Shown: positions 1 through 64,000 of the stretch, piece after piece
How positions within the stretch are numbered: the first letter of the stretch is position 1
Layout: each line of letters starts with the position of its first letter
NCBI GenBank assembly: GCA_004377185.1
Contig: SOIM01000058.1
Location: 67,828-131,827, forward strand
From: Methanomassiliicoccales archaeon
GTDB taxonomy: Archaea; Thermoplasmatota; Thermoplasmata; RBG-16-68-12; SOIM01
Length of the DNA stretch: 64,000 bases
Reading direction: 5' to 3'
The notes under the pieces: model-generated
Seen by the model: the letters and a program-made list of their open reading frames with translations, nothing else
What the model was told of the DNA's origin: nothing
The model's database searches: none
Program-made: the position numbers and the translations under genes

Positions 1-1862
1 ACCATTTCGTTGGCACACACACCGCACCCGTTGCAGAGGGCAGGGTCTATCTCGATCACATCCTCCTCCATGCGGAAAGCAGGGCAACCGAACAGGTTCA
101 TGCACAGCTGGCATTGGGTACAAATATCTTGGTCAATCTGATACTTGGCTATCTTCTTCCCTTTCTTCCTCTTCTTTCTAACGTCAAGCAATATGCACGG
201 ATGCCTTGCGACTACCACGGACACGCCTTTCGTCTTCACAGCTTTCTCCAGGGCTTTCACGAGGGCGTCTAGGTCAAGAGCGTCCACGACTGCAACGGTG
301 TCAACTCCGCAGGCCTTCGCCACATCTTCTATCAAGATCTTCCTGGTGTCCTCTCCCATCGCTGTCATTCCCACCCCGGGGTGGGTTTGGAACCCGGTCA
401 TTGCAGTGGTGGCATTGTCCAATACCAGAACATTGATGTCCGCCTTGTTGTAGACCGCGTTGAGCAGAGGGGGAATCCCTGAATGGAAGAATGTGGAATC
501 GCCGATTGTGCACACGATGCGATTATCTATGACCTTTGAAAGACCGGTTGAAATTCCAATACTGGATCCCATGCAGAAGTTGGTGTCAACGGCATTTAGA
601 GGGCTCTGGTAACCAAGTGTATAACAACCGATGTCCGAGGGTTTAACGATGCCTCCCTTCTTCTTCAACTTCAGGTTCTTTTCAACGACATTGATCGCAA
701 AGAAAGCGGTTCTATGACCGCAACCCGGACAAAGCACTGGCGGTCTTGGAGGAATGAGAGCCTGGGCCTCCTTCCAGATTCTGTTTGCCTTCCCAAAATA
801 TGATGGAGTCTTCCGACCCAGGAACTTGCTGAGACCAACGGCAACCTCTCTGGGACCCATCTCACCTGCCTTTGGAAGGATGTCCTTTCCGTGAATTTCG
901 GTATCCAAGGACAGCTCATGCGCGATGCTCCTCAGACATGTCTCCACAAATGCCTCCACTTCCTCCACTACAATTACTTTCTCATTGGCTGAAAGGAACC
1001 GCTTAATCTTCTTTCTGGGAAGCGGGTAAGGTGTTCCGATCCTAATCAGTCCGACCTTCTTGCCCAGACCCAAAGCCTTGAACGCCTCCCTGACCACATT
1101 ATGGGTCACGCCACAGGAGATCACACCGAATTCGCCATCACCCTTGGAAATGATCTTGTTGAAGGGGAGCTTCTCGACTTCTTTCTTTATCTTCTCCATT
1201 CTTTCTATGAGTTCAAGCCTCATTCTCCTGGCATTGGCCGGAAGGTTGACCCATCGTTCTGGAATGCGCTGGAACTGTCCCTTTCTCTTTGTCTTTGTCA
1301 CAGGGCCAAGAGTGATGTCCGCTGAAGAATGACCGATTCTTGTGGTTGATCTGAAGAGAACTGGCTGGCCCCATTTCTCAGAACATTCCAGGGCGGCCTT
1401 TGCCATCTCATGAGCGCCTTTAGGTCCAGGGGGTTCGAAAATCGGTAGGTAAGCTTCCCTGGCGAATAGACGGTTGTCCTGTTCGGTGTGAGAGCTGTGC
1501 ATTCCTACGTCATCCGCAGAGACAAGGACTATGCCGCCGACTGTACCCATGTAGGTGAATGCCTGGAAAGGTTCAGATGCAACGTTCACACCCACGCCTT
1601 TCATGGAAACCACAGAGCGCAGACCGCTCATGGCAGCGGAAATGGCGACTTCGGCAGCGACCTTCTCGTTCGTGGACCATTCGGCATATATCCCGTATTT
1701 CTCGGCAACAGAGAGAAGAGTGAACAGGATCTCAGAAGCAGGAGTACCTGGGTAAGAAGAAGCGACTTGTATTCCGCCTTCGATGAAACCTCTCGCGATG
1801 GCTTCGTTCCCAAGAAGAAGGGTTCTCTGACCCGACCGACCTGCCACGTTTGGGATTGCCAT
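1..1862 (-). CDS. iorA: Indolepyruvate:ferredoxin oxidoreductase alpha subunit (IorA-like 2-oxoacid:ferredoxin oxidoreductase); C-terminus runs off the window 5' edge
   Basis: Hand translation of the minus strand from ATG (complement of 1860-1862): MAIPNVAGRSGQRTLLLGNEAIARGFIEGGIQVASSYPGTPASEI... (IorA N-terminal TPP-enzyme signature). The frame is open to position 3 and encodes CTQCQLCMNLFGCPAF and CNGCGVCANEM 4Fe-4S motifs near the window edge. SD GGGGGTTAGGAGG upstream. Not in the ORF track because it is edge-truncated. Confidence 0.8.
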   Translation of the reverse strand, partial: MAIPNVAGRSGQRTLLLGNEAIARGFIEGGIQVASSYPGTPASEILFTLLSVAEKYGIYAEWSTNEKVAAEVAISAAMSGLRSVVSMKGVGVNVASEPFQAFTYMGTVGGIVLVSADDVGMHSSHTEQDNRLFAREAYLPIFEPPGPKGAHEMAKAALECSEKWGQPVLFRSTTRIGHSSADITLGPVTKTKRKGQFQRIPERWVNLPANARRMRLELIERMEKIKKEVEKLPFNKIISKGDGEFGVISCGVTHNVVREAFKALGLGKKVGLIRIGTPYPLPRKKIKRFLSANEKVIVVEEVEAFVETCLRSIAHELSLDTEIHGKDILPKAGEMGPREVAVGLSKFLGRKTPSYFGKANRIWKEAQALIPPRPPVLCPGCGHRTAFFAINVVEKNLKLKKKGGIVKPSDIGCYTLGYQSPLNAVDTNFCMGSSIGISTGLSKVIDNRIVCTIGDSTFFHSGIPPLLNAVYNKADINVLVLDNATTAMTGFQTHPGVGMTAMGEDTRKILIEDVAKACGVDTVAVVDALDLDALVKALEKAVKTKGVSVVVARHPCILLDVRKKRKKGKKIAKYQIDQDICTQCQLCMNLFGCPAFRMEEDVIEIDPALCNGCGVCANEM

Positions 1863-1968
1863 CTCTCCTCCTAACCCCCTTCCAGTTAGCCATTTCCTAT
1901 GACAACCAATGGAATACGAACTCTTGATTTAGACTTTTGGTAGGGTCAAAGAAAACGTCGAATAATAT

Positions 1969-2466
1969 TCAGTCAACCCAAAATCTGCGCAGACAGACCT
2001 CGTCCCCATTGGGTATTGATTTCACCGTCTTCCACTTGACGTTCGTCCCAAGCTCCTTGTTAATGTCAGCAACAAAGGTTTCCAACCACTTATCACAGCC
2101 AGCCTGATCCTGATCTAATTTGTCCAACCTCTGATGCCACTCAAACCACGGACATCCAACATGCTGTGCGAACGCCTCCTTCTCATCCTTTCCTTCAATC
2201 AACTCTGCGTCCTCACCCATGGACTGGCTGCTGAAAACAAAGTTCTCTGCAATCTGCCTAGGAAGCGACTTATCAGGATCAATATGCTTCAGATACCCCT
2301 TCGCCGTATCGTGCCCGACAATCTCCCAAAACTTGAGAACCAAATCCATTTCACTTACATCTGGACAAAGCTCTTTCGCAGCTCTCAACCACTCGAAATG
2401 GGACGCCCTTTGTATCTGGCTGAGCATGTTGAACTTCTTCTCTATCGGTATCTCCAATTCAAACAC
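1969..2466 (-). CDS. Hypothetical small Cys-containing protein (possible ATC-hydrolase-like fold); function unknown
   Basis: 165-aa ORF packed between iorA and the OYE-like gene in the same operon. Contains VGCPWFEW...AGCDKW. No confident family assignment. Confidence 0.5.
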   Translation of the reverse strand: MFELEIPIEKKFNMLSQIQRASHFEWLRAAKELCPDVSEMDLVLKFWEIVGHDTAKGYLKHIDPDKSLPRQIAENFVFSSQSMGEDAELIEGKDEKEAFAQHVGCPWFEWHQRLDKLDQDQAGCDKWLETFVADINKELGTNVKWKTVKSIPNGDEVCLRRFWVD

Positions 2467-2467
2467 C

Positions 2468-4441
2468 CTAGATCCTCATACCCGTGATGTACCCTTCCCT
2501 GAGTGCAAGTGTCATGTTCCTCGGTGCGGTTGCATCACCAATCATAATAATCTCCTCACAGAAGTCGTACAGTGAAGCAAACATCGCGTCCTCGGAGACC
2601 ATCACGGCAATCGCCACCGTGTCAGCTGGAATTGTCTTTTCTCCCTCGGGACCTATGAATCTGACACCATCGTCAGTTATCTCTTTCACCTTGGAGCTGG
2701 TGTACTGCTCCACATTCCCTTCCCTCAACCTCTTCATGTACCGCCACCGATAGGAGGCGTCTATGTCCATTCCCAGTTTCTTCATCTCCTCGATGATGGA
2801 TATCTTGTGGCCGCCTTTGTGTACAAGGAACTGGGCCGTAGAGACCCCCATGGCTGATCCTCCGACGACTACCACTCTCTCTCCGACGTCTACTCTCCCC
2901 TCGATAAGGTCATGACAGTTGACCACGTGTTTCTTGTCCGCTCCCGGAAGGTTCTCTGCCTTTGGGGAAGCACCTGTTGCCATTACTATCACGTCAGGTG
3001 TCATAGCTCCGGTGTGAGGTTTGGGGAATATCCTTGGGGTTGCCTGGGTATTGAGTTCAATCTTGACTCCGAGCTTCTTGCATTGGGCTTCGAGGTAGTT
3101 GATGGGACGCATCAGTTCGTCATCGCCGTACGGTCCCTTTGATGCTGTGAAGGCTTGTCCTCCAATGTGGTCCTCCTTCTCGTAGACGGTAACATCGTGA
3201 CCCTTTTGGGCTGCCACGACAGCGCATTGCAGACCGCCTGGTCCAGCACCAAGTATCACAACCTTTCTCTTCTGCTTTGCAGGCTTGAAACCGTAGTACC
3301 CCCATTCCCCTTCCCCCTCGTGCCCGAGGGTGGGTCTGACCATACACAGCAGAAGTTGATCCCGGAAGAGCCTTGTCAAGCAGAGATTGCACGCAGTGCA
3401 TGGAATGATATCCTCCTGCCGGTCCTCGGCAATCTTGTTCGGAAGAGCTGGATCCGCTATCATCGGCCTGCATGCTTCCCAGAAATCCAGGTTCCCAGCG
3501 GCTATCGCCTCCTCTGGGTGTTCGGGTACGAACAAACGGTACGCCATCACGACCGGAGCCTTGACATGCTTCTTGACCCGCTCAGCAATGTAGAGCCAGC
3601 TTCCCATTTCGCAATCTCTCGTAATGACCGAAACAGGTGATTCCTGCCAACCGGCAGTGACGCTGTGAAAATCAACTCCCAACTCATCTGCGATCTTTAT
3701 CGACTCCAAGCATTCCTCGGGCGTGTTCCCTCCTCGGTCGTCAATCAACTCCTCCGCGCACAGCCTTATGCCAACGGGGAAGTCATTTCCGACCTCTTTC
3801 CTAACTCCTTTCAAGATATCAATCATGAACTTCGATCGCCCGCGGATATCCCCTCCGTACTCGTCCGTCCTTGTGTTGGTGAACTTGGAAAGGAAATTGG
3901 CTATCAGATAACCCACGATACCGGAAATCTCCATCATGTCGTACCCGGCTTCCACAATCCTCCTCGCACCATCGATGTGTTCCTGTACGCACTGCTGGAT
4001 ATCATCAACTGACATCTCTCTGACTGGGTGGAACAGCGGGATCTTCTGTTCTACGGCCGATGGCCCAACACAATACTCCAAGCCGACGCCACCATACCTA
4101 CCGCAGTGCATGAGTTGAGCGCAGGACAGTGCATCGTTCTCCCGAATGACATCAGCGATCTTCTTCAGACCAGGAATGTACTTGTCATCCCAGATTCCCG
4201 CCATTCCCACGTATCCTCTGGACTCACCTTTTTCGTCCGTGTAAGCTCCTTGAGTTGTGACAATCCCTGAACCACCTTTCGCCTGGGCTTCCATGTAAGC
4301 GACTTCCTTGTCCGTTACGAATCCATCCCTGTCACAGAAATTGGTCTCGGTAGACGCGTACTTGATCCTGTTCTTGGCCTCCAGTTTCCCGATTCTTCCT
4401 GGGCTGAAAATGTGCGGGTATTTCTCCTCCCCTGGTCTCAT
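2468..4441 (-). CDS. Old Yellow Enzyme-type FMN oxidoreductase fused to an FAD/NAD(P)-binding domain; 2,4-dienoyl-CoA reductase / 2-enoate reductase family with a 4Fe-4S site
   Basis: N-terminus PHIFSPGRIGKLEAKNRI (OYE TIM barrel). Central CTACNLCLTRL...C Fe-S motif typical of FadH/enoate reductases. C-terminal GAGPGGL Rossmann motif. Start placed at M7 (ATG 4441), preceded by GGGGAGGT SD; the upstream M1 lies inside that SD. Confidence 0.85.
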   Translation of the reverse strand: MRPGEEKYPHIFSPGRIGKLEAKNRIKYASTETNFCDRDGFVTDKEVAYMEAQAKGGSGIVTTQGAYTDEKGESRGYVGMAGIWDDKYIPGLKKIADVIRENDALSCAQLMHCGRYGGVGLEYCVGPSAVEQKIPLFHPVREMSVDDIQQCVQEHIDGARRIVEAGYDMMEISGIVGYLIANFLSKFTNTRTDEYGGDIRGRSKFMIDILKGVRKEVGNDFPVGIRLCAEELIDDRGGNTPEECLESIKIADELGVDFHSVTAGWQESPVSVITRDCEMGSWLYIAERVKKHVKAPVVMAYRLFVPEHPEEAIAAGNLDFWEACRPMIADPALPNKIAEDRQEDIIPCTACNLCLTRLFRDQLLLCMVRPTLGHEGEGEWGYYGFKPAKQKRKVVILGAGPGGLQCAVVAAQKGHDVTVYEKEDHIGGQAFTASKGPYGDDELMRPINYLEAQCKKLGVKIELNTQATPRIFPKPHTGAMTPDVIVMATGASPKAENLPGADKKHVVNCHDLIEGRVDVGERVVVVGGSAMGVSTAQFLVHKGGHKISIIEEMKKLGMDIDASYRWRYMKRLREGNVEQYTSSKVKEITDDGVRFIGPEGEKTIPADTVAIAVMVSEDAMFASLYDFCEEIIMIGDATAPRNMTLALREGYITGMRI

Positions 4442-4495
4442 GTTACCTCCCCTTCTCACCTTGCTGAAAGCGAAAGTTACGGATAATATTATCCT

Positions 4496-4723
4496 TCAAT
4501 CCTCAGATTTCTTTGGCCTTGTGTAGATGACCTTGATGGTCTCTTCATAACCCGCTATGCACTCGCGACATTCCTCGTCATTCTCTGTGTCAAAGGGTTC
4601 CAGTCGGACCTCAAATCCTAACGATTCGTACATTTCAACGGACTCGCTGAGCCTCGGTTCAGTAGCGGAGAACATTCTGGTCCAACCCTCTTTTTCCAGT
4701 TCTTCCTTCTTTGATTCGCTCAT
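4496..4723 (-). CDS. Small acidic hypothetical protein with a CxxC pair
   Basis: 78-aa ORF, 75 aa from ATG 4723. It lies in the same frame as the 832-aa oxidoreductase upstream, separated only by its TGA stop. It fills the gap before the OYE-like gene. No recognisable family. Confidence 0.4.
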   Translation of the reverse strand: MSESKKEELEKEGWTRMFSATEPRLSESVEMYESLGFEVRLEPFDTENDEECRECIAGYEETIKVIYTRPKKSED

Positions 4724-4732
4724 GCCTATCAC

Positions 4733-7231
4733 TCAGAACAAGTCGTCCAGTTCATCATTCCCTGCTGGAAGCTTTCCGTGAGCTTGTAGGAACTGTTGTA
4801 TCAGCTCGCTCTCCCTCTTGGTGTACATCTTGTCCTCTTCCCAGAGGAAGAACTTGGCATTCTCCCTTGTCTGAAGTTGCTCCTTCAGGGCCTGCTGCAT
4901 GTTCATTACGCCTGAGATAAAGACAATCATCTTGCTTTCGTCCAGAAGTTGGAAAACGCCTTCAGTGTCCGGTACTTCAGCTATGTTCTCCTCGGTTAAT
5001 GGTAGCCATTTCTCAGGAGGCAGAGGATTGCATCCAAGAGTTAGTCTAAGATTGCACCTCAAGCACCGTTTCGCTTCTTCCACTGCGGACGCCTCGTCAT
5101 ATCCGCGCTCGATCTGGTCGAATCCTTTCGTCCTCTCCTCAAGCGGCAGCACCGGCATCTTCACTCGGGGTTTGTCTGCAAAACCCTCTTCCTTTCCGAG
5201 ATATGGGTCTGGATCCTCCTTCTCCAGAAGCACCTCTTCCAATTCTCCGTCCCCACCAAGGAACCTGTCCATCGACATGGCGGCTGCTCGACCAAGGGCA
5301 ATGGCTTCGATGACGGAAGCAGGTCCACTGACAACTTCTCCTCCTGCGAACACGCGGGCTATGTTAGTCTGGTGGGTCCTCTTGTTAACGGTAATCCCGG
5401 GTCCCGTTGTTACGACACCGCTACCTTCCAGGGCTGACAAATCCGTGGATTGGCCTATTGCCAGTAGTATCATATCTGTGTCGATTGAGGTCGTTTCAGA
5501 TTCGTCATATTTCGGATTGAACCTGCCGTCCTCGTCAAAGACAGATGTACAGCGTTTCAGCTCGATTCCTGTGATCTGGCCATCGCCTCCGATTATCCTC
5601 TTCGGCCCCCACGAAACGTTGATCTTCACGCCTTCCTCCATAGCTTCTTTGATCTCATGTTCGAAGGCTGGCATTTCCTCCCTGGACTCCAGGCAGGCAA
5701 GCTGGACTTCCTTCGCACCAAGGCGAATAGCGGTCAATGCAACATCGATGGCTACGTTTCCACCCCCGATCACGACCACCCTTTCCGCCACCTGGACATC
5801 CTTTCCCATTCTAACATCTTTCAGGAAATCCAATCCCCAGAGAACTCCTGGAATATCAGAACCCTCAAGCGGGATCCTCTTGCTAAGCTGTGCACCTACT
5901 CCAATGTAAATGGCGTCATATCCCTGGTTCTTCAAATCCTCGAAACTCAGGTCCCTCCCGATTGCAGTGTTGGTCTTGAACTCCACTCCGAACTCTCCGA
6001 TCGCATCGATGTCCTTCTGAAGAACCTCTTTGGGCAACCGGTATTCGGGAAAAGCGTATCTCATCATTCCCCCCAGCTCTGGAAGGGCTTCGTAAACAGT
6101 TGCGGAATGGCCCTTTCTCTGCAGGTAATAGGCCGCGGACAGGCCGGATGGTCCAGAACCTATCACAGCCACCTTTTTTCCGGTTGGTGCAGGCGTCTTG
6201 ATGAACGACTTCCAAGCACCAGTGTCCTGCTCGGCAGCGAATCTTTTCAAGGCACATATGGCGATCGGCTCGTTCACCTCGTTCCTGGTGCACTCCGTCT
6301 CGCAAGGATGGAAGCATACGTTCCCCAGTGAATAGACAATAGGGGTGACTTCCCTTACGACTGCGGCCGCTTCAGCGAACTTCCCCTGTGCTATGAGATG
6401 GTTGATCCTGGGTACGTCCGTGGCGACTGGACATTCTCCGATGCATGGAACCAGGTCCTTCTCCCTGTCCGAGATTATTCTCATGTCTGTCAACGCACCG
6501 GTGGGACAGACTTCCACACACGCGCCACAGAATTTGCAGTTGGATTCCTTCAAGGTGGGACCGATGGTGCCCACTCGGAATTCTCCATCCTGATATGTCA
6601 AAGAAAGAGCGCCCACTCCTCTCAGGTCATTGCACGCTCTTACACACCTAGTACAGCCAATACAGATATTGTAGTCCCTCTTGAATAGAGGTTCGTCTTC
6701 CACTACTGGCCTATCCTTTGGCAGGTAGCGCGGTGTGTCCTCCCTGATGCCCACATACTCCGCTACCTTCTGCAGCTCACACCTTCCAAGCTCGGGACAG
6801 CACCTCTCGTTCACAGGCACGTTCAAGGAACATGGTTCTCTACTGCAGCCTTCTCTCTCCGCGCAAAGCAAACACGCATGAGGATGGTCCTTCAGAATCG
6901 CCATCAAGTGCTCTTTCCGTTTCTCCTGGACATCGTTTGTGTTGGTGTTAACCACCATGCCTTCACTGGCGACGGTGGCACAAGACTGCTGAAGTTCATC
7001 CATTCCTTGAATCTGAACGAGACACAATCTGCATCCTTCATACTCTCCAGCCTGGCCCTCGATCTTCTCACTTCCCCAGTAGATGCATTCTCCGCCTTTC
7101 AGACCCTTGGCAGCGGGAAGATTAGGATGAGAACACAATGTTGGAATGTAGATATCCGCAGACCTGGCTGCATCCAGAATGGTCGTGTTCTCGGGAACCT
7201 CTACTGAGACATCATCAATCGTCAACTTCAC
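4733..7231 (-). CDS. Fe-S flavoprotein fusion: NuoG/HndD-like N-terminal 2Fe-2S plus 4Fe-4S domains joined to a GltD-like (glutamate synthase small-subunit type) NAD(P)H:FAD oxidoreductase
   Basis: 832 aa. N-terminal 2Fe-2S-type Cys pattern, followed by HxxxC and CxxCxxCxxxCP clusters. GltD N-terminal helical ferredoxin CIGECP...CFHPCETEC. Two GxGxxG sites (VIGSGPSGL, VIGGGNVA). GTG start with GGTGGGG SD. Confidence 0.8.
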   Translation of the reverse strand: MKLTIDDVSVEVPENTTILDAARSADIYIPTLCSHPNLPAAKGLKGGECIYWGSEKIEGQAGEYEGCRLCLVQIQGMDELQQSCATVASEGMVVNTNTNDVQEKRKEHLMAILKDHPHACLLCAEREGCSREPCSLNVPVNERCCPELGRCELQKVAEYVGIREDTPRYLPKDRPVVEDEPLFKRDYNICIGCTRCVRACNDLRGVGALSLTYQDGEFRVGTIGPTLKESNCKFCGACVEVCPTGALTDMRIISDREKDLVPCIGECPVATDVPRINHLIAQGKFAEAAAVVREVTPIVYSLGNVCFHPCETECTRNEVNEPIAICALKRFAAEQDTGAWKSFIKTPAPTGKKVAVIGSGPSGLSAAYYLQRKGHSATVYEALPELGGMMRYAFPEYRLPKEVLQKDIDAIGEFGVEFKTNTAIGRDLSFEDLKNQGYDAIYIGVGAQLSKRIPLEGSDIPGVLWGLDFLKDVRMGKDVQVAERVVVIGGGNVAIDVALTAIRLGAKEVQLACLESREEMPAFEHEIKEAMEEGVKINVSWGPKRIIGGDGQITGIELKRCTSVFDEDGRFNPKYDESETTSIDTDMILLAIGQSTDLSALEGSGVVTTGPGITVNKRTHQTNIARVFAGGEVVSGPASVIEAIALGRAAAMSMDRFLGGDGELEEVLLEKEDPDPYLGKEEGFADKPRVKMPVLPLEERTKGFDQIERGYDEASAVEEAKRCLRCNLRLTLGCNPLPPEKWLPLTEENIAEVPDTEGVFQLLDESKMIVFISGVMNMQQALKEQLQTRENAKFFLWEEDKMYTKRESELIQQFLQAHGKLPAGNDELDDLF

Positions 7232-7278
7232 AGTATCCCCACCTTTGACGGAAACCGATGTTTCCTATTCAATCAGAG

Positions 7279-7566
7279 TTACCAAGAATGGGTGATTGCA
7301 CAGGGCTCGCAGGCCTCTATGCATGGTTCTGTCTTTGACTTATCCACTGGTTTGCACGGTCCGCAGGTGTACTTGATCTTCTTCCTTTCCGCTTCTATGA
7401 CCAGGGGTACTTCTTTCTCAGAGAGTGGGTCAAACGGGTCTGCGACCAATGCAAGAATCTTCGGCGGACAGACCTCAGCACATTTGCCGCAGCTGTCGCA
7501 TTTATCGGTATCGATGGTTATGAAGTACTCTCCCGATCCGTCCTTGTACCCGTAGTTGGCAAGCAT
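7279..7566 (-). CDS. 2x[4Fe-4S] ferredoxin (candidate electron donor of the adjacent ATP-dependent reductase/dehydratase)
   Basis: Internal ATG at 7566 with GGGGTGA SD gives 95 aa with CDSCGKCAEVCP and CGPC...CIEACEPC motifs. The longer track ORF would overlap the upstream ATPase gene, so the short form is preferred. Confidence 0.75.
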   Translation of the reverse strand: MLANYGYKDGSGEYFITIDTDKCDSCGKCAEVCPPKILALVADPFDPLSEKEVPLVIEAERKKIKYTCGPCKPVDKSKTEPCIEACEPCAITHSW

Positions 7567-7571
7567 CTGTC

Positions 7572-8453
7572 TCACCCCGCTTTCTGTTGCTTTTCCCACA
7601 GGGCCTTCGCGAAGAGTGCACCACCAAGGGCCCCTGCTATCTGAGTATCGAGCTTCACGTCGAGAGCCGTGATACCAAGTTCCTTCTCGATTCTCTTCAC
7701 CACACCGATGTTCTTCGCAATACCACCAGTGATCGCGAACTCCTTCTCTACCCCAAGGCGTTCCAGAAGTGTGACCACCCTGTGAGCCATTGCGGAGCAA
7801 TAGGCTGCAAGAACCTTGTTCTTTGGCCATCCTTCTCTGAGTAATCCAGTTGCCTCGGACTTGGCGAACACAACGCATGTGCTACTAACTGGCGGGGGCT
7901 CCTTCTCGACCTTGAACGACTCCTCGCCGACCTTCTCGATGTGTATGCCCAGCAAATCGGCGAAGACCTCCATTCCCCTTCCAGTGCCAGCGGCACACTT
8001 GTCGTTCATGAGGAAAGCGGTGACCTTGCCCCGCTCGTCCGTTCTGATGGCCTTGCAATCCTGTCCGCCCATATCCAGAACGGTTCTCACCGATGGGCCG
8101 TACATGTAGTTGGCTCCACGACCGTGGCAAGCGATCTCGGTTATTGCCCTGTCCGCGAAAGGTACATTGACCCTGCCGTATCCGGTGCCCACCACGTATT
8201 GAATCTTCTCTATTTCTAGACCAGTATCCTCAAGGGCCCAGTTCATCGCGTTCTTCGCACTGTCTGGACTGCTAGAACCAGTTCGCATGTTACTGTAGGC
8301 GTAAAGTTTGCCATCGAGGATAATGACAGCCTGAGAACTGACCGAACCCACGTCCACGCCGGCTGTTATGAATTCAGCGTCATTCCAATCCATCTCTGGG
8401 TCCTTCCAGTTGTACTCCTTCCATCTCCAATATTCAGAATCTGTGGTTGCCAT
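7572..8453 (-). CDS. BadF/BadG/BcrA/BcrD-family ATPase (acyl-CoA reductase/dehydratase activating subunit), copy 2
   Basis: 293 aa. ASKHA fold ATPase with VGTGYGR, DMGGQDCKAI, DKCAAGTG and CVVFAKSE motifs (cluster-bridging Cys). GGGGGT SD. Confidence 0.85.
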   Translation of the reverse strand: MATTDSEYWRWKEYNWKDPEMDWNDAEFITAGVDVGSVSSQAVIILDGKLYAYSNMRTGSSSPDSAKNAMNWALEDTGLEIEKIQYVVGTGYGRVNVPFADRAITEIACHGRGANYMYGPSVRTVLDMGGQDCKAIRTDERGKVTAFLMNDKCAAGTGRGMEVFADLLGIHIEKVGEESFKVEKEPPPVSSTCVVFAKSEATGLLREGWPKNKVLAAYCSAMAHRVVTLLERLGVEKEFAITGGIAKNIGVVKRIEKELGITALDVKLDTQIAGALGGALFAKALWEKQQKAG

Positions 8454-8456
8454 CTT

Positions 8457-9236
8457 CTAACCCCCTTCTGCCCTCTCCCTTGCTGCAAGAGCTGCCCCGA
8501 GGGCACCTACGTAATCCGGATCCTCAGGTACGAGAAGGTCCATGTTGAGGTCTCTCTTCAGAGATTCTACGAATCCCACATTCCTCGCTAATCCTCCAAT
8601 CAAGGCCACATCTTTTTCGATGGACAGTCTTCTTGTCATGGAAGAGATTCTGCTAGCCATTGCGTCATGGATTGCTCTTGCTATGTCCTGCTTTGCAGTC
8701 TTCGCATGAACGAGTGTGACGACCTCGGACTCGGCAAAAACAGCACACTGCGCGTTCATGGGAACGGCATTTTCTGACTTGAGGGACAGAGGACCCATCT
8801 CCTCGAGAGGGATTTCCAGGGCTCTGGACATCGCTTCTGTGAAGGCTCCCGCACCAGCAGCACATTTTTCGTTCACCACGAAATCCATCACTCTTCCTCT
8901 TTCGTCACATCTAAGGGCCTTTCCTTCCTCGGCACCGACTTCGATTATCGTCCTTGAGTTGGGAAAGAGAAATGTCGCTCCTTTTGCCGCGGCTCCAACC
9001 TGTGTTATCTCGTCATTCCTAAAAGGAACCTCTTTCTTGCCCACGCCGGTAGAAGTTATGTGCTTTATCTCATCTTTCGAAATCCCACCGCTCTCCAGGG
9101 CATCGTTGAAAGTTCTCTCGGCCGATTCGGTCAGGTTGAATCCACTAAGTGAAATGCTCTTTGATTTGATTTGTCCGTCGTCCAGGACAACGACCTTCAC
9201 GTACTTGGCGCCCATATCTATTCCTGCAACATACAT
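8457..9236 (-). CDS. BadF/BadG/BcrA/BcrD-family ATPase (activating subunit), copy 1
   Basis: Start at M8 (ATG 9236) with a perfect GGAGGTG SD. Motifs YVAGIDMGAKYVK, EKCAAGAG, CAVFAESE. Distinct from copy 2, which implies a heterodimeric ATPase. Confidence 0.85.
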   Translation of the reverse strand: MYVAGIDMGAKYVKVVVLDDGQIKSKSISLSGFNLTESAERTFNDALESGGISKDEIKHITSTGVGKKEVPFRNDEITQVGAAAKGATFLFPNSRTIIEVGAEEGKALRCDERGRVMDFVVNEKCAAGAGAFTEAMSRALEIPLEEMGPLSLKSENAVPMNAQCAVFAESEVVTLVHAKTAKQDIARAIHDAMASRISSMTRRLSIEKDVALIGGLARNVGFVESLKRDLNMDLLVPEDPDYVGALGAALAARERAEGG

Positions 9237-9260
9237 TTCCTCACACCTCCTTGACAATCC

Positions 9261-10574
9261 TCAATCCACCAATTTCTTCACTTCAAGAGCCTCCATGAAA
9301 GCATCCATTTTTCCCATCGTGCCGGCCTCGTCGAATTCCCTTTCATCTCCCATGTTTCCTTCGAACACCAACACTGGGAAACCGGCCTTCTGGAGTGCCA
9401 GTCTGTTCTCTGCTATGCCCAGGCTCAGTCCCTCGCAACCTCGATTGTAGTGCAACATGACACCATTGACGTGCCATTCTCTGGCTATCCTTATCATCAT
9501 TTCGCTCTTCAACTGGGGAGAGTAGAAGTGCTGCCATTCTGGTTTTGCAAGATTCCATATCACCAGTTCTCTCAATGCATCCTCCCTGGTGTTTATCGTG
9601 ATTCCTCTCTCCATAGGAGTGGTCTTTGGTTCCCAGGTTCCGTCCTCCTTCACTTCCCATGCCCCAGCTAGACCGAAGGAGTATAGAGAACCTATCGAGA
9701 TGCATCCGAATTTCTCGAGATACCTGAACACGCTCAAGAACCCCCACGGGGGTTGGGTATCACTCATCACCCGGGCCTGCTCGTTCCCAACAGCTGCAAT
9801 TCCTCGCTTTACTCTATCCTTCATTTCTTCATACAGGGTATCGTAGAAATCCGCAAACTCTTTCTTGGCCCTGCTCAGAACAGCGAAGACGTACAGGGAA
9901 TACATTGTTTTCTCATCGAGAGGGGCTGGGATGTTCTTGTTGAGTTCGCAGATCTTCGCCCAGGAGTTAGTCGATCGGAACTCGGTTTTCACAGCTTCGA
10001 TCAACTTCTTGTCGTCATAGGTTCTTCCGGTCGTTTTCTCCAGCCAATCGATACCGTCCATGAGCTGCCCGACAATGTACTGAATTCTGTTCTCATCAAT
10101 CGCCTCGAAGGGTCCGACTGCCACGTCTACCGAATAAGCTGGAATATCACCCTCCAACTCCGAAACGACCTGGTACCACTTGGCATGACTGCAACAAATA
10201 TGATCCTGCCAAACGAAATCAGCCTTTGGAAACTCCCCACCGAAGGCGTACTTGTTAAGAATGATTGAACCCCAATAATTCCTCATGTAGGAGCACAAGT
10301 CCCTTGCGTAGCCGGCAGCCTCCGTTGCTTCCAGGCATTGAAGTGAGAATTCTCTGTTGAACGCAATTGATGCGGCGTAGGGCTCCCCTGTTAGAGGATA
10401 GACATCATCACCTAGACCGTATGGCACAGCATCGAAGGACCAAGCGCCCCCGCACCATCTAATTCCACCCTCTTCGTGAGCTTTGGCGTAATCCTCATAA
10501 TACTTCATTCTCAATCTTTTTGCTTCTTTCCAGCATTTCAAGGGCTCTGTCGGGTATTTTGTTTCCGTTGCCAT
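9261..10574 (-). CDS. 2-hydroxyacyl-CoA dehydratase / benzoyl-CoA reductase catalytic subunit (HgdB/BcrB/BadE family)
   Basis: 437 aa with HgdB/BcrB-family fold signatures. GGAGGTG SD. Tightly coupled to the neighbouring genes. Confidence 0.8.
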
Positions 10575-10586
10575 TTGTTCACCTCC

Positions 10587-11711
10587 TCAGAAAAGATCCT
10601 CCCCTTCAAGCATCTCCAGAAATGCCTCCACGCGTGTCTTGAACTGTCCAACTGCTACCGTCACATCCAGTTCCAAGAACAACGTTTGTATGCCATTCGA
10701 TTCCAGTGTCTTTTTTATGGAAGGAATGTCCAACTCATGAGGGTCGCAGAACTTCTGCTGTAGCAGTATCGCACCGCTCACATTCCAATCCTTTGCAATG
10801 TTGAGAATATGGGGAATCCTAGTCCTTACCTCCCAGTCCTTGCTCGGGCAGGGAGGTCTCTGCACGTACCTCTCAGCTATTGCCAGGAGCCTGTCCCCGT
10901 TCGGCTGGACATCATTCCAAAAATACCTGCTGCCAGTGCAGTGGTCATCAGCAACGATTGTCGAACCGCAGCCTTCCACCATATCTACGAATTTCGTGTC
11001 GTCATTCTCGCTGCCCAGAATCATCAGCCTTTGACCCGTTGATCTCTCCAGCTTTCTCCCCTGAAGTTCCTTGATCGTCTCCTCAAGAATGTCACTGTGG
11101 TCGTTCTTCTCGATCGTCTGACTTGAAACGGCCATATACATTGCTTCCAGACCTGTCATCGGCGGGTCCGCCTCTTTCCGAAGCTCGTAGGCCTCTCGCA
11201 TCAACCGCCTGTTCTTGTTCATCATCTCTATTCCGCGATCCAGGTCTTCGTCCGTAATCTCTTTTTCCGTCCAATCCTCAACTGCCTTCTTGAACCTCTC
11301 GAGTTCGCCTTTCAGATAGGGGACGGCCCGAGGACTCTGCACCTTGTTGGGCATGGGAAGGTAGTAGCTGAATGGAACGGGTATGTGCATCTCCCAGCTG
11401 GTGTAGGCTTGCCTGATGTGCAGGCACGATTGTGCGATCATTAAACCATCAAGATAGTCGTATCTCCCCTTCAATCCTTGAGCCAGACAGTCCCTGCAGA
11501 ACGGGCAGAACATACCGAAGATATGCGGTTCGGTTACGTCCTGCGGCTCATGACTGCCCAGAATGCGTACCGGCAACACGTCCGCGGCCAGGAGTATCTC
11601 CTCCGGCACATACGTGCAGAAATAGCCCATCACCTTTCCACCAGTCTTCTCCTTCCATTCCTTAGCGTACTCGTGTTTTGCATCGTACCATTCTTTGAAC
11701 ATCTCAATCAT
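10587..11711 (-). CDS. 2-hydroxyacyl-CoA dehydratase / benzoyl-CoA reductase catalytic subunit (HgdA/BcrC/BadD family)
   Basis: Start at internal ATG 11711 (M100 of the track ORF) with a GGAGAGGAGGATGAGG SD, overlapping the GNAT stop by ATGA. 375 aa, HgdA-like Cys-containing fold. Confidence 0.8.
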   Translation of the reverse strand: MIEMFKEWYDAKHEYAKEWKEKTGGKVMGYFCTYVPEEILLAADVLPVRILGSHEPQDVTEPHIFGMFCPFCRDCLAQGLKGRYDYLDGLMIAQSCLHIRQAYTSWEMHIPVPFSYYLPMPNKVQSPRAVPYLKGELERFKKAVEDWTEKEITDEDLDRGIEMMNKNRRLMREAYELRKEADPPMTGLEAMYMAVSSQTIEKNDHSDILEETIKELQGRKLERSTGQRLMILGSENDDTKFVDMVEGCGSTIVADDHCTGSRYFWNDVQPNGDRLLAIAERYVQRPPCPSKDWEVRTRIPHILNIAKDWNVSGAILLQQKFCDPHELDIPSIKKTLESNGIQTLFLELDVTVAVGQFKTRVEAFLEMLEGEDLF

Positions 11712-12148
11712 TTCCTCATCCTCCTCTCCAGGTTGATGAATTCGCTCCTTTCGAAGCCTATTGATTTGAAGAATGCAAGCAGGTCGCTCGAATCCCATCT
11801 CACGGCTGTGAAAATCCTGTTTATCCCCTTTGAGTTGAAACCTCTGAGCATGGCCTTTCCGAGCTTCTTGCCAATCCCTTGACCCATGTAGTTGGGATCG
11901 ATACCCACATCCACGAGCCAGCCGCTCTTGGTGACACCGAAATCCAGCGTCTTGGTCTCCCCTATGATGAAGCCCACTACCTTCTTGCTGAATGTTGCCA
12001 CAAAACATTGATTATCACTCTCGAGCAGACGAATGGCGATCTCGTGCTGCCAGAACTTGGGCACCTTCTTCTTGGTTATGGATTCTCTTATGGCTATGGT
12101 TGCCGGGATGTCTTTCTCCCTCATCCTTCTTATTTCTACAGTGCTCAT
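11708..12148 (-). CDS. GNAT-family N-acetyltransferase
   Basis: 146 aa, GNAT-family fold. GAGGTGGGGG SD. Confidence 0.8.
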   Translation of the reverse strand: MSTVEIRRMREKDIPATIAIRESITKKKVPKFWQHEIAIRLLESDNQCFVATFSKKVVGFIIGETKTLDFGVTKSGWLVDVGIDPNYMGQGIGKKLGKAMLRGFNSKGINRIFTAVRWDSSDLLAFFKSIGFERSEFINLERRMRK

Positions 12149-12157
12149 TCCCCCACC

Positions 12158-12301
12158 TCATTCAAGTCTTATGATCTTGACCTTCTTGCCAACCCAGTCA
12201 GGCGGGAGGTATACCCTTCCGCTGTTTCCAGCCCGTTTGACTTCCTTCTCGATCATTTCCTGTCCGAAAACCTCGAACTTGGAATCTTTTGCTCTTGCCA
12301 T
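12158..12301 (-). CDS. AbrB/MazE-like swapped-hairpin small DNA-binding protein (DUF2080-like), first gene of the operon
   Basis: 47-aa ORF, below the track cutoff: MARAKDSKFEVFGQEMIEKEVKRAGNSGRVYLPPDWVGKKVKIIRLE. Carries the GNSGRVYLP..VGKKV hallmark of AbrB/SpoVT-type barrels. An AT-rich promoter lies immediately upstream. Confidence 0.5.
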   Translation of the reverse strand: MARAKDSKFEVFGQEMIEKEVKRAGNSGRVYLPPDWVGKKVKIIRLE

Positions 12302-12420
12302 GCCTACCCCTAGATTTAGTTATAATACCGTTGCAATATCATTATAAAGTAACTACATTATAATTGTTTCCCATCAAGCAACTAGAGGAGATCAACTCGT
12401 ATTTGTACAGCATTCCATCT
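12302..12420 (-). promoter_or_regulatory. AT-rich promoter region (TATA-like boxes) of the minus-strand reductase operon
   Basis: ttataataccgttgcaatatcattataaagtaactacattataatt directly upstream of the first operon gene. The only long AT-rich stretch before a 12-kb run of coupled genes. Confidence 0.3.
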
Positions 12421-12497
12421 AGCGTATCTTCCTTAGGAAAATCGGAGATGTGAGATGAACCGTCAGTGGTTTGGGATATGCCGGGTGTTCTGGTTTC

Positions 12498-15400
12498 TCA
12501 GCCTTCCACATCTTCCAGCATTTCGGGCCCCTTGGGTTCTTCTTCTGGAGGGGGTGGTGTCTCTTCCTCCGCAGGTGCTTCGGCTGGTTCTTCCGCAGGT
12601 GCTTCGGTTGGTTCTTCCGCAGGTGCTTCGGTTGGTGCCTCTGCCGGTTCTTCCGGCGGTGGCGGGAGTTCCTCTTCGGCAGGGGGTACCTCTGCAACCT
12701 TCGGCTTTCTCCTCAGCATAAGGCCAACCACAGCAACCACCACTACGATGACGATTATCAAGACAAGTAGCCACCAGTATTCCTCCAAGAAGGACGGAGC
12801 AGCTTTCTCTGCTACTGTGATAGTGCCCTGGACCTCGTTCCAATTACCATTCTCATCGCGAGCGGAGATCTTGTAGTCGTAGTCTCCCGCCTCGTCAAAG
12901 GAGAATTCGTACCCGTACACACCTCCACCCAAGTCATCCATAGATCTGTTGGACAGAACGATTAGGGCATCTGAAACCCTGACAATCTCAATACGTACCC
13001 TGTCCACACCGCTCGCATCGTCGACAGTTGCTTCGAATGTGACAGTTTCCCCGGCCTTTGGTTTCTCTGGGTCAACCGTAACATCGATTGTGGGAGGCGT
13101 CAGCTCACGAATATCGAAGCCTCCAGAAGCTGAAGCCCAATTGTCGCTCGTATCGTTCGCCCAGATTACGAAAGTGTACTCTCCTTCGATATCGAAGTCG
13201 ACTTCATAGTAGTATTCGTCGTCGCCAATGTCATACCTCATTGAGTAGTTTCCCACCTCCTCGCCGTCCGGGTCGGTGATGTTAACCCACACTTCGTCGA
13301 CTTGAACATTGTCCTGCACTGTTGCGGAAATCCTTACGTCCTCGCCCGGGGCTTGCGGATCGGGTTCTGCTTTTTGATCCGTTATTGTCGGACTTTGGGT
13401 ATCAGGTGGCGCACGAATTATTAAATCAACACAGGCGGTAAATGATACGTTGTGGTTAGGCACTTCATCCCATCCATGGACGCATACTTGATACGTTCCA
13501 AGCGCCATACCAGAGGTATAGATTGTGACGTTCACGTCCTCAGAAGGTCCGTCGAACGCCCCATCCAACGGGAACATAGGTGTGGTTGTGAGCCAATCTC
13601 TCTCGATGGTGTAGTTCGCTCCAGCGATATTCGACCCTAGTGCCGGATTGTCGTCGATCGTAGCGTTCAGGTAGACTGTTGTACCGGGCCAGACAGTGGC
13701 GGAAATCGGGTCCTCATTCAAAAGAACGCTCAGGACGTATGGAGGTTTATCATCCACGGAAGAGATGTTCAGTATGGCACATGCACCAATCGAATTGTAG
13801 TTCGGGACATCATCCCAACCGTACACGCAAACCTCATAGTCAGCATCCGCCCAACCAGTGGTGTCGATGAAACTTGGGGTAGAGGTCACGTCTTCGGTGA
13901 AGGTATCAAACGCACCATCCGCGGCCTGCAACGGTACACTGGTGAGCCAATCGCCATCTATTGTGTAGTTTGCTCCTTGGATTGCGGTACTTCCTCGACC
14001 TCCAGTGTCGTCCACCGTTGCATTGACAAAAACTGAAGTATCAGGCATAACAGAAACTGTTGGCTGACCATTCAGTGTAACGCCTGCCACGGCAGGGTCG
14101 ATATCATCAAGAACGATTATCTGAACTGCAGGTGCCGAGTCATTATAGTTCATATCTACGTCCCAAGCGTGCACATAGTAATCGAAGACACCAACTGAAG
14201 TAGGCACAAGAATGTTGGCGGTCACATTCTCCGTGGGTTGGTCGAACGACATGTCCACTGGGAACATATCAATCCCTGGCCAAAAATCAACCAGAGGCGT
14301 TGTGTAGTTGGCCCCCCAGACTACTGAAGAACCGGTAGTGGTATCATCTATTGTGGCGTTCAGAGTGGCTGTGGCCGGAAGTGTGGACAGCAAGAAAACT
14401 GCAGACGGTCCACCATCTATCTCGATATTGCTGATTTGTGGTGCCAGATCATCCAGGACAGTGACAGATGTGCATGAACCCGTGGTGTTGTAGTTCGGAA
14501 CTATGTCCTGGCCGTACACACAGTAGATTGTTGTTCCAACTGGAGGTGTGATCACCGCGGTAACATCTTCGGTGGGCGAATCAAACATGCCATCCGCTGG
14601 ATTCATGAGAGTGCTGGTCGCCCAGTCTTGAACACCGATCGTATAGTTCGCACCACCAATGGGCAAGTTGCCCGTTCCGCTATCATCGATTGTCGCGTTC
14701 AAATATATGACTGGAGGAATATTGGAGAGGTCGTAGATTGGATTCATTTGACCATTAATCCTCACATTCAGTACCTGAGGGGCGTTCGTGTCAGGAGCAC
14801 CTTGGCCGGCAGTCAGATTGACCCACACGTAGTCAATCGTATCGAACGGATCCGGGTCCATCAGAGGGTCGACCACGAAATTCGGAGTGCCTATGCCACT
14901 TATAGAAACATTGACAACTGGGTCATAGCCCCAAAGATTGAAGCCCGCGGGCAACAGCCCATTGAGAATGTTCCTCTCCGCATCAGTATCATAGGTCGTA
15001 TTTATCTCAAGTCTGTGCGTGCTGGCAACGGGTATGGTTGTGTTGGAAGTGAAATTCGCTACCATGAGACCCGAAGGAGGATTTGGGGATACGACCGAAC
15101 CCAACAAATCAAAGATGAATGAGTCTGTGCCTGGGACCAGATCATAATGGATTCCATCCACATAGAATTGGTCAATTGTGGTCGAGAAAATCGGGGGCGC
15201 AGCGCCACCAGACATAAAAAGGAAAACATCCAATTCAGTCTGGTTGACAAAGCCGTCCCTGTTCCCGACCACCATGTCTATCATGAACCTCATCGATTGG
15301 TTGTCCACCCCCATTTCAAACCTCGTATCGGAAACAACGTTATCCCAGTCGGTCATCACCAGGGTCGTATTCATTAGGTCAGCAACTGGCAATTCAAGCG

Positions 15401-17546
15401 ACCTTGTGACCTCAGCAGAGCCAACAACAGATGTCTGGGATATGTTAGACTGCAAATCCCAACTGTCTATGAGCACAAAGAAGTCTCCGTCAAATACCGT
15501 GACCTCATAATAGCCCGTGGAGTTGGAGGTTGTCTGCATCATCCAGCCGTAGGTGCCGTTCAATACGACGATGTCAGCCATATCCACGGAAGACCCGCTG
15601 GTTGCATTATACACATATCCCCATATGGTCGCTGGCGGGAGGGACAGAAAGTCAGCAGCGAAGTAGAGACCTGTCATATGCATGTCCGAATCGAGGAAAA
15701 GAGGTCCCATCGGATCGAAAGACATCAAATTCATGAAGACGAAATATGGTCCGTCCGCTCCATGTCTGCTTATGTCTATCCCGCTGAATCTGAGAGGAAT
15801 GAATGTGGCCCCAGCACTGAGATTCGCAATCTGCTGAGCCCCGGTAATCGGCATGAAAAATGGGTCCAACAGCGTAGCAACGACCGCATACCACCCGGGA
15901 TCGTTCACAAGAATCGAAGCATTTACGACCAAGAAATCATACACACCGTCCGGAGGAGCGTCTATGTCCAGGGCGTAGTCACTGTGGGGAGGATTGAAAA
16001 GCGCTGCAGGCAAGTCGAAATCTGTTGCGAGATATAGCTGGGTCAGGAAGGAGTCCGAATCAAGTGTGAGAAACATCATATCAAGGACATCGAGGAACAC
16101 AAGATAGGGGCCATCAATTCCAGACATAGAGATGTCCGAGCCCGGGAACAGAAGATCCACCGTCTGTGAACCGATATCCAGCCAGGTTGAGTTCGTTGCT
16201 GACGTGATGAAGAACATTCCAGTTTGGTCGTACAAGTATCCCCAGACAGTATAACTGCCGGGAGCGTCCACGGTGAGGTTTGCGTTCACCACCAGGAAAT
16301 TGTAGTCCGAATCACCATCAGTGTCGAGCCCATAGTCCCAGTGCGGTGGAGAGAATGCACATGGAGGATTGGGCTCAAAATCGGTGAACAGATATGCGGC
16401 TGTGACGTGCGTGTCGCTGTCAAGCAGATTCCAGAACTCATCATAGAGATTGAGGTCTATCAGGTAGGGTCCATCCACTCCAAAATTGAAAATCTGGAAA
16501 CCGTAGAACTTCAAATCAACTGTCTGGATTCCCGTTGAAAGATAAGTCACATTCTGGGTCCAACCGAAGGCGGTGGACCCGTCCACACTGTAATTCCCTG
16601 CAGTGGTCACATCTACGCTGGCAGTGACAACGAGGAATTCATACAGAAGATTCCCGTTTGTATCCCAGCCCCAATCACTATGTGGCGGCAAGAAAGTCGC
16701 AGGTGGGAATGCGAAATCGGTTGCCAAATACGGGTTCGTGAAGTAGGTGTCGTTGTGCAAGAAATTGAACATACTGTCATACAAGTAAAGGTCAACCCTG
16801 TACGGTCCATCAATACCAGAACCGCGAATAAGATACCCCAAGAAACCGATGTCGACGGTGTGCGTGCCAACGGTCAGGAAGGTGAAATTGACCTGGAAAT
16901 CTATGAATGTCATTCCAGTAGCGTCAAGAAGCGTCGCATCGAGCTCATAGTTGCCTGAGACGTTGACGGTCACCTCCGCACCTACGACGAGAAGGTCCCA
17001 CAGCATATCCCCATTGTTATCGATGCCCTGATCCGAGTGGGGAGGGGTGAAGTAGGCGTCCGGACCTTCGAAATCGGTCGCCAAATAGGCGCTTGTGGTA
17101 TGAGTGTTAAGATCCAAAGGCATGAATAAATCGTCAAACAACACCACCTCGACTTGATAGGGGCCGTCATAGCCAGATTGACGGATTATGAACCCAGGGA
17201 ACTTCACATTTATCCATTGGGCTCCAAGACCTAGATCGGCCATTGCAAATTGGCTGTCTATCATGATCATTCCCGAGTTGTCATAGAGGTTACCTATGAG
17301 ATAGAAGATTCCAGCGCCTGTTACATCAACGCTCGCATTCACAATGAGTTCGTCATAGAGGCCGTTTGGCGGCATATCAGTATCCACGGCCTGGTCCGAG
17401 TGGGGAGGCGTAAAACTCCCGCTCGAGGCGCCCACGATGCCAGCAATCCCAGAGAACACACCGAAGACCATGAATGCCGCTATCGTCAGCACAAACATTC
17501 TTCCGGCTCGCTCACTAGAGGGTTTTGAACAGGTTGCATCTTTCAT
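12498..17546 (-). CDS. Giant cell-surface protein: signal peptide, about 7 tandem ~95-aa beta-sandwich repeats, further Ig-like/PKD-like domains, C-terminal TM helix and acidic Pro/Glu-rich tail
   Basis: Start at M10 (ATG 17546) with GGAGGAAG SD; 1682 aa from this start (the track ORF from GTG 17573 is 1691 aa). Hydrophobic signal MFVLTIAAFMVFGVF. Recurring FTPPHSD...DGPY...LYD repeats. WANDTSDNW-type domains. Tail WWLLVLIIVIVVVVAVVGL then (AEEPTEAP)n. Many N-x-S/T sequons. Confidence 0.8.
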   Translation of the reverse strand: MKDATCSKPSSERAGRMFVLTIAAFMVFGVFSGIAGIVGASSGSFTPPHSDQAVDTDMPPNGLYDELIVNASVDVTGAGIFYLIGNLYDNSGMIMIDSQFAMADLGLGAQWINVKFPGFIIRQSGYDGPYQVEVVLFDDLFMPLDLNTHTTSAYLATDFEGPDAYFTPPHSDQGIDNNGDMLWDLLVVGAEVTVNVSGNYELDATLLDATGMTFIDFQVNFTFLTVGTHTVDIGFLGYLIRGSGIDGPYRVDLYLYDSMFNFLHNDTYFTNPYLATDFAFPPATFLPPHSDWGWDTNGNLLYEFLVVTASVDVTTAGNYSVDGSTAFGWTQNVTYLSTGIQTVDLKFYGFQIFNFGVDGPYLIDLNLYDEFWNLLDSDTHVTAAYLFTDFEPNPPCAFSPPHWDYGLDTDGDSDYNFLVVNANLTVDAPGSYTVWGYLYDQTGMFFITSATNSTWLDIGSQTVDLLFPGSDISMSGIDGPYLVFLDVLDMMFLTLDSDSFLTQLYLATDFDLPAALFNPPHSDYALDIDAPPDGVYDFLVVNASILVNDPGWYAVVATLLDPFFMPITGAQQIANLSAGATFIPLRFSGIDISRHGADGPYFVFMNLMSFDPMGPLFLDSDMHMTGLYFAADFLSLPPATIWGYVYNATSGSSVDMADIVVLNGTYGWMMQTTSNSTGYYEVTVFDGDFFVLIDSWDLQSNISQTSVVGSAEVTRSLELPVADLMNTTLVMTDWDNVVSDTRFEMGVDNQSMRFMIDMVVGNRDGFVNQTELDVFLFMSGGAAPPIFSTTIDQFYVDGIHYDLVPGTDSFIFDLLGSVVSPNPPSGLMVANFTSNTTIPVASTHRLEINTTYDTDAERNILNGLLPAGFNLWGYDPVVNVSISGIGTPNFVVDPLMDPDPFDTIDYVWVNLTAGQGAPDTNAPQVLNVRINGQMNPIYDLSNIPPVIYLNATIDDSGTGNLPIGGANYTIGVQDWATSTLMNPADGMFDSPTEDVTAVITPPVGTTIYCVYGQDIVPNYNTTGSCTSVTVLDDLAPQISNIEIDGGPSAVFLLSTLPATATLNATIDDTTTGSSVVWGANYTTPLVDFWPGIDMFPVDMSFDQPTENVTANILVPTSVGVFDYYVHAWDVDMNYNDSAPAVQIIVLDDIDPAVAGVTLNGQPTVSVMPDTSVFVNATVDDTGGRGSTAIQGANYTIDGDWLTSVPLQAADGAFDTFTEDVTSTPSFIDTTGWADADYEVCVYGWDDVPNYNSIGACAILNISSVDDKPPYVLSVLLNEDPISATVWPGTTVYLNATIDDNPALGSNIAGANYTIERDWLTTTPMFPLDGAFDGPSEDVNVTIYTSGMALGTYQVCVHGWDEVPNHNVSFTACVDLIIRAPPDTQSPTITDQKAEPDPQAPGEDVRISATVQDNVQVDEVWVNITDPDGEEVGNYSMRYDIGDDEYYYEVDFDIEGEYTFVIWANDTSDNWASASGGFDIRELTPPTIDVTVDPEKPKAGETVTFEATVDDASGVDRVRIEIVRVSDALIVLSNRSMDDLGGGVYGYEFSFDEAGDYDYKISARDENGNWNEVQGTITVAEKAAPSFLEEYWWLLVLIIVIVVVVAVVGLMLRRKPKVAEVPPAEEELPPPPEEPAEAPTEAPAEEPTEAPAEEPAEAPAEEETPPPPEEEPKGPEMLEDVEG
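12571..12666. repeat. 24-bp tandem coding repeat x4 (gcaggtgcttcggttggttcttcc) encoding the (AEEPTEAP)n tail of the giant surface protein
   Basis: Four head-to-tail 24-nt units read directly from the sequence, with 1-3 substitutions each. Confidence 0.8.
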
Positions 17547-17716
17547 CCACGCTTCCTCCAAACCTTTTCCCACGTTGTCAAATGCTTTATCTATTAAAAT
17601 CTTGGCTTCTCAATTCCCATTTGAATAACTGACCATTCTCGCATATCTCGCAGCGAAATCGCTTTTCCAAAACAATAAATATCGCTGTTGGCTTACGCCC
17701 GCATGGGAGGAGTGAT

Positions 17717-18670
17717 ATGGGAAGTTTCGAACCAAAACCAGCTGAAGAATTCGACTTCAAGGACATAATCTACGAGAAGAAGGACTATGTGGCAAAGGTC
17801 ACGATAAACCGGCCCCAGGTGTACAACGCCTACAGTATTCTGGCACTGAGAGAGATGGCCGAGGCCTTCAAAGACGCTTCCTGGGACGATTCGGTCGCGG
17901 TCCTGGTTCTGACGGGAGCTGGGGACAAGGCATTCTGTACAGGGGGGGACGTCAAGGAATACGCAGACAACTATACTGTTAAACCGAGGGACTTCTGGAA
18001 ATGGATGGGCGACTACACTCTGGCACATGACATGCTGAGGAACTGTGGGATACCCACAATCGCAAGGGTGAACGGGATTGTTGCAGGGGGAGGGAACGAA
18101 TTCCACATGTCCTGCGATCTTTCCATTGCCGCAGAGCACGCGGAGATACTCCAGGTCGGGACCAAGGTTGGATCAGTAGCGGCTGGAGGAGCCACTCAGT
18201 TCCTTCCAATAATGGTTGGAGACCGAAGGGCGAGAGAGATTCTCTACCTTTGCGAGAAAATCCCGGCGAAGAAAGCGCTCGAGTGGGGACTGGTGAACGA
18301 GGTTGTTCCGTACGAAGAACTGGATGCTGCGGTTGACAGGATGTGTAAGAAGCTCATAGACAAGTTCCCGGAGTGCATGAGATACACCAAACAGCAGGTC
18401 AATTTCTGGAAGGATCTGGCCTGGCACTCGACGATAGGACATGCAAGGGATTGGCTGTCCATACATTTCGCAAGCTACGAGCCCTGGGAAGGGATGAAAT
18501 CCTTCGTGGAGAAGAGAGAGACCGGATACCGCAAGTTGAGGGACCTGGCAGCTCAAGGCAAATCATCGGAGTTCGTTTGGGGACCGTACACAAAAGAATG
18601 TGGCAAGTGTGGTGCCAAGGGCATTCCCGAGGAGTTCGGGTACTGCGGCAAGTGCGGGGAGAAACTCTGA
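17717..18670 (+). CDS. Enoyl-CoA hydratase/isomerase (crotonase) superfamily enzyme of the MenB/BadI type with a C-terminal CxxC...CxxC zinc-ribbon extension
   Basis: AFCTGGDVKEY, IARVNGIVAGGGNE and FVEKRE crotonase motifs. C-terminus ECGKCGAKGIPEEFGYCGKCGEKL. GGGAGGAGTG SD. Confidence 0.85.
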   Translation: MGSFEPKPAEEFDFKDIIYEKKDYVAKVTINRPQVYNAYSILALREMAEAFKDASWDDSVAVLVLTGAGDKAFCTGGDVKEYADNYTVKPRDFWKWMGDYTLAHDMLRNCGIPTIARVNGIVAGGGNEFHMSCDLSIAAEHAEILQVGTKVGSVAAGGATQFLPIMVGDRRAREILYLCEKIPAKKALEWGLVNEVVPYEELDAAVDRMCKKLIDKFPECMRYTKQQVNFWKDLAWHSTIGHARDWLSIHFASYEPWEGMKSFVEKRETGYRKLRDLAAQGKSSEFVWGPYTKECGKCGAKGIPEEFGYCGKCGEKL

Positions 18671-18671
18671 C

Positions 18672-19913
18672 TCATTCCTTTTTTCTCTTTCTCAGACCCA
18701 AGCGATTCGCCTTCTTGTAAACGAGGAGAATGCCCACTCCCAACAGAATGACAGCGAATACTATGAGGATGGTCAATTCGGGCAATATCTCGCCCAGCCC
18801 CCATCCTCTTATCATCACGGACCTCAAAGAACTGGCCAAATAGGTGAGGGGGATGACAGAGGATATCGGTCTGACAACCTCAGGCATGGATTCGATGGGC
18901 CACAAGATCCCTGCCAACATTATCGAAGGAACGATTACGAGTGGCACGAATTGAATCGCCTGGAACTCGTTCTTCGCCAGAGTGGAGAGCAGTATCCCAA
19001 GACCCAGTATGCCTATTGCATAAAGGACTATCAAGGCCAGGGCGAGAAGGATGCTCCCAACGAACGTGATATTGAACAGGAGGCTGGCTACTAGCAGCAG
19101 CTCAACTGACTGAAAGAGCGCAATGACGCTAAAGGTGACAGTGTAGCCAAGAACGATGTCACTTGGTTTTATCGGCGAGACGAAGAGTCTGTCAAGCGTG
19201 CCGTTCGTTCTTTCCCTCACAAACGAGACGATTGTGAGTATGACTGTAATCATGGTGACAACCAGGCCTATTATGCCAGGGGCGAAGAAATCTATGAACC
19301 GTACATTCTCCCCGTAAACGAAGTCTTTCGTGATGAAGGAAGTGAAGGATATGTTTGGGCTCCGCTCTTCAATGGTTTGGGTGAAGGCAAAGCCAACTTC
19401 GGCGATCACCTTGGCCGCAACCTGAGTATTGCTTCCGTCCACGTACAAGGTTATGTTCGAGTCCTCGACCGGGACCGCATTGAAACTGACATCAGCATCA
19501 AGGAACTCTGATACATTCCCCAGAACGCTAGCCCAGTTCAGAATACCTTGAGTGAAATGAGGAGGGAAATAGATGACAGCCCAGGCCTTTCCGTCCTTGA
19601 CTTCGTTCAACGAAACGTTCAAGTCGTCCTTATAAACAAGATTGAAGGTCTTCGGGTCGAGATTCTCGATGAAAAGATCGGACACAGTCACAGTCTGAGT
19701 GTAACTGGACCCGTCAATGTGGAAAGTCACTTCCGCACCTTGATCCGCGTTTACCAATATCGTTCGGATGTTCTCAGGTTCTCCAGCGAAGGTAAAACCA
19801 AAGAGAAGAATGAAGATGATCGGCATCATCACTATCATTCCAAGTGTCCTTTTGTCGTGACTTATCTGCCTGAAGTTGTTCCTTGCGACAGCAAGGATAG
19901 CGCGTGCACCCAC
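18672..19913 (-). CDS. ABC-2 type transporter permease with a large extracytoplasmic loop
   Basis: GTG start at 19913 overlapping the ATPase TAG stop (TAGTG). N-terminal TM, about 200-aa loop, C-terminal multi-TM bundle. Confidence 0.8.
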   Translation of the reverse strand: MGARAILAVARNNFRQISHDKRTLGMIVMMPIIFILLFGFTFAGEPENIRTILVNADQGAEVTFHIDGSSYTQTVTVSDLFIENLDPKTFNLVYKDDLNVSLNEVKDGKAWAVIYFPPHFTQGILNWASVLGNVSEFLDADVSFNAVPVEDSNITLYVDGSNTQVAAKVIAEVGFAFTQTIEERSPNISFTSFITKDFVYGENVRFIDFFAPGIIGLVVTMITVILTIVSFVRERTNGTLDRLFVSPIKPSDIVLGYTVTFSVIALFQSVELLLVASLLFNITFVGSILLALALIVLYAIGILGLGILLSTLAKNEFQAIQFVPLVIVPSIMLAGILWPIESMPEVVRPISSVIPLTYLASSLRSVMIRGWGLGEILPELTILIVFAVILLGVGILLVYKKANRLGLRKRKKE

Positions 19914-20635
19914 TAGCCTATCCTCCTGACGTAGTGAAGAAATGCGTCCTCCAATGACTGGGTGTTCGTCTTCTCCTTCAACTGATCTGGCGTTCCGACC
20001 GCCACGAGTTTGCCTTCCCTTATCATTCCCACCCGGTCGCATCTACTTGCTTCATCCATGTAGTGGGTTGTGAGCAGTACCGTCACACCGTCCTCCGTCA
20101 GATCACGGAAATACTCCCAGAACGATGTTCGAAGCTCGGGGTCCACACCGACTGTCGGTTCGTCCAGGAAAAGGAGCTCAGGTTTGTGAATCAGACTTAC
20201 AGCCAATGACAGCCTGTGCCTCATACCCCCGCTTAGATTGGAGACCATCTCTTTCCGTTTGGCCTTCATGTCTACGAAAGCTAGCAACTCTTCTTCTCTC
20301 TTCTCCATCTCCTTCTTTCCCAGCCCGTAAATCTCCCCGAAGAAGCTTATCGTCTGACTTACAGTCAGGTCTGGATAGAGAGCAACTTCCTGGGGCATGT
20401 AGCCGATTCTCGGGAAAATGCTGGGATCAGGGATCCTGCACCCGAGCACGTATGATTCGCCAGACGTTGGCCGGAGCAACCCAGAGAGAATCTTGATAGT
20501 GGTTGTCTTGCCCGAGCCATTGGGTCCTATGAAGCCGTAGATCTCCCCCTTCTGGATCTGGAGGTTCAATCTATCCACAGCTCTCAGTTCCCCGAACTTC
20601 TTGACCAGGTCTTTGGTGACTACCACTTGCTTCAT
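19913..20635 (-). CDS. ABC transporter ATP-binding protein
   Basis: Walker A GPNGSGKTT, signature LSGGMRHRL, Walker B LLFLDEP. Confidence 0.9.
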   Translation of the reverse strand: MKQVVVTKDLVKKFGELRAVDRLNLQIQKGEIYGFIGPNGSGKTTTIKILSGLLRPTSGESYVLGCRIPDPSIFPRIGYMPQEVALYPDLTVSQTISFFGEIYGLGKKEMEKREEELLAFVDMKAKRKEMVSNLSGGMRHRLSLAVSLIHKPELLFLDEPTVGVDPELRTSFWEYFRDLTEDGVTVLLTTHYMDEASRCDRVGMIREGKLVAVGTPDQLKEKTNTQSLEDAFLHYVRRIG

Positions 20636-20667
20636 TTCAATCCTCTGCTATCCTAAAGGAAGTCCAA

Positions 20668-21792
20668 CTAATCAGCAGACGGAAAGGATGATATCAATCT
20701 TTGCGCTTTCTCAAGGACCTTCTTCGTCTCCGAAATAACGACTGGATCCTCGGTTTGAAAGATGGTGGGATCATCGAAGAGTTCCTCTCCGGGGTCCTCT
20801 CTTGCAAGGTCCCTGAACAGGTTCTTCCAATTCTCCGAAAGGTATATGGGTGGATTGGCCTCGATCATCCTGCAGAACAGTATGGTCCATATTCTTGAGA
20901 CGGCCTTTGAGGAGTAGCCTCCTCCGCCCAGGCATACCCACTTGCCATCACACACCTCATGGGCGACCTCGTGAAATGTCTTTGCAGCTTCGTCATATGA
21001 TTTCGTGGTCAGATTGATGTGGCTGAGAGGGTCGTCATAATGCATGTCCACCCCGAACTGAGTGATCAGGATCTCGGGTTTGTATTTCCTGGCCAACTCT
21101 GGGAACGTTCCCCCAAAGATTCTCAAGAAGGTCTCGTCATGGCTATTCGGCCAGACGGGGAGATTGAACGTGTAACCTTTCCCCTTGTCCTCGCCTATCT
21201 CATCCACTGAACCGGTACCAGGATATAGGAACTTCCCGCTCTCGTGTATCGAGAAGTTGAGGACGCCAGGGTCGTCACAGAGAGCTACTTGTACGCCGTC
21301 CGCGTGGTGTGCATCAATGTCAGCATACATGATTCTCTTCAACGAGTACTCCTTCTGAAGGTGCCTGACCGCGATGACCACATCATTATAGATGCAGAAG
21401 CCGGAAGCCCTTCTTCTCAAAGCGTGATGGAAACCTCCGCCCGGGGAGAACACATGTTGGGCCTCGCCATTCAGGACCATGTCGCAGGCCTTGAGGGTAG
21501 CACCAGTGTGCAGAGCCGATGCCTCATGCATTCCTTCGAAGACGGGGTTGTCCCCCAGCCCAAAACCAAAGCGAAAGGAATCGAAATGATGTATACCAGA
21601 TCCAAGGTCCTTGACAACGCTCACATAGTCCTCATCGTGCGCGAGAAGCAACACCTCGTCATCCACGATATTGGGATTCACCAGCTTTACGTTCGAGCGA
21701 TCGAGCAGACCGATGTCCTTGATCAATTCAAAGGCAAGCTTCATTCTAACTTGGCTGAGAGGATGAAAATCGCCAAAATCATATTTCAACAA
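20668..21792 (-). CDS. Histone deacetylase/acetoin-utilisation AcuC-family amidohydrolase
   Basis: HDAC-fold motifs GGGFHHA, DIDAHHADG, GGGGY. The track start is TTG. The conserved N-terminus appears to extend upstream (DYAIIYSDG) to an in-frame TGA with no canonical start in between. Confidence 0.8.
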   Translation of the reverse strand: MLKYDFGDFHPLSQVRMKLAFELIKDIGLLDRSNVKLVNPNIVDDEVLLLAHDEDYVSVVKDLGSGIHHFDSFRFGFGLGDNPVFEGMHEASALHTGATLKACDMVLNGEAQHVFSPGGGFHHALRRRASGFCIYNDVVIAVRHLQKEYSLKRIMYADIDAHHADGVQVALCDDPGVLNFSIHESGKFLYPGTGSVDEIGEDKGKGYTFNLPVWPNSHDETFLRIFGGTFPELARKYKPEILITQFGVDMHYDDPLSHINLTTKSYDEAAKTFHEVAHEVCDGKWVCLGGGGYSSKAVSRIWTILFCRMIEANPPIYLSENWKNLFRDLAREDPGEELFDDPTIFQTEDPVVISETKKVLEKAQRLISSFPSAD

Positions 21793-21854
21793 ACCGTCAG
21801 AGTAGATGATAGCGTAGTCTGCCAGTCCTCACACCTCTCGGGTTCTGCTGGGTA

Positions 21855-22286
21855 CTACAAACGGATTGCGTATATAACTCTGTCACCCTCCAATTCTTTC
21901 AAAACGACGCTCACGTCCTGACCTACGCTGATGTCCTCTTCCTTCGCCTCGTCCAGCCATCCGAGAAGTCTTCCTCCGCCCTCCAGTTCAACCATGCAAA
22001 TCGTGTAGGGCACAACATCCTCGAAACCGGTTGGCCCGACATGTATTGTGGTGTATGTGACGATCTTACCCTTGGACTCCATGTCCATCCATTCCACGTC
22101 ACTGGACATGCACTGATCACAATCGGCCCTGGGAGGAAAATGAAGCGCACCACAGCTCTTGCACTTGGTCCCTGCCAACTTCCCCTTCTCCAAATAATCC
22201 AGGTATTCCTTCGTTTTTGTTGCGGTAACAAAGCTAACCTTACCCAACTCCAGTGTCATCTCATCACCTCGAATATATGTTGACAA
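21855..22286 (-). CDS. DUF35 Zn-ribbon/OB-fold protein (thiolase partner)
   Basis: CKSCGALHFPPRADCDQC rubredoxin-like knuckle plus OB fold. Directly downstream of, and overlapping, the thiolase gene as in archaeal thiolase-DUF35 pairs. Start could be M1 or M10. Confidence 0.75.
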   Translation of the reverse strand: MSTYIRGDEMTLELGKVSFVTATKTKEYLDYLEKGKLAGTKCKSCGALHFPPRADCDQCMSSDVEWMDMESKGKIVTYTTIHVGPTGFEDVVPYTICMVELEGGGRLLGWLDEAKEEDISVGQDVSVVLKELEGDRVIYAIRL

Positions 22287-23421
22287 AGCAATATTGGCCG
22301 ATCCCTCCGACGTTGTGAGTCAGAACCAATTCAGCCCCGTCCACTTGCCTCTTTCCAGCCTCCCCTCGGAGCTGCTTCACAGCTTCCACTGTCATGGAAG
22401 CACCCGTCGCGCCCACCGGATGACCTTTTGCCTTCAATCCTCCATCCACATTAACTGGCATCTTTCCGTCCCTGTAGGTTTGGCCCTCATCAATGAGCTT
22501 GGATCCTTCTCCCTTCTTCGCGAGCCCGATGTCCTCGTATGCGATTATCTCTGCAATGGTGAAGCAATCATGAACCTCAGCCAGATGCAAGTCCTTTGGT
22601 TCAACCTTGGCCTGTTCGTACGCTTGCTTGGATGCTTCCACTGCACTGGGAATCGAATTCAACTCCTTTCTCCTCAGGACGGACATTGAAGCTGAAGCCG
22701 CACCCATCCCTTTCAGCCAGATCGGAGTATCGCTGATGCTCTTTGCCTTGCTTTCCTCGGCAACAATCACACAAGCGGCCCCGTCCGCGTTCCCACAGCA
22801 GTCGTACAGCTTGAGCGGTGAAGCCACCGGTCTTGACCCAAGTGCTTTCTCCAGCGTTATCTCCTTCTGGAACATTGCGTTCGGGTTGTGCAATCCATGA
22901 GCATGGTTCTTGACCGCCACCTTTGCCATCTGTTCTTCCGTGGTTCCGAAATCGTGCATGTGCCTCCTGGCGTACATCGCGTAGTAGCCCGGGAAAGTGG
23001 TCCCAAAAACGGATTCCCACTGGACGTCTCCCACTCTTCCCATAAGCGCCAGGATCTCGGGTGTCGTCAGTTCCGTCATCTTTTGGGCGCCGACAACAGC
23101 CATGATATCATAGATTCCAGCCTTGATGTATGCAACCGCATTGTGCAGGGCGGCGCTGCTTGAAGCGCAAGCGGCTTCTGTCAGATATGTCATCTGAGGA
23201 TTCATTCCCAGATACTCCGCCACCACACCCGGCAACGACCTCTGCTTGTGGTACTCCGGAGATGATCCTATCACAGTGGCTCCAATATCTTCCTTCGACA
23301 GACCCGAATCGTCAAGTGCTTCCTTGAAAGGTTCGAAAGCGAGCTCTTGGACGGTCGCGTCATCTCTCCTGCCAAACTTGCCATGACCTATTCCTACTAT
23401 TCCAACCTTCACATCAATCAC
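22264..23421 (-). CDS. Thiolase-domain protein (acetyl-CoA C-acyltransferase, archaeal SCP-x type)
   Basis: 385 aa with thiolase active-site context (AACASSSAAL, CCGNADGAA, HNVGGIG). GTG start abutting the SDR stop. Confidence 0.9.
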   Translation of the reverse strand: MIDVKVGIVGIGHGKFGRRDDATVQELAFEPFKEALDDSGLSKEDIGATVIGSSPEYHKQRSLPGVVAEYLGMNPQMTYLTEAACASSSAALHNAVAYIKAGIYDIMAVVGAQKMTELTTPEILALMGRVGDVQWESVFGTTFPGYYAMYARRHMHDFGTTEEQMAKVAVKNHAHGLHNPNAMFQKEITLEKALGSRPVASPLKLYDCCGNADGAACVIVAEESKAKSISDTPIWLKGMGAASASMSVLRRKELNSIPSAVEASKQAYEQAKVEPKDLHLAEVHDCFTIAEIIAYEDIGLAKKGEGSKLIDEGQTYRDGKMPVNVDGGLKAKGHPVGATGASMTVEAVKQLRGEAGKRQVDGAELVLTHNVGGIGQYCFVNIYSR

Positions 23422-24165
23422 CTAAATGTATTGACCACCATCAACCTTGATAACTTCGCCAGTGATGTGCTTCGCCTTTTCGGTGCAGAGGAAAACAACC
23501 GCGTTCGCCACATCCTTTGGCTCTCCTAATCTTCCGAACACGGTCTCCTCTTTCGCTATGTTCAAGAACTTCTCAGGGATCTGCAACATCATATCTGTCG
23601 CAATCATACCGGGTGCAACTGCATTCACGTTCACACTGGACCTGCCCAGTTCCTTCGCCAAGCTCTTGGTTAGGGCTATTATGCCTCCCTTGGAAGCAGA
23701 ATAGTTCGTCTGACCGAACTTCCCCCTCAGACCATTGATGGACGTGATGTTCACGATCTTTCCGTGTCCCTGCTCCTTGAATATTGGAGCGGCAGCTCTG
23801 ACGTAGTTGAAATAGCCCTTGAGGTTGACCTCGATTACGCGGTCCCACTGCTCCTCGGTCATCTTCCATATGACTCCGTCCCAATTGATGCCGGCGTTGC
23901 AGACGAGGATATCCAGTCCTCCGAATTCTTTGACAACCTGGTCCACCATCTTTTGGGCGTCATCGAAAGAAGAAACATCGGCCTGTACGACCAGACCTTT
24001 CCTGCCCAGTTTCTCGACCTCGGCAATGACTTCCCTTGCCTCGGTGTCATGCTTTCTGAAGTTCAACGCTACGTTCGCACCCGCTTCCGCGAGAGCGACT
24101 GCCATCGCGGCCCCTAGTCCCACACTTCCTCCTGTGACGATCGCATTCCTGTTTTCGAGTTCCAT
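23422..24165 (-). CDS. Short-chain dehydrogenase/reductase (3-hydroxyacyl-CoA or 3-oxoacyl reductase type)
   Basis: TGGSVGLG Rossmann motif, NAG, YSASK catalytic tetrad. 247 aa. Confidence 0.9.
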   Translation of the reverse strand: MELENRNAIVTGGSVGLGAAMAVALAEAGANVALNFRKHDTEAREVIAEVEKLGRKGLVVQADVSSFDDAQKMVDQVVKEFGGLDILVCNAGINWDGVIWKMTEEQWDRVIEVNLKGYFNYVRAAAPIFKEQGHGKIVNITSINGLRGKFGQTNYSASKGGIIALTKSLAKELGRSSVNVNAVAPGMIATDMMLQIPEKFLNIAKEETVFGRLGEPKDVANAVVFLCTEKAKHITGEVIKVDGGQYI

Positions 24166-24251
24166 TCCTACCCCCTCGACCTAAGAAATTCTTTATAGAC
24201 AATCACTGATAATGCGCTACCTTTATTAAAGATTTTGAGGAGCGGGAAGAA

Positions 24252-25148
24252 GTGGCTCGAAAAGAAAAGGTTATGGAAGCTGGTGATGCGGTCAGTAAGT
24301 TCGTCAAGGACGGATGTTTGCTCGCGGTCGGAGGGATGCACATGCACAACAACGCAATGGCAGTGATAAGGGAGATAGTCAGGCAGAAGAAGAGTATCGG
24401 AAGTCTGACGACCAGTCCCTCGGCCTGTACGAACGCTGACATGCTTATTGGTGCCGGCTTGGTCGGAGAGATATACTGTTCGTACGTGGGATTCGAACAT
24501 CTGGGTTTAGCTCCCAACTTCCGGAAGTCTGCTCAAAGTGGTGATTTGAAAGTGAGAGAGTGTGATGAGGCCTTTTCGGTCTATTCGCTGAGAGGAGGAG
24601 CAAGTTCCCTTCCCTTCCACCCGCTCCCCAAGGGGCTGGAAGCGACCTCAGTGCCGAAACTCAATCCAGATGACTACAAGTTCACAAAGGACCCGTTCAC
24701 GGGCGAGGACGTGATGTGTGTCAGGTCACTGCAACCCGATGTTGCCGTCATTCACTGTCAGAAGGCGGACGCGTACGGGAACGCGATATTCGAGGGGAGC
24801 AAGTTCACCGATTTTGACATGATCAAAGCAAGTGACAAGGTGATAATCCAGGTAGAGGAGGTGGTTCCGACCGAATACATACTGGAAAAGACGCACAAGG
24901 TCAACGTGCCAGGCTTGCTGGTCGATGCGGTCATAAACGTTCCGTTCGGCTGTCACCCCACCGCCTCCCACAGATATTACACCTATGACGAGGACCATTT
25001 GAAGGAGTACCTGAAAGCATGCAAGGAGGACTTCTCGGCCTATCTTGACAAATATGTCTACGGACCGAAGACGAACGAGGATTACCTGGAGGTGATTGGG
25101 GGAAGGGAGAAGGCCACCAAGCTCATGGAGCGTGATATCCCATGGTAG
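24252..25148 (+). CDS. CoA-transferase subunit A (glutaconate CoA-transferase GctA-like, family I)
   Basis: GTG start with GAGGAGCGGG SD (the ATG at 24273 is an alternative). GctA-like fold. Coupled to subunit B. Confidence 0.85.
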   Translation: MARKEKVMEAGDAVSKFVKDGCLLAVGGMHMHNNAMAVIREIVRQKKSIGSLTTSPSACTNADMLIGAGLVGEIYCSYVGFEHLGLAPNFRKSAQSGDLKVRECDEAFSVYSLRGGASSLPFHPLPKGLEATSVPKLNPDDYKFTKDPFTGEDVMCVRSLQPDVAVIHCQKADAYGNAIFEGSKFTDFDMIKASDKVIIQVEEVVPTEYILEKTHKVNVPGLLVDAVINVPFGCHPTASHRYYTYDEDHLKEYLKACKEDFSAYLDKYVYGPKTNEDYLEVIGGREKATKLMERDIPW

Positions 25149-25888
25149 AAATCACGGTCGCAGAGAGAATGGTTGCCGCAATGTCGCATCATCTCAAAGA
25201 CGGGGAAGTGGTCATCATGGGAGCTTTCAGTGCGTTGCCGATGCTCGCAAGTAGGTTGGCGCAGCTCACGCACGCACCAAACGTGTCATTCATTTGCGGT
25301 GGAAGCGGTGCCGTCAATCCCACGCTCGAACCTCTGCCAGAGTCCTCTTGTGACGACAGGCTTCTGAGAGCTGAGTGCATTTATGCGCTACCGGATGTGA
25401 TTGATCTGGAAGCAAGACCTGAGATCGATGTCTTCTTTGCCGGTGGCCTTCAGATAGATGCAAAGGGAAATTGCAATCTTGTTGGGATCGGAAAGCCAGG
25501 AGAGATAAAGTTCAGAGGACCTGGTTCAGTTGGCCTTCCATTCTTGTCCCGCGCGGGCAGGTACATAATCTACACAATGGCACACAATGTAAGGAATTTC
25601 GTTCCTGAAGTGGACTTCATAAGCGGACCTGGGTTCGTGGATAATGAACTGCTCAGCGATGGCCCCTCATTGGTGATCACTCCTCTCTGCGTGATGGACT
25701 TTGAGGACAAGAAAATGAGACTGAAATCGACCCATCCAGGTGTAACGGTCGAAATGGTCAAGGAGAACACTGGTTTTGAGATAATCGTCCCAGAGGACGT
25801 GGGAGAGACGCCTGCTCCAACCGATGAGGAGTTGGAGATTATGAAACGTTTGGATCCCTCAGGAGCTGCAAGAGATTCCATCAGATGA
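25142..25888 (+). CDS. CoA-transferase subunit B (GctB-like)
   Basis: ATG overlaps the subunit A stop (ATGGTAG). GctB-like fold. Confidence 0.85.
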   Translation: MVEITVAERMVAAMSHHLKDGEVVIMGAFSALPMLASRLAQLTHAPNVSFICGGSGAVNPTLEPLPESSCDDRLLRAECIYALPDVIDLEARPEIDVFFAGGLQIDAKGNCNLVGIGKPGEIKFRGPGSVGLPFLSRAGRYIIYTMAHNVRNFVPEVDFISGPGFVDNELLSDGPSLVITPLCVMDFEDKKMRLKSTHPGVTVEMVKENTGFEIIVPEDVGETPAPTDEELEIMKRLDPSGAARDSIR

Positions 25889-25893
25889 AAATA

Positions 25894-27561
25894 TCACTTC
25901 TGTCTTGGAACCCGGTAATATTCCTCCTCGGGAGGCTTCTTCCTGAGAACGAGATATAGAACCAGGGCGGTAAGGACCGCACCCACAATTGCCACAATTA
26001 TCAAAGCCAGAGTGACACCGGGGACACCTGGAAGTCCATCAGGGGGAGGATGAGTTCTCGCCACAGTCACCGGGCCACCACTGATTGCTGTGTGTGAACT
26101 GAAGTCATCGGAGATGACTGCTTTGATGTAATAGCTTCCTTCGTTAACCAAAGAGACGTTCCAGATGTAGTAGTCGCTGACGTCATCCTCACTGACCGTG
26201 ACCAATTCCGTAAGAAGGGAAGGCGAGCCGGCTGGATAGTAGTACAGTTGGATTGTCGCATCACTGTCCGGGTCAAAGTCCACCCATTCGATCCGGAACT
26301 CATGTTCCACTGTGTCATTGTCTCCATCTGGCTCCGCAACGAATATGGATGGTGGCACATCTGAGATCAGAACGGTGAAAATGTTGCTACCAGGAACCAC
26401 TGCCGCGATATTGGTGAATCCCTCTTTCCCAAACTCAAGGTCTGCAAGAACGAAGGACTCCGCCCAACCATCAATCGGTATCTCAATTCTATCGTAGGTT
26501 GAAGTTGCGTTGTTGTAGTACAGTATGGTCAATAATTGAGGTTCACCCCAGCTACTGCAGAGTATGTCCTTGAACCCGTCCAGATCCGCGTCCCCCACGA
26601 CGAGAGAGACCGAGTTGGTGTTGTTGATGGGATTGGATGTCTGGAAAGGAAAATTCCCCGTGCCGTCATTCTCAAGGACCCATACATCGCCGTCATCTTT
26701 GCAGAGCACCACGATATCTAGAGAAGAGTTTCCGGTGACATTCTCAAGATACACATCCCACGGCGATCTGCCAACGTTATAATCTCTGTGACTGGCAAAA
26801 ACGCCTGCTCCGTTGTTGAAGAGAACGGTTACGTTGTTATCGTCCCTGTTGGCTGTTACCACATCATTAAAGCCGTCACCATTCAAATCCGCCACGAAGA
26901 CGCTGTGGGGATCCGCGCCAACCGAGTAGTTGGTGGGGAGAGAGAAAGAGCCAGAACCATCGTTGAACAGAACGGAAACCGAATTGGATTCCCCTCCGTT
27001 CGCGGTTATGATGTCGATATCATTGTTGCCGTCCTCTCCCAGATCCGCAAGGAAGACGGCCGCTGGATCGTCACCCACGGGATACTGCTGGAAGGCTGAG
27101 AAGGACCCGTCCCCGTCGTTCAAGAGAACAGACACGTAGTCGAAATACTCGCTGGGGGGACCGACGGTATCTATCTCCACGCGGGAGACCGCCAGGTCAA
27201 TGTAACCGTCCCCATCGAGGTCCGCGGCGTCAATGCTCCTCGGCTCCTGGCCGACTGAATATGTCCATTTTACGTCCTCAAAGGTTCCATTGCCGTTGTT
27301 GAGTGCGACTGAGACCGAGCTAGCGTTCCTATTGACTGTTATCAGATCGAGATGTCCATTGCCGTTGAAATCGTCAGCCACAATGTCCCAAGGAGAGCGG
27401 CCCACTTCCACGTCGACTTGGGCGATGAACAAGTCACCCCTATCTGCAAACGAAGCGCTGGGAAGAAGCACAAAGCACACGCACAGGATTAGAACGAGTA
27501 AAGATGCCCTCTTTGATATCAGTGAAAGATGTTTTGCACACCTCTTGGCTGCCAATGTCAC
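25894..27561 (-). CDS. FG-GAP/VCBS-repeat beta-propeller surface protein with signal peptide, C-terminal TM anchor and short acidic tail
   Basis: Repeated DxNGDGxxD/FG-GAP-like units (ADFNGNGHLD, ADLDGDGYID, ADLNGDGFND, GDADLDGFKD). Signal LLVLILCVCFVLLPSASFA. C-terminus LALIIVAIVGAVLTALVLYLVLRKKPPEEE. Start is GTG 27561 or TTG 27555. Confidence 0.8.
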   Translation of the reverse strand: MTLAAKRCAKHLSLISKRASLLVLILCVCFVLLPSASFADRGDLFIAQVDVEVGRSPWDIVADDFNGNGHLDLITVNRNASSVSVALNNGNGTFEDVKWTYSVGQEPRSIDAADLDGDGYIDLAVSRVEIDTVGPPSEYFDYVSVLLNDGDGSFSAFQQYPVGDDPAAVFLADLGEDGNNDIDIITANGGESNSVSVLFNDGSGSFSLPTNYSVGADPHSVFVADLNGDGFNDVVTANRDDNNVTVLFNNGAGVFASHRDYNVGRSPWDVYLENVTGNSSLDIVVLCKDDGDVWVLENDGTGNFPFQTSNPINNTNSVSLVVGDADLDGFKDILCSSWGEPQLLTILYYNNATSTYDRIEIPIDGWAESFVLADLEFGKEGFTNIAAVVPGSNIFTVLISDVPPSIFVAEPDGDNDTVEHEFRIEWVDFDPDSDATIQLYYYPAGSPSLLTELVTVSEDDVSDYYIWNVSLVNEGSYYIKAVISDDFSSHTAISGGPVTVARTHPPPDGLPGVPGVTLALIIVAIVGAVLTALVLYLVLRKKPPEEEYYRVPRQK

Positions 27562-27727
27562 TCCCTCGCCAATGGATGAATATCATTGACCAAGAACGAT
27601 AAATAGTTTGCCAAGAAGCACCTCTTGACCGAAAAACCTCCTAGCCCTTATGGAATTGTCTCGCCTTGAACGCTCTGCAGAATATGAGAGCGGGACAACA
27701 AAAACCCCGTCGTATTGCGTCGATTTT

Positions 27728-27947
27728 TTGGTTATACCTATTGCCAAAGATTCTGTTTCTGACTTCAAATGCTGCTGTTTTTGGTTATACCTATTGCCAA
27801 AGATTCTCTTTCTGACTTCAAATGCTGCTGTTTTTGGTTATACCTATTGCCAAAAACTAAATCGGGGAGAGAGAAAAAATGCATGGATCCAGTACTTACA
27901 CTCACCTCTCCTGTCATCCCTTTTGTTTGGTTATACCTGTAACCAAA
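27728..27947. promoter_or_regulatory. Array of four partially palindromic 20-23-bp boxes (TTGGTTATACCTATTGCCAA x3 at exact 53-bp spacing, plus TTTGGTTATACCTGTAACCAAA) upstream of a small ORF; candidate operator array
   Basis: Boxes at 27728-27747, 27781-27800, 27834-27853 and 27926-27947. The first two intervening 30-bp segments are identical except for one base, i.e. a tandem 53-bp duplication. Box 4 has 8-bp inverted arms TTTGGTTA/TAACCAAA and sits 28 bp before the downstream start codon. Confidence 0.5.
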
Positions 27948-27974
27948 GAATAAGATAGAGGTGGAGGGAAAAAG

Positions 27975-28280
27975 GTGATTGGGAAGGAAACAATGGAGAA
28001 ACTGGGCCTCGAAGAGGCAACGATAGTCTCTTTCGACATTCCCAGCACAGACAAATCCAGGAGAAGCATCATTCAAAGATTCCTCCATGGGCGCAGCGAC
28101 ACAAGGAACCTGAACGGAAAGATGAAGACATACAGATATCCAGGCCTATTGGATGAGGGCGGATTCAGATTGGGGCAATCGGTGTTTCTCCTTCCCCCTG
28201 ATCTTGCATCTAGACTGATCCTGAAACTGAGGGAACTGAAGATAAGCCATCGTTATTGGGATGTGTTGGTCCACGGGTAG
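27975..28280 (+). CDS. Small hypothetical protein with weak Cas2/VapD-like sequence pattern; candidate DNA-binding or nuclease-fold regulator
   Basis: GTG 27975 with GGAGGG SD; 101 aa (95 from ATG 27993). ATIVSFDIPSTDKSRRSIIQRFL ... GFRLGQSVFLLPPDLASRLILKLREL resembles Cas2 beta1-alpha1 and the (G)xRvQxSVFec...L..L segment, with a roughly 20-aa insertion. No other cas genes in the window. Low-confidence recollection-based call. Confidence 0.45.
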   Translation: MIGKETMEKLGLEEATIVSFDIPSTDKSRRSIIQRFLHGRSDTRNLNGKMKTYRYPGLLDEGGFRLGQSVFLLPPDLASRLILKLRELKISHRYWDVLVHG

Positions 28281-28332
28281 TTCCCCGCATTTGGCAGGAA
28301 GAGCTTCGGTCAACACTCAAGCATTCTCAAGG

Positions 28333-29463
28333 CTACGGTATCGCTATCGATCGGATCAGTGTCGCCTCGCCTTTCTCCAAAACCTCGAACCCCTTGTTGA
28401 TCTCATCCAGCGGATATTGGTGGGTGACCAGGGGCTCCACCTTCAGTTTCCCGGTACTGACCAGCTCAATGATTTTGGGGAAATCCTGCAAGCCACATCC
28501 CAGAGAACCTTTAATCTCGATCTCGCGGAACATCATCCTCCCGGCATTGAGAGTCACATCCTTGTGCGTATAGCCCACAACGACAACGGTCCCACCCCAC
28601 CTCACGGAATTGTAAGCCTGTTGTATTGTGGTCGGGTTCCCGATGACTTCCATGGCCACATCGACGCCTCCGCCGGTGGTCTTCCTGATCTTCTTGGCCA
28701 CATCCTCTTCGGTCTTGGCGTTGATTGTCTCATACGCGCCAACCTTTTTGGCCATCTCCAACTTCTCATCGAAAATATCCACTGCGATGACGCTGGCCCC
28801 AACAACGCTTGCCATTTGAACGGTGGAAAGGCCCACTCCCCCGCAACCGAATATGGCAACAGTATCTCCCGGTCTCACCTTCCCCCTGTTCACCACAGCG
28901 TGATAAGGTGTGGAAATCGCATCCGAGATTATGCATGCCTCCTTCAAAGGAACGTTCGAGGGAAGATGAAAAATGCTGTCGGCCGGGACCGCAACATATT
29001 CCGCAAAACCCCCGTCCCTGTGATTGCCTACCATTATCTGATTCGTACAAATAGTGCCCCTGCCTTGTCTGCACCAAGCGCAGTGACCGCAGGAGAATAC
29101 CGGAGGGATAAGGACATTGTCGCCTTTCTGGAAATTCTCGACCTTGGCTCCCAACTCTTCCACTGTCCCACTTATCTCATGCCCCAGGATTATGGGAGGC
29201 TTCTTGAACGTGGGCACTCCATGGAGATAGTGGAGATCCGTTCGACACAATCCGCAAGCTGCAACCTTAACCAGAACTTCATCTTCTTCGATTTTTGGCG
29301 TTTCAACATCTTCGATTTTCAAGGGCTGACCTTTCTCGTAGAAAACGGCCGCTTTCAGCCTTCCACCCCCTTGTTTAGACGGAAAGAGAGGAGAATATTT
29401 AGAGTTATCCGATTGAAGTCTGAACCTTTGATTGGAAAATAGGATACCTTGATAAACAATCAT
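28333..29463 (-). CDS. Zinc-dependent alcohol dehydrogenase (MDR family)
   Basis: CGLCRTDLH catalytic-Zn motif, structural-Zn Cys cluster CGHCAWCRQGRGTIC, GCGGVG Rossmann motif. The conserved fold starts near KAAVFYEKG (about 29355). The only canonical start is ATG 29463, 36 aa upstream, and the true start is uncertain. Confidence 0.85.
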   Translation of the reverse strand: MIVYQGILFSNQRFRLQSDNSKYSPLFPSKQGGGRLKAAVFYEKGQPLKIEDVETPKIEEDEVLVKVAACGLCRTDLHYLHGVPTFKKPPIILGHEISGTVEELGAKVENFQKGDNVLIPPVFSCGHCAWCRQGRGTICTNQIMVGNHRDGGFAEYVAVPADSIFHLPSNVPLKEACIISDAISTPYHAVVNRGKVRPGDTVAIFGCGGVGLSTVQMASVVGASVIAVDIFDEKLEMAKKVGAYETINAKTEEDVAKKIRKTTGGGVDVAMEVIGNPTTIQQAYNSVRWGGTVVVVGYTHKDVTLNAGRMMFREIEIKGSLGCGLQDFPKIIELVSTGKLKVEPLVTHQYPLDEINKGFEVLEKGEATLIRSIAIP

Positions 29464-29478
29464 TCACTTTCATAAGTC

Positions 29479-31584
29479 ATGCGAAGCAGACTAGATCCTA
29501 TCTTCAATCCGAAGTCCATTGCTATCATCGGCGCTTCCAGAAAGAAGGGCAAGATCGGGAGGGAACTACTTCACAACCTGATCAGGTACGAGTTCCAGGG
29601 GAAGCTCTTTCCGATAAACCCACACGCTGAGGAAGTGCATTCGATTCCTGCCTATCCTTCAATCTTGGACGTCCCAGATGAGGTTGACCTCGCTGTCATT
29701 ATCGTTCCCGCTGAGCATACGATAGAGGTGATGAAAGACTGCGGGAAGAAGGGGGTTCGGGGTGCCATAGTAATCACCGCAGGCTTCAAGGAAACGGGTG
29801 AGAAAGGTGCGCGTCTTGAGAACAAACTGCATGAGGTCTGCAAGAAATATGGAATCTCGATGATCGGCCCCAACTGCATGGGTGTCATAAACACGAACGA
29901 GAACGTGAAGATGGATGCCACCTTCGCTCCTTCCCTTCCACTAACTGGAAGGATTTCATTCATGTCCCAATCCGGTGCACTGGGTGCCGCCATTCTGGAT
30001 CATGCGGATAACATAAAAGTAGGCTTCGCCAAGTTCGTGAGCCTGGGAAACAAAACGGACGTTTCGGGTAACGATCTGCTGATGGCTTGGGAGGATGACA
30101 GTGACACTGACATTATTCTGATGTACATAGAGAGCTTCGGAAACCCAAGGAACTTCGTACGGATCGCGAGGGACGTGACCCGGAAGAAACCGATAATTGC
30201 CTTGAAATCGGGGCGGACGGAGGCAGGAGCTGCCGCGGCCGCAAGCCATACTGGAGCACTCGCAGGACTGGATGTTGCCACCGACGCGCTCTTCGAGCAG
30301 TGCGGGGTCATCAGGGTCGGCTCGATAGAAGAGCTCTTCGACATCGCGATTGCATTTGCAAATCAACCGCTTCCCAAGGGTAACAGGATCGCCATTCTCA
30401 CCAATGCCGGCGGACCAGCGATAATGACTGTGGATGCTCTCGTGGGCGCAGGACTGAAACTGTCAGAGTTCAGCGACAGAACGAAGAGAAAGCTCCGAGA
30501 GAACTTGCCCGAGGAGGCCAGTATCAAGAACCCGGTTGACATGATTGCCGCGGCCGGACCCAAAGAATACGAGATGGCGATGGAGGCCATTCTGGCAGAC
30601 AGACGAGTGGACGCATTGGTAACGATCTTCGTACCACCCATCGTGACCAAGGAGATCGAGATTGCCCACGCCATCGTGAAGGCAAGCAAGAAGTACAAGA
30701 AACCAGTCTTGTCATGTTTCCTGGGAAGGACTGAAGACTCTCCTGGCTTCGTCTACCTGACTGAGAACGATATTCCTTCATATCTTTTCCCTGAGAGTGC
30801 CGTGAAGTCCCTCTCGGCAATGGTCGCCTACCGCACGTACCTGGAAAGAGAGAAGGGGAAAGTGAGAAGCTACAAGGTCGATAGGAAAACCGCCAGGAAG
30901 GTATTCCGAAAAACGGCTCGCGAGAAGAGAACGTGGTTAAGAGAATTGGAAGCCTTTGATGTCCTGAGGTCCTACGGTCTTGAGGTCGTTGAAACGGAAG
31001 TCGGAAAGAACCTGGAAGAAGTGAAGGATTTTGCAAAGAAGATTGGTTATCCAGTCGTTCTGAAGGCTTGCGGGGAAGGAATCATACACAAGACGGAGAT
31101 TGGGGCGGTCGTGCTGAATATCGAGGATGAGGAGGAACTCATCAACAGCTTCAAACAAATGATATCCAACGTGAAGAGGGAGGGGTTCGAAGTGGACTGC
31201 TTCCTTGTGCAAGAGATGGTCAAGGGCGGAAAGGAGGTCATCCTGGGAATGAAATATGACGAACACTACGGACCCATCGTCATGTTCGGTACTGGAGGCA
31301 TCTATGTGGAATACCTGAAGGACGTGGCTTTCAGGGTAGCTCCCCTGACCGATGTTGATGCAACCAGGATGGTCAGATCCATAAGGTCGTACCCGCTTCT
31401 AGAAGGTGTGAGAGGGGAGGAACCTTCAGACGTTGAGAGCCTGATCGAGAGCATCCAGAGACTGTCACAGATGGCAGTTGAGTTCGAAGAAATCGGACAG
31501 ATGGACATAAACCCAATCATGTTGTTCGAGAAAGGGAAGGGCTACAAGATTGTGGACGTGAGAATCGCCATAAGAGAGACCTGA
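29479..31584 (+). CDS. ADP-forming acyl-/acetyl-CoA synthetase (NDP-forming, fused alpha-beta)
   Basis: 701 aa. N-terminal CoA-binding IAIIGAS, phospho-His region SQSGALG/GPNCMG, C-terminal ATP-grasp. No SD, possibly leaderless with a TATA-like ttgataaa about 28 bp upstream. Confidence 0.9.
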   Translation: MRSRLDPIFNPKSIAIIGASRKKGKIGRELLHNLIRYEFQGKLFPINPHAEEVHSIPAYPSILDVPDEVDLAVIIVPAEHTIEVMKDCGKKGVRGAIVITAGFKETGEKGARLENKLHEVCKKYGISMIGPNCMGVINTNENVKMDATFAPSLPLTGRISFMSQSGALGAAILDHADNIKVGFAKFVSLGNKTDVSGNDLLMAWEDDSDTDIILMYIESFGNPRNFVRIARDVTRKKPIIALKSGRTEAGAAAAASHTGALAGLDVATDALFEQCGVIRVGSIEELFDIAIAFANQPLPKGNRIAILTNAGGPAIMTVDALVGAGLKLSEFSDRTKRKLRENLPEEASIKNPVDMIAAAGPKEYEMAMEAILADRRVDALVTIFVPPIVTKEIEIAHAIVKASKKYKKPVLSCFLGRTEDSPGFVYLTENDIPSYLFPESAVKSLSAMVAYRTYLEREKGKVRSYKVDRKTARKVFRKTAREKRTWLRELEAFDVLRSYGLEVVETEVGKNLEEVKDFAKKIGYPVVLKACGEGIIHKTEIGAVVLNIEDEEELINSFKQMISNVKREGFEVDCFLVQEMVKGGKEVILGMKYDEHYGPIVMFGTGGIYVEYLKDVAFRVAPLTDVDATRMVRSIRSYPLLEGVRGEEPSDVESLIESIQRLSQMAVEFEEIGQMDINPIMLFEKGKGYKIVDVRIAIRET

Positions 31585-31593
31585 AACAACTGC

Positions 31594-32733
31594 CTATTTC
31601 AGCAGACCCCTCGAAATCACCAGCCTCTGCATTTCATTCGTTCCTTCGAATATCTCAAAGATTTTGACATCGCGCATGAACCTTTCTACGGCGAAATCCT
31701 TCGTATAGCCATACCCACCGTGGATTTGCACGGCATCGATCGCGACTTTGGTGGCCATTTCCGAAGCGTACATCTTTGCCATGCTGGATTCGACTGTACA
31801 TTTCTCTCCTCTATCTTTCAGTTGTGCGGCCCGGTAGATCAACAATCTGGCAGCCTCAATCTGTGTCGCCATATCGGCAAGCTTCCACTGGATGGCTTGG
31901 AAGTTGGAAATTGGTTGACCGAACTGGACCCTGTCCTTCGAATACAGAAGGCTCTGGTCAAGGCATCCTTGAGCCAGACCCAAAGCACAGGCGCCGATGC
32001 CGATCCTTCCGCCATCAAGCGTTGCCATGGATATCTTGAATCCTTGGCCTTCCTCACCCAGTAGGTTCTCTTTCGGGATGCGACAGTCCTCAAAAATCAA
32101 TTCGGCCGTGGGAGTTCCGCGAATGCCCAGCTTTTCCTCCAACTTTCCGATCGAGAATCCTTCGGTCTCCTTCTCAACGACAAAAGTGCTCAATCCCCTC
32201 GTACCGGTCTCTTCACCAGTCCTTGCGAACACAATGATGGTATCAGCGATGCTACCGCTTGTTATGAAGAGCTTAGTACCGTTGAGGACATATTCTTCCC
32301 CTTTGAGCTCTGCCTTCATCCTCACACCGCCGACATCAGATCCAGCACCAGCTTCAGTGAGGGCAAAACATCCGTAGGTCTTCCCCGAGGCCATGGGGAC
32401 CAGGTATTTCTGCTTCTGCTCCTCAGTCCCATACTCGAGAATTGGCCAGCAGTTCAAGGAGTTGGCTCCGGACAGCAGTGCGGCAGTGGAAGCGCAAACC
32501 CTGGCAATCTCCTCGCAGGCAATGGCATAGCTCACATAGTCCGCTCCAGACCCCCCGTACTCCCGAGGGACGGTCATCCCCAAGAGACCGAGCTCCCCCA
32601 TCTTTCTGATGCTCTCCGTGGGCACCCGCTCTTCCCTATCGATCTCCTCTGCTATGGGCTTGACCTCGTTCTCCGCAAAATCCCTGACCATGGATTGAAT
32701 CATCCTCTGTTCGTCCGTGAGTTGGAAGTCCAT
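31594..32733 (-). CDS. Acyl-CoA dehydrogenase (butyryl/short-medium chain type), paralog 1
   Basis: 379 aa. ACAD motifs GCFALTEAGAGSD, catalytic Glu in YEGTNEMQRLVI, QIHGGYGY. Confidence 0.9.
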   Translation of the reverse strand: MDFQLTDEQRMIQSMVRDFAENEVKPIAEEIDREERVPTESIRKMGELGLLGMTVPREYGGSGADYVSYAIACEEIARVCASTAALLSGANSLNCWPILEYGTEEQKQKYLVPMASGKTYGCFALTEAGAGSDVGGVRMKAELKGEEYVLNGTKLFITSGSIADTIIVFARTGEETGTRGLSTFVVEKETEGFSIGKLEEKLGIRGTPTAELIFEDCRIPKENLLGEEGQGFKISMATLDGGRIGIGACALGLAQGCLDQSLLYSKDRVQFGQPISNFQAIQWKLADMATQIEAARLLIYRAAQLKDRGEKCTVESSMAKMYASEMATKVAIDAVQIHGGYGYTKDFAVERFMRDVKIFEIFEGTNEMQRLVISRGLLK

Positions 32734-32795
32734 GGTCCCACCTCAGAAGCAAAGTTGTGAAGATATAAATAGTTGAGCCATCATGCATAAAAACA

Positions 32796-33065
32796 ATGGA
32801 AATCACCCTCAAATTTCTGAAGCCTTTGAATGATGTTGTCGGTCAGAACGAGTTGTCGGTTGAAGTGGAAAATGGTACGGTTGAGTCCCTGTTGGCGGAC
32901 CTGTTGAACGATCATCCGAAATTGGCAGAGGAGATACTTGACGAGAAGGGTGAGTTGGACTACAGGGTGAATGTGATACTCAACGACAAACCCCTGAACG
33001 ATCTGGACGTGAACCTGAACGATGGGGACCTTTTGACATTGTTCATACCAATAAGTGGTGGGTAG
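32796..33065 (+). CDS. MoaD/ThiS-family ubiquitin-like small protein (C-terminal GG) adjacent to AOR
   Basis: 89 aa ending ...LFIPISGG. Beta-grasp-like length. Sits immediately 5' of the AOR gene. Confidence 0.7.
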   Translation: MEITLKFLKPLNDVVGQNELSVEVENGTVESLLADLLNDHPKLAEEILDEKGELDYRVNVILNDKPLNDLDVNLNDGDLLTLFIPISGG

Positions 33066-33105
33066 ACCCCCGAGCTCTCGACGGTCAGAGGAGAGGAATC
33101 CAATC

Positions 33106-34944
33106 ATGCAGGAAAGGAAGCTTGCAGTTGTCGATCTTTCAAGAGGGAAGGTGACGACAAGAACCATTCCAAAATCCTGGCGAAAAGGTTTTCTCGGTGG
33201 GAGGGGCATCAATTCCTATTTGCTCTATAATCTGATAGAAAAGGGTACGGACCCATTCTCCCCAAGGAATGCTCTTGTGCTTGGCGTTGGTCTTCTGGGG
33301 GGCACGCTGGCGCCATCATCATGCAGATTCAACGCATCCGCCCTTTCTCCCGAGACGGGCCTGCTTGGTGATTCGAACTGCGGAGGGTTCTTTGGACCCG
33401 AACTCAGGTATGCTGGCTTTGATCATCTCATTTTGAGAGGGAGGGCGAAGAGACCCTCGTACGTGAACATACAGGATGGAGAGATCGAAATCCGGGACGG
33501 GAGAGAGTACTGGGGGATGGATACATACGATGTGCAGAAGGCGTTGAGGAAAGACCTCGGAGATGTCGAATCGCTTGTCTGCGGTGTTGCTGGAGAGAAC
33601 AAGGTTCGGTTCGCATGCCTGCGCAATGGTGTGAAGAACGCGGCTGGAAGATGTGGCTTGGGAGCGGTGATGGGGTCAAAGAACGTCAAGGCCGTGGTGG
33701 CATCCGGGACGGACGGAATAAAGGTCGAACATCCGCAGGAGATGTTGGAACTGGTACAGGACATCAAGAACTACCTCATGGACTCCAAGATAACCCCCAT
33801 CCTGGGCAGTATGGGAACCCCACTTCTTTACGAGGTGAGCAATGCCATAGGTGCCATAAGAACCAAGAACAGCCAGCTGAACGCCTGGTCCGATTCCCTG
33901 AATGCGGAGGAATTGGAGAAATACGTCGAGAAGATGATTTCATGCTCCTCATGCTTCATGCACTGCAGGCACAGGAACACGTTCAATGGAGAAGGTCCCG
34001 AATACACGGCGGTCGGATTACTTGGCGCAAACTTGGGGTTGGAGGACTACCCTGACGTCATCAAGCTGAACAACACTTGCAACGAACTGGGATTGGACAT
34101 ATCATCTTCAGGATCAATACTCAGTTGGGCCTTCGAGCTGTACGAAAGAGGGATAATCGACAAGAAGTTGACCGGGCAGGAGTTGAGGTTCGGTGATTCT
34201 GAGCTTGCAGATGAACTGCTTCACAAGATCGCTGGGAGAGAAGGTTTCGGAGACGTATTGGCTGAGAGCAGTAGGGCGGTGAAGAAATTCGGACCCGAGT
34301 CCAAGGACTATCTCATTGCCGTCAAGGGCCTTCCACAGAGCGATCCGCACGACGTGAGATATATCAAGGCGTTCGCGCTGGGAATAGCGACCGCCAGCAG
34401 AGGAGCTGACCACCTCAGAAGCAGGCCCACCCTGGAGATATTCTTCAGATTGCCATTGGAGGTGAAAGAGAAGATATACGGAAAAGGAATCACCGCTGAC
34501 CCAACCTCGTACGAAGGTAAAGAAAGAGCGGTCTGTTTCTCGGACAACATCTTCGCAACCATAGATTCTGTAGGTATCTGCAAGTTCATCTGTCACGGTT
34601 TCAACAGCCCCCATTTCCTGGGTTATGAGCATTTCTCAAAGCTTTTGCATGCGGTAACAGGGATGCGATACCGAGAGAAGGAACTGGAGAACATCGGCAA
34701 GAGGATAATCGATACCGAGAGGATGTTCAACTTCAAGCACGGAATGACAGCGAAGGACGATACCCTCCCGAAAAGATATTTCGATGACCCAATGACAATG
34801 AAGGTCTCGAAGGGACACAAAATCGACAGAAAGAGCTTCCAGAAGATGAAGAAACGGTACTACAAGCTCAGGAATTGGGACGAGAAGGGGAGGGTGAAGA
34901 AGCAACGGGTCAAAGAAATCGAATCCTACGGGGGGCTGCAGTGA
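33106..34944 (+). CDS. aor: Tungsten-type aldehyde:ferredoxin oxidoreductase (AOR family)
   Basis: Start ATG 33106 with GGAGAGGAA SD. 612 aa with AOR N-terminal domain (LAVVDLSRGKV...GGRG) and pterin/4Fe-4S-binding region (CSSCFMHCRHR). Confidence 0.9.
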   Translation: MQERKLAVVDLSRGKVTTRTIPKSWRKGFLGGRGINSYLLYNLIEKGTDPFSPRNALVLGVGLLGGTLAPSSCRFNASALSPETGLLGDSNCGGFFGPELRYAGFDHLILRGRAKRPSYVNIQDGEIEIRDGREYWGMDTYDVQKALRKDLGDVESLVCGVAGENKVRFACLRNGVKNAAGRCGLGAVMGSKNVKAVVASGTDGIKVEHPQEMLELVQDIKNYLMDSKITPILGSMGTPLLYEVSNAIGAIRTKNSQLNAWSDSLNAEELEKYVEKMISCSSCFMHCRHRNTFNGEGPEYTAVGLLGANLGLEDYPDVIKLNNTCNELGLDISSSGSILSWAFELYERGIIDKKLTGQELRFGDSELADELLHKIAGREGFGDVLAESSRAVKKFGPESKDYLIAVKGLPQSDPHDVRYIKAFALGIATASRGADHLRSRPTLEIFFRLPLEVKEKIYGKGITADPTSYEGKERAVCFSDNIFATIDSVGICKFICHGFNSPHFLGYEHFSKLLHAVTGMRYREKELENIGKRIIDTERMFNFKHGMTAKDDTLPKRYFDDPMTMKVSKGHKIDRKSFQKMKKRYYKLRNWDEKGRVKKQRVKEIESYGGLQ

Positions 34945-35393
34945 AGTATCTGTTCTACTATCCAGATAAGTGCACTGGCTGCAAGCAATGTGCCATGGCG
35001 TGTTCCCTGAACAAGTTCGGCGAGTGCAACCCCAAGAAGTCGGCAATAAGCATAGTGAGAGATGAGTTCGAGAGATACGAGTATGCCATAGTCTGCATGC
35101 AGTGTGAGGACGCTCCGTGCATAGAGGTCTGTCATCAGGGTGCGTACTATCTTGAGGACAACATCATAAAGAGGAATGACGACCAGTGCATTCACTGCCG
35201 GCTCTGTGCCGCGGTCTGTCCCCATTCAGCCATAACCACGATAGGCAAGGAGATCGTGAAGTGTGACTTGTGTGATGGCGACCCGGAATGCGTGAAGTAT
35301 TGCTCCACGGAAGCCCTTGTCTATCAAGAAGAGACCAAAGAACAGTCGGAAAGAAGGCGACAACTGGCGAAGAAAATACTCTCAACTTCTTAG
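34941..35393 (+). CDS. Poly-ferredoxin-like 4Fe-4S protein (AOR electron-transfer partner)
   Basis: GTG start overlapping the AOR stop (GTGA). Four CxxCxxCxxxC(P)-type motifs (CTGCKQCAMAC, CMQCEDAPC, CIHCRLCAAVCP, CDLCDGDPEC). Confidence 0.75.
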   Translation: MKYLFYYPDKCTGCKQCAMACSLNKFGECNPKKSAISIVRDEFERYEYAIVCMQCEDAPCIEVCHQGAYYLEDNIIKRNDDQCIHCRLCAAVCPHSAITTIGKEIVKCDLCDGDPECVKYCSTEALVYQEETKEQSERRRQLAKKILSTS

Positions 35394-36599
35394 TGCTGGA
35401 TCAACATATCTGTCGTCAAGCAGATGGTGCCTTATCTCCTCCACATCGATTCCCTTTTTGACCAAACTGAGAAGATGGCCCGAGTTCCGTATCGCGCCAA
35501 TCATCTGAACCCCGGCAATCCTTCCATCCTTTATCAACATCTTCTTGACGGACCTGTTTGTCTTGACCTTCTCCACCTCAGGACCCTTCAACTCGAAAGA
35601 GGCCATGCCAATCGATAGGACCGGAGTGCCGTACACATCCAGTATGTTGATCGATTGCAGACCCTCGTATTGCCTCTCCACTCCCGCGATGTTGTGGCCT
35701 GCAATCTTCCCCTGGTCGACCGCATTCGGCCAGATGGCGTTCACCATCCTGCTTCCACGGACCTTGTCCTCAGCCTCCACAATGTCTCCCGCGGCGTAGA
35801 TGTCTTTCACGGACGTTCTGAGGTGGTCGTCCACCAAGATGCCGAAGTTGGTCTTGATTCCACTGCCCTTGAGGAATTCGGTGTTAGGCCTCACTCCTAT
35901 GCCCAGAACAACCATATCGCAAGAGGTTCGCCTCTTTCCTGACACGACTCCTTTCACCTTGCCGTTTCCAACTATCTCAGATACCTGCTTACCCAGTTTG
36001 AATCGAATGCCTTCCTTCTCGAGTATTCTCTGGACTTCAAGGGACATATCCTTGTCCAACATCTTCGGAAGAACGGAATCCAACATCTCGAAGACAACTA
36101 CTTCCAATCCCAATCTCTGGAGCGCAATAGCGCATTCAATCCCGATGAAACCAGCCCCAAGAACGACTGTCTCCTTGGTTCCTTTCTTAATCCATCTCAG
36201 TATATCTTCTGCGTCCGCCAGGTTCCCCAGGCCGAATACCCCTTCCAGGTCAATCCCGGGAATGGGTGGTCTGAGAGGTTGTGAACCCGCGGCAACCAGA
36301 AGTCTATCATACTTGACCTTGCGTCCATTCACCAAAACCGCCTTCTCTTTTGGTGCGATCTTGGAGACTGGCTTCCCGAGCAATGGCTTGACCTTGTTTC
36401 TCTCGTAGAAATCACTACCCACGCGGAATATGTTCTTCTTCTTGATCTCCCCGCCTATGAGATAGGGCAGCGAACAGGGGGAGTAAGGCATATGTTCTTC
36501 CTTGGAAATTGCAGTGATCTTGCACTTCTTGTCCAGCTCGCGTATCGTCTGAATCGCAGAAACGCCAGCGCCTCCAGTTCCGATGACCACCACATGCAT
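35382..36599 (-). CDS. FAD-dependent pyridine nucleotide-disulfide oxidoreductase (NADH oxidase / ferredoxin:NAD(P)+ reductase / CoA-disulfide reductase family)
   Basis: Start at MHVVVIGTGGAG (ATG 36599). Second Rossmann motif VVLGAGFIGIE. Active-site Cys region SPCSLPY. 406 aa. Convergent with, and overlapping, the ferredoxin gene tail. Confidence 0.8.
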   Translation of the reverse strand: MHVVVIGTGGAGVSAIQTIRELDKKCKITAISKEEHMPYSPCSLPYLIGGEIKKKNIFRVGSDFYERNKVKPLLGKPVSKIAPKEKAVLVNGRKVKYDRLLVAAGSQPLRPPIPGIDLEGVFGLGNLADAEDILRWIKKGTKETVVLGAGFIGIECAIALQRLGLEVVVFEMLDSVLPKMLDKDMSLEVQRILEKEGIRFKLGKQVSEIVGNGKVKGVVSGKRRTSCDMVVLGIGVRPNTEFLKGSGIKTNFGILVDDHLRTSVKDIYAAGDIVEAEDKVRGSRMVNAIWPNAVDQGKIAGHNIAGVERQYEGLQSINILDVYGTPVLSIGMASFELKGPEVEKVKTNRSVKKMLIKDGRIAGVQMIGAIRNSGHLLSLVKKGIDVEEIRHHLLDDRYVDPALRS

Positions 36600-36641
36600 C
36601 AATCGAAGCCCCTGTCCCATTGCAGATAGCACAAAACGATA

Positions 36642-38471
36642 TTAAAATGTTCCAGGCCTATAAATGAAGGTGAAGTAGTAGTAGAGAATGAGATAGACTC
36701 CAACGATCACCAGTATGAGACCGCTGACCTTCTTTATCGTGTCGGTATGAGCGCTCAGTTTCTGCACGGACTCCTGACCGAAGGCGGACAGCATGAAGGT
36801 TATCGCTACCATCAGGAGAAGAATGGTAATAGAGAATATCAGGATTAGCAATATGCCATCCAGCAGAGTTCCTGACACGATCCCTTCCAAAAGCAATCCG
36901 ACATAGAGCGGCGCAGTGCACGCGGAGGCCGCTGCCCCGTAACCAATCCCGTAACTGAACAACTTGGCGTAGTAACCTTTCTCGCTTTCAGCGTCCGGGT
37001 CTTTCTCACCAAAAAGCTTCACTCTGAGTTTCTGGAAAGGACGAATGAGAGCATGGTACTGAAGATTCGTGAACATGAGAGCCCCGAGAATGATGAGAAT
37101 TATCGCCACAATCGGGCTGAGGTAAACAGCATATCTTTCCACACCAGCTGTCTTTCCAAGAACGATTGCTATTATCCCGATTATCAGAAACACGAGGATT
37201 ATTCCAAAACCAGATACGAATCCACTTCCGAGAACTTTCTTCATCGATTTCTTCTTCTCTTCAGCTTCCGTGGTGAGATAGTAACTGATGTAACCAGGAA
37301 GCATCGGGAAGGAGCAGGGTGAGAAATAGGTGGCGAACCCAATGAAAACTGCGGTTGCGAGGATACCCACTAAATGCAAGGAAATAACCTGGGCGGTACC
37401 CTCAATGGCGGCACCAATCTCGCTTCTGAGCTCTTCAACACTAACACCGCTGGTGGAAATCTCATAGGTGGGATATCTGTCCTTGTTTATGACAACCAAC
37501 TTGGGAAGATCCTCAACCGAGAAGACATCAAATGTAAGACTGGCCGTGTCTCTAGCAATCGTCCAAGTCACTCCCTGAGCATCCCTGAACTCGCGAAGGG
37601 CCAAATCAGTGTCCGTACCCACGGCAATGGAAATGACTTCGATCTCGTTCTCATCAAAGACAGCGACGGCGTCCTCCAGCTTTTCCCTTAATTCCTCGCA
37701 AGGCCTGCAACTGGTTGCCATGAAGTCCAGAATGATGACCTCATCTGGGTAATCTGAGAGATTCCAAGGATTTCCATCTATGTCAACGAGTGAGAAGTCT
37801 TCCACTTTGTTGACCTTGCCAGAAAGCCCGCTCAAGCTGATCGCACCATAGAGAATTGCTATTGTCAGAAAGAGGACGATTCCGACAACCAGGACCTTGT
37901 TCGATCCTGTGGTGATTTTCTTCCTTTTTCTGTAAATGAGAATTCCAGCTAGCGAGACCATCAGAACTCCCAAAATCACCTCCGCAGCAATCACTTCGAT
38001 CGGAATCTCAATGGCGACCTCGATAGGCGGCAGTGCACCAGTGTAGTTGTAGTAGTAGTAATCATGATCTCCGTCTCCAGGAGCGTAGCCAATGGTCTGG
38101 TTTGCATAAATGACCCTGATCTTATACCCTATCATAGTGCCGCCGTCAAAGGGCCTGGTTATGTTGTAACGGAACGTCTGGTTTCCCAGGTCCTCCATAA
38201 TCTCGAAGTAGCATGTGCCGACAGTCATTGTTTCGGGGTCGACCGTGCAATACTGGGTCTCAACAACATTTACCTCGGTGATATTCTCAATCTCAGCATG
38301 CACAGATACAGACTGACCTGCAAAGGGTTCTTCAGGCGTGTGATAAACGTTCAATATGTTGCCATCAAGGGCCGAGGCGTTCGGAGAGGTGAACAAAAAC
38401 GCAAATAGCAGAACCAGAAGTGAGAGGAGGGCTGTCAGACCTCTCTTTGTGTTAGATACTCTGAACACCAA
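36642..38471 (-). CDS. DsbD-family thiol:disulfide interchange protein: extracytoplasmic Ig-like domain, TlpA/ResA-like thioredoxin domain (CRPC), CcdA-type membrane domain
   Basis: Signal peptide, HTP...ANQT Ig-like domain, TM, DFMATSCRPCEE thioredoxin motif, FSPCSFPMLPGY and ASACTAPL CcdA motifs. Confidence 0.8.
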   Translation of the reverse strand: MVFRVSNTKRGLTALLSLLVLLFAFLFTSPNASALDGNILNVYHTPEEPFAGQSVSVHAEIENITEVNVVETQYCTVDPETMTVGTCYFEIMEDLGNQTFRYNITRPFDGGTMIGYKIRVIYANQTIGYAPGDGDHDYYYYNYTGALPPIEVAIEIPIEVIAAEVILGVLMVSLAGILIYRKRKKITTGSNKVLVVGIVLFLTIAILYGAISLSGLSGKVNKVEDFSLVDIDGNPWNLSDYPDEVIILDFMATSCRPCEELREKLEDAVAVFDENEIEVISIAVGTDTDLALREFRDAQGVTWTIARDTASLTFDVFSVEDLPKLVVINKDRYPTYEISTSGVSVEELRSEIGAAIEGTAQVISLHLVGILATAVFIGFATYFSPCSFPMLPGYISYYLTTEAEEKKKSMKKVLGSGFVSGFGIILVFLIIGIIAIVLGKTAGVERYAVYLSPIVAIILIILGALMFTNLQYHALIRPFQKLRVKLFGEKDPDAESEKGYYAKLFSYGIGYGAAASACTAPLYVGLLLEGIVSGTLLDGILLILIFSITILLLMVAITFMLSAFGQESVQKLSAHTDTIKKVSGLILVIVGVYLILYYYFTFIYRPGTF

Positions 38472-38532
38472 TCGTATTCACCTGTGGATTAGAAAGATAC
38501 TGACCAAATGGTATAAAGATTTTGTAAACCCC

Positions 38533-39042
38533 ATGGAAAAGTCTATTGAGAGATTCGGCATTCCCTGTCGTATGAGCGAAGAGGACCTCATCTCCAAGAT
38601 ACTCAGAACTCGGTACGGGAGGATTGATCTGAAGGCTTCAGACCACGGACTTTTCGAACTGGCTCTGAACGGCAGACTCAAAAAAGGGGTAGGCACCAAC
38701 AGGATGCTCGACAAACTCCAGATGGACTTGGAGAGGTATTTCAAAGGAAAGCCTGTGGATTTCTCAGAGATCCAGCTGGACATGTTAGGATACACTCCGT
38801 TCGAAAGAGATGTACTGGCTGCCACAAAACGAATACCTTACGGCAAAACGAAGAGCTACAAGGACATAGCCGAAGAGATCGGACGTCCTCAAGCCTTCCG
38901 AGCGGTGGGCAATGCTCTGGGAAAGAACAGGACAGCGATAATCGTACCGTGCCATCGTGTCGTTTCAGAGGGGGGCTTGGGAGGATTCGGTGCAGGCACT
39001 GAATGGAAGAAGAGACTTCTCAGGCTGGAAGGTATCCTCTAG
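38533..39042 (+). CDS. ogt: Methylated-DNA--protein-cysteine methyltransferase (Ogt/MGMT)
   Basis: Start ATG 38533. C-terminal IVPCHRVV active site and helix-turn-helix. 169 aa. Confidence 0.85.
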   Translation: MEKSIERFGIPCRMSEEDLISKILRTRYGRIDLKASDHGLFELALNGRLKKGVGTNRMLDKLQMDLERYFKGKPVDFSEIQLDMLGYTPFERDVLAATKRIPYGKTKSYKDIAEEIGRPQAFRAVGNALGKNRTAIIVPCHRVVSEGGLGGFGAGTEWKKRLLRLEGIL

Positions 39043-39069
39043 TTCAGAAATTGAACGGAAGTGATTGTT

Positions 39070-40221
39070 ATGAAGGCAAAGCAAGGGCTTTCCACCAAAT
39101 GTGTCCATGCGGGCAAGACTGTTTGTGGAAGAGTGGCGCCAGTGGCCAGTCCGATTTTCCAGACCTCTACGTACTATTACCCGAAGGAGGAATCGGCGGG
39201 TTACATCTACACGAGAATCGAGAACCCTACGCAGGAGGTAGTGGAAGAGAAGATAGCAGCTCTGGAAGGAGGTAGGGAGGGTCTGGTCTTCTCGTCCGGG
39301 ATGGCCGCAATAACCACGACCGTTCTCTCAACTGTGGGGGAAGGAGGGCATTTGATTGCATTTGAGGACCTGTACGGAAACACTTACACTTTCTTCAAAT
39401 CGGGGCTTGAGAAGTATGGCATTGACGTTACACTGATCAAAGCAAAAGACGCAACTGGAATAGGGAGGTTCATCAGGAAGAACACGAAAGCGGTCTTTCT
39501 TGAATCCCCTACGAACCCTTTGATGAGGATTGTTGATATCCCCAAGGTTGCCAAGGTCGCACACAAGAAATCAGTTAAGGTAATCGTTGACAACACCTTC
39601 GCGACCCCGATAAACCAAAGACCTCTGGAGCTGGGAGCGGACATAGTCGTACACAGCGGTTCGAAATACCTGAACGGGCACAGCGATGTCATATCGGGAC
39701 TGATGGCTGGCAATAGAGAGAATGTGCAGGAGATAAAGGAGTTAAGAACCACCCTTGGAGGATGCCTGGACCCACATGCTTCCTACCTCTTGCAGAGGGG
39801 AATGATGACTTTGTCCATCAGAATGGCCAAACACAACGATAACGGTCAGAGGGTTGCTGAGTTTCTCGAAAACCACAAGAAGATAGATCGGGTGCACTAC
39901 CCAGGCTTGTCGTCACATCCTGATCATGAACTGGCGAAGAGCATGATGCACGGGTTCGGAGGTATGCTAAGCTTCGAAGTGAAGGGGAGAAGAAAGGAAG
40001 CCAACAGGTTCCTGAAGGAGCTCAAGCTCTTGCTGGCGGCACCCAGCTTGGGCGGGGTCGAGACTCTGATAAGTGTCCCTGCCGAGACCTCACATTCCTA
40101 TCTTTCTCGAAAAGAGAGACTGGGGCAGGGAATAAAAGACAATCTGGTTCGAATGTCAGTTGGTATAGAAGATTTTCAGGACATCAAGAGAGACTTGAAC
40201 CAAGCCTTGTCCAAGATCTGA
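39070..40221 (+). CDS. PLP-dependent Cys/Met metabolism enzyme (cystathionine gamma-synthase/lyase or methionine gamma-lyase family)
   Basis: ATG 39070 with GGAAGTGA SD. SGSKYLNGHSD Lys-PLP motif. 383 aa. Confidence 0.85.
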   Translation: MKAKQGLSTKCVHAGKTVCGRVAPVASPIFQTSTYYYPKEESAGYIYTRIENPTQEVVEEKIAALEGGREGLVFSSGMAAITTTVLSTVGEGGHLIAFEDLYGNTYTFFKSGLEKYGIDVTLIKAKDATGIGRFIRKNTKAVFLESPTNPLMRIVDIPKVAKVAHKKSVKVIVDNTFATPINQRPLELGADIVVHSGSKYLNGHSDVISGLMAGNRENVQEIKELRTTLGGCLDPHASYLLQRGMMTLSIRMAKHNDNGQRVAEFLENHKKIDRVHYPGLSSHPDHELAKSMMHGFGGMLSFEVKGRRKEANRFLKELKLLLAAPSLGGVETLISVPAETSHSYLSRKERLGQGIKDNLVRMSVGIEDFQDIKRDLNQALSKI

Positions 40222-40225
40222 TTCT

Positions 40226-41398
40226 TCACTCGTCAAAGAACCCTTCTGGCGTCATCGGCGACATCTTCCTCAAGTTGGTAACGATTTCTGGCAGAACTTC
40301 CAAGACGTAGTCAATATCCCCTTCCTGAGTGCCCCTCCCCAGGTTGAACTGAAGAGAGCCGTGGGCTTCCTCCGCCTTTACACCCATTGCAAGCAGTACG
40401 TGCGAGGGTTGCAGAGAGTCCGATACGCATGCCGAGCCAGTGGCGACCTGGATTCCCATGGAGTCAAGGTTCAAAACAATAGATTCGCCTTCTATGTAGT
40501 TGAAACGGATGTTCGCGCTAGTAGGTAACCTCTTTGTCGGATGGCCGTTCAAGTAGGATTCTTTCACGGAGCTTGTTAAATCTCCAATCAGCTTGTCTCG
40601 CAAGGCAGAGACTCTTGTTGCTTCCGATTCCATCATTTCAAGGGCAATCTCGGCAGCCTTTCCAAAGCCCATGATGGCAGGGACGTTCTCCGTTCCAGGC
40701 CTTTTTCCTCCTTCCTGCCTCCCTCCGTGGAACAAGGGTTTGAACCTCTTCTTAGTCACGCACAATGCCGAAGCACCTTTGGGTCCGTACAGTTCTTGTG
40801 AGGCAACGGAAACCATGTCCAGATTGTCCTTCTTCATATCGATTGGTATCTTGCCCGCAGCTGCAATTGCGTCCGAATGAAATGTTATCCCTTTCTCCTT
40901 GGCAATCTCCCCAATCTCTCTGATGGGCTGGATCGTGCCGACCTCGTTGTTAGCATACATAATCGTGATCAGAATCGTCTCGTCCCTGATGCTCTTCCTG
41001 AGTTCCTCAACCTGGACTATCCCGTCGTTGTCTACTGGAACCTGGGTTGTCTCAAAACCTTCCTTTTCCAGAGACTTGAGGGTCCTAAGGACTGAATCAT
41101 GCTCGAATGCAGAGGTGATGATGTGATTGCCTTTCTCTTTGAATTGGTGCGCTGTTCCTATTATCGCCAGGTTGTTGGATTCGGTCCCGCAGGAAGTGAA
41201 GATAACATCGTCCTGTTTTGAATTCACCAGCTCTGCTATGCTTTCTCTTGCTTCCTCGATAGCTGCCTTTGCTTCGAAACCCAAGGAATATACGCTTGAA
41301 GGATTTCCGAACTTCTCGCCAAAATAGGGCATCATGAATTCCAAAACCTTCGGATCTACCGGCGTTGCGGCCCCGTAGTCCATATACACTTTTCTCAA
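40226..41398 (-). CDS. Cysteine desulfurase (NifS/IscS class)
   Basis: TTG start with GGGAGAGGT SD. SASQELYGPKG Lys-PLP region and SGSACVS active-site Cys loop. 390 aa. Confidence 0.9.
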   Translation of the reverse strand: MRKVYMDYGAATPVDPKVLEFMMPYFGEKFGNPSSVYSLGFEAKAAIEEARESIAELVNSKQDDVIFTSCGTESNNLAIIGTAHQFKEKGNHIITSAFEHDSVLRTLKSLEKEGFETTQVPVDNDGIVQVEELRKSIRDETILITIMYANNEVGTIQPIREIGEIAKEKGITFHSDAIAAAGKIPIDMKKDNLDMVSVASQELYGPKGASALCVTKKRFKPLFHGGRQEGGKRPGTENVPAIMGFGKAAEIALEMMESEATRVSALRDKLIGDLTSSVKESYLNGHPTKRLPTSANIRFNYIEGESIVLNLDSMGIQVATGSACVSDSLQPSHVLLAMGVKAEEAHGSLQFNLGRGTQEGDIDYVLEVLPEIVTNLRKMSPMTPEGFFDE

Positions 41399-41455
41399 GG
41401 CAAACCTCTCCCAACAATATCATGAGAACTTGGCATAAATTCTTTTGCATATTCT

Positions 41456-42439
41456 CTAGACAGGAAAAGGCTTTGTCACCATTCTCGCGATATGAAAACC
41501 AGATTTTGCGATTTCTATGACGGGCCTAGGATGCTTTTTCCTCAAGAATTTCCGATATCTCTTAATTATCTCAGAGGCTTTGGTTTGATTGTTGTTCAGA
41601 AAGGCCTGGTAGGAATCGAGTGCGATGTCACGCGCGGTCTCGTACTCCTCGGCCTCAAATCTCACGTCCTTCAAAAGCAACATCGCATCCAGCATCATCC
41701 ACAGGTCTTCCGCCATCCCTAGGAAGATAATGCCAAGGGCGGCCTGGTGGTCATCTGGAGTTTCAATGATGAACCGAGACCCTGCTTCACATGCCTCTTC
41801 CACACTGGTCTCAGCCCTTTCAGCCAAAGCATCGATGTCAGAAAAATCCTTCCTGACCAGCTTACCGTCCAATTCCTTGATGACACCAACGTAATCGCCC
41901 AGCTTCTCAAAGGCCTTCAAGAAGAGGTCCTTGGTCTCGACCTTCTCGATATAGTCGAAGACCTCACCGCCCTTTATCTCGGACGTGGATTTTGGAATGT
42001 CAACAAATGGCGGTGAAGCGAGTATCGGACAGATTTTCTTTGAGCATTCCGCACACGCACCAGAGGTGCAGTAGATAAGGGGTCTTCCACAGCTGCAGGG
42101 AATGGTTCCCCAGAGCGTTCTGCCGATGATGTCCAGCGTTTTCCTAGCGTCCTCTTCGTCTTTTGCCCTCCTGATTATTATCTTTCCGCCCTTGAACACA
42201 TGGATCCTCTTACCTTCCCACTCAGCGAGAGCGTATCCCATCTCCTCGGAACATCTCAGACTGTCGAAGAGACCTACTCGGCGAAGAGAACTGCACATCT
42301 GCTTGGTATCGAAGAAGTCCTCGCCCGGCCTACCGAATGGTGAGCCCAAATAGAGCTTGGCTTCGATAGTCACGTATCCCTCCTCGGTGCAGGGGTGAAT
42401 CTGGAATATAATCTTGGATTTGTCAACCTCTTCATTCAT
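41456..42439 (-). CDS. Cys-rich hypothetical protein (C-x-C-x7-C-x4-C-x2-C-x5-C cluster), function unknown
   Basis: Start ATG 42439 overlapping the upstream stop (ATGA). Motif IPCSCGRPLIYCTSGACAECSKKICP. No family recognised. Confidence 0.5.
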   Translation of the reverse strand: MNEEVDKSKIIFQIHPCTEEGYVTIEAKLYLGSPFGRPGEDFFDTKQMCSSLRRVGLFDSLRCSEEMGYALAEWEGKRIHVFKGGKIIIRRAKDEEDARKTLDIIGRTLWGTIPCSCGRPLIYCTSGACAECSKKICPILASPPFVDIPKSTSEIKGGEVFDYIEKVETKDLFLKAFEKLGDYVGVIKELDGKLVRKDFSDIDALAERAETSVEEACEAGSRFIIETPDDHQAALGIIFLGMAEDLWMMLDAMLLLKDVRFEAEEYETARDIALDSYQAFLNNNQTKASEIIKRYRKFLRKKHPRPVIEIAKSGFHIARMVTKPFPV

Positions 42440-43266
42440 CCTTTCTGGCTCCCAACCATTTCTCTGAGCATTTCCCCATGCACAGAACACAATCGCCCAC
42501 TAACTATTTGAGCGTTGATAACTTCCTCTTGCCAGTGAGCGTTGAACAGGATACAATTCCTGTCCTTGCAGAAGGGCTCCCCAGTCGCATGATAGAAAAG
42601 TGACTGAAGCACGTAGCCTTTCAACGCTTGCGTGATATTCTCATCGCCATGGTCAATGAATCTGCCTTTGATAGATTCCTTCAACTCCTCGACGGGCGGC
42701 TCGGCACCCACAGCAGCGTATTTCTGTTTGATCACATAGAACTCCTTTGGCTTTGCAGGTGCTTCCACCAATCCACTGGTGGAGATGAGAGAAGGATATC
42801 CGCACATTATCACACGTGCATGGTACCTGGCATCACCCTTCTCATACGTGCAGAATATTCTGTTTGTGAAAACCACATGGGCGAAGTCTGTGCGTAGTTC
42901 TTTCTCAGGAAGCAACTCTCTGAATGCCTGCTGCAGTCGGAATCCGTCATAGAGCATCCCCATGATCCTTCTGTGCGGTTCCCTGAGCATTCTCTTCTCG
43001 AACTGGACCTCTCCGTAAAGCGGTTCCGCCTCTTCCTTCAGACCTTCCATCCCCCTCACCTTGGTCGCTGCCAGTTTCTCTGCTAGCTTGTCCAGATCAC
43101 GGGAATGAAAAGAAAGGAAATCTTTCCTCATCCTGACATCAAGGTCGGGTATCTTCTCCTTCAGAAAATCCTCAATCTCTCCAATCCTGAGACTGGGAGT
43201 TGAGGGTTCGTCATAAAGATACACAACGGACGGTAAAGTCCGATCAGCCTTTCTTGAGGAGCTCAT
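42436..43266 (-). CDS. Hypothetical protein with C-terminal Cys/His cluster (FCKDRNC...H...C..H)
   Basis: 276-aa ORF translationally coupled between the Thi4 and Cys-rich genes. No recognisable catalytic motif. Confidence 0.5.
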
Positions 43267-44029
43267 AAGCGATTCCCGCTCCCTTTCTTCCCGAAAGAAG
43301 CATGGAACCGAATGTGGGACCCATTCTGGGAAGTCCGTAGGTGGCGGAAACAGCCATTCCTATTGCGACCAGTCCAGGATGCACTTCACCGGTGTGTTCC
43401 ACGACCAGGTCCTCAGACTTCTCCACCCACATCCCTCCTTCGCCTACTTTCTTGATCAGTCCTCTCTGCTCCAGTTTGGAAACAACGTGAGCTTCGTGAC
43501 CAGTTCCGTCTATTACCACCTTGCATTCGAAAGCAACTGGGTCCACACAGGTGATCTCTCTCGGAAGAGCGGCAACCGGAGTCCAATTGACCACAACGCC
43601 AGCCACCCTGTTGTCCTCTCTCATAACAACATCATCGAACCTGGTCATGTTCAGTATCTTCACGCCAGCATCACAAGCAGATGCTATTAACTTAGAACAA
43701 GCGTGCGGACCAGGGGTAACATAGAGATCTTTGCTGTGCTCTTCGAACGGAATCCCTAACTCCTTCAGAATCTCATGACCGGGGGCCCGAACGGTAATGG
43801 TGTTCATCAGATACCCACCAATCCAAAATCCGCCACCGAGGTAGTTGTTCCTCTCGACAATTAAGACCCTGACATCCTTCGAGGCAAGCTCTCGTCCCGC
43901 CATCAGACCGCTGGGTCCTCCTCCGACAATGATGACCTCGGTCTCCGCGAACTCCCTTATATCTCTAGCGAAACCATCAATTATTGCCTTGGTGACTTGA
44001 CTTTCAGTAGCTTTCTTGAACACGGGCAT
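43244..44029 (-). CDS. thi4: Thiazole synthase Thi4 (sulfide-dependent archaeal type) / ribose-1,5-bisphosphate isomerase family
   Basis: Start at MPVFKK (ATG 44029, GAGGTTGGGG SD). Dinucleotide motif [11 protein letters not shown], and [18 protein letters not shown]. 261 aa. Confidence 0.85.
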
Positions 44030-44104
44030 ATGAACCCCAACCTCAGGTATCCTACTCAAAGAGAAGTTGCGTATAAAGGTATTGTGGTTTCCCAGAGCCA
44101 AAGA

Positions 44105-44827
44105 CTACGATTCGGTCGACTTCAGTGCCCCTCGCTTGGTGGCGACCTCCCCTACAATCCTTCCGTCCTCAATCTTGAGGGTTCTGTGAGCTATGGATGA
44201 AATCCTTTGATCGTGAGTGACGATGATTACCGTCTTCCTGTACTTGGTGTTCAGGCTGTGGAACAGATCGAGCATTTGCTTTCCAGTGTCGGTGTCCAGC
44301 TCTCCTGTCGGTTCATCTGCAAGCACAAGAGGAGGATCATTCGCCAATGCGACCGCAATCGCTATCCTCTGCTGTTCCCCACCGCTCAGCTCGTCCGGTT
44401 TATGGATTGCCCTATCGTGCATGTGCACCAAATCTAGCAACTCGTTCGTTCTGGATTTCCTCTCCTTAGAGGTTTTGCCTGCAAGTCTCATCGGAAGCTG
44501 GACGTTCTCCTTGGCCGTGAGTGTGGGTACAAGATTGAAGAACTGGAACACGAAACCGACCCTTTCCCTTCTGTACTTCACCATCTCCGGATCAGAATAA
44601 TGAACGATGTTCGCCCCATCCACAACTATGGAGCCGGCAGTCGGCCTATCCAAGCCGCCTATGAGGTTCAAAAGAGTCGTCTTACCACATCCCGAGGGCC
44701 CTTGTATGGCGACAACTTCCTTATCCTGGATTTCCAGATCCAATCCCCTTAGGGCGATGACTTCGGACTTTCCCGTTCTGTAGACCCTTATGAGGTCCTG
44801 CGTAACAATCTTAGGGATTTTAACCAC
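44105..44827 (-). CDS. ABC transporter ATP-binding protein (MacB/LolD-like)
   Basis: GPSGCGKTT Walker A, LSGGEQQRIAIA signature, LVLADEPTG Walker B. Confidence 0.9.
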   Translation of the reverse strand: MVKIPKIVTQDLIRVYRTGKSEVIALRGLDLEIQDKEVVAIQGPSGCGKTTLLNLIGGLDRPTAGSIVVDGANIVHYSDPEMVKYRRERVGFVFQFFNLVPTLTAKENVQLPMRLAGKTSKERKSRTNELLDLVHMHDRAIHKPDELSGGEQQRIAIAVALANDPPLVLADEPTGELDTDTGKQMLDLFHSLNTKYRKTVIIVTHDQRISSIAHRTLKIEDGRIVGEVATKRGALKSTES

Positions 44828-47603
44828 CTCGTTTTCTTAATGCTTGAGCCAATTTCATTCTTCTAATCCTCAACGTAGCAAGTAATGAAGCAACAATCAG
44901 AATGACGATGGTCAAGAGAATCAGGATCAATGTCTGGAAGGAAACCACCAACGGCATATCAAGAACTCCTTGCCCTAGGCCCACTATTCCGAAGGACAAG
45001 AGTTCGTTGAAAACAAAGGCGGTCACCAAACCAGTGACGATCCCTATCACACAGCCGATGATGATTATCGTTACAGCCTCCCCCAAAAGAAGGCGGGCGA
45101 CCTGCCTAGAACTCGCACCTCTGGACATTATACTAGCGAACTCCCCTTCCCTCTCGGTGGCAGCCACGTACATGATGAGGCCCAAACCTACCCCGATGAT
45201 CAGCAATGCGAAGGCGAACTCCACAAGCAAGAAGTTGAATAGAGCTCCGGTGAATGGTTCACTCTTGGCCTTTTCCAGCTCTTCCTCGTAAACGAGGATA
45301 TCGGTGATTTCGACAGGATAGGAAACTCTTATGCTTTCTCCGACAGCTACCGGGTCCTGGCCAGACTCAACATTCAAAATGAACTTCCATGTTTGATTTC
45401 CGAAAGTGGTCTCATTCAAAGTGACGAAGTCTACATACATCTCGCCCTCGGTGAAGATTCCGATGTCTGGGCCCATGAAACCCGGCAGAGTTTTGACGAT
45501 CCCTACGACAGTGAATTGATAGTCGACTTCCTCTGATTGCCAGGTTCCATTCTCATCAGTGTAGGAATTGTGAACTTCTACGGGGAAAACATCATTCACT
45601 CTCAAGTACTGAGATTCTGCGAGTTTTTCAGTTACAATCACATTTCCAAGAGTGCTCAGCATGGAGATTGTGGATGCGGGTTCTCCTTCCTTGAAGTAGT
45701 AAGGATCTGGTTGAACGACCTCCCAGTAAGCAGACGAATTGATTGCCCATACGTTCGTATGGATATTTTCATATCCAGAGATTGCACTAAGCTTTGCGGT
45801 TTCAGTTAACTTGTCTACTCCCCCGATATCTTGTATCTCGGTTCCAAATGACCTGTTTACTGTCAAGGCAACAAGGGCGATATCACCACCTATCTGTGCC
45901 TCCAGACTCCTCTCTATGTAAGCGGCCTGAGTCTCTCCCATTGAAGAAACGACTATACCGAACGCCAGTCCCATTGCAATAAGAACACAAACGCTAGAAG
46001 CCCTCTTGGGATTCCGAACTATGTTCTTGTTCACAATCGCATAGAGGTCTTTGGTAAAGAACTTCGTAGCTCGGGAAGTCCAGTCGTAGATTTTGGTGGA
46101 GAATCTCGTCAATAAGCTTGTAACACCAATAATCAAGAAGAAAGGCGAAAGCGGTGTAAGAACCATCAAGAGGGGCGCGATCAGACAGAGTGCGAATGTG
46201 AGAGGAGTACCCGCCCCAGTGAAGTGCTTCATAAGGAGCAAGGTCGCATAGGTGAAAATAGCCAGTGCGATGAAGATTACGTCCCTTAGGGGTTTGTATC
46301 GAAGGGCGGCCTCTTCTTCCGAATACTTGTGCAATGCCTCGGTCACGGGAATAGTTGAGGCCCTTTTGGCAGGTCTATAAGCGGAAAAGAGCAGAAGCGC
46401 AATGGCCAGAACTATTGCCAGAACAATGGTGAATTCGGTTATAGTCATCTCTAGTAGAGAGGGAGCTACTCCGTAAGGGGACGCCATCGAGAAAAGGTTG
46501 CTCGCAAGAGCTCCAAAGATGAGTCCTAATATTCCGGCAATCACGCCCAGAATGAGGGCCTCAATGATTAGAAGCCCAAAGACCTGACGACGGTTTGCAC
46601 CTCTGGCCTTGAGCACACCAATCTCTCTCCGTCTCTCGCTCAAACCGAGCTCTGCACCGATTATGCCAAGGTATACGCCGAGGATTATTGCAGGCAGAGC
46701 CAAAGCAAGGAAAATCGCTCGGTACATCATGATCCAGATGCTGAAGAACCCAACGATGAAGCCAAGCATGCTATCTTCGAAAGATATTTCATAGGGGACA
46801 CCAGCATTGTTCAAATCCCTTTTCATTCTCCCCAGAAGTTCGTTCGTTTTCGCTGGATCGCCGGCTTTGACGACCGCATCTTTGTTTATCCAAACGTAGT
46901 AGCTTGAGTACAAACCATATCCAAAGTAATCCTGCAAGTCAAAAGCGGAGATAATAAGCTCGACATCCTCCAAATTGACAAAGATCGTATCAAAAAACCA
47001 GAACATCGGACCAAACATGGGGAATTCGTCTTCTCCCGGTTTTTCGACCTGGACAACCTTGGCAACCGAGAAATTGAGAAAATAGTATTCCGGCTCTGGA
47101 GCCATGTAGTTTGTGTACCGCAGAGTCACTTGATCTCCTGGTGATACTTCAGCCTCAACGGCCATATCCTCAGTGAGCACAATATGGCCTCTGGGAACAG
47201 AAGGGTCGGACACGAAACCGAACTTGTTGGCCACCCGACTGAAGGTGGAGCTAATTGCTTGCAGGGTTGCGAAGGTAACGTTTTGGGAACCATTGTATCC
47301 CCACTCACATATCTCAACCATGCCGAGGTCAACGATTGGCTCCACCATTTCTACGTTCGTGACATTAGCCAGGTCCCGAGTTGCATTGGTGAACTCTCGA
47401 TTGGTACTAGATCTGCCTACGAAGTCATAGCTCACAGTGTCCATCATCTGTTTGAACACAGAACCTGTGGTAGTATCGATAGCCACATTTTCTCCAGCCA
47501 CAAGGGTAACGGCCAGAAGGACGCCAATTATTGCAGCGAACGTTCTCCTCTTGTTTCGAAAGATACTTTGTATTGCATACTTGGAAAAGGACAGAAATGA
47601 CAA
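44820..47603 (-). CDS. Large FtsX/MacB-like ABC permease (927 aa, two FtsX 4-TM modules with big extracytoplasmic domains)
   Basis: TTG start. N-terminal FtsX-type hairpin (IFRNKRRTFAAIIGVLLAVTLV), repeated FtsX-like TM bundles. Overlaps the ATPase start. Confidence 0.8.
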   Translation of the reverse strand: MSFLSFSKYAIQSIFRNKRRTFAAIIGVLLAVTLVAGENVAIDTTTGSVFKQMMDTVSYDFVGRSSTNREFTNATRDLANVTNVEMVEPIVDLGMVEICEWGYNGSQNVTFATLQAISSTFSRVANKFGFVSDPSVPRGHIVLTEDMAVEAEVSPGDQVTLRYTNYMAPEPEYYFLNFSVAKVVQVEKPGEDEFPMFGPMFWFFDTIFVNLEDVELIISAFDLQDYFGYGLYSSYYVWINKDAVVKAGDPAKTNELLGRMKRDLNNAGVPYEISFEDSMLGFIVGFFSIWIMMYRAIFLALALPAIILGVYLGIIGAELGLSERRREIGVLKARGANRRQVFGLLIIEALILGVIAGILGLIFGALASNLFSMASPYGVAPSLLEMTITEFTIVLAIVLAIALLLFSAYRPAKRASTIPVTEALHKYSEEEAALRYKPLRDVIFIALAIFTYATLLLMKHFTGAGTPLTFALCLIAPLLMVLTPLSPFFLIIGVTSLLTRFSTKIYDWTSRATKFFTKDLYAIVNKNIVRNPKRASSVCVLIAMGLAFGIVVSSMGETQAAYIERSLEAQIGGDIALVALTVNRSFGTEIQDIGGVDKLTETAKLSAISGYENIHTNVWAINSSAYWEVVQPDPYYFKEGEPASTISMLSTLGNVIVTEKLAESQYLRVNDVFPVEVHNSYTDENGTWQSEEVDYQFTVVGIVKTLPGFMGPDIGIFTEGEMYVDFVTLNETTFGNQTWKFILNVESGQDPVAVGESIRVSYPVEITDILVYEEELEKAKSEPFTGALFNFLLVEFAFALLIIGVGLGLIMYVAATEREGEFASIMSRGASSRQVARLLLGEAVTIIIIGCVIGIVTGLVTAFVFNELLSFGIVGLGQGVLDMPLVVSFQTLILILLTIVILIVASLLATLRIRRMKLAQALRKRGG

Positions 47604-47797
47604 CTACCATTCCTCACATGGTTCCATCTTAGACATGGATTTGTTCGAGTGATTCAGCACACAATCCTCCTTCCAGACCCCTATGGGCAAGGGAGAAATA
47701 TAGTTTTGGCTCAACCTCCTTTGGAGAAGCTTCACAAGAGACATTGGCAGTATGTCGAAACCCTGTGTCGGTTCCACTTCATTTCCCCGCTGGAGAT

Positions 47798-47816
47798 GGG
47801 AATATTTAATATTCCC
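47798..47816. promoter_or_regulatory. Near-perfect 19-bp palindrome GGGAATATTTAATATTCCC about 45 bp upstream of acyl-CoA dehydrogenase paralog 2; candidate operator overlapping a TATA-like core
   Basis: Read directly from the sequence. The only mismatch is at the central base. Located in the divergent intergenic region 47604-47857. Confidence 0.3.
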
Positions 47817-47857
47817 AACATGTTCATGACATGCGCCGGTAAGGAGGAAGGGGTAAC

Positions 47858-48997
47858 ATGGATTTCAAGTTGACAGAAGAGCAAGAGATGATAAAGAAGA
47901 TGGTCCGAGATTTTGCTGAGAAGGAGATCGCCCCACTCGCCAGGGAGAACGACGAGAAAGGCGCCTATCCACCGGAAATCGTCAAGAAACTCGGCGAACT
48001 CGGGATTATGGGGATGACCATACCCACGGAATATGGGGGAGCTGGCGCAGACCACATCAGCTACACGATCGCGATAGAAGAACTGTCACGAGTGGACGGT
48101 TCCTTTGGGACGGTTGTATCCGTCAACAATTCCCTTGTGTGCGATCCGATTCTGAAGTACGGAACGGAGGAGCAGAAACAGAAGTTTCTAATCCCGACCG
48201 CAAAACATGGCATTGGAGCCTTTTCCTTGAGCGAACCGGGTGCTGGTTCGGACGCGGGAGCGCAGAAGACCACAGCCGTTCTGAAAGGAGATGAATATGT
48301 CATCAATGGGACCAAGAACTTCGTCTCCAATGGAAAAGTGGCGGATGTGACATTACTGTTCGCGATGACTGACAAATCGAAAGGAGCCAAGGGGATAAGT
48401 GTGTTTCTGATACCCGATGGTACTCCTGGATTCACAAAGGGCAAGAAAGAGGACAAACTGGGAATAAGGGCGTGTGACACAATCGAGATTTCATTCGAGG
48501 ATTGCAGGATCCCTAAAGAGTATCTGCTCGGAGAAGAGGGTCAGGGACTGAAGATCGCCTTGGGAACACTGGACGGAGGAAGGATTGGGATAGCAGCTCA
48601 GGCGGTGGGAATAGCTCAGGGGGCCTTGGACGAGTCGCTCAGATATTCGCAAGAGAGGGAGCAGTTCGGCCAGCCGATATTCAGTTTTCAGGCAATCCAG
48701 TGGAAGTTAGCAGACATCGCGACCGAGACGAGCGCCGCACGCCTTCTCGTTCACAAAGCAGCATTTGCAAAGGAACAGGGCAAGAGATTCTCCTTGGAGG
48801 CCGCAATGGCAAAGCTCTTCGCCTCCGAGGTCGCAGTGAAGGCCACGCGCGAAGCAATCCAGATTTTTGGCGGATATGGGTACATGAAGGAATATCCAGT
48901 CGAGCGGTTCTATAGAGATGCCAAGGTCACCGAGATCTATGAGGGTACGAGCGAAGTGCAGAGAATCGTGATTGCGAGAGCGCTGCTGAAGGATTAG
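47858..48997 (+). CDS. Acyl-CoA dehydrogenase, paralog 2
   Basis: 379 aa, colinear with and similar to paralog 1 (MDFKLTEEQEMIKKMVRDFAEKE... vs MDFQLTDEQRMIQSMVRDFAENE...). AGGAGGAAGGGG SD. Confidence 0.9.
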   Translation: MDFKLTEEQEMIKKMVRDFAEKEIAPLARENDEKGAYPPEIVKKLGELGIMGMTIPTEYGGAGADHISYTIAIEELSRVDGSFGTVVSVNNSLVCDPILKYGTEEQKQKFLIPTAKHGIGAFSLSEPGAGSDAGAQKTTAVLKGDEYVINGTKNFVSNGKVADVTLLFAMTDKSKGAKGISVFLIPDGTPGFTKGKKEDKLGIRACDTIEISFEDCRIPKEYLLGEEGQGLKIALGTLDGGRIGIAAQAVGIAQGALDESLRYSQEREQFGQPIFSFQAIQWKLADIATETSAARLLVHKAAFAKEQGKRFSLEAAMAKLFASEVAVKATREAIQIFGGYGYMKEYPVERFYRDAKVTEIYEGTSEVQRIVIARALLKD

Positions 48998-49025
48998 AAC
49001 TGCGTTGGCATGATGAGGTGCTGGC

Positions 49026-49451
49026 CTAGAGCCTACTGATCACCGTTCCTGACCACATGAAAACCGACAGGAGATTGAACGAGACGAGGTAGACCCATCC
49101 ACACATTTCGATGAGAAGGAGTCCCTCCTCCTGCTCTTTGGACAAGGAACTGGTCTTGACCGAATAGTAGACCAGGAAGAGCATGACGGTACCTATGAAG
49201 GCTATCAGGACCTTGAGGCTGAGCCAGATTACCCAACCATGGTCAAGACTCAAGATCGTAGAAACGAAGATGTTCCTCTCAATGACCCCCAGATGACAGA
49301 TTCCTAGATAGGTCAGGAAGCTGTCCCAGACCAAGAAAGATAGGACAAAAATGGTCACAAAGAGGTTCCTGTCCTTGATCCAATCTCTGAGTATACGGCC
49401 TGCAGTGTGCTTATTTGACACATTCTCGGTACTGGCCTTCCGCTCTTTCAC
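49026..49451 (-). CDS. Hypothetical integral membrane protein (4 predicted TM helices)
   Basis: 141 aa, hydrophobic segments FVTIFVLSFLVW, LIAFIGTVMLFLVYY, VYLVSFNLLSVFMW. Confidence 0.5.
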   Translation of the reverse strand: MKERKASTENVSNKHTAGRILRDWIKDRNLFVTIFVLSFLVWDSFLTYLGICHLGVIERNIFVSTILSLDHGWVIWLSLKVLIAFIGTVMLFLVYYSVKTSSLSKEQEEGLLLIEMCGWVYLVSFNLLSVFMWSGTVISRL

Positions 49452-49576
49452 AAACTCCCCCTCGTTCCAGTGAGTTCAGCGTCCCTCAATATGACTCATT
49501 GCGGGATTTCGGTCTCATGTAATATATTGGACGGACAGGGGTTAATGTTTTCGATTGAAGGATGCTGATTCCTGCA

Positions 49577-51322
49577 TCAAAAATGAATGAATCCCTGGCG
49601 AGAGTTCCCATCCACATATACGTCCAAACCACGAGAGATCTCTATCACTTTGACCCATTTCGCGTCAACCTTGCTCTCCCTCTCCTCCAAGAGTGTCTCG
49701 TTCAGGTAATCCCCCTTCTCAAGGAAAAGAGGGATGTAGAGCATATTGCTGGCCTCCATGTCTGCGAAGAAGTGGGTTCCGTAGGACAGCTCGGGAGAGA
49801 ACCTTTCGTACGAGAGCTCCACCACAACTGCTGCATTGGACATCTCGCTGTAGTTCACAGGTACCCCGAGCTCAGGGTTGGTGGTTGCCCATCTGCCGGG
49901 ACCAATGAGTATGTATTCCATCCCTTCGAACATCTCGTTGATCTTCCCAACCTCTCTGGCAATGTCATATCCCTTGGAGAAATCGTACTTGCGATGCTGG
50001 ACCCAAACGATGTTCCGAATTCCTCTGATGATACCATTCCCAAGAACGCGACTGCTTCTGAGGAGGACGTTCGATTCGGGTACGTCGGTAGGGATGGAAA
50101 CTTTCCGGTGTTCTGGCAGCCTGCCGAGAGGCCTCACTTGAACTAAGTAGAAGTAGCCCTTCTCAGTGAGGGATGTGCCACTCTCATCGGTCCTGTAGTC
50201 GAACACGAACTCTATGTCTATCGGCCTTCCAATCACCCTTTCCAGATTCCGCATTAGGGACCCTACGAGAGGGACGAAGGGGATGTACCGATTGGATGAG
50301 AGTATGGGCTTGAAGGTGAGGATTATCCTTTCGTCGGGCGCGAAATTCTTGGGTGTCTCAACAAAATAGCTGTCGTCCTTGAGGGTCTGACCCAACATGT
50401 ACAATTTGCTATTGCATTCTTGGATGTCGCTCAGTCTCTTGAAAAGGAACAGCTCACTCTCATAGTCCAAGGCGTCGATGGCATCCTGAGAGGAGGCCAC
50501 AATATCATCAACGGCCATACCTTCCGGCCTGAGTTCAGGAAGAGAAGGCGAGAAAACGGTGGCTTGGAATCTTCCTACCGCTCTTGTCCCCAGCCCCGCG
50601 ACGATTCTGCACAGGCCGTCATTCACCCCGATTCTCTCGGACCAAGGATAGTAGTTCCTGGAGAATGCTACACCAGCAAGAAGAGGATAGTACAGGTCGT
50701 CATCATGCAGTGAGCCCACAACGTCCTGGATCAATATGGCCATCTTCTCTTCCTGCCACGGCGCGTCCATCCTCTCCGCGTATTTCCTGGCGTTGGGCCC
50801 ATAAGTGCTCGCATAGACGATCCTGATTGCCATCTCAAGCTCTGCGATCCTCTTCGTCAAGGGTCCCTTGTTTGTGATGAACACGGACTGATAGATCCCC
50901 GCGAACGAGTGTTCGGGACGGTCTTCCAATATGGATGATGACCTAACGACCAAGGGTCGGTCCTCCTCTTCGAGGAACCTCACCAGCGAATCGTGGGCAC
51001 CGGGCGGGAACTCCCCAGTGAGGAATCTGACATTCATATCCTCATCGGTCAACTTCTTCTTGTACAGAAGTTCCACAACATCCCCAAGTCTGTTCAGTTG
51101 AATGAACTGGTCGAACACGTCTGTAGCAACGATCGTGGATCTTGGTATCCTCAGCATCTCAGGGAAATCGCACAGTTTCTCTTGGCCCGCCTCCATCAGG
51201 TAGCTCACAAAAATCAGGCCCTTGGCCTTACCTCCGACCGATCCTTCTCCAATGATCTCAATCCCGGATGGGAGATACTCTCTATCGACTTGGAATTGCG
51301 AAAGGGGACCTGGGGATGGCAT
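49577..51322 (-). CDS. PEP-utilising-enzyme N-terminal (PPDK_N/ATP-grasp-like nucleotide-binding) domain protein with a C-terminal region of unknown function; no His swivel domain seen
   Basis: IGEGSVGGKAKGL resembles the GGKxxxL motif at the start of PEP synthase/PPDK nucleotide-binding domains. 581 aa. Remaining 250 aa unassigned. Confidence 0.65.
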   Translation of the reverse strand: MPSPGPLSQFQVDREYLPSGIEIIGEGSVGGKAKGLIFVSYLMEAGQEKLCDFPEMLRIPRSTIVATDVFDQFIQLNRLGDVVELLYKKKLTDEDMNVRFLTGEFPPGAHDSLVRFLEEEDRPLVVRSSSILEDRPEHSFAGIYQSVFITNKGPLTKRIAELEMAIRIVYASTYGPNARKYAERMDAPWQEEKMAILIQDVVGSLHDDDLYYPLLAGVAFSRNYYPWSERIGVNDGLCRIVAGLGTRAVGRFQATVFSPSLPELRPEGMAVDDIVASSQDAIDALDYESELFLFKRLSDIQECNSKLYMLGQTLKDDSYFVETPKNFAPDERIILTFKPILSSNRYIPFVPLVGSLMRNLERVIGRPIDIEFVFDYRTDESGTSLTEKGYFYLVQVRPLGRLPEHRKVSIPTDVPESNVLLRSSRVLGNGIIRGIRNIVWVQHRKYDFSKGYDIAREVGKINEMFEGMEYILIGPGRWATTNPELGVPVNYSEMSNAAVVVELSYERFSPELSYGTHFFADMEASNMLYIPLFLEKGDYLNETLLEERESKVDAKWVKVIEISRGLDVYVDGNSRQGFIHF

Positions 51323-51397
51323 TTGACGTGATATTCCCTATCGGTATAAATCATCTACTTCACCGTTCTCAAAACCCTCCGAGTCCTCCTTCGGAAC

Positions 51398-52432
51398 CTA
51401 TTTCCATCTCGTGAGTATCTCTTCTCTTCTGAAGACTTTCGTGCTGAGAAAGACCACGGCCACATCAATGACCAGGAATATGACGCAATAGATGCCCATC
51501 ATCCAAGCGCTTGTGAAGGCAGGGCCAGCAAAGGTGAGAAACACGAACACAAGGACCGGAAGAACGATCAAACCCCCGATCTGCTGAGAAGCTCGCACGT
51601 CCGTAACCTTTGAGGAAACCATCACGTTCAGGGAGATGCTCAAAATACAGAAAAGTGGGGCCAGTGCCAGGAATCCGATAATCCAAAGAGCGTTGGGAAG
51701 CGGATAGTGTCCCAGAAGTGGGAATGCAAGGGTATTCACCAAAACGGTAGATATCACATAGGAAACCCAGGTGGCAGCCATAGTGACCACGAAGATCGAC
51801 AGCATCTTACCCGTCAAGAGCTCCAGATCAGTGGTGGGAGTGGCGAGAAGGGGTTCCAGGCTCCGGTTGTTCTTCTCTCCGACAAAGCTGTAGGACGCTA
51901 CGAAGGTGGGAATGACAGCTGGAATGATCATATAGAAGAAGAGAAGGAAGTTCAACATGGTGAGCGTTATCTCTTTCCTCTCAGAGCTCTCCTCGGTCAC
52001 AATTGAGCTGTCCTTCACAACAGTTCCTTCCCTTGACTTCAGATTGTAGATATTGGAGTTGGTGATGATGGAATACTCAAGTGAGACGTTATCCAGTATC
52101 GAATTGCTGACCACCACGAACCTGAGCGTTGAGTTTCTAACGAGGGACGCCTCGATGACAGAACTGAATATTTCCATATTCTGGAAGGACGCATTGATGT
52201 AGTTACCACGGTAGACAGTGTGATTATCAAGATTCCAGTTTGTCGTCAGTTTAATGTCGAGGGGCGGGCCGCTGTCCTCTTCTGCGAAGAACTGTATTGG
52301 GAGGAAATAGCTGATAGGGACGATAACACCCATTATGGTGGGCATCAATAGGATTGTGAAGATGATGTACTTGTTCGTCTTGAACTCCGCCATGTCCTTC
52401 TTCGCAACGATCCAAGACTTCCCTATTCTCAC
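51398..52432 (-). CDS. ABC-2 type permease with an inserted repetitive beta-solenoid-like extracytoplasmic segment
   Basis: GTG start. N-terminal TM, about 120-aa Asn/Ser/Ile-rich repetitive segment (NSTLRFVVVSNSILDNVSLEYSIITNSNIYN), 5 C-terminal TM helices. Confidence 0.75.
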   Translation of the reverse strand: MRIGKSWIVAKKDMAEFKTNKYIIFTILLMPTIMGVIVPISYFLPIQFFAEEDSGPPLDIKLTTNWNLDNHTVYRGNYINASFQNMEIFSSVIEASLVRNSTLRFVVVSNSILDNVSLEYSIITNSNIYNLKSREGTVVKDSSIVTEESSERKEITLTMLNFLLFFYMIIPAVIPTFVASYSFVGEKNNRSLEPLLATPTTDLELLTGKMLSIFVVTMAATWVSYVISTVLVNTLAFPLLGHYPLPNALWIIGFLALAPLFCILSISLNVMVSSKVTDVRASQQIGGLIVLPVLVFVFLTFAGPAFTSAWMMGIYCVIFLVIDVAVVFLSTKVFRREEILTRWK

Positions 52433-52434
52433 GG

Positions 52435-53352
52435 CTAACCTCCAATGAGTTCCAGATAGACCTCTTCAAGTGTGTGCTTGAGCTCGGACATGAACTGTAT
52501 TTCCCCTCCGCTCCGGATTATCACTTCAGCCACTTCCGAGTTCTCATCTTCAGGCTTGGCAAGATCTATCAACAGACTATTATCCTCAGTCCTGACGTTC
52601 TTTGCAAAAGGGAGTGCCTTGACCGCGGCAACAACGTTTGGTGAGAGCTTTTTCAGTTGTACTACCGTCGTTCTTCCCCAGAACCTCTCCTTCAGTTCCT
52701 TGGGAGAGCCTATCGCAATGAGTTTGGTATTGATGACACCGACCCTATCACAGAGCCTCTCGGCTTCAACGAGATTGTGAGTGTTGAGGAATATGGTCCT
52801 GCCCTCCTGCTTCAGCTCGGAGAGGAAATCCCTGACCGTCTTGGCGGCCCGAGGGTCCAACCCTGCAGTCGGTTCGTCCAGGAAGAGTATCTCGGGATCA
52901 TGGACCAGAGCCCTGGAGATTGCGATCTTCTGTTTCATCCCCTTGGAGAATGTGTTGACTGGCTCATCGCGCCTCTTCCACATGCCGAGCATCTCCAACA
53001 GTTCCTTGATCCTTTCCCTTCTTTTCACTGCCGGGACGTCATACAACTGAGCGAAGAAATCCAAGTTCTTGTAGGAGCTCAACCGTTCATAGAGGCCAGG
53101 AGCTTCCGGAAGCAGGCCCACAATCCGCCTTATGTTGAGTGCGTCCGGCTCTTTCCCTATCTCATTCCCTTTGACGAAAGCAGTTCCGTAAGTGGGTTTG
53201 ATCAAACAGCACAGCATCCTCGTTGTCGTGGTCTTGCCAGCGCCATTGGGTCCGATGAATCCAAAGACCTCGCCTTCGTCAACCTCAAGGGTCAGGCCTT
53301 CGACGGCTACCACTTCACCGAAGGTTCTCGTCAGGTTCTCCATCCTTATCAT
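52435..53352 (-). CDS. ABC transporter ATP-binding protein
   Basis: GPNGAGKTTT, FSKGMKQKIAISRAL, ILFLDEPTAGLD. Confidence 0.9.
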   Translation of the reverse strand: MIRMENLTRTFGEVVAVEGLTLEVDEGEVFGFIGPNGAGKTTTTRMLCCLIKPTYGTAFVKGNEIGKEPDALNIRRIVGLLPEAPGLYERLSSYKNLDFFAQLYDVPAVKRRERIKELLEMLGMWKRRDEPVNTFSKGMKQKIAISRALVHDPEILFLDEPTAGLDPRAAKTVRDFLSELKQEGRTIFLNTHNLVEAERLCDRVGVINTKLIAIGSPKELKERFWGRTTVVQLKKLSPNVVAAVKALPFAKNVRTEDNSLLIDLAKPEDENSEVAEVIIRSGGEIQFMSELKHTLEEVYLELIGG

Positions 53353-53466
53353 TCGATTTCCTCACCCTGCACCCGATTCCGGTTCCAATTCCAGTCAAGG
53401 TTGCCAAGAGCCATGGCTATTCGGTCATAAGGAAAACAAGAATTTGATGGTTTCGAAACAGCGGAG

Positions 53467-54810
53467 TTATTCAGCGCTGGCGGATTCTTCCTTTCCGCCA
53501 CCTGATTTCTTTGCCAACGATTCCTTGAGCCGGGCGACTTCTCCTTCCAGCCTGCTTATCTTCACCTCTCTGTCGAACAACGTGTCTTCGAAATGCTCGA
53601 AATCCCTCAACTTCTTCTCGAGTTCTCTCTTGGAGGCGGTGAGAGCTGCCGTCTTTTCGTGGACCTTCTGCTCGAGGATATCCCTGGCCTTCTTCAGTAG
53701 AGATACGAATCTGGCTCTTTCGGAAATGTCCCGGACAATGCCTTGAATGAGCTCCTTGTCATCTGCCTCGAAAATCCTCGAACTTATTTCCACCGGAACA
53801 ATCGTGCCATCTTTCCTAATCATCTCGGAATCGAAACGTACCGAGCGTTCGATCTTTATCCTCTCGAAAGCCTCGTGCGAGTCAGGAACGGAATTCTCTG
53901 TGTGAATATCAGGAATGGAAATCTCAAGGAGTTCTTCCTTGGTGTAGCCCAGAAGCTCCTCCACCCTGCTGTTGACTTCAAGTATCTTGCCTTCCAGGGT
54001 GTGTATGAACACGGCATCGTTGGATTGCTCGAAGAGGTTCTTGTACTTCGTTTCCGACATTCGCAACTCGCCTGTCCGTTCCTTGACTTCCTCTTCCAGA
54101 CTTGTAGCCGTGTGCTCAAGTGCGGTGGCCCTTTCCTCAGCTCTGTCTTCGATTCGATGGCTAATTGACCTTTCGTGACCGATATCCGCCACAAGGCTGG
54201 CAATGGACTGGAGCAGCTTGGCCCACGCCAAAAGCTGATCCCGGGGGTAGAACCTTAGCTCCAGTGCCGCTTTGGCAAGCTCCTCTTCGTCCACCCCTAT
54301 CTCACGTGCAAAACCCTTGACATCCTCCACATCTGGACTCTTGGACCTCACCTGTCCGCCCAATATGCACCCCATCACCTTGTCCTGAATCACGATTGGG
54401 GCAGCGAAGAAGGCGGTCTCACAGGCGAAGCACTCGTGGATTACAGGATCACTGCTTTTCAAGGCCTCGTCCACAGCTTCCATGTCCGCTTTGAGACATT
54501 TCTCGTGAACAGCTCCGTCAACAAGCGTGCAGAAACGGGTCCATGGGCTGTTCGGTACTATGGAATGGAACTCATTGTCGAAAATCCCAACGACCATTCC
54601 AGTGGCCTCTACGAAACTGTCCTGAAGCCCCTTCAAGAGGTCCTTGTCGACCAGATCGGAGAGAATCAACTCATCCGTTTCCTGTCTGATTTTTTCTGCC
54701 AATTGATGGAAACTGTGGGTGGGTTCGCCTTCCTCTCCGTTCAAGACATCCTCCTCCTGTTGAGCTTGTCGTTCCGAACCCAAAAGAATTCGGGAAATCT
54801 GCCTGGCCAA
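53467..54810 (-). CDS. Sensor protein with PocR-like ligand-binding domain, PAS domain and C-terminal coiled coil; no recognisable output domain
   Basis: LQDSFVEATGMVVGIFDNEF...CLKAD...ECFACETAFFAAPI (PocR-like). PAS: NDAVFIHTLEGKILEVNSRVEELLGYTKEELL...IVRDISER. Heptad-rich tail. Confidence 0.7.
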   Translation of the reverse strand: MARQISRILLGSERQAQQEEDVLNGEEGEPTHSFHQLAEKIRQETDELILSDLVDKDLLKGLQDSFVEATGMVVGIFDNEFHSIVPNSPWTRFCTLVDGAVHEKCLKADMEAVDEALKSSDPVIHECFACETAFFAAPIVIQDKVMGCILGGQVRSKSPDVEDVKGFAREIGVDEEELAKAALELRFYPRDQLLAWAKLLQSIASLVADIGHERSISHRIEDRAEERATALEHTATSLEEEVKERTGELRMSETKYKNLFEQSNDAVFIHTLEGKILEVNSRVEELLGYTKEELLEISIPDIHTENSVPDSHEAFERIKIERSVRFDSEMIRKDGTIVPVEISSRIFEADDKELIQGIVRDISERARFVSLLKKARDILEQKVHEKTAALTASKRELEKKLRDFEHFEDTLFDREVKISRLEGEVARLKESLAKKSGGGKEESASAE

Positions 54811-55166
54811 CCAACAGTGTTATAGGTTTTGCATAATCTCGAAGGTATTTAATGGTAGCGAAAGAAATGCTGTTGCTCCTTTCGACTAGAGACATTTTCG
54901 TTGCGCAAGATTGCCGTTTCTTGGGGAAAATCGCTCCACGGTGACAATCACCATTTGCTCTTCCTGGAACGCCCGAACGCTTGTCTGAGACTGGGTCGCT
55001 TACTTGAGAGAAACAACAGGAGTGAACATGAATCAAGGTTTCCCTCTGGACTCTCATGTCCCTCTGGAGAATACCCACTCCCGTCTTGTTTTCCCGATTC
55101 TCCTGACGGGTAATGGTGGGAGGAAGATGCCCGTTTGCCAACTGGCTGAGGACAGGATGTTTTCTC

Positions 55167-56387
55167 TTATTGCTCTCTTGGTTCTTCTTCCTCTTTCGAC
55201 TCTTCCTCTGGCAACTCTTCCTCTGGCAACTCTTCCTCTGGCAACTCTTCCTCTGGAAGTCTACCTCTCCCTCGTGCGGCTGCCGCAACAGCTGCGATGA
55301 TGATTACTATTATGATTATGGCAATGATTATCCAGAGCCAGGGGAGCTCTTCGGTCGGTTCTCCGTCAGCAGCAGACACTGTGATCTCATGAGGTGAGGT
55401 TGTGGGATTCGTTGCGGGATGAGTTGCGGTATTAGTACCATCCGTTGCAGAGATGTAGTACTCGACACCATCCGTGGTCACATCATCTGACGGGATGGTT
55501 CTAGTGTAAGTGTCATCTGTTCTGGTCATCGTGACAGCCGTGAAGTCAGCGTCACCTGTCTTTCGGTAGTACAGAGTTGCACTTTCCATGCCCAAACCAT
55601 CGTCTGTGATCGTGGCAGTAATGGTGATTGACTGTTCAGCTGTCGCGGTTGTCACAGCCGTGTGAGTTATCGTTGGAGCATCTGTATCTTCAGAAATCGC
55701 AATCGTGGAGTTAACAGTCCGATTGTCATTGTCGTTTGTATCATTTGCCCAGATAAAGTAAGTTACATCACCAGCAGAAGATTGCGCAGGGATGGTATAG
55801 TTGTAATTGCCTGCGACCAAGACCATCGACTCATTAGCGGTGATGCCGGCCACATCTGTGTAGGTCAAATTCACTTCATTGACTGCTACGTTGTCTGACA
55901 CTTGAGCAGAAATTGTCATTTCTCGACCTACCCAAGCAGCAACTACAGGCGTATGAGTTATCTCAGGAGATTCTGTATCTTCTGAGATTACGATCTCAAA
56001 GTCAATGGTTCTGTTCCAATTGTCGCTTGTATCTGTATCATTTGCCGAAATATTGTAGAAGACACTGCCAGCAGAAGATTGTGCAGGGATTATAAAGCTA
56101 TAGTTGTCGTCCCAGTTAGCCATCGTCACATTGTCCCATGCACCGCTGACTTCTGTGTAGTTCAACCACACTTCATACACGTCATCAACATCCGTCACTT
56201 TGGCAGTAATGTTGATGTCGATACCTACTGTTCCGTCAGTTACTGGGGTATGATCTATCTCGGGACCAAAGGCATCCGCCATCACCGTTGGCATATTCAC
56301 AAGCAAGGCACCAAAGATCATAGCTGTAACAGCAATGATTGATGCCCATCGCACACTATGAGCCGAGAATTGTCGTTTGGCTTTCAT
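55167..56387 (-). CDS. Cell-surface protein with three ~95-aa HTP/ANDT-signature Ig-like repeats, C-terminal TM anchor and (EELPE)n acidic tail
   Basis: Start ATG 56387 (GGAGG SD) giving signal MKAKRQFSAHSVRWASIIAVTAMIFGALLV. Repeats each contain HTPV...NY(N/S)(Y/F)(T/I)IPAQSSAG.V.Y.I.AND(T). Tail WLWIIIAIIIIVIIIAAVAAAARGRGRLPEEELPEEELPEEELPEEE. Confidence 0.75.
   Translation of the reverse strand: MKAKRQFSAHSVRWASIIAVTAMIFGALLVNMPTVMADAFGPEIDHTPVTDGTVGIDINITAKVTDVDDVYEVWLNYTEVSGAWDNVTMANWDDNYSFIIPAQSSAGSVFYNISANDTDTSDNWNRTIDFEIVISEDTESPEITHTPVVAAWVGREMTISAQVSDNVAVNEVNLTYTDVAGITANESMVLVAGNYNYTIPAQSSAGDVTYFIWANDTNDNDNRTVNSTIAISEDTDAPTITHTAVTTATAEQSITITATITDDGLGMESATLYYRKTGDADFTAVTMTRTDDTYTRTIPSDDVTTDGVEYYISATDGTNTATHPATNPTTSPHEITVSAADGEPTEELPWLWIIIAIIIIVIIIAAVAAAARGRGRLPEEELPEEELPEEELPEEESKEEEEPREQ
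55201..55260. repeat. 15-bp tandem coding repeat x4 (actcttcctctggca) encoding the (LPEEE)n tail
   Basis: Four perfect or near-perfect 15-nt units read from the sequence. Confidence 0.8.
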
Positions 56388-56523
56388 ACGTTTTCCTCCA
56401 AACCTATTGACATTTCCGCCGTTGCATTCTTGCAGTCCTATTAATGTCTTTCGGTCAAGCGTTTGCATTCAAGATATAACACAGTTGTACTGGATATAAT
56501 GCTGTTATAATATATTGGAAATG

Positions 56524-57045
56524 TCAAAAGTGCCAGGATTTGTTCCACTTATATTCATCCGCTCCTTCGAAAGTCAGTTCGTTCTCGCGTTTGGAAAGGT
56601 TCCTGCAGCTTCTTGGCACGAGCAATCTCTCGCCGTTCAATTCCAGAATTACAAACAAATTATCCCTGACTATTGGCATCATCCGCGTAGATCTCTCAGG
56701 TTCCACAAACACTCTGATGTCCTTGTGGCGGGGGCGGATTGCGATAAGGCCCACTCCTTCCTTCCGAAACCAGTATCTGTTCCGGTAGGCTTGGGAAGCA
56801 TGTCCGAATGGCATTGCCACGAAACAGTAATCCGCACCGAGCTGATACGCCACTGCTTGTCTCAAGGCTTCCCTCCAGTTCCTTATCTTTATCTCCACCG
56901 CCACGACCTCGTCCCCCTTCACCGCGACCAGGTCCACCCATCGGGTAATCATTCTGACCTCTGCGTAGGCCCGGTAGCCATGGCCTCGGAAGAAGGTTTT
57001 CAGACCCGCCTTCAAATCTTCCTCGATGACATTGCAGCTTCCCAT
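56524..57045 (-). CDS. PD-(D/E)xK nuclease-fold protein (Hjc/restriction-endonuclease-like core) with an unknown C-terminal half
   Basis: VDLVAVKGDEVVAVEIKIRNW matches the D...(D/E)xK core preceded by an E-containing helix (EEDLKAGL). 173 aa. Confidence 0.5.
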   Translation of the reverse strand: MGSCNVIEEDLKAGLKTFFRGHGYRAYAEVRMITRWVDLVAVKGDEVVAVEIKIRNWREALRQAVAYQLGADYCFVAMPFGHASQAYRNRYWFRKEGVGLIAIRPRHKDIRVFVEPERSTRMMPIVRDNLFVILELNGERLLVPRSCRNLSKRENELTFEGADEYKWNKSWHF

Positions 57046-57211
57046 CTTCCTTCGACGGGCTACTGGGCTTGTGTAATAAGAACCTCGACGGGAGAGATGG
57101 GTGAATGTATTCCCGATGTCAGCTGCGTTATCGAGTTCGTCTTGAGAATGGCCAGATAGACCAAAAAGACTTAAGTACGCACCATTGACTACCGCTTTAC
57201 AAAGGGGTAAG

Positions 57212-60160
57212 ATGGAATCGAGAAGAGTTAACAGCTCAATCCTCTTTGCAATCGTCCTTGTGTTGATAGTTCAGGTTGGGGCAAGCAGTTTGGAACCAAG
57301 TGAAGAGAACCCAATTGAGAGGACTGCCATTGTTCTCACCAGAACCTTGACGTTTGATATTGAACTTTCGGAGCTTGAACTGTTGAAGATGGGCAACTAT
57401 GACTACATTACTTCGGAAGGTTTGCGACGCTTCACGCGCCCTGGGGAGCCACTACTTCCAATGAAAACGATCGTCACTGAGTTCGACAAGAATGCGGATA
57501 TCCTTGATGTTGCCCTGGCGTACGAAGAGCGTGTTCCAATAGAGGGGACGTTCGACATAGCGCCCACACCAAAGCCTGTGACCTGGGACAGTTGGGGAAT
57601 CGGTGAGCCCGAGAAGAATCCTGAAGTCTACGCGCTTGATGACTATTTCCCTGGAGAGGTTTTTTCATACAGGATCGGAGAAGACAATTACAAGAAGTAT
57701 CTCTACGTCCACATCTACCCGGTCCAATACATCCCTAGCAGGGGGAGAATCGAAATAATCACCGATATCGCTCTGGACATCACCTACCAGAATTCTTCGG
57801 ATATGGAACCGCTGGCAGATGACCTGAGTGCAGAATGTTTAATCATCACCCCTCAAAGCCTCTATCCAGAAGCGAAACAGCTTGCCGATTTCCATGAGGC
57901 CTCTCTCGGCGTGCCAACTTCGGTTGTGAACACCACATGGATCGAAGTTAACTACCTTGAGGCTCCGGACCCGCCCTACATTGGGTATTCGGACAGTGGA
58001 CTAAACGGTTGGAATCAGATCGTTGGGTACGACTACAGCCTGGCCAAGAAGACGGTGAACTACCTGGATGACACGAGTGCGCATCCGAATCTCGAGTATG
58101 TGCTCCTGTATGGAAACGCCCAGATGGTTCCTCCGAGTTTCTACTGGTACGATTCCTGGGTGGGAGGATTTATGCCCTATCAGGGTTGGATACCTACGGA
58201 CTTCTTCTACAGCTCCCCCGACTATGACCTCACGCCTGACTATGCGGTTGGCAGACTGCCTGTGGACGGAAGCACGAGAGCCCAAACCCTGAATCAGAAG
58301 ATCGTGAACTGGTATGCGAATCTCTTGCCCAGTTGGTTCAACAAAGCCGTGGTTGCGGGTGGAACGCCCTTCAACACTCCATTCTACGTGGGGGAACTCA
58401 TAACCCAAGATGCTGTCAACAAGGGATACTTTGACGGGTTCGACATAACGAAGATGTTCCTTTCGGACTGGAAGTTCGACCGCGTGAATGTGCTGAACGC
58501 GCTGTCGGGCGGATATGGAGTCATGTATGAAATCGGTCACGGGTTGGGTGACGTGATGATTGTGAACGACAGCGGCATGCCCGGGGAGATGATCACTACC
58601 ACGGACATCATGAGCCTGTCCCCGAATAGTAACGTACCAGTTGTTGTTTCCATCGCCTGCATCAACGGTGCTTTTGACAATACCATCATGGCAAACAAAC
58701 CGTTCACGTCATCAAATTCCATAGGAGAAAGCCTGCTCTTCTCCCCTGCTGGAGCTATAGCCTACGTCGGTAGTTCCAGGGTGAGCACAGGTATGTCTAT
58801 CGGGATTCTTGAGGAGGGAGAAGTGAAGATAACTGGCGAGACTACCATGGTCAGCTTGCTCACGAGTTTCTGGAGAGCGCGCTACGAGGGTGCTGGAACC
58901 CTGGGATCCACGTCCATGGATGCTATGACCTACTTCTCTTCTGGCGAAGATATGGGCAGTATTGAGAACAAGAGGGCCCTTTTCGAATACGTTCTCCTGG
59001 GCAACCCTGTCCTCCCGTTCACGCATCCACAACAGGACAAATACAGCGTGCCCAGAACAGAAATCCTGGATGTGAGGGGTTACGAATACCGCGGTAATCC
59101 CATGTTGATTGAGGGTCAGGTCCCTGTCGTTGGGTTGAACAGACCGAATGCGGTGGATGTGGTCGCGGATTCCCCGAGCGTAAATTTCAAGATTGTCGAT
59201 TCGGAGGCCGTCGTAACACTGGAATACGGTTCGAACACAACAACGAACAACCAGACACGGTATGACTTCACACCCTCAAGGACTTCCTTGCTTTTGCTGA
59301 GGGCGGAGGGAGAGGACGGCAAGGAAGGCTGGCAGTACATGGTCTCGAAGTTCGTACCCAACTTTCCCAAAGCCCCGGTCCTGAGGCTTGCAAGACTGAG
59401 CGGACCGAATGATGAAGATGTTCTGATAGACTGGTACAAGTCTACTGATGAGGGCGATCCGCGCGGCACACTGAACTACGAAGTGTACCGGTCTTTGAAC
59501 TCATTATCCGGTCCATATAGCAAGATCGCAGACGTCCCAGCTACTGGACAATCAAACTACAACTACATAGATGCAGGTCGAGGAGATGGCGATACAGACA
59601 ATTTCTACTATGTGCAATCGGTGAACTTCACAGCACAGAGCGCAAGGAGCTACTACGCAGCGAAGAAAGCAGGGTTGTTCTCAGCAGGCTGGTGGTTGAT
59701 ATCGCTACCACTCGTACAGTATGACAAGACCACAAGTGCCGTCTTCAGGACACTGGACTTCGAAACGGTTGTGACTTATGTGGCGTCCGACCCCATTGAT
59801 CCGTGGAAGAGGTATGACTCCTTCAAACCCTACGCGGACCTGGATTATGTGGATCACACAATGGGCCTTTGGGTCAATGTCTCCTCGTCCGACTATCTAA
59901 CGATAGCTGGATTGGTGCCGAAAAGCACTCCGATCGTTTTGCGTCCGGGGTGGAATCTGGTTGGTTATCCCACTTTTGATGGGAGAAATGTGACTACCGA
60001 GTTCGCAGGGATTAGCTATGACAGAATCGAATTCTACGAGCCCACATCGCCCCCCTATTTGCTGCATTGCTTGTTACCGACCGAGGATATGTTTTCAGGC
60101 GGCGGATACTGGATCAAGGTGAGCTCTCAGCAAGTCTGGACGGTATACAACCCAGCTTAG
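57212..60160 (+). CDS. Secreted gingipain-like cysteine peptidase (family C25, clan CD) with Fn3-like and C-terminal sorting/anchor-like domains
   Basis: ATG 57212 with signal peptide ILFAIVLVLIVQVGASS. YVLLYGNAQMVPPSFYW, PDYAVGRLPVDG, catalytic dyad context EIGHGLGD and VVVSIACINGAF. 982 aa from ATG 57212 (991-aa track ORF). Confidence 0.8.
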   Translation: MESRRVNSSILFAIVLVLIVQVGASSLEPSEENPIERTAIVLTRTLTFDIELSELELLKMGNYDYITSEGLRRFTRPGEPLLPMKTIVTEFDKNADILDVALAYEERVPIEGTFDIAPTPKPVTWDSWGIGEPEKNPEVYALDDYFPGEVFSYRIGEDNYKKYLYVHIYPVQYIPSRGRIEIITDIALDITYQNSSDMEPLADDLSAECLIITPQSLYPEAKQLADFHEASLGVPTSVVNTTWIEVNYLEAPDPPYIGYSDSGLNGWNQIVGYDYSLAKKTVNYLDDTSAHPNLEYVLLYGNAQMVPPSFYWYDSWVGGFMPYQGWIPTDFFYSSPDYDLTPDYAVGRLPVDGSTRAQTLNQKIVNWYANLLPSWFNKAVVAGGTPFNTPFYVGELITQDAVNKGYFDGFDITKMFLSDWKFDRVNVLNALSGGYGVMYEIGHGLGDVMIVNDSGMPGEMITTTDIMSLSPNSNVPVVVSIACINGAFDNTIMANKPFTSSNSIGESLLFSPAGAIAYVGSSRVSTGMSIGILEEGEVKITGETTMVSLLTSFWRARYEGAGTLGSTSMDAMTYFSSGEDMGSIENKRALFEYVLLGNPVLPFTHPQQDKYSVPRTEILDVRGYEYRGNPMLIEGQVPVVGLNRPNAVDVVADSPSVNFKIVDSEAVVTLEYGSNTTTNNQTRYDFTPSRTSLLLLRAEGEDGKEGWQYMVSKFVPNFPKAPVLRLARLSGPNDEDVLIDWYKSTDEGDPRGTLNYEVYRSLNSLSGPYSKIADVPATGQSNYNYIDAGRGDGDTDNFYYVQSVNFTAQSARSYYAAKKAGLFSAGWWLISLPLVQYDKTTSAVFRTLDFETVVTYVASDPIDPWKRYDSFKPYADLDYVDHTMGLWVNVSSSDYLTIAGLVPKSTPIVLRPGWNLVGYPTFDGRNVTTEFAGISYDRIEFYEPTSPPYLLHCLLPTEDMFSGGGYWIKVSSQQVWTVYNPA

Positions 60161-62322
60161 TTCGTCAGAACCCAATCGTAGTCTTCTGACACGTGAATCC
60201 AATAACCTTCGCCAGCGGTCATCAGGTCGCCTTCACCCAACCTTGTCAGATACCAAGGAGAATCCATCGGTTCGAAACTCTCGATCGTCTGGTAGTGCAC
60301 CGCCAGAGTGTCAGAGACTGTTCTGTCGATGAAAGATGGATAGCCCACGAAGTTCCATCCAGTTACAAGATGTATTGTGGTTTCGTGGGGGACCAACCCG
60401 GCAACGGTGAAATGGCTCTCGGAGATGACCTCCACCCACAGCGCCATCGTATCGTCGACATACTCAAGATCCGAGTATGGTTTCCTGGTATCGAAAGTCC
60501 TCCAGTTGTGCCTCTTACCAGCCATCGCATCATAGTAGATGATTCTCACGTAGGAAACGGTCTGGAAGACTGTAGTGACATGATTATCTGACACCTGCAA
60601 AGGCATCGACATTAGCACCATTCCAGAGTCCATATGTTTGGCGAACTTGGATGCCTGCTGCTCTGCCAACGTCTCTTGAGCCGCGTCATCCACCGCACCT
60701 ACACAGTAGAAGTATGTGTTCGGGTCTCCATGACCCGCGGCAGTATCAACCCAGCTGTCCGAACTAGGAGAAACGGTCGCGAAGAGGGTGTATCCCAGGC
60801 AATCTGGATCATATACTGTTCCTCTGTAGATGTTGTACGCATCCACGTCATTGTCCCCAGCCCCATCATCACCTGACAGCTCCCAGCTCAGCTCGACATC
60901 CTCATTCATCGGACCGGAAAGAACTGCATCGATCAGACGAGGTGGAGCAGGATAACCATCAATGATTTCCGCATAAGTGGTGTCGTTGTCACTCGCTCCG
61001 TCATTGTCAGTGACTTTGAGTGTCACATCATATATTCCGGCGGCCAAGTACGTATGAGACACAGTCACTCCATATGCCTTTCCCGAACCATCCCCGAAGT
61101 CCCACTCATACTCAACTATGCTCCCATCGGGGTCGTACGAGCCTTTGCCGTCGAAATCTATCGTCCAACCCTTCTTACCGAAGTAAGGACCACCGGCATC
61201 TGCCACAGGAGGTTCGTTATATTCCCCGCATCCTCCAATCGGATGCATGAACGGGTACTGATCAATGCTGTTATTGTCCACGTAGTATGGCGTGTCCCCT
61301 ATGCCATCACCATCCGAATCAGTTCCGTTATAGTCGTCCCAGTAGTTGCCTTCAGAACCGTCGTCGAAGTAGTTAGCCCAGTTGTCGGCTGCGTTGTCGA
61401 AATTGGATATGAAATCGTTGTGATGAACGTTGATGTTATAGGAGTTGTAGAGATTCAGACCCACACCATTTTCGGATAGTACGTTGCACCCCACTGTGTC
61501 GTACATTGCGCCCTGCAGAGAGATACCCGAGCCGGTACCGCCCGGATTCTGCAGTCCATTTCCAAATATTGTGTTGTTCCAGTAGGTGCTATAGGAGACC
61601 TTTGTCCCCCAGTCGCTTCCGTAGGAAACACCGACAAACATATTGTTGAAGATTCTGGAATTCTGTATCCACACATTGGAGTAGTTGCCAATGATGCCTT
61701 TGTTGTTGTATGAAATTTCACTGTCATCAATAATGCTACCCGAAGAGGTGCCAAGGTCTAATCCAACGTCATTGGACATAATCTGACTGCGATAAAGATA
61801 GACTTGAGCATCATAGTCCAGAGCCATACCGCAGTCCCTGTTATTCTGGAATACACTGTTTTCGATGCTGATATTTCGCCTATAGGCTGTGAGTGTCACT
61901 CCACACAAAGCGTTGGACACCATGGTGTGCTTCATACTGCCAAATCCCGTCCTCTCTATGACTATTCCCTTCCAATAATGTCCAGTTGGGTCCGGGGGTT
62001 GACCGTTGGAGAAAACCACCATTCCATACTCTGACCCTTTCGTCAAAAGAAAACCACTTACGTTGAAGTAGTACGAGCCGTTGAACAGCACGCTCACTCC
62101 AGCTTCGATAGTAAGAGTGGCGTTGAAGTCAACGAAGGTATCTCCTACGATCCAATAGGGGCTGCCATTCGCCGTCCAGGTAGTGTCCGTAGTAATATGT
62201 CCACTCACTTCCGTCCCGGCCACAACGTTCTGGTTCAAATGCAGAACCATTCCGAACATCGAAGCGAGTACGGTAAGAACAGCGATGCTCACAATCTCTA
62301 TCTTTCTATCTGCCCTGCCCAT
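60157..62322 (-). CDS. Secreted right-handed parallel beta-helix (pectate-lyase/NosD-like) repeat protein with PKD-like, Fn3-like and the same C-terminal domain as the C25 peptidase
   Basis: Signal/TM IEIVSIAVLTVLASMFGMVL. Repeated beta-helix rungs (NNRDCGMALDY..., SNDVGLDLG..., YNNKGIIGN..., NNMFVGVSYG..., NGVGLNLYNSYNINVHHNDF). PKD-like WDFGDGS. C-terminal 150 aa alignable to the peptidase C-terminus. Confidence 0.75.
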   Translation of the reverse strand: MGRADRKIEIVSIAVLTVLASMFGMVLHLNQNVVAGTEVSGHITTDTTWTANGSPYWIVGDTFVDFNATLTIEAGVSVLFNGSYYFNVSGFLLTKGSEYGMVVFSNGQPPDPTGHYWKGIVIERTGFGSMKHTMVSNALCGVTLTAYRRNISIENSVFQNNRDCGMALDYDAQVYLYRSQIMSNDVGLDLGTSSGSIIDDSEISYNNKGIIGNYSNVWIQNSRIFNNMFVGVSYGSDWGTKVSYSTYWNNTIFGNGLQNPGGTGSGISLQGAMYDTVGCNVLSENGVGLNLYNSYNINVHHNDFISNFDNAADNWANYFDDGSEGNYWDDYNGTDSDGDGIGDTPYYVDNNSIDQYPFMHPIGGCGEYNEPPVADAGGPYFGKKGWTIDFDGKGSYDPDGSIVEYEWDFGDGSGKAYGVTVSHTYLAAGIYDVTLKVTDNDGASDNDTTYAEIIDGYPAPPRLIDAVLSGPMNEDVELSWELSGDDGAGDNDVDAYNIYRGTVYDPDCLGYTLFATVSPSSDSWVDTAAGHGDPNTYFYCVGAVDDAAQETLAEQQASKFAKHMDSGMVLMSMPLQVSDNHVTTVFQTVSYVRIIYYDAMAGKRHNWRTFDTRKPYSDLEYVDDTMALWVEVISESHFTVAGLVPHETTIHLVTGWNFVGYPSFIDRTVSDTLAVHYQTIESFEPMDSPWYLTRLGEGDLMTAGEGYWIHVSEDYDWVLTN

Positions 62323-62475
62323 TTGACCTCCTCCAGAGTCACTAATTCTATCGAATTAGCCCTACTTAAAAACATTGGTACAACACTCCATATTTCGCGG
62401 GAATGGCCTCTCGGAGAACAATCCTGGTATTGGGGAAAGAAAAAGTATCATATCTGCCATCCCGATTGCGATACC

Positions 62476-63204
62476 ATGACCGAAGTCCTTTACATGGAGG
62501 AGTGGAGAGGGGACGAGAGCTTACAGAATCCCAACTACATCCAGGAGTTCGATGCGAACATCACCAAGAGAGGAGAGACGTTTGTCGTTCTGGATAAAAC
62601 AGCCTTCTATGCGCTGGGAGGAGGGCAACCATCAGATACTGGCACGCTGAAATGGGAAGGCGGAGAATCCAGAGTGCAAGAGGTGCTCAAGAAAGGGGAG
62701 ATAAGGCATTTTGTCGACACAATGCCCGAAACTGAACAGGTTCAAGGTGTTCTGGATTGGGACAAGAGATACGCGCACATGAAGATGCATACCGCCCAAC
62801 ACGTCCTATCCAGCGTGGTCTTCAAAATGTTCAATGCTAGGACCGCGGGCAATCAGGTACATGCAGACCATTCGCGAGTTGATTTCCAACCCATCACGTT
62901 CACGGACGAGGACCTGGCAAGAGTGGAAGAGGGCTGCAATGAGATAATCAGAAGAGCCGTACCTGTACACGTATACGAGGAAGGAAGGGCAGTCCTCGGG
63001 GAGAAAATGGCAGATCAGCGGTACATTCTCAACATGATCCCCAAAAGCATCTCGAGATTAAGGGTTGTAGACATCTTGGACGTGGACATCTGCCCCTGTG
63101 CTGGCACACACGTCAAGAACACATCAGAACTGGGGAAAGTCCACATACTGGAGAGGAGAAGTAAGGGAAAAGACATTGACAGGATAGTCTACGAGCTGCT
63201 CTGA
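62476..63204 (+). CDS. alaX: AlaX-type tRNA editing protein (alanyl-tRNA synthetase editing-domain homologue)
   Basis: Start at MTEVLYMEEW (ATG 62476). GGGQPSDTG, zinc site HMKMHTAQH ... CPCAGTH. 242 aa. Confidence 0.8.
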   Translation: MTEVLYMEEWRGDESLQNPNYIQEFDANITKRGETFVVLDKTAFYALGGGQPSDTGTLKWEGGESRVQEVLKKGEIRHFVDTMPETEQVQGVLDWDKRYAHMKMHTAQHVLSSVVFKMFNARTAGNQVHADHSRVDFQPITFTDEDLARVEEGCNEIIRRAVPVHVYEEGRAVLGEKMADQRYILNMIPKSISRLRVVDILDVDICPCAGTHVKNTSELGKVHILERRSKGKDIDRIVYELL

Positions 63205-64000
63205 CCAGCCTCTTGTTGCATTTCCTTCAGCTGTCTTATCATCTCGGGAAGGACCTCTAACATGTTTCCTACTATTCCGTAGTCCGCAATCTCGAATATT
63301 GATGATGAAGGGTCCGAATTGATGGCAACTATCTTCTCAGATCTTTCCATCCCTGCCAAGTGCTGGACCGCGCCCGAGATCCCGATTGCAAAATAGAGCC
63401 TGGGCCTGACCGTCTTGCCGGTCTGACCAATCTGCCTCTCCCTTGGGAACCAACCAATATCAACGACCTTTCTGGATGCCCCAACCACTCCGTGAAGCAG
63501 CTCCGCCAGTTCCTCCAACAATGCGAAGTTCTCCTTCTTCTTCAAACCGTATCCGCCAGAAAGTATAATCTCAGCCCTTGACAGAATTTCGGCCTCGCTC
63601 TCGTATTCCACCACAGACAAGCATTTGGTGTCCACGTCTTTCTCCGTCAGTTGCACCATCTCTCTGACGATTTCGCCCTTTCGATTCACATCCTTCTCAG
63701 GAGCGGGGAATACATTGGGTCTGGCAGAAGCCATCTGAGGTTTGGTCTTCTTGCAGAGTATATGGGCCAAGCTCTTTCCCCCAAAGGCGGGTCTGATCAT
63801 TTCTATGTACCCGTCCTCGGTCACATCAAAGGCGGTACAATCAGCAGCCAGACCGGTGTGGATATATGCGTGCAGTCGGCCGGCAACCTCCCTTCCGTTC
63901 ATCGTGGCACCGAAGAGAAGCGCTTCAGGTTTCCTCCTGTCAACAAGTTCTGCAAGTGCTGTTGCGTAAGGTCGCGGAGCGTAGTCCCTCAGAAGTTCAT
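63189..64000 (-). CDS. etfA: Electron transfer flavoprotein alpha subunit (EtfA), N-terminus beyond the window 3' edge
   Basis: FAD-binding C-terminal domain motifs (RPRLYFAIGISGAVQHLAGM, IVAINSDP). The frame remains open to position 64000 (…KPEALLFGATMNGREVAGRL…). Confidence 0.8.
   Translation of the reverse strand, partial: ELLRDYAPRPYATALAELVDRRKPEALLFGATMNGREVAGRLHAYIHTGLAADCTAFDVTEDGYIEMIRPAFGGKSLAHILCKKTKPQMASARPNVFPAPEKDVNRKGEIVREMVQLTEKDVDTKCLSVVEYESEAEILSRAEIILSGGYGLKKKENFALLEELAELLHGVVGASRKVVDIGWFPRERQIGQTGKTVRPRLYFAIGISGAVQHLAGMERSEKIVAINSDPSSSIFEIADYGIVGNMLEVLPEMIRQLKEMQQEAGQSSS

Follow-up and report, generated by a model that had tools for sequence, protein, structure and literature searches.

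An unnamed C-terminal domain of two tandem units shared by diverse exoproteins of uncultured Thermoplasmata, possibly a cell-envelope retention module

Four described systems bear some likeness to the C-terminal domain (hereafter CTD) with which two neighbouring exoproteins of the archaeal locus studied here end. In Bacteroidota, T9SS CTDs (Por_Secre_tail, type A or B) are also folded beta domains, carried at the extreme C-terminus by unrelated Sec-exported proteins, including C25 peptidases. They are recognised and removed or modified via PorU/PorV, of which PorU belongs to the C25 family itself. Each is a single Ig-like 3+4 (seven-strand) beta-sandwich of 70–100 aa (PMC11285876). The non-covalent anchors of Gram-positive bacteria (SLH, GW, etc.), which provide our working model for the CTD, consist of repeated terminal units of about 55–80 aa found on diverse exoproteins, among which cohesin scaffoldins, and hold them to the envelope of the cell itself. 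In Archaea, the tripartite signals of the PGF-CTERM/archaeosortase type (a short motif, a TM helix and a basic tail) similarly act as a C-terminal tag common to many surface proteins. Finally, dockerin and PPC are C-terminal accessory modules of secreted hydrolases, and cohesin and dockerin are also encountered together with relatives of the CTD. As to the organisms, extracellular C25, M28 and M14 peptidases are abundant and expressed in benthic Thermoplasmata (MBG-D / Thermoprofundales), according to a study whose classification rests on the catalytic family and the signal peptide and which describes no shared C-terminal module (PMC6461988); ORF A of our locus encodes a C25 peptidase of the class reported there.

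Within the window (i.e., the whole stretch of 64 kb of DNA that was analysed), ORF A and ORF B are convergent, and their reading frames overlap by 4 bp (TAG of ORF A at 60158–60160, TAA of ORF B at 60157–59 of the minus strand), in agreement with an earlier, sequence-only reading in which both genes ended within 4 bp of each other on opposite strands (Table 1). ORF A comprises, in this order, a signal-like N-terminus, a propeptide, the catalytic domain, an Fn3-like domain and the CTD. Its match to PF01364 is nearly full length (profile positions 2–372 of 374), which places it in the C25 family, and the propeptide is detected by the Pfam model Propeptide_C25 (aa 74–206, E=8.3e-5, 22.2 bits for a cutoff of 22). 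In contrast, an identification of ORF A as PorU, the T9SS sortase, had to be rejected: NCBIfam NF033707 aligns over short stretches only and reaches 40.1 bits, for a cutoff of 420. Beside PKD_4 (Table 1), ORF B matches NosD (E=7.6e-14) and Beta_helix (E=3e-11) in Pfam. The VVAG motif at its predicted signal peptide is conserved among orthologues, and this N-terminal segment could be an uncleaved signal anchor instead of a cleaved signal peptide. An orthologue of ORF B in another genome (L006, CP070767.1) has the same architecture, whereas public assemblies contain no record of an exact match to ORF B. Three other surface proteins of the window have a C-terminal TM helix and a charged tail; neither ORF A nor ORF B has such a helix, their C-termini (...GGGYWIKVSSQQVWTVYNPA and ...GEGYWIHVSEDYDWVLTN) being devoid of any hydrophobic helix.

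Table 1. Coordinates of the two convergent genes in the window and of their predicted parts.
Feature	Coordinates	Strand	Evidence
ORF A, secreted C25 (gingipain-family) peptidase, 991 aa	57185..60160	+	ORF list, Pfam
ORF A predicted signal peptide MESRRVNSSILFAIVLVLIVQVGA	57212..57283	+	hydrophobicity only; putative start codon and cleavage site
ORF A Peptidase_C25 catalytic domain (aa 219-610)	57839..59014	+	Pfam PF01364, E=1.7e-46
ORF A Fn3-like domain (approximately aa 727-822)	59363..59650	+	aligned to ORF B segment; PDB Fn3 profile matches
ORF A CTD, 168 aa, all-beta	59654..60157	+	AF2, pLDDT 95.4, pTM 0.88
ORF A CTD unit 1	about 59678-59923	+	unit HMM coordinates
ORF A CTD unit 2	about 59924-60151	+	unit HMM coordinates
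ORF B, secreted beta-helix (NosD-like) and PKD protein, 721 aa	60157..62322	-	ORF list, Pfam
ORF B predicted signal peptide (aa 1-35, ...NQNVVA|G)	62218..62322	-	predicted from sequence
ORF B right-handed beta-helix / NosD-like region (aa 78-348)	61279..62091	-	Pfam, NCBIfam
ORF B PKD domain (aa 369-449)	60976..61218	-	Pfam PKD_4, E=4e-24
ORF B Fn3-like domain (aa 462-552), seven strands	60667..60939	-	AF2 model, PDB profile matches
ORF B CTD (aa 556-721)	60160..60657	-	AF2, unit HMMs
ORF B CTD unit 1	about 60385-60639	-	unit HMMs
ORF B CTD unit 2	about 60160-60381	-	unit HMMs

A BLASTP comparison of the two proteins returns one strong segment (A 693–989, B 417–721; 35% identity over 311 aa, E=1e-42), which bears out the proposal that the peptidase and the beta-helix protein share an Fn3-like plus C-terminal module of about 280 aa. 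This module combines a divergent Fn3-like domain and an all-beta CTD of about 165 aa, and the final 168 residues of the two proteins are 42% identical. The CTD is in turn a tandem duplication of a unit of about 80 aa (hhalign of unit vs unit: 99.1%, E=1e-18). As modelled by AF2, the CTD of ORF A forms an independent domain with high confidence (pLDDT 95.4), while the Fn3-like domain and the CTD of ORF B are joined without a flexible linker (pLDDT 91, pTM 0.86; junction pLDDT 94–97). Regarding the upstream segment, its profile matches nothing but Fn3 domains in the PDB (contactin-4, 3mpc “Fn3-like protein”, chitinase A1; E=1.3e-4 to 3.4e-4) and the AF2 model of ORF B yields a seven-strand sandwich (strands E21–E111, pLDDT mostly >90); Pfam fn3 matched one of 16 such segments, below threshold (E=0.014). 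The label given to it by the sequence-only reading can thus be kept: it is a divergent Fn3-like domain. Within the CTD, several Trp, Tyr and Gly residues are nearly invariant and N-glycosylation sequons recur. The domain is acidic (median pI 4.56), as are its passengers.

The CTD is named neither in Pfam-A (models to 2025) nor in NCBIfam 20 or the PDB sequences, so that the earlier impression of an unrecognised family stands. Pfam and NCBIfam searches with the proteins of the window, eight distant members, isolated CTDs and TM-tail variants returned nothing for it; no similar solved structure was found, significant similarity to solved CBM or lectin folds is absent, and known CBMs and lectins match it neither by HMM nor by fold. 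The single fold relative in BFVD (predicted viral structures) is a protein of an uncultured marine phage (TMq 0.68, E=1.7e-3), and a scan of viral contigs for CTD relatives found none. Moreover, our search of the full-text literature found no description of the domain. The family is new to domain libraries and merits a model of its own: it spans over 11,000 clusters (50% identity) and has no solved relative.

The HMM scan for further carriers that the sequence-only reading had put forward extends the CTD far beyond these two genes: 11,524 protein clusters (50% identity) are recovered at E<=1e-10 and, with the looser limit of E<=1e-3, 29,215 cluster representatives, while a scan of representative genomes gave 256 confirmed CTD stretches. 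The best 78 genome loci all come from Thermoplasmata-type MAGs. CTD ORFs number at least seven in some of these assemblies (a lower bound), which recalls the many cargos per genome (dozens) of T9SS; in our 64-kb window, tblastn and HMM searches detected no copy other than those of ORF A and ORF B. The domain ends at most 3 aa from the stop codon in about 90 of 97 ORFs and at most 8 aa from the C-terminus in 135/144 and 110/114 database matches, and it is single-copy and terminal in more than 90% of its archaeal carriers. A hydrophobic N-terminal signal segment is present in 61 of the 69 complete cargo ORFs. Altogether, the 57 cargo proteins contain 90 different Pfam families: hydrolases are numerous (C25, M28, M14, M20, GH18, GH130-like, amidases), with only two C25 peptidases, and many other cargos are non-enzymatic, hence a shared C-terminal domain on functionally unrelated exoproteins, as had been suspected from two genes. 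Minimal proteins reduced to a signal peptide, a cohesin and the CTD also exist, a layout as in anchoring scaffoldins. Among signal-bearing single-pass proteins of the loci, 56 have the CTD, 12 a C-terminal TM helix and 7 neither, a census biased towards the CTD because loci were chosen for its presence. Some proteins have a TM anchor or further domains C-terminal to the CTD. In the three of 97 CTD ORFs that are TM-anchored (L022, L059, L074), no folded domain follows the CTD, after which come a linker of about 55 aa and a TM helix; it is therefore membrane-proximal. The unit also occurs in bacteria (Cloacimonadota P0022; P0028), where relatives carry it internally and in at least five copies; relatives with several internal units are giant PKD/DUF11 proteins, one of which carries a dockerin.

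When confronted with these data, the analogies drawn by the sequence-only reading (Por CTD, PGF-CTERM, S-layer homology) do not translate into memberships, none of the corresponding models giving a match. The T9SS CTD, a single sandwich of 70–100 aa (PMC11285876), has another fold than the archaeal domain of about 165 aa with its two duplicated units. T9SS models, whether of type A (PF18962 / TIGR04183) or type B (TIGR04131), give no match at E<=1, neither in the two full-length ORFs nor in the CTDs taken alone; here, the hosts are archaea, and we saw neither PorU/PorV-type machinery nor any sign of cleavage. In comparison with SLH, GW and the like, the CTD is unrelated by sequence or fold and is acidic, and Thermoplasmata are not known to have peptidoglycan or a secondary cell-wall polymer. 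The Pfam models of SLH, LysM, GW, CWB and dockerin have no match at E<=1 in the C-terminal 270 aa, nor in eight other members. In contrast to PGF-CTERM signals, the CTD is globular and lacks a hydrophobic helix, and it matches none of the CTERM models of NCBIfam. Finally, it differs from dockerin and PPC in size and fold, without a Dockerin_1 or PPC HMM match, and Thermoplasmata yielded no cohesin-like partner for it. The search for a dedicated machinery was equally negative: when the 1,214 ORFs that lie near the CTD genes of 78 loci were clustered, no family occurred in more than seven loci, and those recurring beside CTD genes look like synteny. No sortase or archaeosortase candidate appeared among the proteins of the window that were scanned, and searches of the same stretch for Rfam families and tRNAs returned nothing. 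In the notion of a dedicated secretion, sorting or attachment signal, the domain common to unrelated exoproteins holds, whereas no recurrent non-cargo neighbour was found at these loci.

Since the CTD ends thousands of different archaeal exoproteins, holding them on the cell surface is its most likely role. More precisely, we tentatively favour, at a probability just short of even, a module for the non-covalent retention of exported proteins in the cell envelope. The shared module would then act as a “foot” common to a class of proteins that uncultured Thermoplasmata export. Each protein would be exported via Sec by its N-terminal signal peptide and would carry a variable passenger (peptidase, glycosidase, amidase, beta-helix, PKD, CARDB, propeller adhesin-like) followed by a rigid Fn3-like spacer, before ending with the two tandem units of the CTD. 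The latter may retain the protein by binding a component of the cell's own envelope, possibly a surface glycoprotein, a glycan layer or a membrane-anchored protein, and would take the place of the C-terminal TM anchor used by other surface proteins of the same organism. Terminal position, cargo diversity, the huge size of the family, the lack of a TM segment and the membrane-proximal CTD of TM-anchored variants all support retention, as do the signal-like N-termini, the (biased) count of CTD versus TM anchors and the minimal cohesin-CTD proteins. Simple charge-based binding is unlikely because the CTD is acidic, like its passengers, and it is not supported. Against retention, the internal multi-copy units of bacterial relatives fit a general binding or spacer module, and the N-terminal hydrophobic segments, if they were uncleaved anchors, would make the CTD a distal tip, not a foot.

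At face value, the adjacency and convergence of ORF A and ORF B might suggest a recent local duplication or gene conversion between neighbours, with no wider meaning. Yet, their CTDs are 42% identical while those of ORF B and its L006 orthologue reach 87%, the CTD of ORF A does not exceed 45% identity to any other, and there are thousands of further members, so that a duplication restricted to two genes, which the sequence-only reading had considered as a way to be wrong, has a negligible probability and is rejected. A genuine signal for secretion or sorting at the C-terminus, which a dedicated machinery would recognise and a protease or transpeptidase would remove or modify, is a very unlikely role for the CTD, even though it occupies the extreme C-terminus of many unrelated cargos and ORF A falls in the family that includes PorU, with a weak NCBIfam PorU match (40 bits vs 420); the C25 class could even supply the processing enzyme. 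Indeed, HMM and fold similarity to T9SS CTDs is lacking, the Fn3-CTD junction has neither a flexible linker nor a conserved cleavage motif (pLDDT 94–97), sequons within the CTD suggest that it is kept in the mature protein, a TM anchor or further domains lie beyond it in some proteins, C25 peptidases account for 2 of 57 cargos, no co-located machinery was found and archaea of this group are not known to have an outer membrane to cross.

A lectin- or CBM-like module, tethering hydrolases and adhesin-like proteins to external substrates (detrital particles, glycans, other cells) without any sorting or self-attachment role, deserves more attention but still appears rather unlikely. Small tandem beta-units with nearly invariant Trp, Tyr and Gly, frequent hydrolases among the cargos, bacterial relatives with several internal copies (one with a dockerin) and the lack of dedicated machinery near CTD loci would all suit it, while it is unusual for a CBM to be strictly terminal and single-copy, as the CTD is in more than 90% of its archaeal carriers, many cargos lack an enzymatic function, the CTD is membrane-proximal in TM-anchored variants, and no HMM or fold match links it to a known CBM or lectin. 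It is also unlikely that the CTD is a self-association module by which the proteins co-assemble, through CTD-CTD contacts, into a proteinaceous envelope layer, possibly nucleated by the TM-anchored giants. The pseudo-symmetry of the two-unit CTD, its place beside the membrane in the rare TM-anchored members, the many paralogues per genome and the disordered glycoprotein layer that cultured Thermoplasmatales have in place of an S-layer (PMC12448462) point in this direction, but the TM-anchored form is limited to 3 of 97 ORFs. In a bolder and likewise unlikely version, the CTD would be an assembly element of an undescribed archaeal envelope system: rare TM-anchored giants would nucleate contacts, either between CTDs or between a CTD and a receptor, by which dozens of exoproteins per cell dock with their shared foot into a modular coat. 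This coat would replace an S-layer and keep peptidases cell-bound in wall-less benthic Thermoplasmata.

Uncultured benthic Thermoplasmata have been credited with the degradation of detrital protein in sediments by extracellular C25, M28 and M14 peptidases (PMC6461988). Whether such enzymes stay cell-bound or diffuse away decides who profits from hydrolysis, which matters for models of sediment carbon turnover. Carried by much of the exoproteome and recognisable by sequence, the CTD offers a practical way to list such proteins in metagenomes. It is also a well-delimited target for structural and binding studies, and a candidate for a new anchoring principle in archaea without a cell wall.

The C-terminal likeness between the C25 peptidase (ORF A) and its convergent neighbour, the beta-helix/PKD protein (ORF B), is real and robust, and the sequence-only reading had both its coordinates and its motifs right. 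BLASTP recovers one strong segment, which spans the C-terminal ~300 residues of each protein (35% identity over 311 aa, E = 1e-42; 42% over the final 168 residues), the rest of the alignment being noise, while no third copy of the module was found in the 64-kb window with tblastn or HMM searches. The two frames overlap by 4 bp (T-TA-G) at window positions 60157-60160, and therefore leave no intergenic room for separate terminators. ORF A is a bona fide C25 peptidase; its assignment to PorU was rejected (only 40 bits vs. a cutoff of 420). An earlier study (PMC6461988) reports that C25 peptidases are abundant in benthic Thermoplasmata and that they are expressed.

Features of the window considered here (nucleotide positions, unless marked aa)
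Feature	Position	Strand	Description
ORF A	57185..60160	+	991 aa; Propeptide_C25 and Peptidase_C25 (E = 1.7e-46) by Pfam
ORF B	60157..62322	-	721 aa; NosD/Beta_helix and one PKD domain by Pfam
Fn3-like domain	A ~aa 727-822; B aa 462-552		upstream ~95 aa of the module; divergent
ORF just upstream of ORF A	56527-57045	-	173 aa; no Pfam match
Surface protein (predicted)	55170-56468	-	433 aa
Surface protein (predicted)	25897-27561	-	555 aa
Surface protein (predicted)	12501-17573	-	1691 aa
Aldehyde:ferredoxin oxidoreductase	33055-34944	+
ADP-forming acyl-CoA synthetase	29479-31584	+
Large flavin/FeS oxidoreductases	2468-7231	-

The module has two parts, an Fn3-like domain followed by the C-terminal domain proper (CTD). 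A 16-sequence profile of the Fn3-like segment matches only Fn3 domains among PDB sequences (contactin-4, the 3mpc “Fn3-like protein” and chitinase A1; E = 1.3e-4 to 3.4e-4), and AlphaFold predicts seven strands; its Pfam fn3 score stays below threshold. The CTD (last ~165 aa) is predicted to be all-beta (AlphaFold pLDDT 95.4, pTM 0.88) and, judging from its sequence, is an internal tandem duplication of a ~80-aa unit, with the approximate pattern L..GWNL(I/V)(S/G).P...(short helix)...Y......W..Y......L..M..G.GYWI.V....W.V. According to hhalign, the two units match with a probability of 99.1% (E = 1e-18), and each unit HMM also matches the other unit in both A and B. In the 280-aa AlphaFold model of ORF B (pLDDT 91.0, pTM 0.86), the junction between the two domains has a pLDDT of 94–97 and the conserved “KF.r.L” stretch is a strand of the CTD, so that the module is predicted to be a single rigid piece without a flexible linker. 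At least one N-X-S/T sequon lies within 83% of the CTDs, and two alignment columns each hold one in 31–34% of the sequences.

Over the CTD, neither Pfam-A nor NCBIfam gave a match at E ≤ 1 for A, B, isolated CTDs or eight distant members; nothing was found with the CTD profile among all PDB sequences, nor with Foldseek against PDB at E ≤ 1e-3 (TM at most 0.28), and the fold, as modelled, has no solved relative. The sole fold relative found, in BFVD (TMq 0.68, E = 1.7e-3, 14% identity), is A0A8D9C8P8, which comes from an uncultured marine phage and is a “putative hemin binding protein” of 587 aa; no CTD relatives were found among the viral contigs scanned. Homologues carry generic source annotations (hypothetical, NosD, beta-helix, lamin-tail or Ig-like domain protein), and full-text literature searches did not find a description of the CTD. 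In its use, the CTD resembles the T9SS CTD, the SLH and GW anchoring repeats, PGF-CTERM and dockerins, and it is rated as akin in kind to C-terminal surface-targeting domains, but membership in any of these systems was rejected, since there is no HMM or fold match to them and the CTD is devoid of a TM helix.

When a 23-sequence profile was scored against 1.84 billion cluster representatives, it matched 29,215 proteins at E ≤ 1e-3, of which 11,524 also passed E ≤ 1e-10 and 2,831 E ≤ 1e-30. In genomes sampled at one per GTDB species, a scan confirmed 256 CTD stretches. All 78 best loci belong to MAGs titled Thermoplasmata, Methanomassiliicoccales, Thermoplasmatota or “Methanobacteriota” archaeon, a taxonomy read from record titles only and from top lists biased by a profile and scan pattern built on Thermoplasmata-like sequences. 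Among the best 80 stretches, MAGs hold up to at least seven CTD ORFs. Apart from one Chloroflexi protein, the named database matches come from Thermoplasmata or Euryarchaeota MAGs, and a 3,424-aa PKD protein of Cloacimonadota has five internal copies of the unit and a C-terminal dockerin. Given this distribution, the ~80-aa unit is widespread as an extracellular module, and its two-unit form, placed at the end of a protein, is characteristic of Thermoplasmata. No other CTD compared is more than 45% identical to that of A. A local duplication of the module was rejected, the CTD of B being 87% identical to that of locus L006 (CP070767.1; same architecture as B) vs. 42% to that of A. From these sequences, the module has evidently long been evolving together with its passengers.

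Of the 97 CTD ORFs of the 78 loci, ~90 have no more than 3 residues between the domain and the stop codon; in the best database matches, at most 8 residues follow the CTD in 135 of 144 and 110 of 114 proteins (median of 1 residue). Host proteins range from ~330 to >2,200 aa, and 61 of 69 complete ORFs begin with a hydrophobic, signal-like segment (judged by hydrophobicity only). Their cargo is diverse, with 90 different Pfam families on 57 proteins: NosD/Beta_helix (17 proteins), fn3 (7), CARDB (6), PKD (5), Peptidase_M28, Peptidase_M20 and LTD (3 each), FG-GAP, Peptidase_C25, GH18 and Amidase_6 (2 each), M14 and Amidase_3 (1 each), beta-propellers and others. The claim of an unnamed C-terminal module common to unrelated exoproteins is thus borne out by the lack of library matches and by this cargo, and the census and genome scan make it more than a two-gene curiosity. 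Three giant beta-helix/DUF11/Big_5 proteins (L022, L059, L074) are exceptions to the terminal position, the CTD being followed by a ~55-aa low-complexity linker, a TM helix (e.g., SGGLTLFALAMLLAMVCLAIRRYRRY) and a basic tail without match among NCBIfam CTERM models; a few others (L042b, L073, L077) have further domains after it. Minimal proteins (database matches P0232 and P0233; L079 4179-5210) consist of a signal peptide, a cohesin and the CTD. P0233 is flanked by a subtilase/cohesin protein and a 3,824-aa subtilase/Kelch protein, a setting that suggests a cohesin-based surface protease assembly in a probably bacterial organism.

CTD genes are often neighbours, either in tandem or, like A and B, convergent, with differing cargo pairs (e.g., CARDB protein and unknown; FG-GAP and GH130-like), a pattern that may reflect a local expansion of exoprotein genes or their co-regulation; adjacent CTD genes occur at L007, L021, L037, L043, L047, L049, L052, L054, L056, L061 and L067. 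No non-cargo gene family recurring beside them beyond synteny was found in the loci scanned. ORFs similar to the 173-aa ORF occur in 6 of the 78 loci; synteny with ORF B orthologues is the probable cause, and ETF and alanyl-tRNA-related genes recur likewise. The rest of the window looks like that of an anaerobic peptide or amino-acid fermenter, because of the oxidoreductases and acyl-CoA synthetase encoded there. The three other predicted surface proteins, the 555-aa one with FG-GAP repeats, each end in a TM helix and a charged Pro/Glu-rich tail (e.g., (EELP)n or APAEEPTE repeats), so that TM-anchored and CTD-bearing exoproteins stand side by side. Across the loci, a biased sample, 56 of the signal-bearing proteins without internal TM helix have a CTD, 12 end in a TM helix, and 7 lack both.

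A putative sorting or attachment role, as proposed from the sequence alone, is the best-supported interpretation. It is very improbable that the CTD is a sorting signal which is recognised by a dedicated machinery and then cleaved off, as the recurrent sequons and the missing linker argue for its presence in the mature protein. With its repeat architecture, the hydrolases among its cargos and bacterial relatives that carry several internal copies, the CTD could also be a substrate binder of the lectin or CBM type, but we regard this as unlikely, and a self-assembling envelope element as improbable.

We tentatively prefer, at somewhat less than even confidence, non-covalent retention on the producer's envelope, because CTD and TM anchor are nearly mutually exclusive, the CTD is membrane-proximal in the rare proteins having both, the Fn3-like stalk is rigid, and the proteins made of signal peptide, cohesin and CTD share the layout of anchoring scaffoldins. 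The acidity of the CTD (median pI 4.56) counts among the main uncertainties of the retention reading; another is that the N-terminal segments may stay uncleaved and act as anchors, with the CTD then at the distal tip. Altogether, the CTDs make up a family of folded domains that is large and unnamed. They lie at the very C-terminus of Sec-type exoproteins whose passengers are unrelated, occur as many paralogues per genome and contain no hydrophobic anchor; they would hold these exoproteins on the envelope of the producer, standing in for a TM anchor.

Follow-up and report, generated by a model that had tools for sequence, protein, structure and literature searches.

The locus at positions 57212 to 60160 of the window, as we call the whole 64,000-nucleotide stretch of DNA that was analysed, raises two questions, namely whether an archaeon encodes a complete, secreted peptidase of the gingipain family (C25), and what the long region following the catalytic part of this protein might do. 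C25 genes have been found and are expressed in Thermoprofundales MAGs (PMC6461988), and were reported to be abundant and expressed in sediments for both Thermoprofundales and Bathyarchaeota (PMC6461988; PMC6752024; PMC9585477). In White Oak River sediment, C25 made up 41-45% of the signal-peptide-bearing peptidase genes, and substrates containing Arg were hydrolysed fast there (PMC6752024). PMC9585477, which cites Lloyd et al., 2013, describes C25 peptidases for Thermoprofundales generally. The published picture of archaeal C25 secretion derives from the annotation of genes and from enzyme assays on bulk sediment. Since no archaeal C25 enzyme with a biochemical characterisation emerged from our literature searches, activity and specificity of the present protein are predicted from homology.

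The gene lies in a single ORF on the + strand, which extends from a TTG at 57185 to 60160 and contains an in-frame ATG at 57212, from which a protein of 982 aa would be translated, ending at a TAG stop codon (60158-60160). A start at ATG 57212 gives a product as long as the orthologues (981-985 aa, 56-97% identity), and a GGGGT Shine-Dalgarno-like element is located upstream of it. The features of the gene, together with two further genes of the window, are as follows:

57212..60160, + strand: complete gene of a pre-pro cysteine peptidase of the gingipain family (C25), 982 aa (ORF, Pfam PF01364, orthologues)
57212..57283, + strand: putative signal peptide, aa 1-24 (sole hydrophobic window; helix 8-22 and disorder 21-38 in the model)
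57332..57793, + strand: gingipain-type N-terminal pro-domain, a β-sandwich, aa 41-194 (Pfam, family profile, Foldseek)
57794..57835, + strand: linker joining the pro-domain to the catalytic domain, aa 195-208 (SSDMEPLADDLSAE), candidate activation-cleavage region
57836..59014, + strand: caspase-like α/β catalytic domain, aa 209-601 (aa 210-601 match Pfam PF01364; pLDDT mostly >90; Foldseek)
58538..58540, + strand: codon of the catalytic His443 (EIGH443GLGD), aligned to RgpB His211
58658..58660, + strand: codon of the catalytic Cys483 (SIAC483INGAFD), aligned to RgpB Cys244
59039..59356, + strand: Ig-like β-sandwich of aa 610-715, C-terminal of the catalytic domain, where gingipains have their IgSF domain
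59357..59686, + strand: FN3 domain, aa 716-825, first half of the shared C-terminal module
59687..60157, + strand: uncatalogued terminal β domain, aa 826-982, with two tandem units of ~80 aa
60157..62322, - strand: convergent neighbour, encoding a secreted protein of 721 aa with NosD/β-helix and PKD domains (Pfam NosD, Beta_helix, PKD)
3..1862, - strand: IorA (above the TIGR03336 cutoff)

The original prediction described the product as a C25 peptidase with a signal peptide, and a signal-like segment is indeed present at the N-terminus. It comprises an n-region with RR, an h-region from I10 to V22 and a putative cleavage site between VGA and S (MESRRVNSSILFAIVLVLIVQVGA followed by SS), which was placed by eye without a predictor. 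The segment (aa 4-30) is the only hydrophobic one of the protein, which has no C-terminal TM helix, and it fits a signal peptide, with an uncleaved signal anchor or Tat export as further possibilities.

Membership of the C25 family is evident from a match to Pfam PF01364 (Peptidase_C25) with 159.6 bits at a gathering cutoff of 23 (E=1.7e-46), which covers profile positions 2-372 of 374. The sequence blocks on which the prediction had been based are all found in the protein, with YVLLYGN at aa 296-302, VPPSFYW at aa 306-312, PDYAVGRLP at aa 342-350, EIGHGLGD at aa 440-447 (nt 58529-58552) and VVVSIACINGAF at aa 477-488 (nt 58640-58675), the last two surrounding the proposed dyad. The profile alignment places His443 and Cys483 on residues 211 and 244 of 1cvr_A (RgpB), in the order His before Cys, and both are invariant in 32 of 32 diverse homologues from archaea and bacteria, which share 23-64% identity. 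The flanking motifs HG.G and S.ACxNG.FD are likewise invariant across these homologues, as are R348, D489 and R523, while E395 is present in 31 of the 32. The Ig, FN3 and β domains of the protein are reminiscent of adhesins, so that it might be regarded as a pseudo-peptidase, i.e. a catalytically dead C25-like surface adhesin. However, the invariance of the dyad and its flanks over so wide a range of identity points to purifying selection on the active site, and the pro-domain has been kept as well, so that such a loss of catalysis is highly improbable; neither a lost dyad nor clustering with adhesins was found. A cysteine-dependent catalytic activity would be expected from these residues.

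A single-sequence phmmer search against the PDB gave no match at E<=1, so that RgpB and Kgp were reached there only with the family profile. The AlphaFold2 model of the protein (pLDDT 82.3, core >90) resembles the catalytic and IgSF domains of Kgp most closely, with 6i9a_A (E=1.4e-16, TMt 0.58) and 4rbm (E=3.7e-15) as the best Foldseek matches in the PDB. The Ig-like domain has β-strands at 615-713 in the model and is kept in ~25 distant C25 loci (tblastn). For the pro-domain, the match to Pfam Propeptide_C25 (PF08126) is marginal (22.2 bits, cutoff 22), and the family profile finds the pro-domains of RgpB (4ief_A, E=6.8e-8) and Kgp (5mun, E=5e-4). Both were also recovered by Foldseek at E=3e-8 to 7e-7 and TMt 0.62-0.64, with 4ief at E ~3e-8 and TMt 0.64. 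The parts thus follow one another as in RgpB and Kgp, the gingipains from Porphyromonas gingivalis (MEROPS C25, PF01364 and PF08126; PDB 1CVR, 4IEF, 4RBM, 6I9A, 5MUN): the signal peptide comes first, then the β-sandwich pro-domain, the caspase-like catalytic domain containing the His...Cys dyad and the Ig-like domain. The structure-based identity to them is only ~12-16%. Unlike the gingipains, the archaeal protein carries neither a T9SS C-terminal sorting domain (PF18962/TIGR04183) nor haemagglutinin/adhesin domains. Neither a T9SS nor an outer membrane is known for its archaeal host.

By analogy to the gingipains, the pro-domain would inhibit the enzyme and the linker (aa 195-208) would be the region of activation cleavage. 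The linker has a pLDDT below 50 at residues 196-204 of the AlphaFold model, varies in length over the family and retains its LADD only in close orthologues. In gingipains, acidic S1 residues account for the specificity for Arg or Lys, namely Asp163 in RgpB and Asp516 in Kgp. In the alignment with the family profile, Asp163 of RgpB is part of an insertion, whereas Glu395 of the archaeal protein aligns to Glu161 of RgpB, two positions from Asp163. Reading the P1 specificity off the pro-domain loop or the linker was tried and dropped, since the region of the inhibitory loop, which supplies Arg or Lys in gingipains, is hypervariable here and the linker contains neither residue. The P1 specificity can therefore not be read from the sequence, and Arg/Lys specificity as well as autocatalytic activation of the protein are unsupported.

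Together, it is confirmed, as a prediction from sequence, that the gene belongs to an uncultured archaeon of the Thermoplasmata and encodes a secreted C25 cysteine protease of the gingipain type. The archaeal origin, already proposed from the letters of the gene, is based on the source names of homologues, as the window contains neither a tRNA gene nor any other marker that would give the taxonomy directly. The named homologues of the peptidase part come mostly from Thermoplasmata archaea, some of them, at 36-40% identity, bearing the NCBI name “C25 family cysteine peptidase,” and a C-terminal fragment with 58% identity is labelled Thermoplasmata archaeon. The metabolic setting that had been described for the locus is present too, since the window encodes, besides IorA, an ADP-forming acyl-CoA synthetase (above the TIGR02717 cutoff) and an AOR-like protein, as well as acyl-CoA dehydrogenase and ETF.

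As an explanation of the whole, we favour a secreted, zymogenic clan-CD C25 endopeptidase with a nutritional role and a Thermoplasmata-specific surface module, and assign it a probability of roughly 0.7. The signal peptide would direct export, after which the pro-domain (aa 41-194) would hold the catalytic domain (aa 209-601, His443/Cys483) latent until the linker (aa 195-208) is cut. The mature enzyme, consisting of the catalytic and the Ig-like domain, would then cleave extracellular proteins to peptides, which may be imported and fermented, a step consistent with the genes in the window for IorA, the AOR-like protein, ADP-forming acyl-CoA synthetase, acyl-CoA dehydrogenase and ETF. The C-terminal module, finally, most likely keeps its carrier proteins at the cell surface or targets them to it. 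With its intact dyad, pro-domain and signal peptide, the peptidase would be one more well-supported example of C25 secretion by sediment Thermoplasmata for feeding on detrital protein. It shares family, organism class and proposed role with the annotated C25 peptidases of Thermoplasmata/Thermoprofundales and Bathyarchaeia MAGs, and, being full-length, confidently modelled and encoded beside genes for the fermentation of peptides and aromatic acids, is a reasonable candidate for expression. The observation of an archaeal C25 peptidase gene is correct but ordinary, and the only unusual feature is the C-terminal module.

This module occupies the last ~270 aa and consists of the FN3 domain followed by an internally duplicated β domain of ~155 aa, whose two units (GWWLISLPL...GLWVNV and GWNLVGYPT...GYWIKV) are recognised as a repeat by hhalign with a probability of 96.7% (E=3.6e-10). 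A second copy is carried by the convergent β-helix/PKD neighbour (aa 450-721, nt 60160-60975), the stop codon of which overlaps that of the C25 gene (TTAG), and aa 684-980 of the C25 protein align to the neighbour with 35% identity (E=1e-42). With a module HMM built locally, the C25 protein scores 302 bits and its neighbour 354 bits. The C-terminal 370 aa of the C25 protein have no Pfam match, and the terminal β domain found nothing credible in Pfam (E<=10), NCBIfam (E<=1) or a PDB profile search (E<=10). Structure comparison of the domain together with FN3, matches to which dominated the lists, gave no match to it either, and literature searches on the module returned nothing relevant. The module is uncatalogued in the databases searched and common to many secreted proteins of Thermoplasmata, which is what is new here. 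At first, a word-indexed search with the C-terminal 266 aa gave two matches, as for a lineage-private domain, but this was overturned by an exhaustive HMMER search, in which 1,119 cluster representatives matched the module at E<=1e-30.

The carriers are all from Thermoplasmata where named, are spread across Thermoplasmata and Methanomassiliicoccales and occur as several paralogues per genome. A signal-like N-terminus was found in 178 of 229 module-bearing proteins, and a C-terminal TM in only two. The module is joined to very diverse passengers, including S8, C11 and C25 peptidases, a metallophosphatase, an agmatine deiminase-like protein and a carboxypeptidase, and often to β-helix, PKD, FG-GAP and sialidase-like domains. 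Such passengers, together with an all-β fold with aromatic-rich conserved positions (W150, W172, W199, Y251, W252 and W261 in module numbering), as is typical for binding modules, and with the lack of a TM segment or lipobox in the module, would also suit an enzyme that is a peptidase as proposed above but is freely released, its module binding a substrate or polymer in the manner of a CBM or an adhesin and docking the enzyme on detrital particles rather than anchoring or sorting it at the cell. Binding modules, however, usually vary in position and copy number, whereas this module is almost always single and ends <=6 aa from the C-terminus in 264 of 276 copies, and its presence on enzymes with unrelated substrates fits a generic localisation better. 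We therefore regard docking on particles as unlikely, and return to anchoring or sorting of the carriers at the cell surface, which, judging from position, distribution and the lack of a TM segment, is probably the function of the module.

In its position at the extreme C-terminus, its unrelated passengers, its paralogues and its restriction to a lineage, the module resembles the T9SS CTD (PF18962), SLH domains, dockerins and PGF-CTERM/archaeosortase signals, but is far larger (~270 aa, with ~155 aa for the terminal domain alone) and, unlike PGF-CTERM, has no TM helix. That a terminal-domain unit might be a T9SS CTD in diverged form, or a sorting domain like FlgD_ig, was also considered and rejected, since its comparison by hhalign with CTDs from five bacterial homologues, a shallow profile of only five sequences, yielded a probability of <1%. 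Bacterial members of the family (P0071, P0090, P0092 and P0101) do end in a T9SS CTD, to which the C-terminus of the archaeal protein has no detectable relation.

The likeness to a sorting tag, C-terminal on many passengers and with several paralogues per genome, brings to mind PorU, the C-terminal signal peptidase/sortase of the T9SS (NCBIfam NF033707, PDB 6ZA2), which itself belongs to family C25 and bears the T9SS CTD. Accordingly, the archaeal protein could be, instead of a digestive protease, a processing enzyme or sortase that recognises the module on other secreted proteins, for example the β-helix neighbour, and either cleaves this module or attaches the proteins to the cell surface through it, while bearing a copy of the tag itself. 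The two share the C25 catalytic fold, 6za2 being the third-best fold match of the model (E=4e-12), and the family profile reaches PorU weakly (E=0.0033). Furthermore, a module-bearing gene lies close to the C25 gene, and this pairing is conserved. By contrast, the equivalog-domain model NF033707 scores the archaeal protein with 40.2 bits at a cutoff of 420 and matches only aa 193-243, and Kgp, RgpB and their pro-domains are closer to it than PorU. No conserved cleavage motif was seen before the module in the consensus. Among C25 proteins the full module is present only in a small clade (P0001-P0011 and P0280), so that this clade differs from most annotated archaeal C25s, and most module proteins across Thermoplasmata lack a known module-bearing C25 partner. 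In most relatives the peptidase is fused instead to NosD/β-helix, CARDB, ThuA-like or other domains, a variety (including the T9SS CTD) that would be expected of ordinary secreted hydrolases. A role in sorting analogous to that of PorU is thus quite unlikely, and a nutritional endopeptidase is preferred.

For the module itself a broader role may be considered, although only tentatively: it is possible that it represents an uncatalogued, Thermoplasmata-wide C-terminal domain for sorting, anchoring or assembly, an archaeal equivalent in function to the T9SS CTD, to SLH domains or to dockerins, which defines a set of surface-exposed enzymes and physically couples the C25 peptidase to its β-helix partner. 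If so, this set would include C25, C11 and S8 peptidases, M14 carboxypeptidases, β-helix and sialidase-like proteins and phosphoesterases. The module is the more useful lead of this locus, since a generic surface anchor or sorter would provide a sequence handle to predict which enzymes of Thermoplasmata are retained by the cell and which are released, a distinction of importance both to modelling the economics of extracellular enzymes in sediments and to the biology of the archaeal cell envelope. Together with the published archaeal C25s and the fact that Arg/Lys specificity cannot be inferred, the sharing of the module with the neighbour is a point absent from the original prediction.

A scan of GTDB genomes with the single protein found no relative, while an alignment-based scan yielded 68 loci, none of them closer than 43% identity. 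Synteny around the gene is kept down to 57% identity. The pair of C25 and β-helix genes recurs in loci L069 and L070, of which L069 also has an Opp-type peptide ABC transporter beside the cluster. The β-helix protein is encoded here by a separate convergent gene, whereas in related genomes it is fused to the C25 peptidase in one protein.

The peptidase gene lies within an open reading frame that runs from a TTG at 57185 to 60160 on the plus strand, in which an in-frame ATG at 57212, the start assumed in the original prediction, follows the Shine-Dalgarno-like AAAGGGGTAAG. The product of this ATG has 982 aa, matching the 981-985 aa of its orthologues; the reading frame is real. The sequence motifs on which that prediction had based its assignment to the gingipain (C25) family are all located where expected, and the sole hydrophobic segment of the protein is N-terminal (aa 4-30).

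aa 296-302: YVLLYGN
aa 306-312: VPPSFYW
aa 342-350: PDYAVGRLP
aa 440-447: EIGHGLGD
aa 477-488: VVVSIACINGAF

Pfam matches were obtained to Peptidase_C25 (PF01364; E=1.7e-46; 159.6 bits, cutoff 23; 2-372 of the 374 profile positions) and to Propeptide_C25 (PF08126; 22.2 bits, cutoff 22), while a PDB search with the single sequence gave no match. In an alignment with 31 archaeal and bacterial homologues (23-64% identity), His443 and Cys483 are invariant in all 32 sequences, as are G347-R348, D330, D337, D489 and R523, and Glu395 is present in 31. The profile built from this alignment matched the following solved structures:

4ief_A, RgpB pro-domain, E=6.8e-8
1cvr_A, mature RgpB, E=1.3e-4
5mun, Kgp pro-domain, E=5e-4
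6za2, PorU, E=3e-3

In the match to 1cvr_A, chain residue 211 is paired with the His of 'eigHGsG' and chain residue 244 with the Cys of 'siACmnGaF'; in the 1CVR numbering these are the catalytic His211 and Cys244 of RgpB. An AlphaFold2 model from the same alignment (mean pLDDT 82.3, catalytic core mostly >90) places the domains as follows:

aa 8-22: signal helix
aa 41-194: β-sandwich pro-domain
aa 196-204: disordered linker
aa 209-600: α/β catalytic domain
aa 615-713: Ig-like sandwich
beyond the Ig-like sandwich: two more β domains

The top Foldseek match of this model in the PDB is the catalytic and IgSF region of Kgp (6i9a_A, E=1.4e-16, TMt 0.58; also 4rbm), followed by PorU (E=4e-12) and then by the RgpB and Kgp pro-domains (E about 3e-8, TMt 0.62-0.64). 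The Pfam score, the conservation, the alignment to RgpB and the fold ranking thus reveal neither loss of the catalytic His or Cys nor clustering with non-peptidase adhesins, and the protein is a true member of the C25 family whose active site is intact. A pseudo-peptidase serving as an adhesin is very improbable given the invariant dyad.

As for specificity, a preference for Arg or Lys finds no support in the sequence. The S1 residue of RgpB, Asp163, sits in a segment inserted with respect to the family profile, and Glu395, aligned to RgpB Glu161, is the closest acidic residue that is conserved. In gingipains, a loop of the pro-domain inserts Arg or Lys into S1; the corresponding loop is hypervariable in this family, and the linker that joins the pro-domain to the catalytic domain is free of basic residues. 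Activity, activation and secretion are predictions. Literature searches turned up no biochemically characterised archaeal C25 enzyme. Thermoprofundales MAGs contain C25 genes, several at high TPM and predicted to be extracellular (PMC6461988), and in White Oak River sediments C25 genes make up 41-45% of all signal-peptide-bearing peptidase genes, a share that has been tied to fast hydrolysis of Arg substrates (PMC6752024); the same picture is summarised elsewhere, citing Lloyd et al. 2013 (PMC9585477). Because these studies report the same kind of gene, the present one is a textbook case for sediment archaea, correct but without novelty. Several named homologues of the peptidase part, which are mostly from a 'Thermoplasmata/Thermoplasmatales archaeon', already bear the label 'C25 family cysteine peptidase'. 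A GTDB scan located the family in Thermoplasmata (best match), Aenigmarchaeota, Bathyarchaeia, Nitrososphaeria, Desulfurococcales, Archaeoglobaceae and Halobacteria MAGs, and among bacteria in Planctomycetota, Coatesbacteria, Cloacimonadota and others.

The interest lies mainly in an uncatalogued, widespread C-terminal module and in the coupling of C25 to a β-helix protein, both of which are leads with putative functions. The last ~270 aa comprise an FN3 domain and a duplicated β domain, and aa 684-980 share 35% identity (E=1e-42) with the C-terminus of the β-helix neighbour; a search of the other genes of the window found no further copy. A C-terminal fragment from a Thermoplasmata archaeon is 58% identical to this end of the peptidase.

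59357-60157, plus strand: module copy in the C25 gene
60157-62322, minus strand: NosD/β-helix and PKD protein with signal peptide, convergent to C25
60160-60975, minus strand: module copy in the β-helix gene

An AlphaFold2 model of aa 716-982 alone is very confident (pLDDT 96.5, pTM 0.91). The terminal domain (aa 826-982) consists of two homologous ~80-aa units (hhalign probability 96.7%, E=3.6e-10) and gave no match to Pfam, NCBIfam or PDB sequences. When a four-sequence profile was run exhaustively with HMMER against 1.84 billion cluster representatives, 8,630 matched at E<=1e-3, 4,197 of them at E<=1e-10 and 1,119 at E<=1e-30; the last class is relied on, since some of the weakest matches may be to FN3 domains in general. 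In a sample of 278 retrieved module-bearing proteins, 169 have FN3 plus the terminal domain and 100 the terminal domain alone; the module stops no more than 6 aa short of the C-terminus in 264/276, a signal-like hydrophobic segment is found at the N-terminus in 178 of the 229 that begin with Met, and two have a C-terminal TM segment. All source names are Thermoplasmata, Methanomassiliicoccales or 'Methanobacteriota' archaeon, with several paralogues per genome, some within 20 kb. Proteins of ~175-220 aa, scarcely more than the terminal domain, also occur (P0301, P0308, P0313, P0328); some may be contig fragments, and one, at locus L071 (8247-8906, plus strand), has been called as a complete gene, with a signal-peptidase-I (S26) gene upstream of it and a module-bearing β-helix gene following closely downstream.

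The passengers are highly varied, with NosD/β-helix in 34 of 55 scanned proteins, and otherwise PKD, fn3, Big_5, PQQ/WD40 propellers, FG-GAP/VCBS, sialidase-like BNR, metallophosphatase, M14 carboxypeptidase and the peptidases subtilase S8, clostripain C11 and C25. A substrate-binding (CBM-like) role of the module instead of anchoring is unlikely, as it is strictly C-terminal and found on enzymes of unrelated substrates. In bacterial proteins of this C25 clade, by contrast, the C-terminus is a T9SS sorting domain, to which the archaeal units have no profile similarity. That the peptidase is a PorU-like enzyme processing module-bearing proteins is less likely still: PorU is among the fold matches, but the score on its model is far under the cutoff, the matches to Kgp and RgpB are better, and a C25 partner that itself bears the module is known for few of the module-bearing proteins. 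We favour, at a probability of roughly 0.7, a secreted zymogenic endopeptidase that would degrade extracellular protein and be localised by the lineage-specific module. The original prediction holds, and its interpretation is supported.

The C25 and β-helix stop codons overlap at 60157-60160 (TTAG), leaving no intergenic room for terminators. Two other contigs, L070 and L069 (82% and 57% identity), keep the order 173-aa ORF, C25, convergent β-helix/PKD protein, AlaX-like, ETFαβ and FixC; the overlap is kept in L070 (10700-10703), and the gap in L069 is 3 nt. In many Thermoplasmata relatives (P0015, P0017, P0019 and others), C25 peptidase, Ig-like domain and NosD/β-helix region form one polypeptide, as in locus L004 (8001-9980), where C25 is fused C-terminally to NosD/β-helix; the P0019 β-helix is homologous to the β-helix neighbour in the window (26% identity, E=2e-5). 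In the lineage of the window the two are split and convergent, with conserved adjacency and a module on each. This fused-versus-split pattern suggests that the peptidase works jointly with the β-helix protein and shares its location.

The metabolic setting proposed earlier (IorA, AOR and ADP-forming acyl-CoA synthetase) was recovered, together with acyl-CoA dehydrogenases, thiolase, enoyl-CoA hydratase and ETF. Further genes of the window and of L069 are:

3-1862, minus strand: IorA (730 bits, cutoff 651)
2468-4459: OYE/FadH-type Fe-S flavoenzyme, adjoining the Bzd genes
4733-7231: Fe-S/flavin oxidoreductase, 832 aa, adjoining the Bzd genes
7279-12008, minus strand: BzdN/BzdO and activase region
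7572-8453 and 8457-9257: two BcrAD/BzdQ-like activase ATPases, after BzdN/BzdO
12498-17573, minus strand: probable surface protein, 1,691 aa, DUF4785_3rd and DUF4625
25894-27561, minus strand: probable surface protein, 555 aa, FG-GAP repeats
29479-31584: ADP-forming acyl-CoA synthetase (582 bits, cutoff 567)
33055-34944: AOR-like protein
55167-56468, minus strand: 433-aa surface protein with signal peptide, three ~90-aa Ig-like repeats and C-terminal TM helix
56524-57045, minus strand: 173-aa ORF, divergent, upstream of C25
L069 945-6604, minus strand: Opp-type SBP_bac_5 binding protein (1,519 aa, Big_1 domains) and BPD_transp_1 permease

The Opp-type transporter genes of L069 lie ~1.4 kb upstream of C25, with three small ORFs between, and fit peptide uptake; in the window this position is taken by a PocR/PAS sensor and an ABC-2 exporter instead. 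The 173-aa ORF has an equal-length counterpart in the same place in both syntenic contigs, and its only Pfam match is weak (Hjc-like, PD-(D/E)XK nuclease, E=0.018). None of the three surface proteins carries the module; the cytoplasmic (EELP)n tail of the 433-aa protein stems from a 15-bp tandem repeat (5.6 copies, 55186-55268), and FG-GAP proteins with the module do occur in other Thermoplasmata. BzdN (507 bits, cutoff 454) and BzdO (676, cutoff 449) each score above the NCBIfam equivalog cutoff for the bzd-type class I benzoyl-CoA reductase, and the set is an ATP-dependent aromatic-ring reduction module, whose host is probably a Thermoplasmata archaeon.
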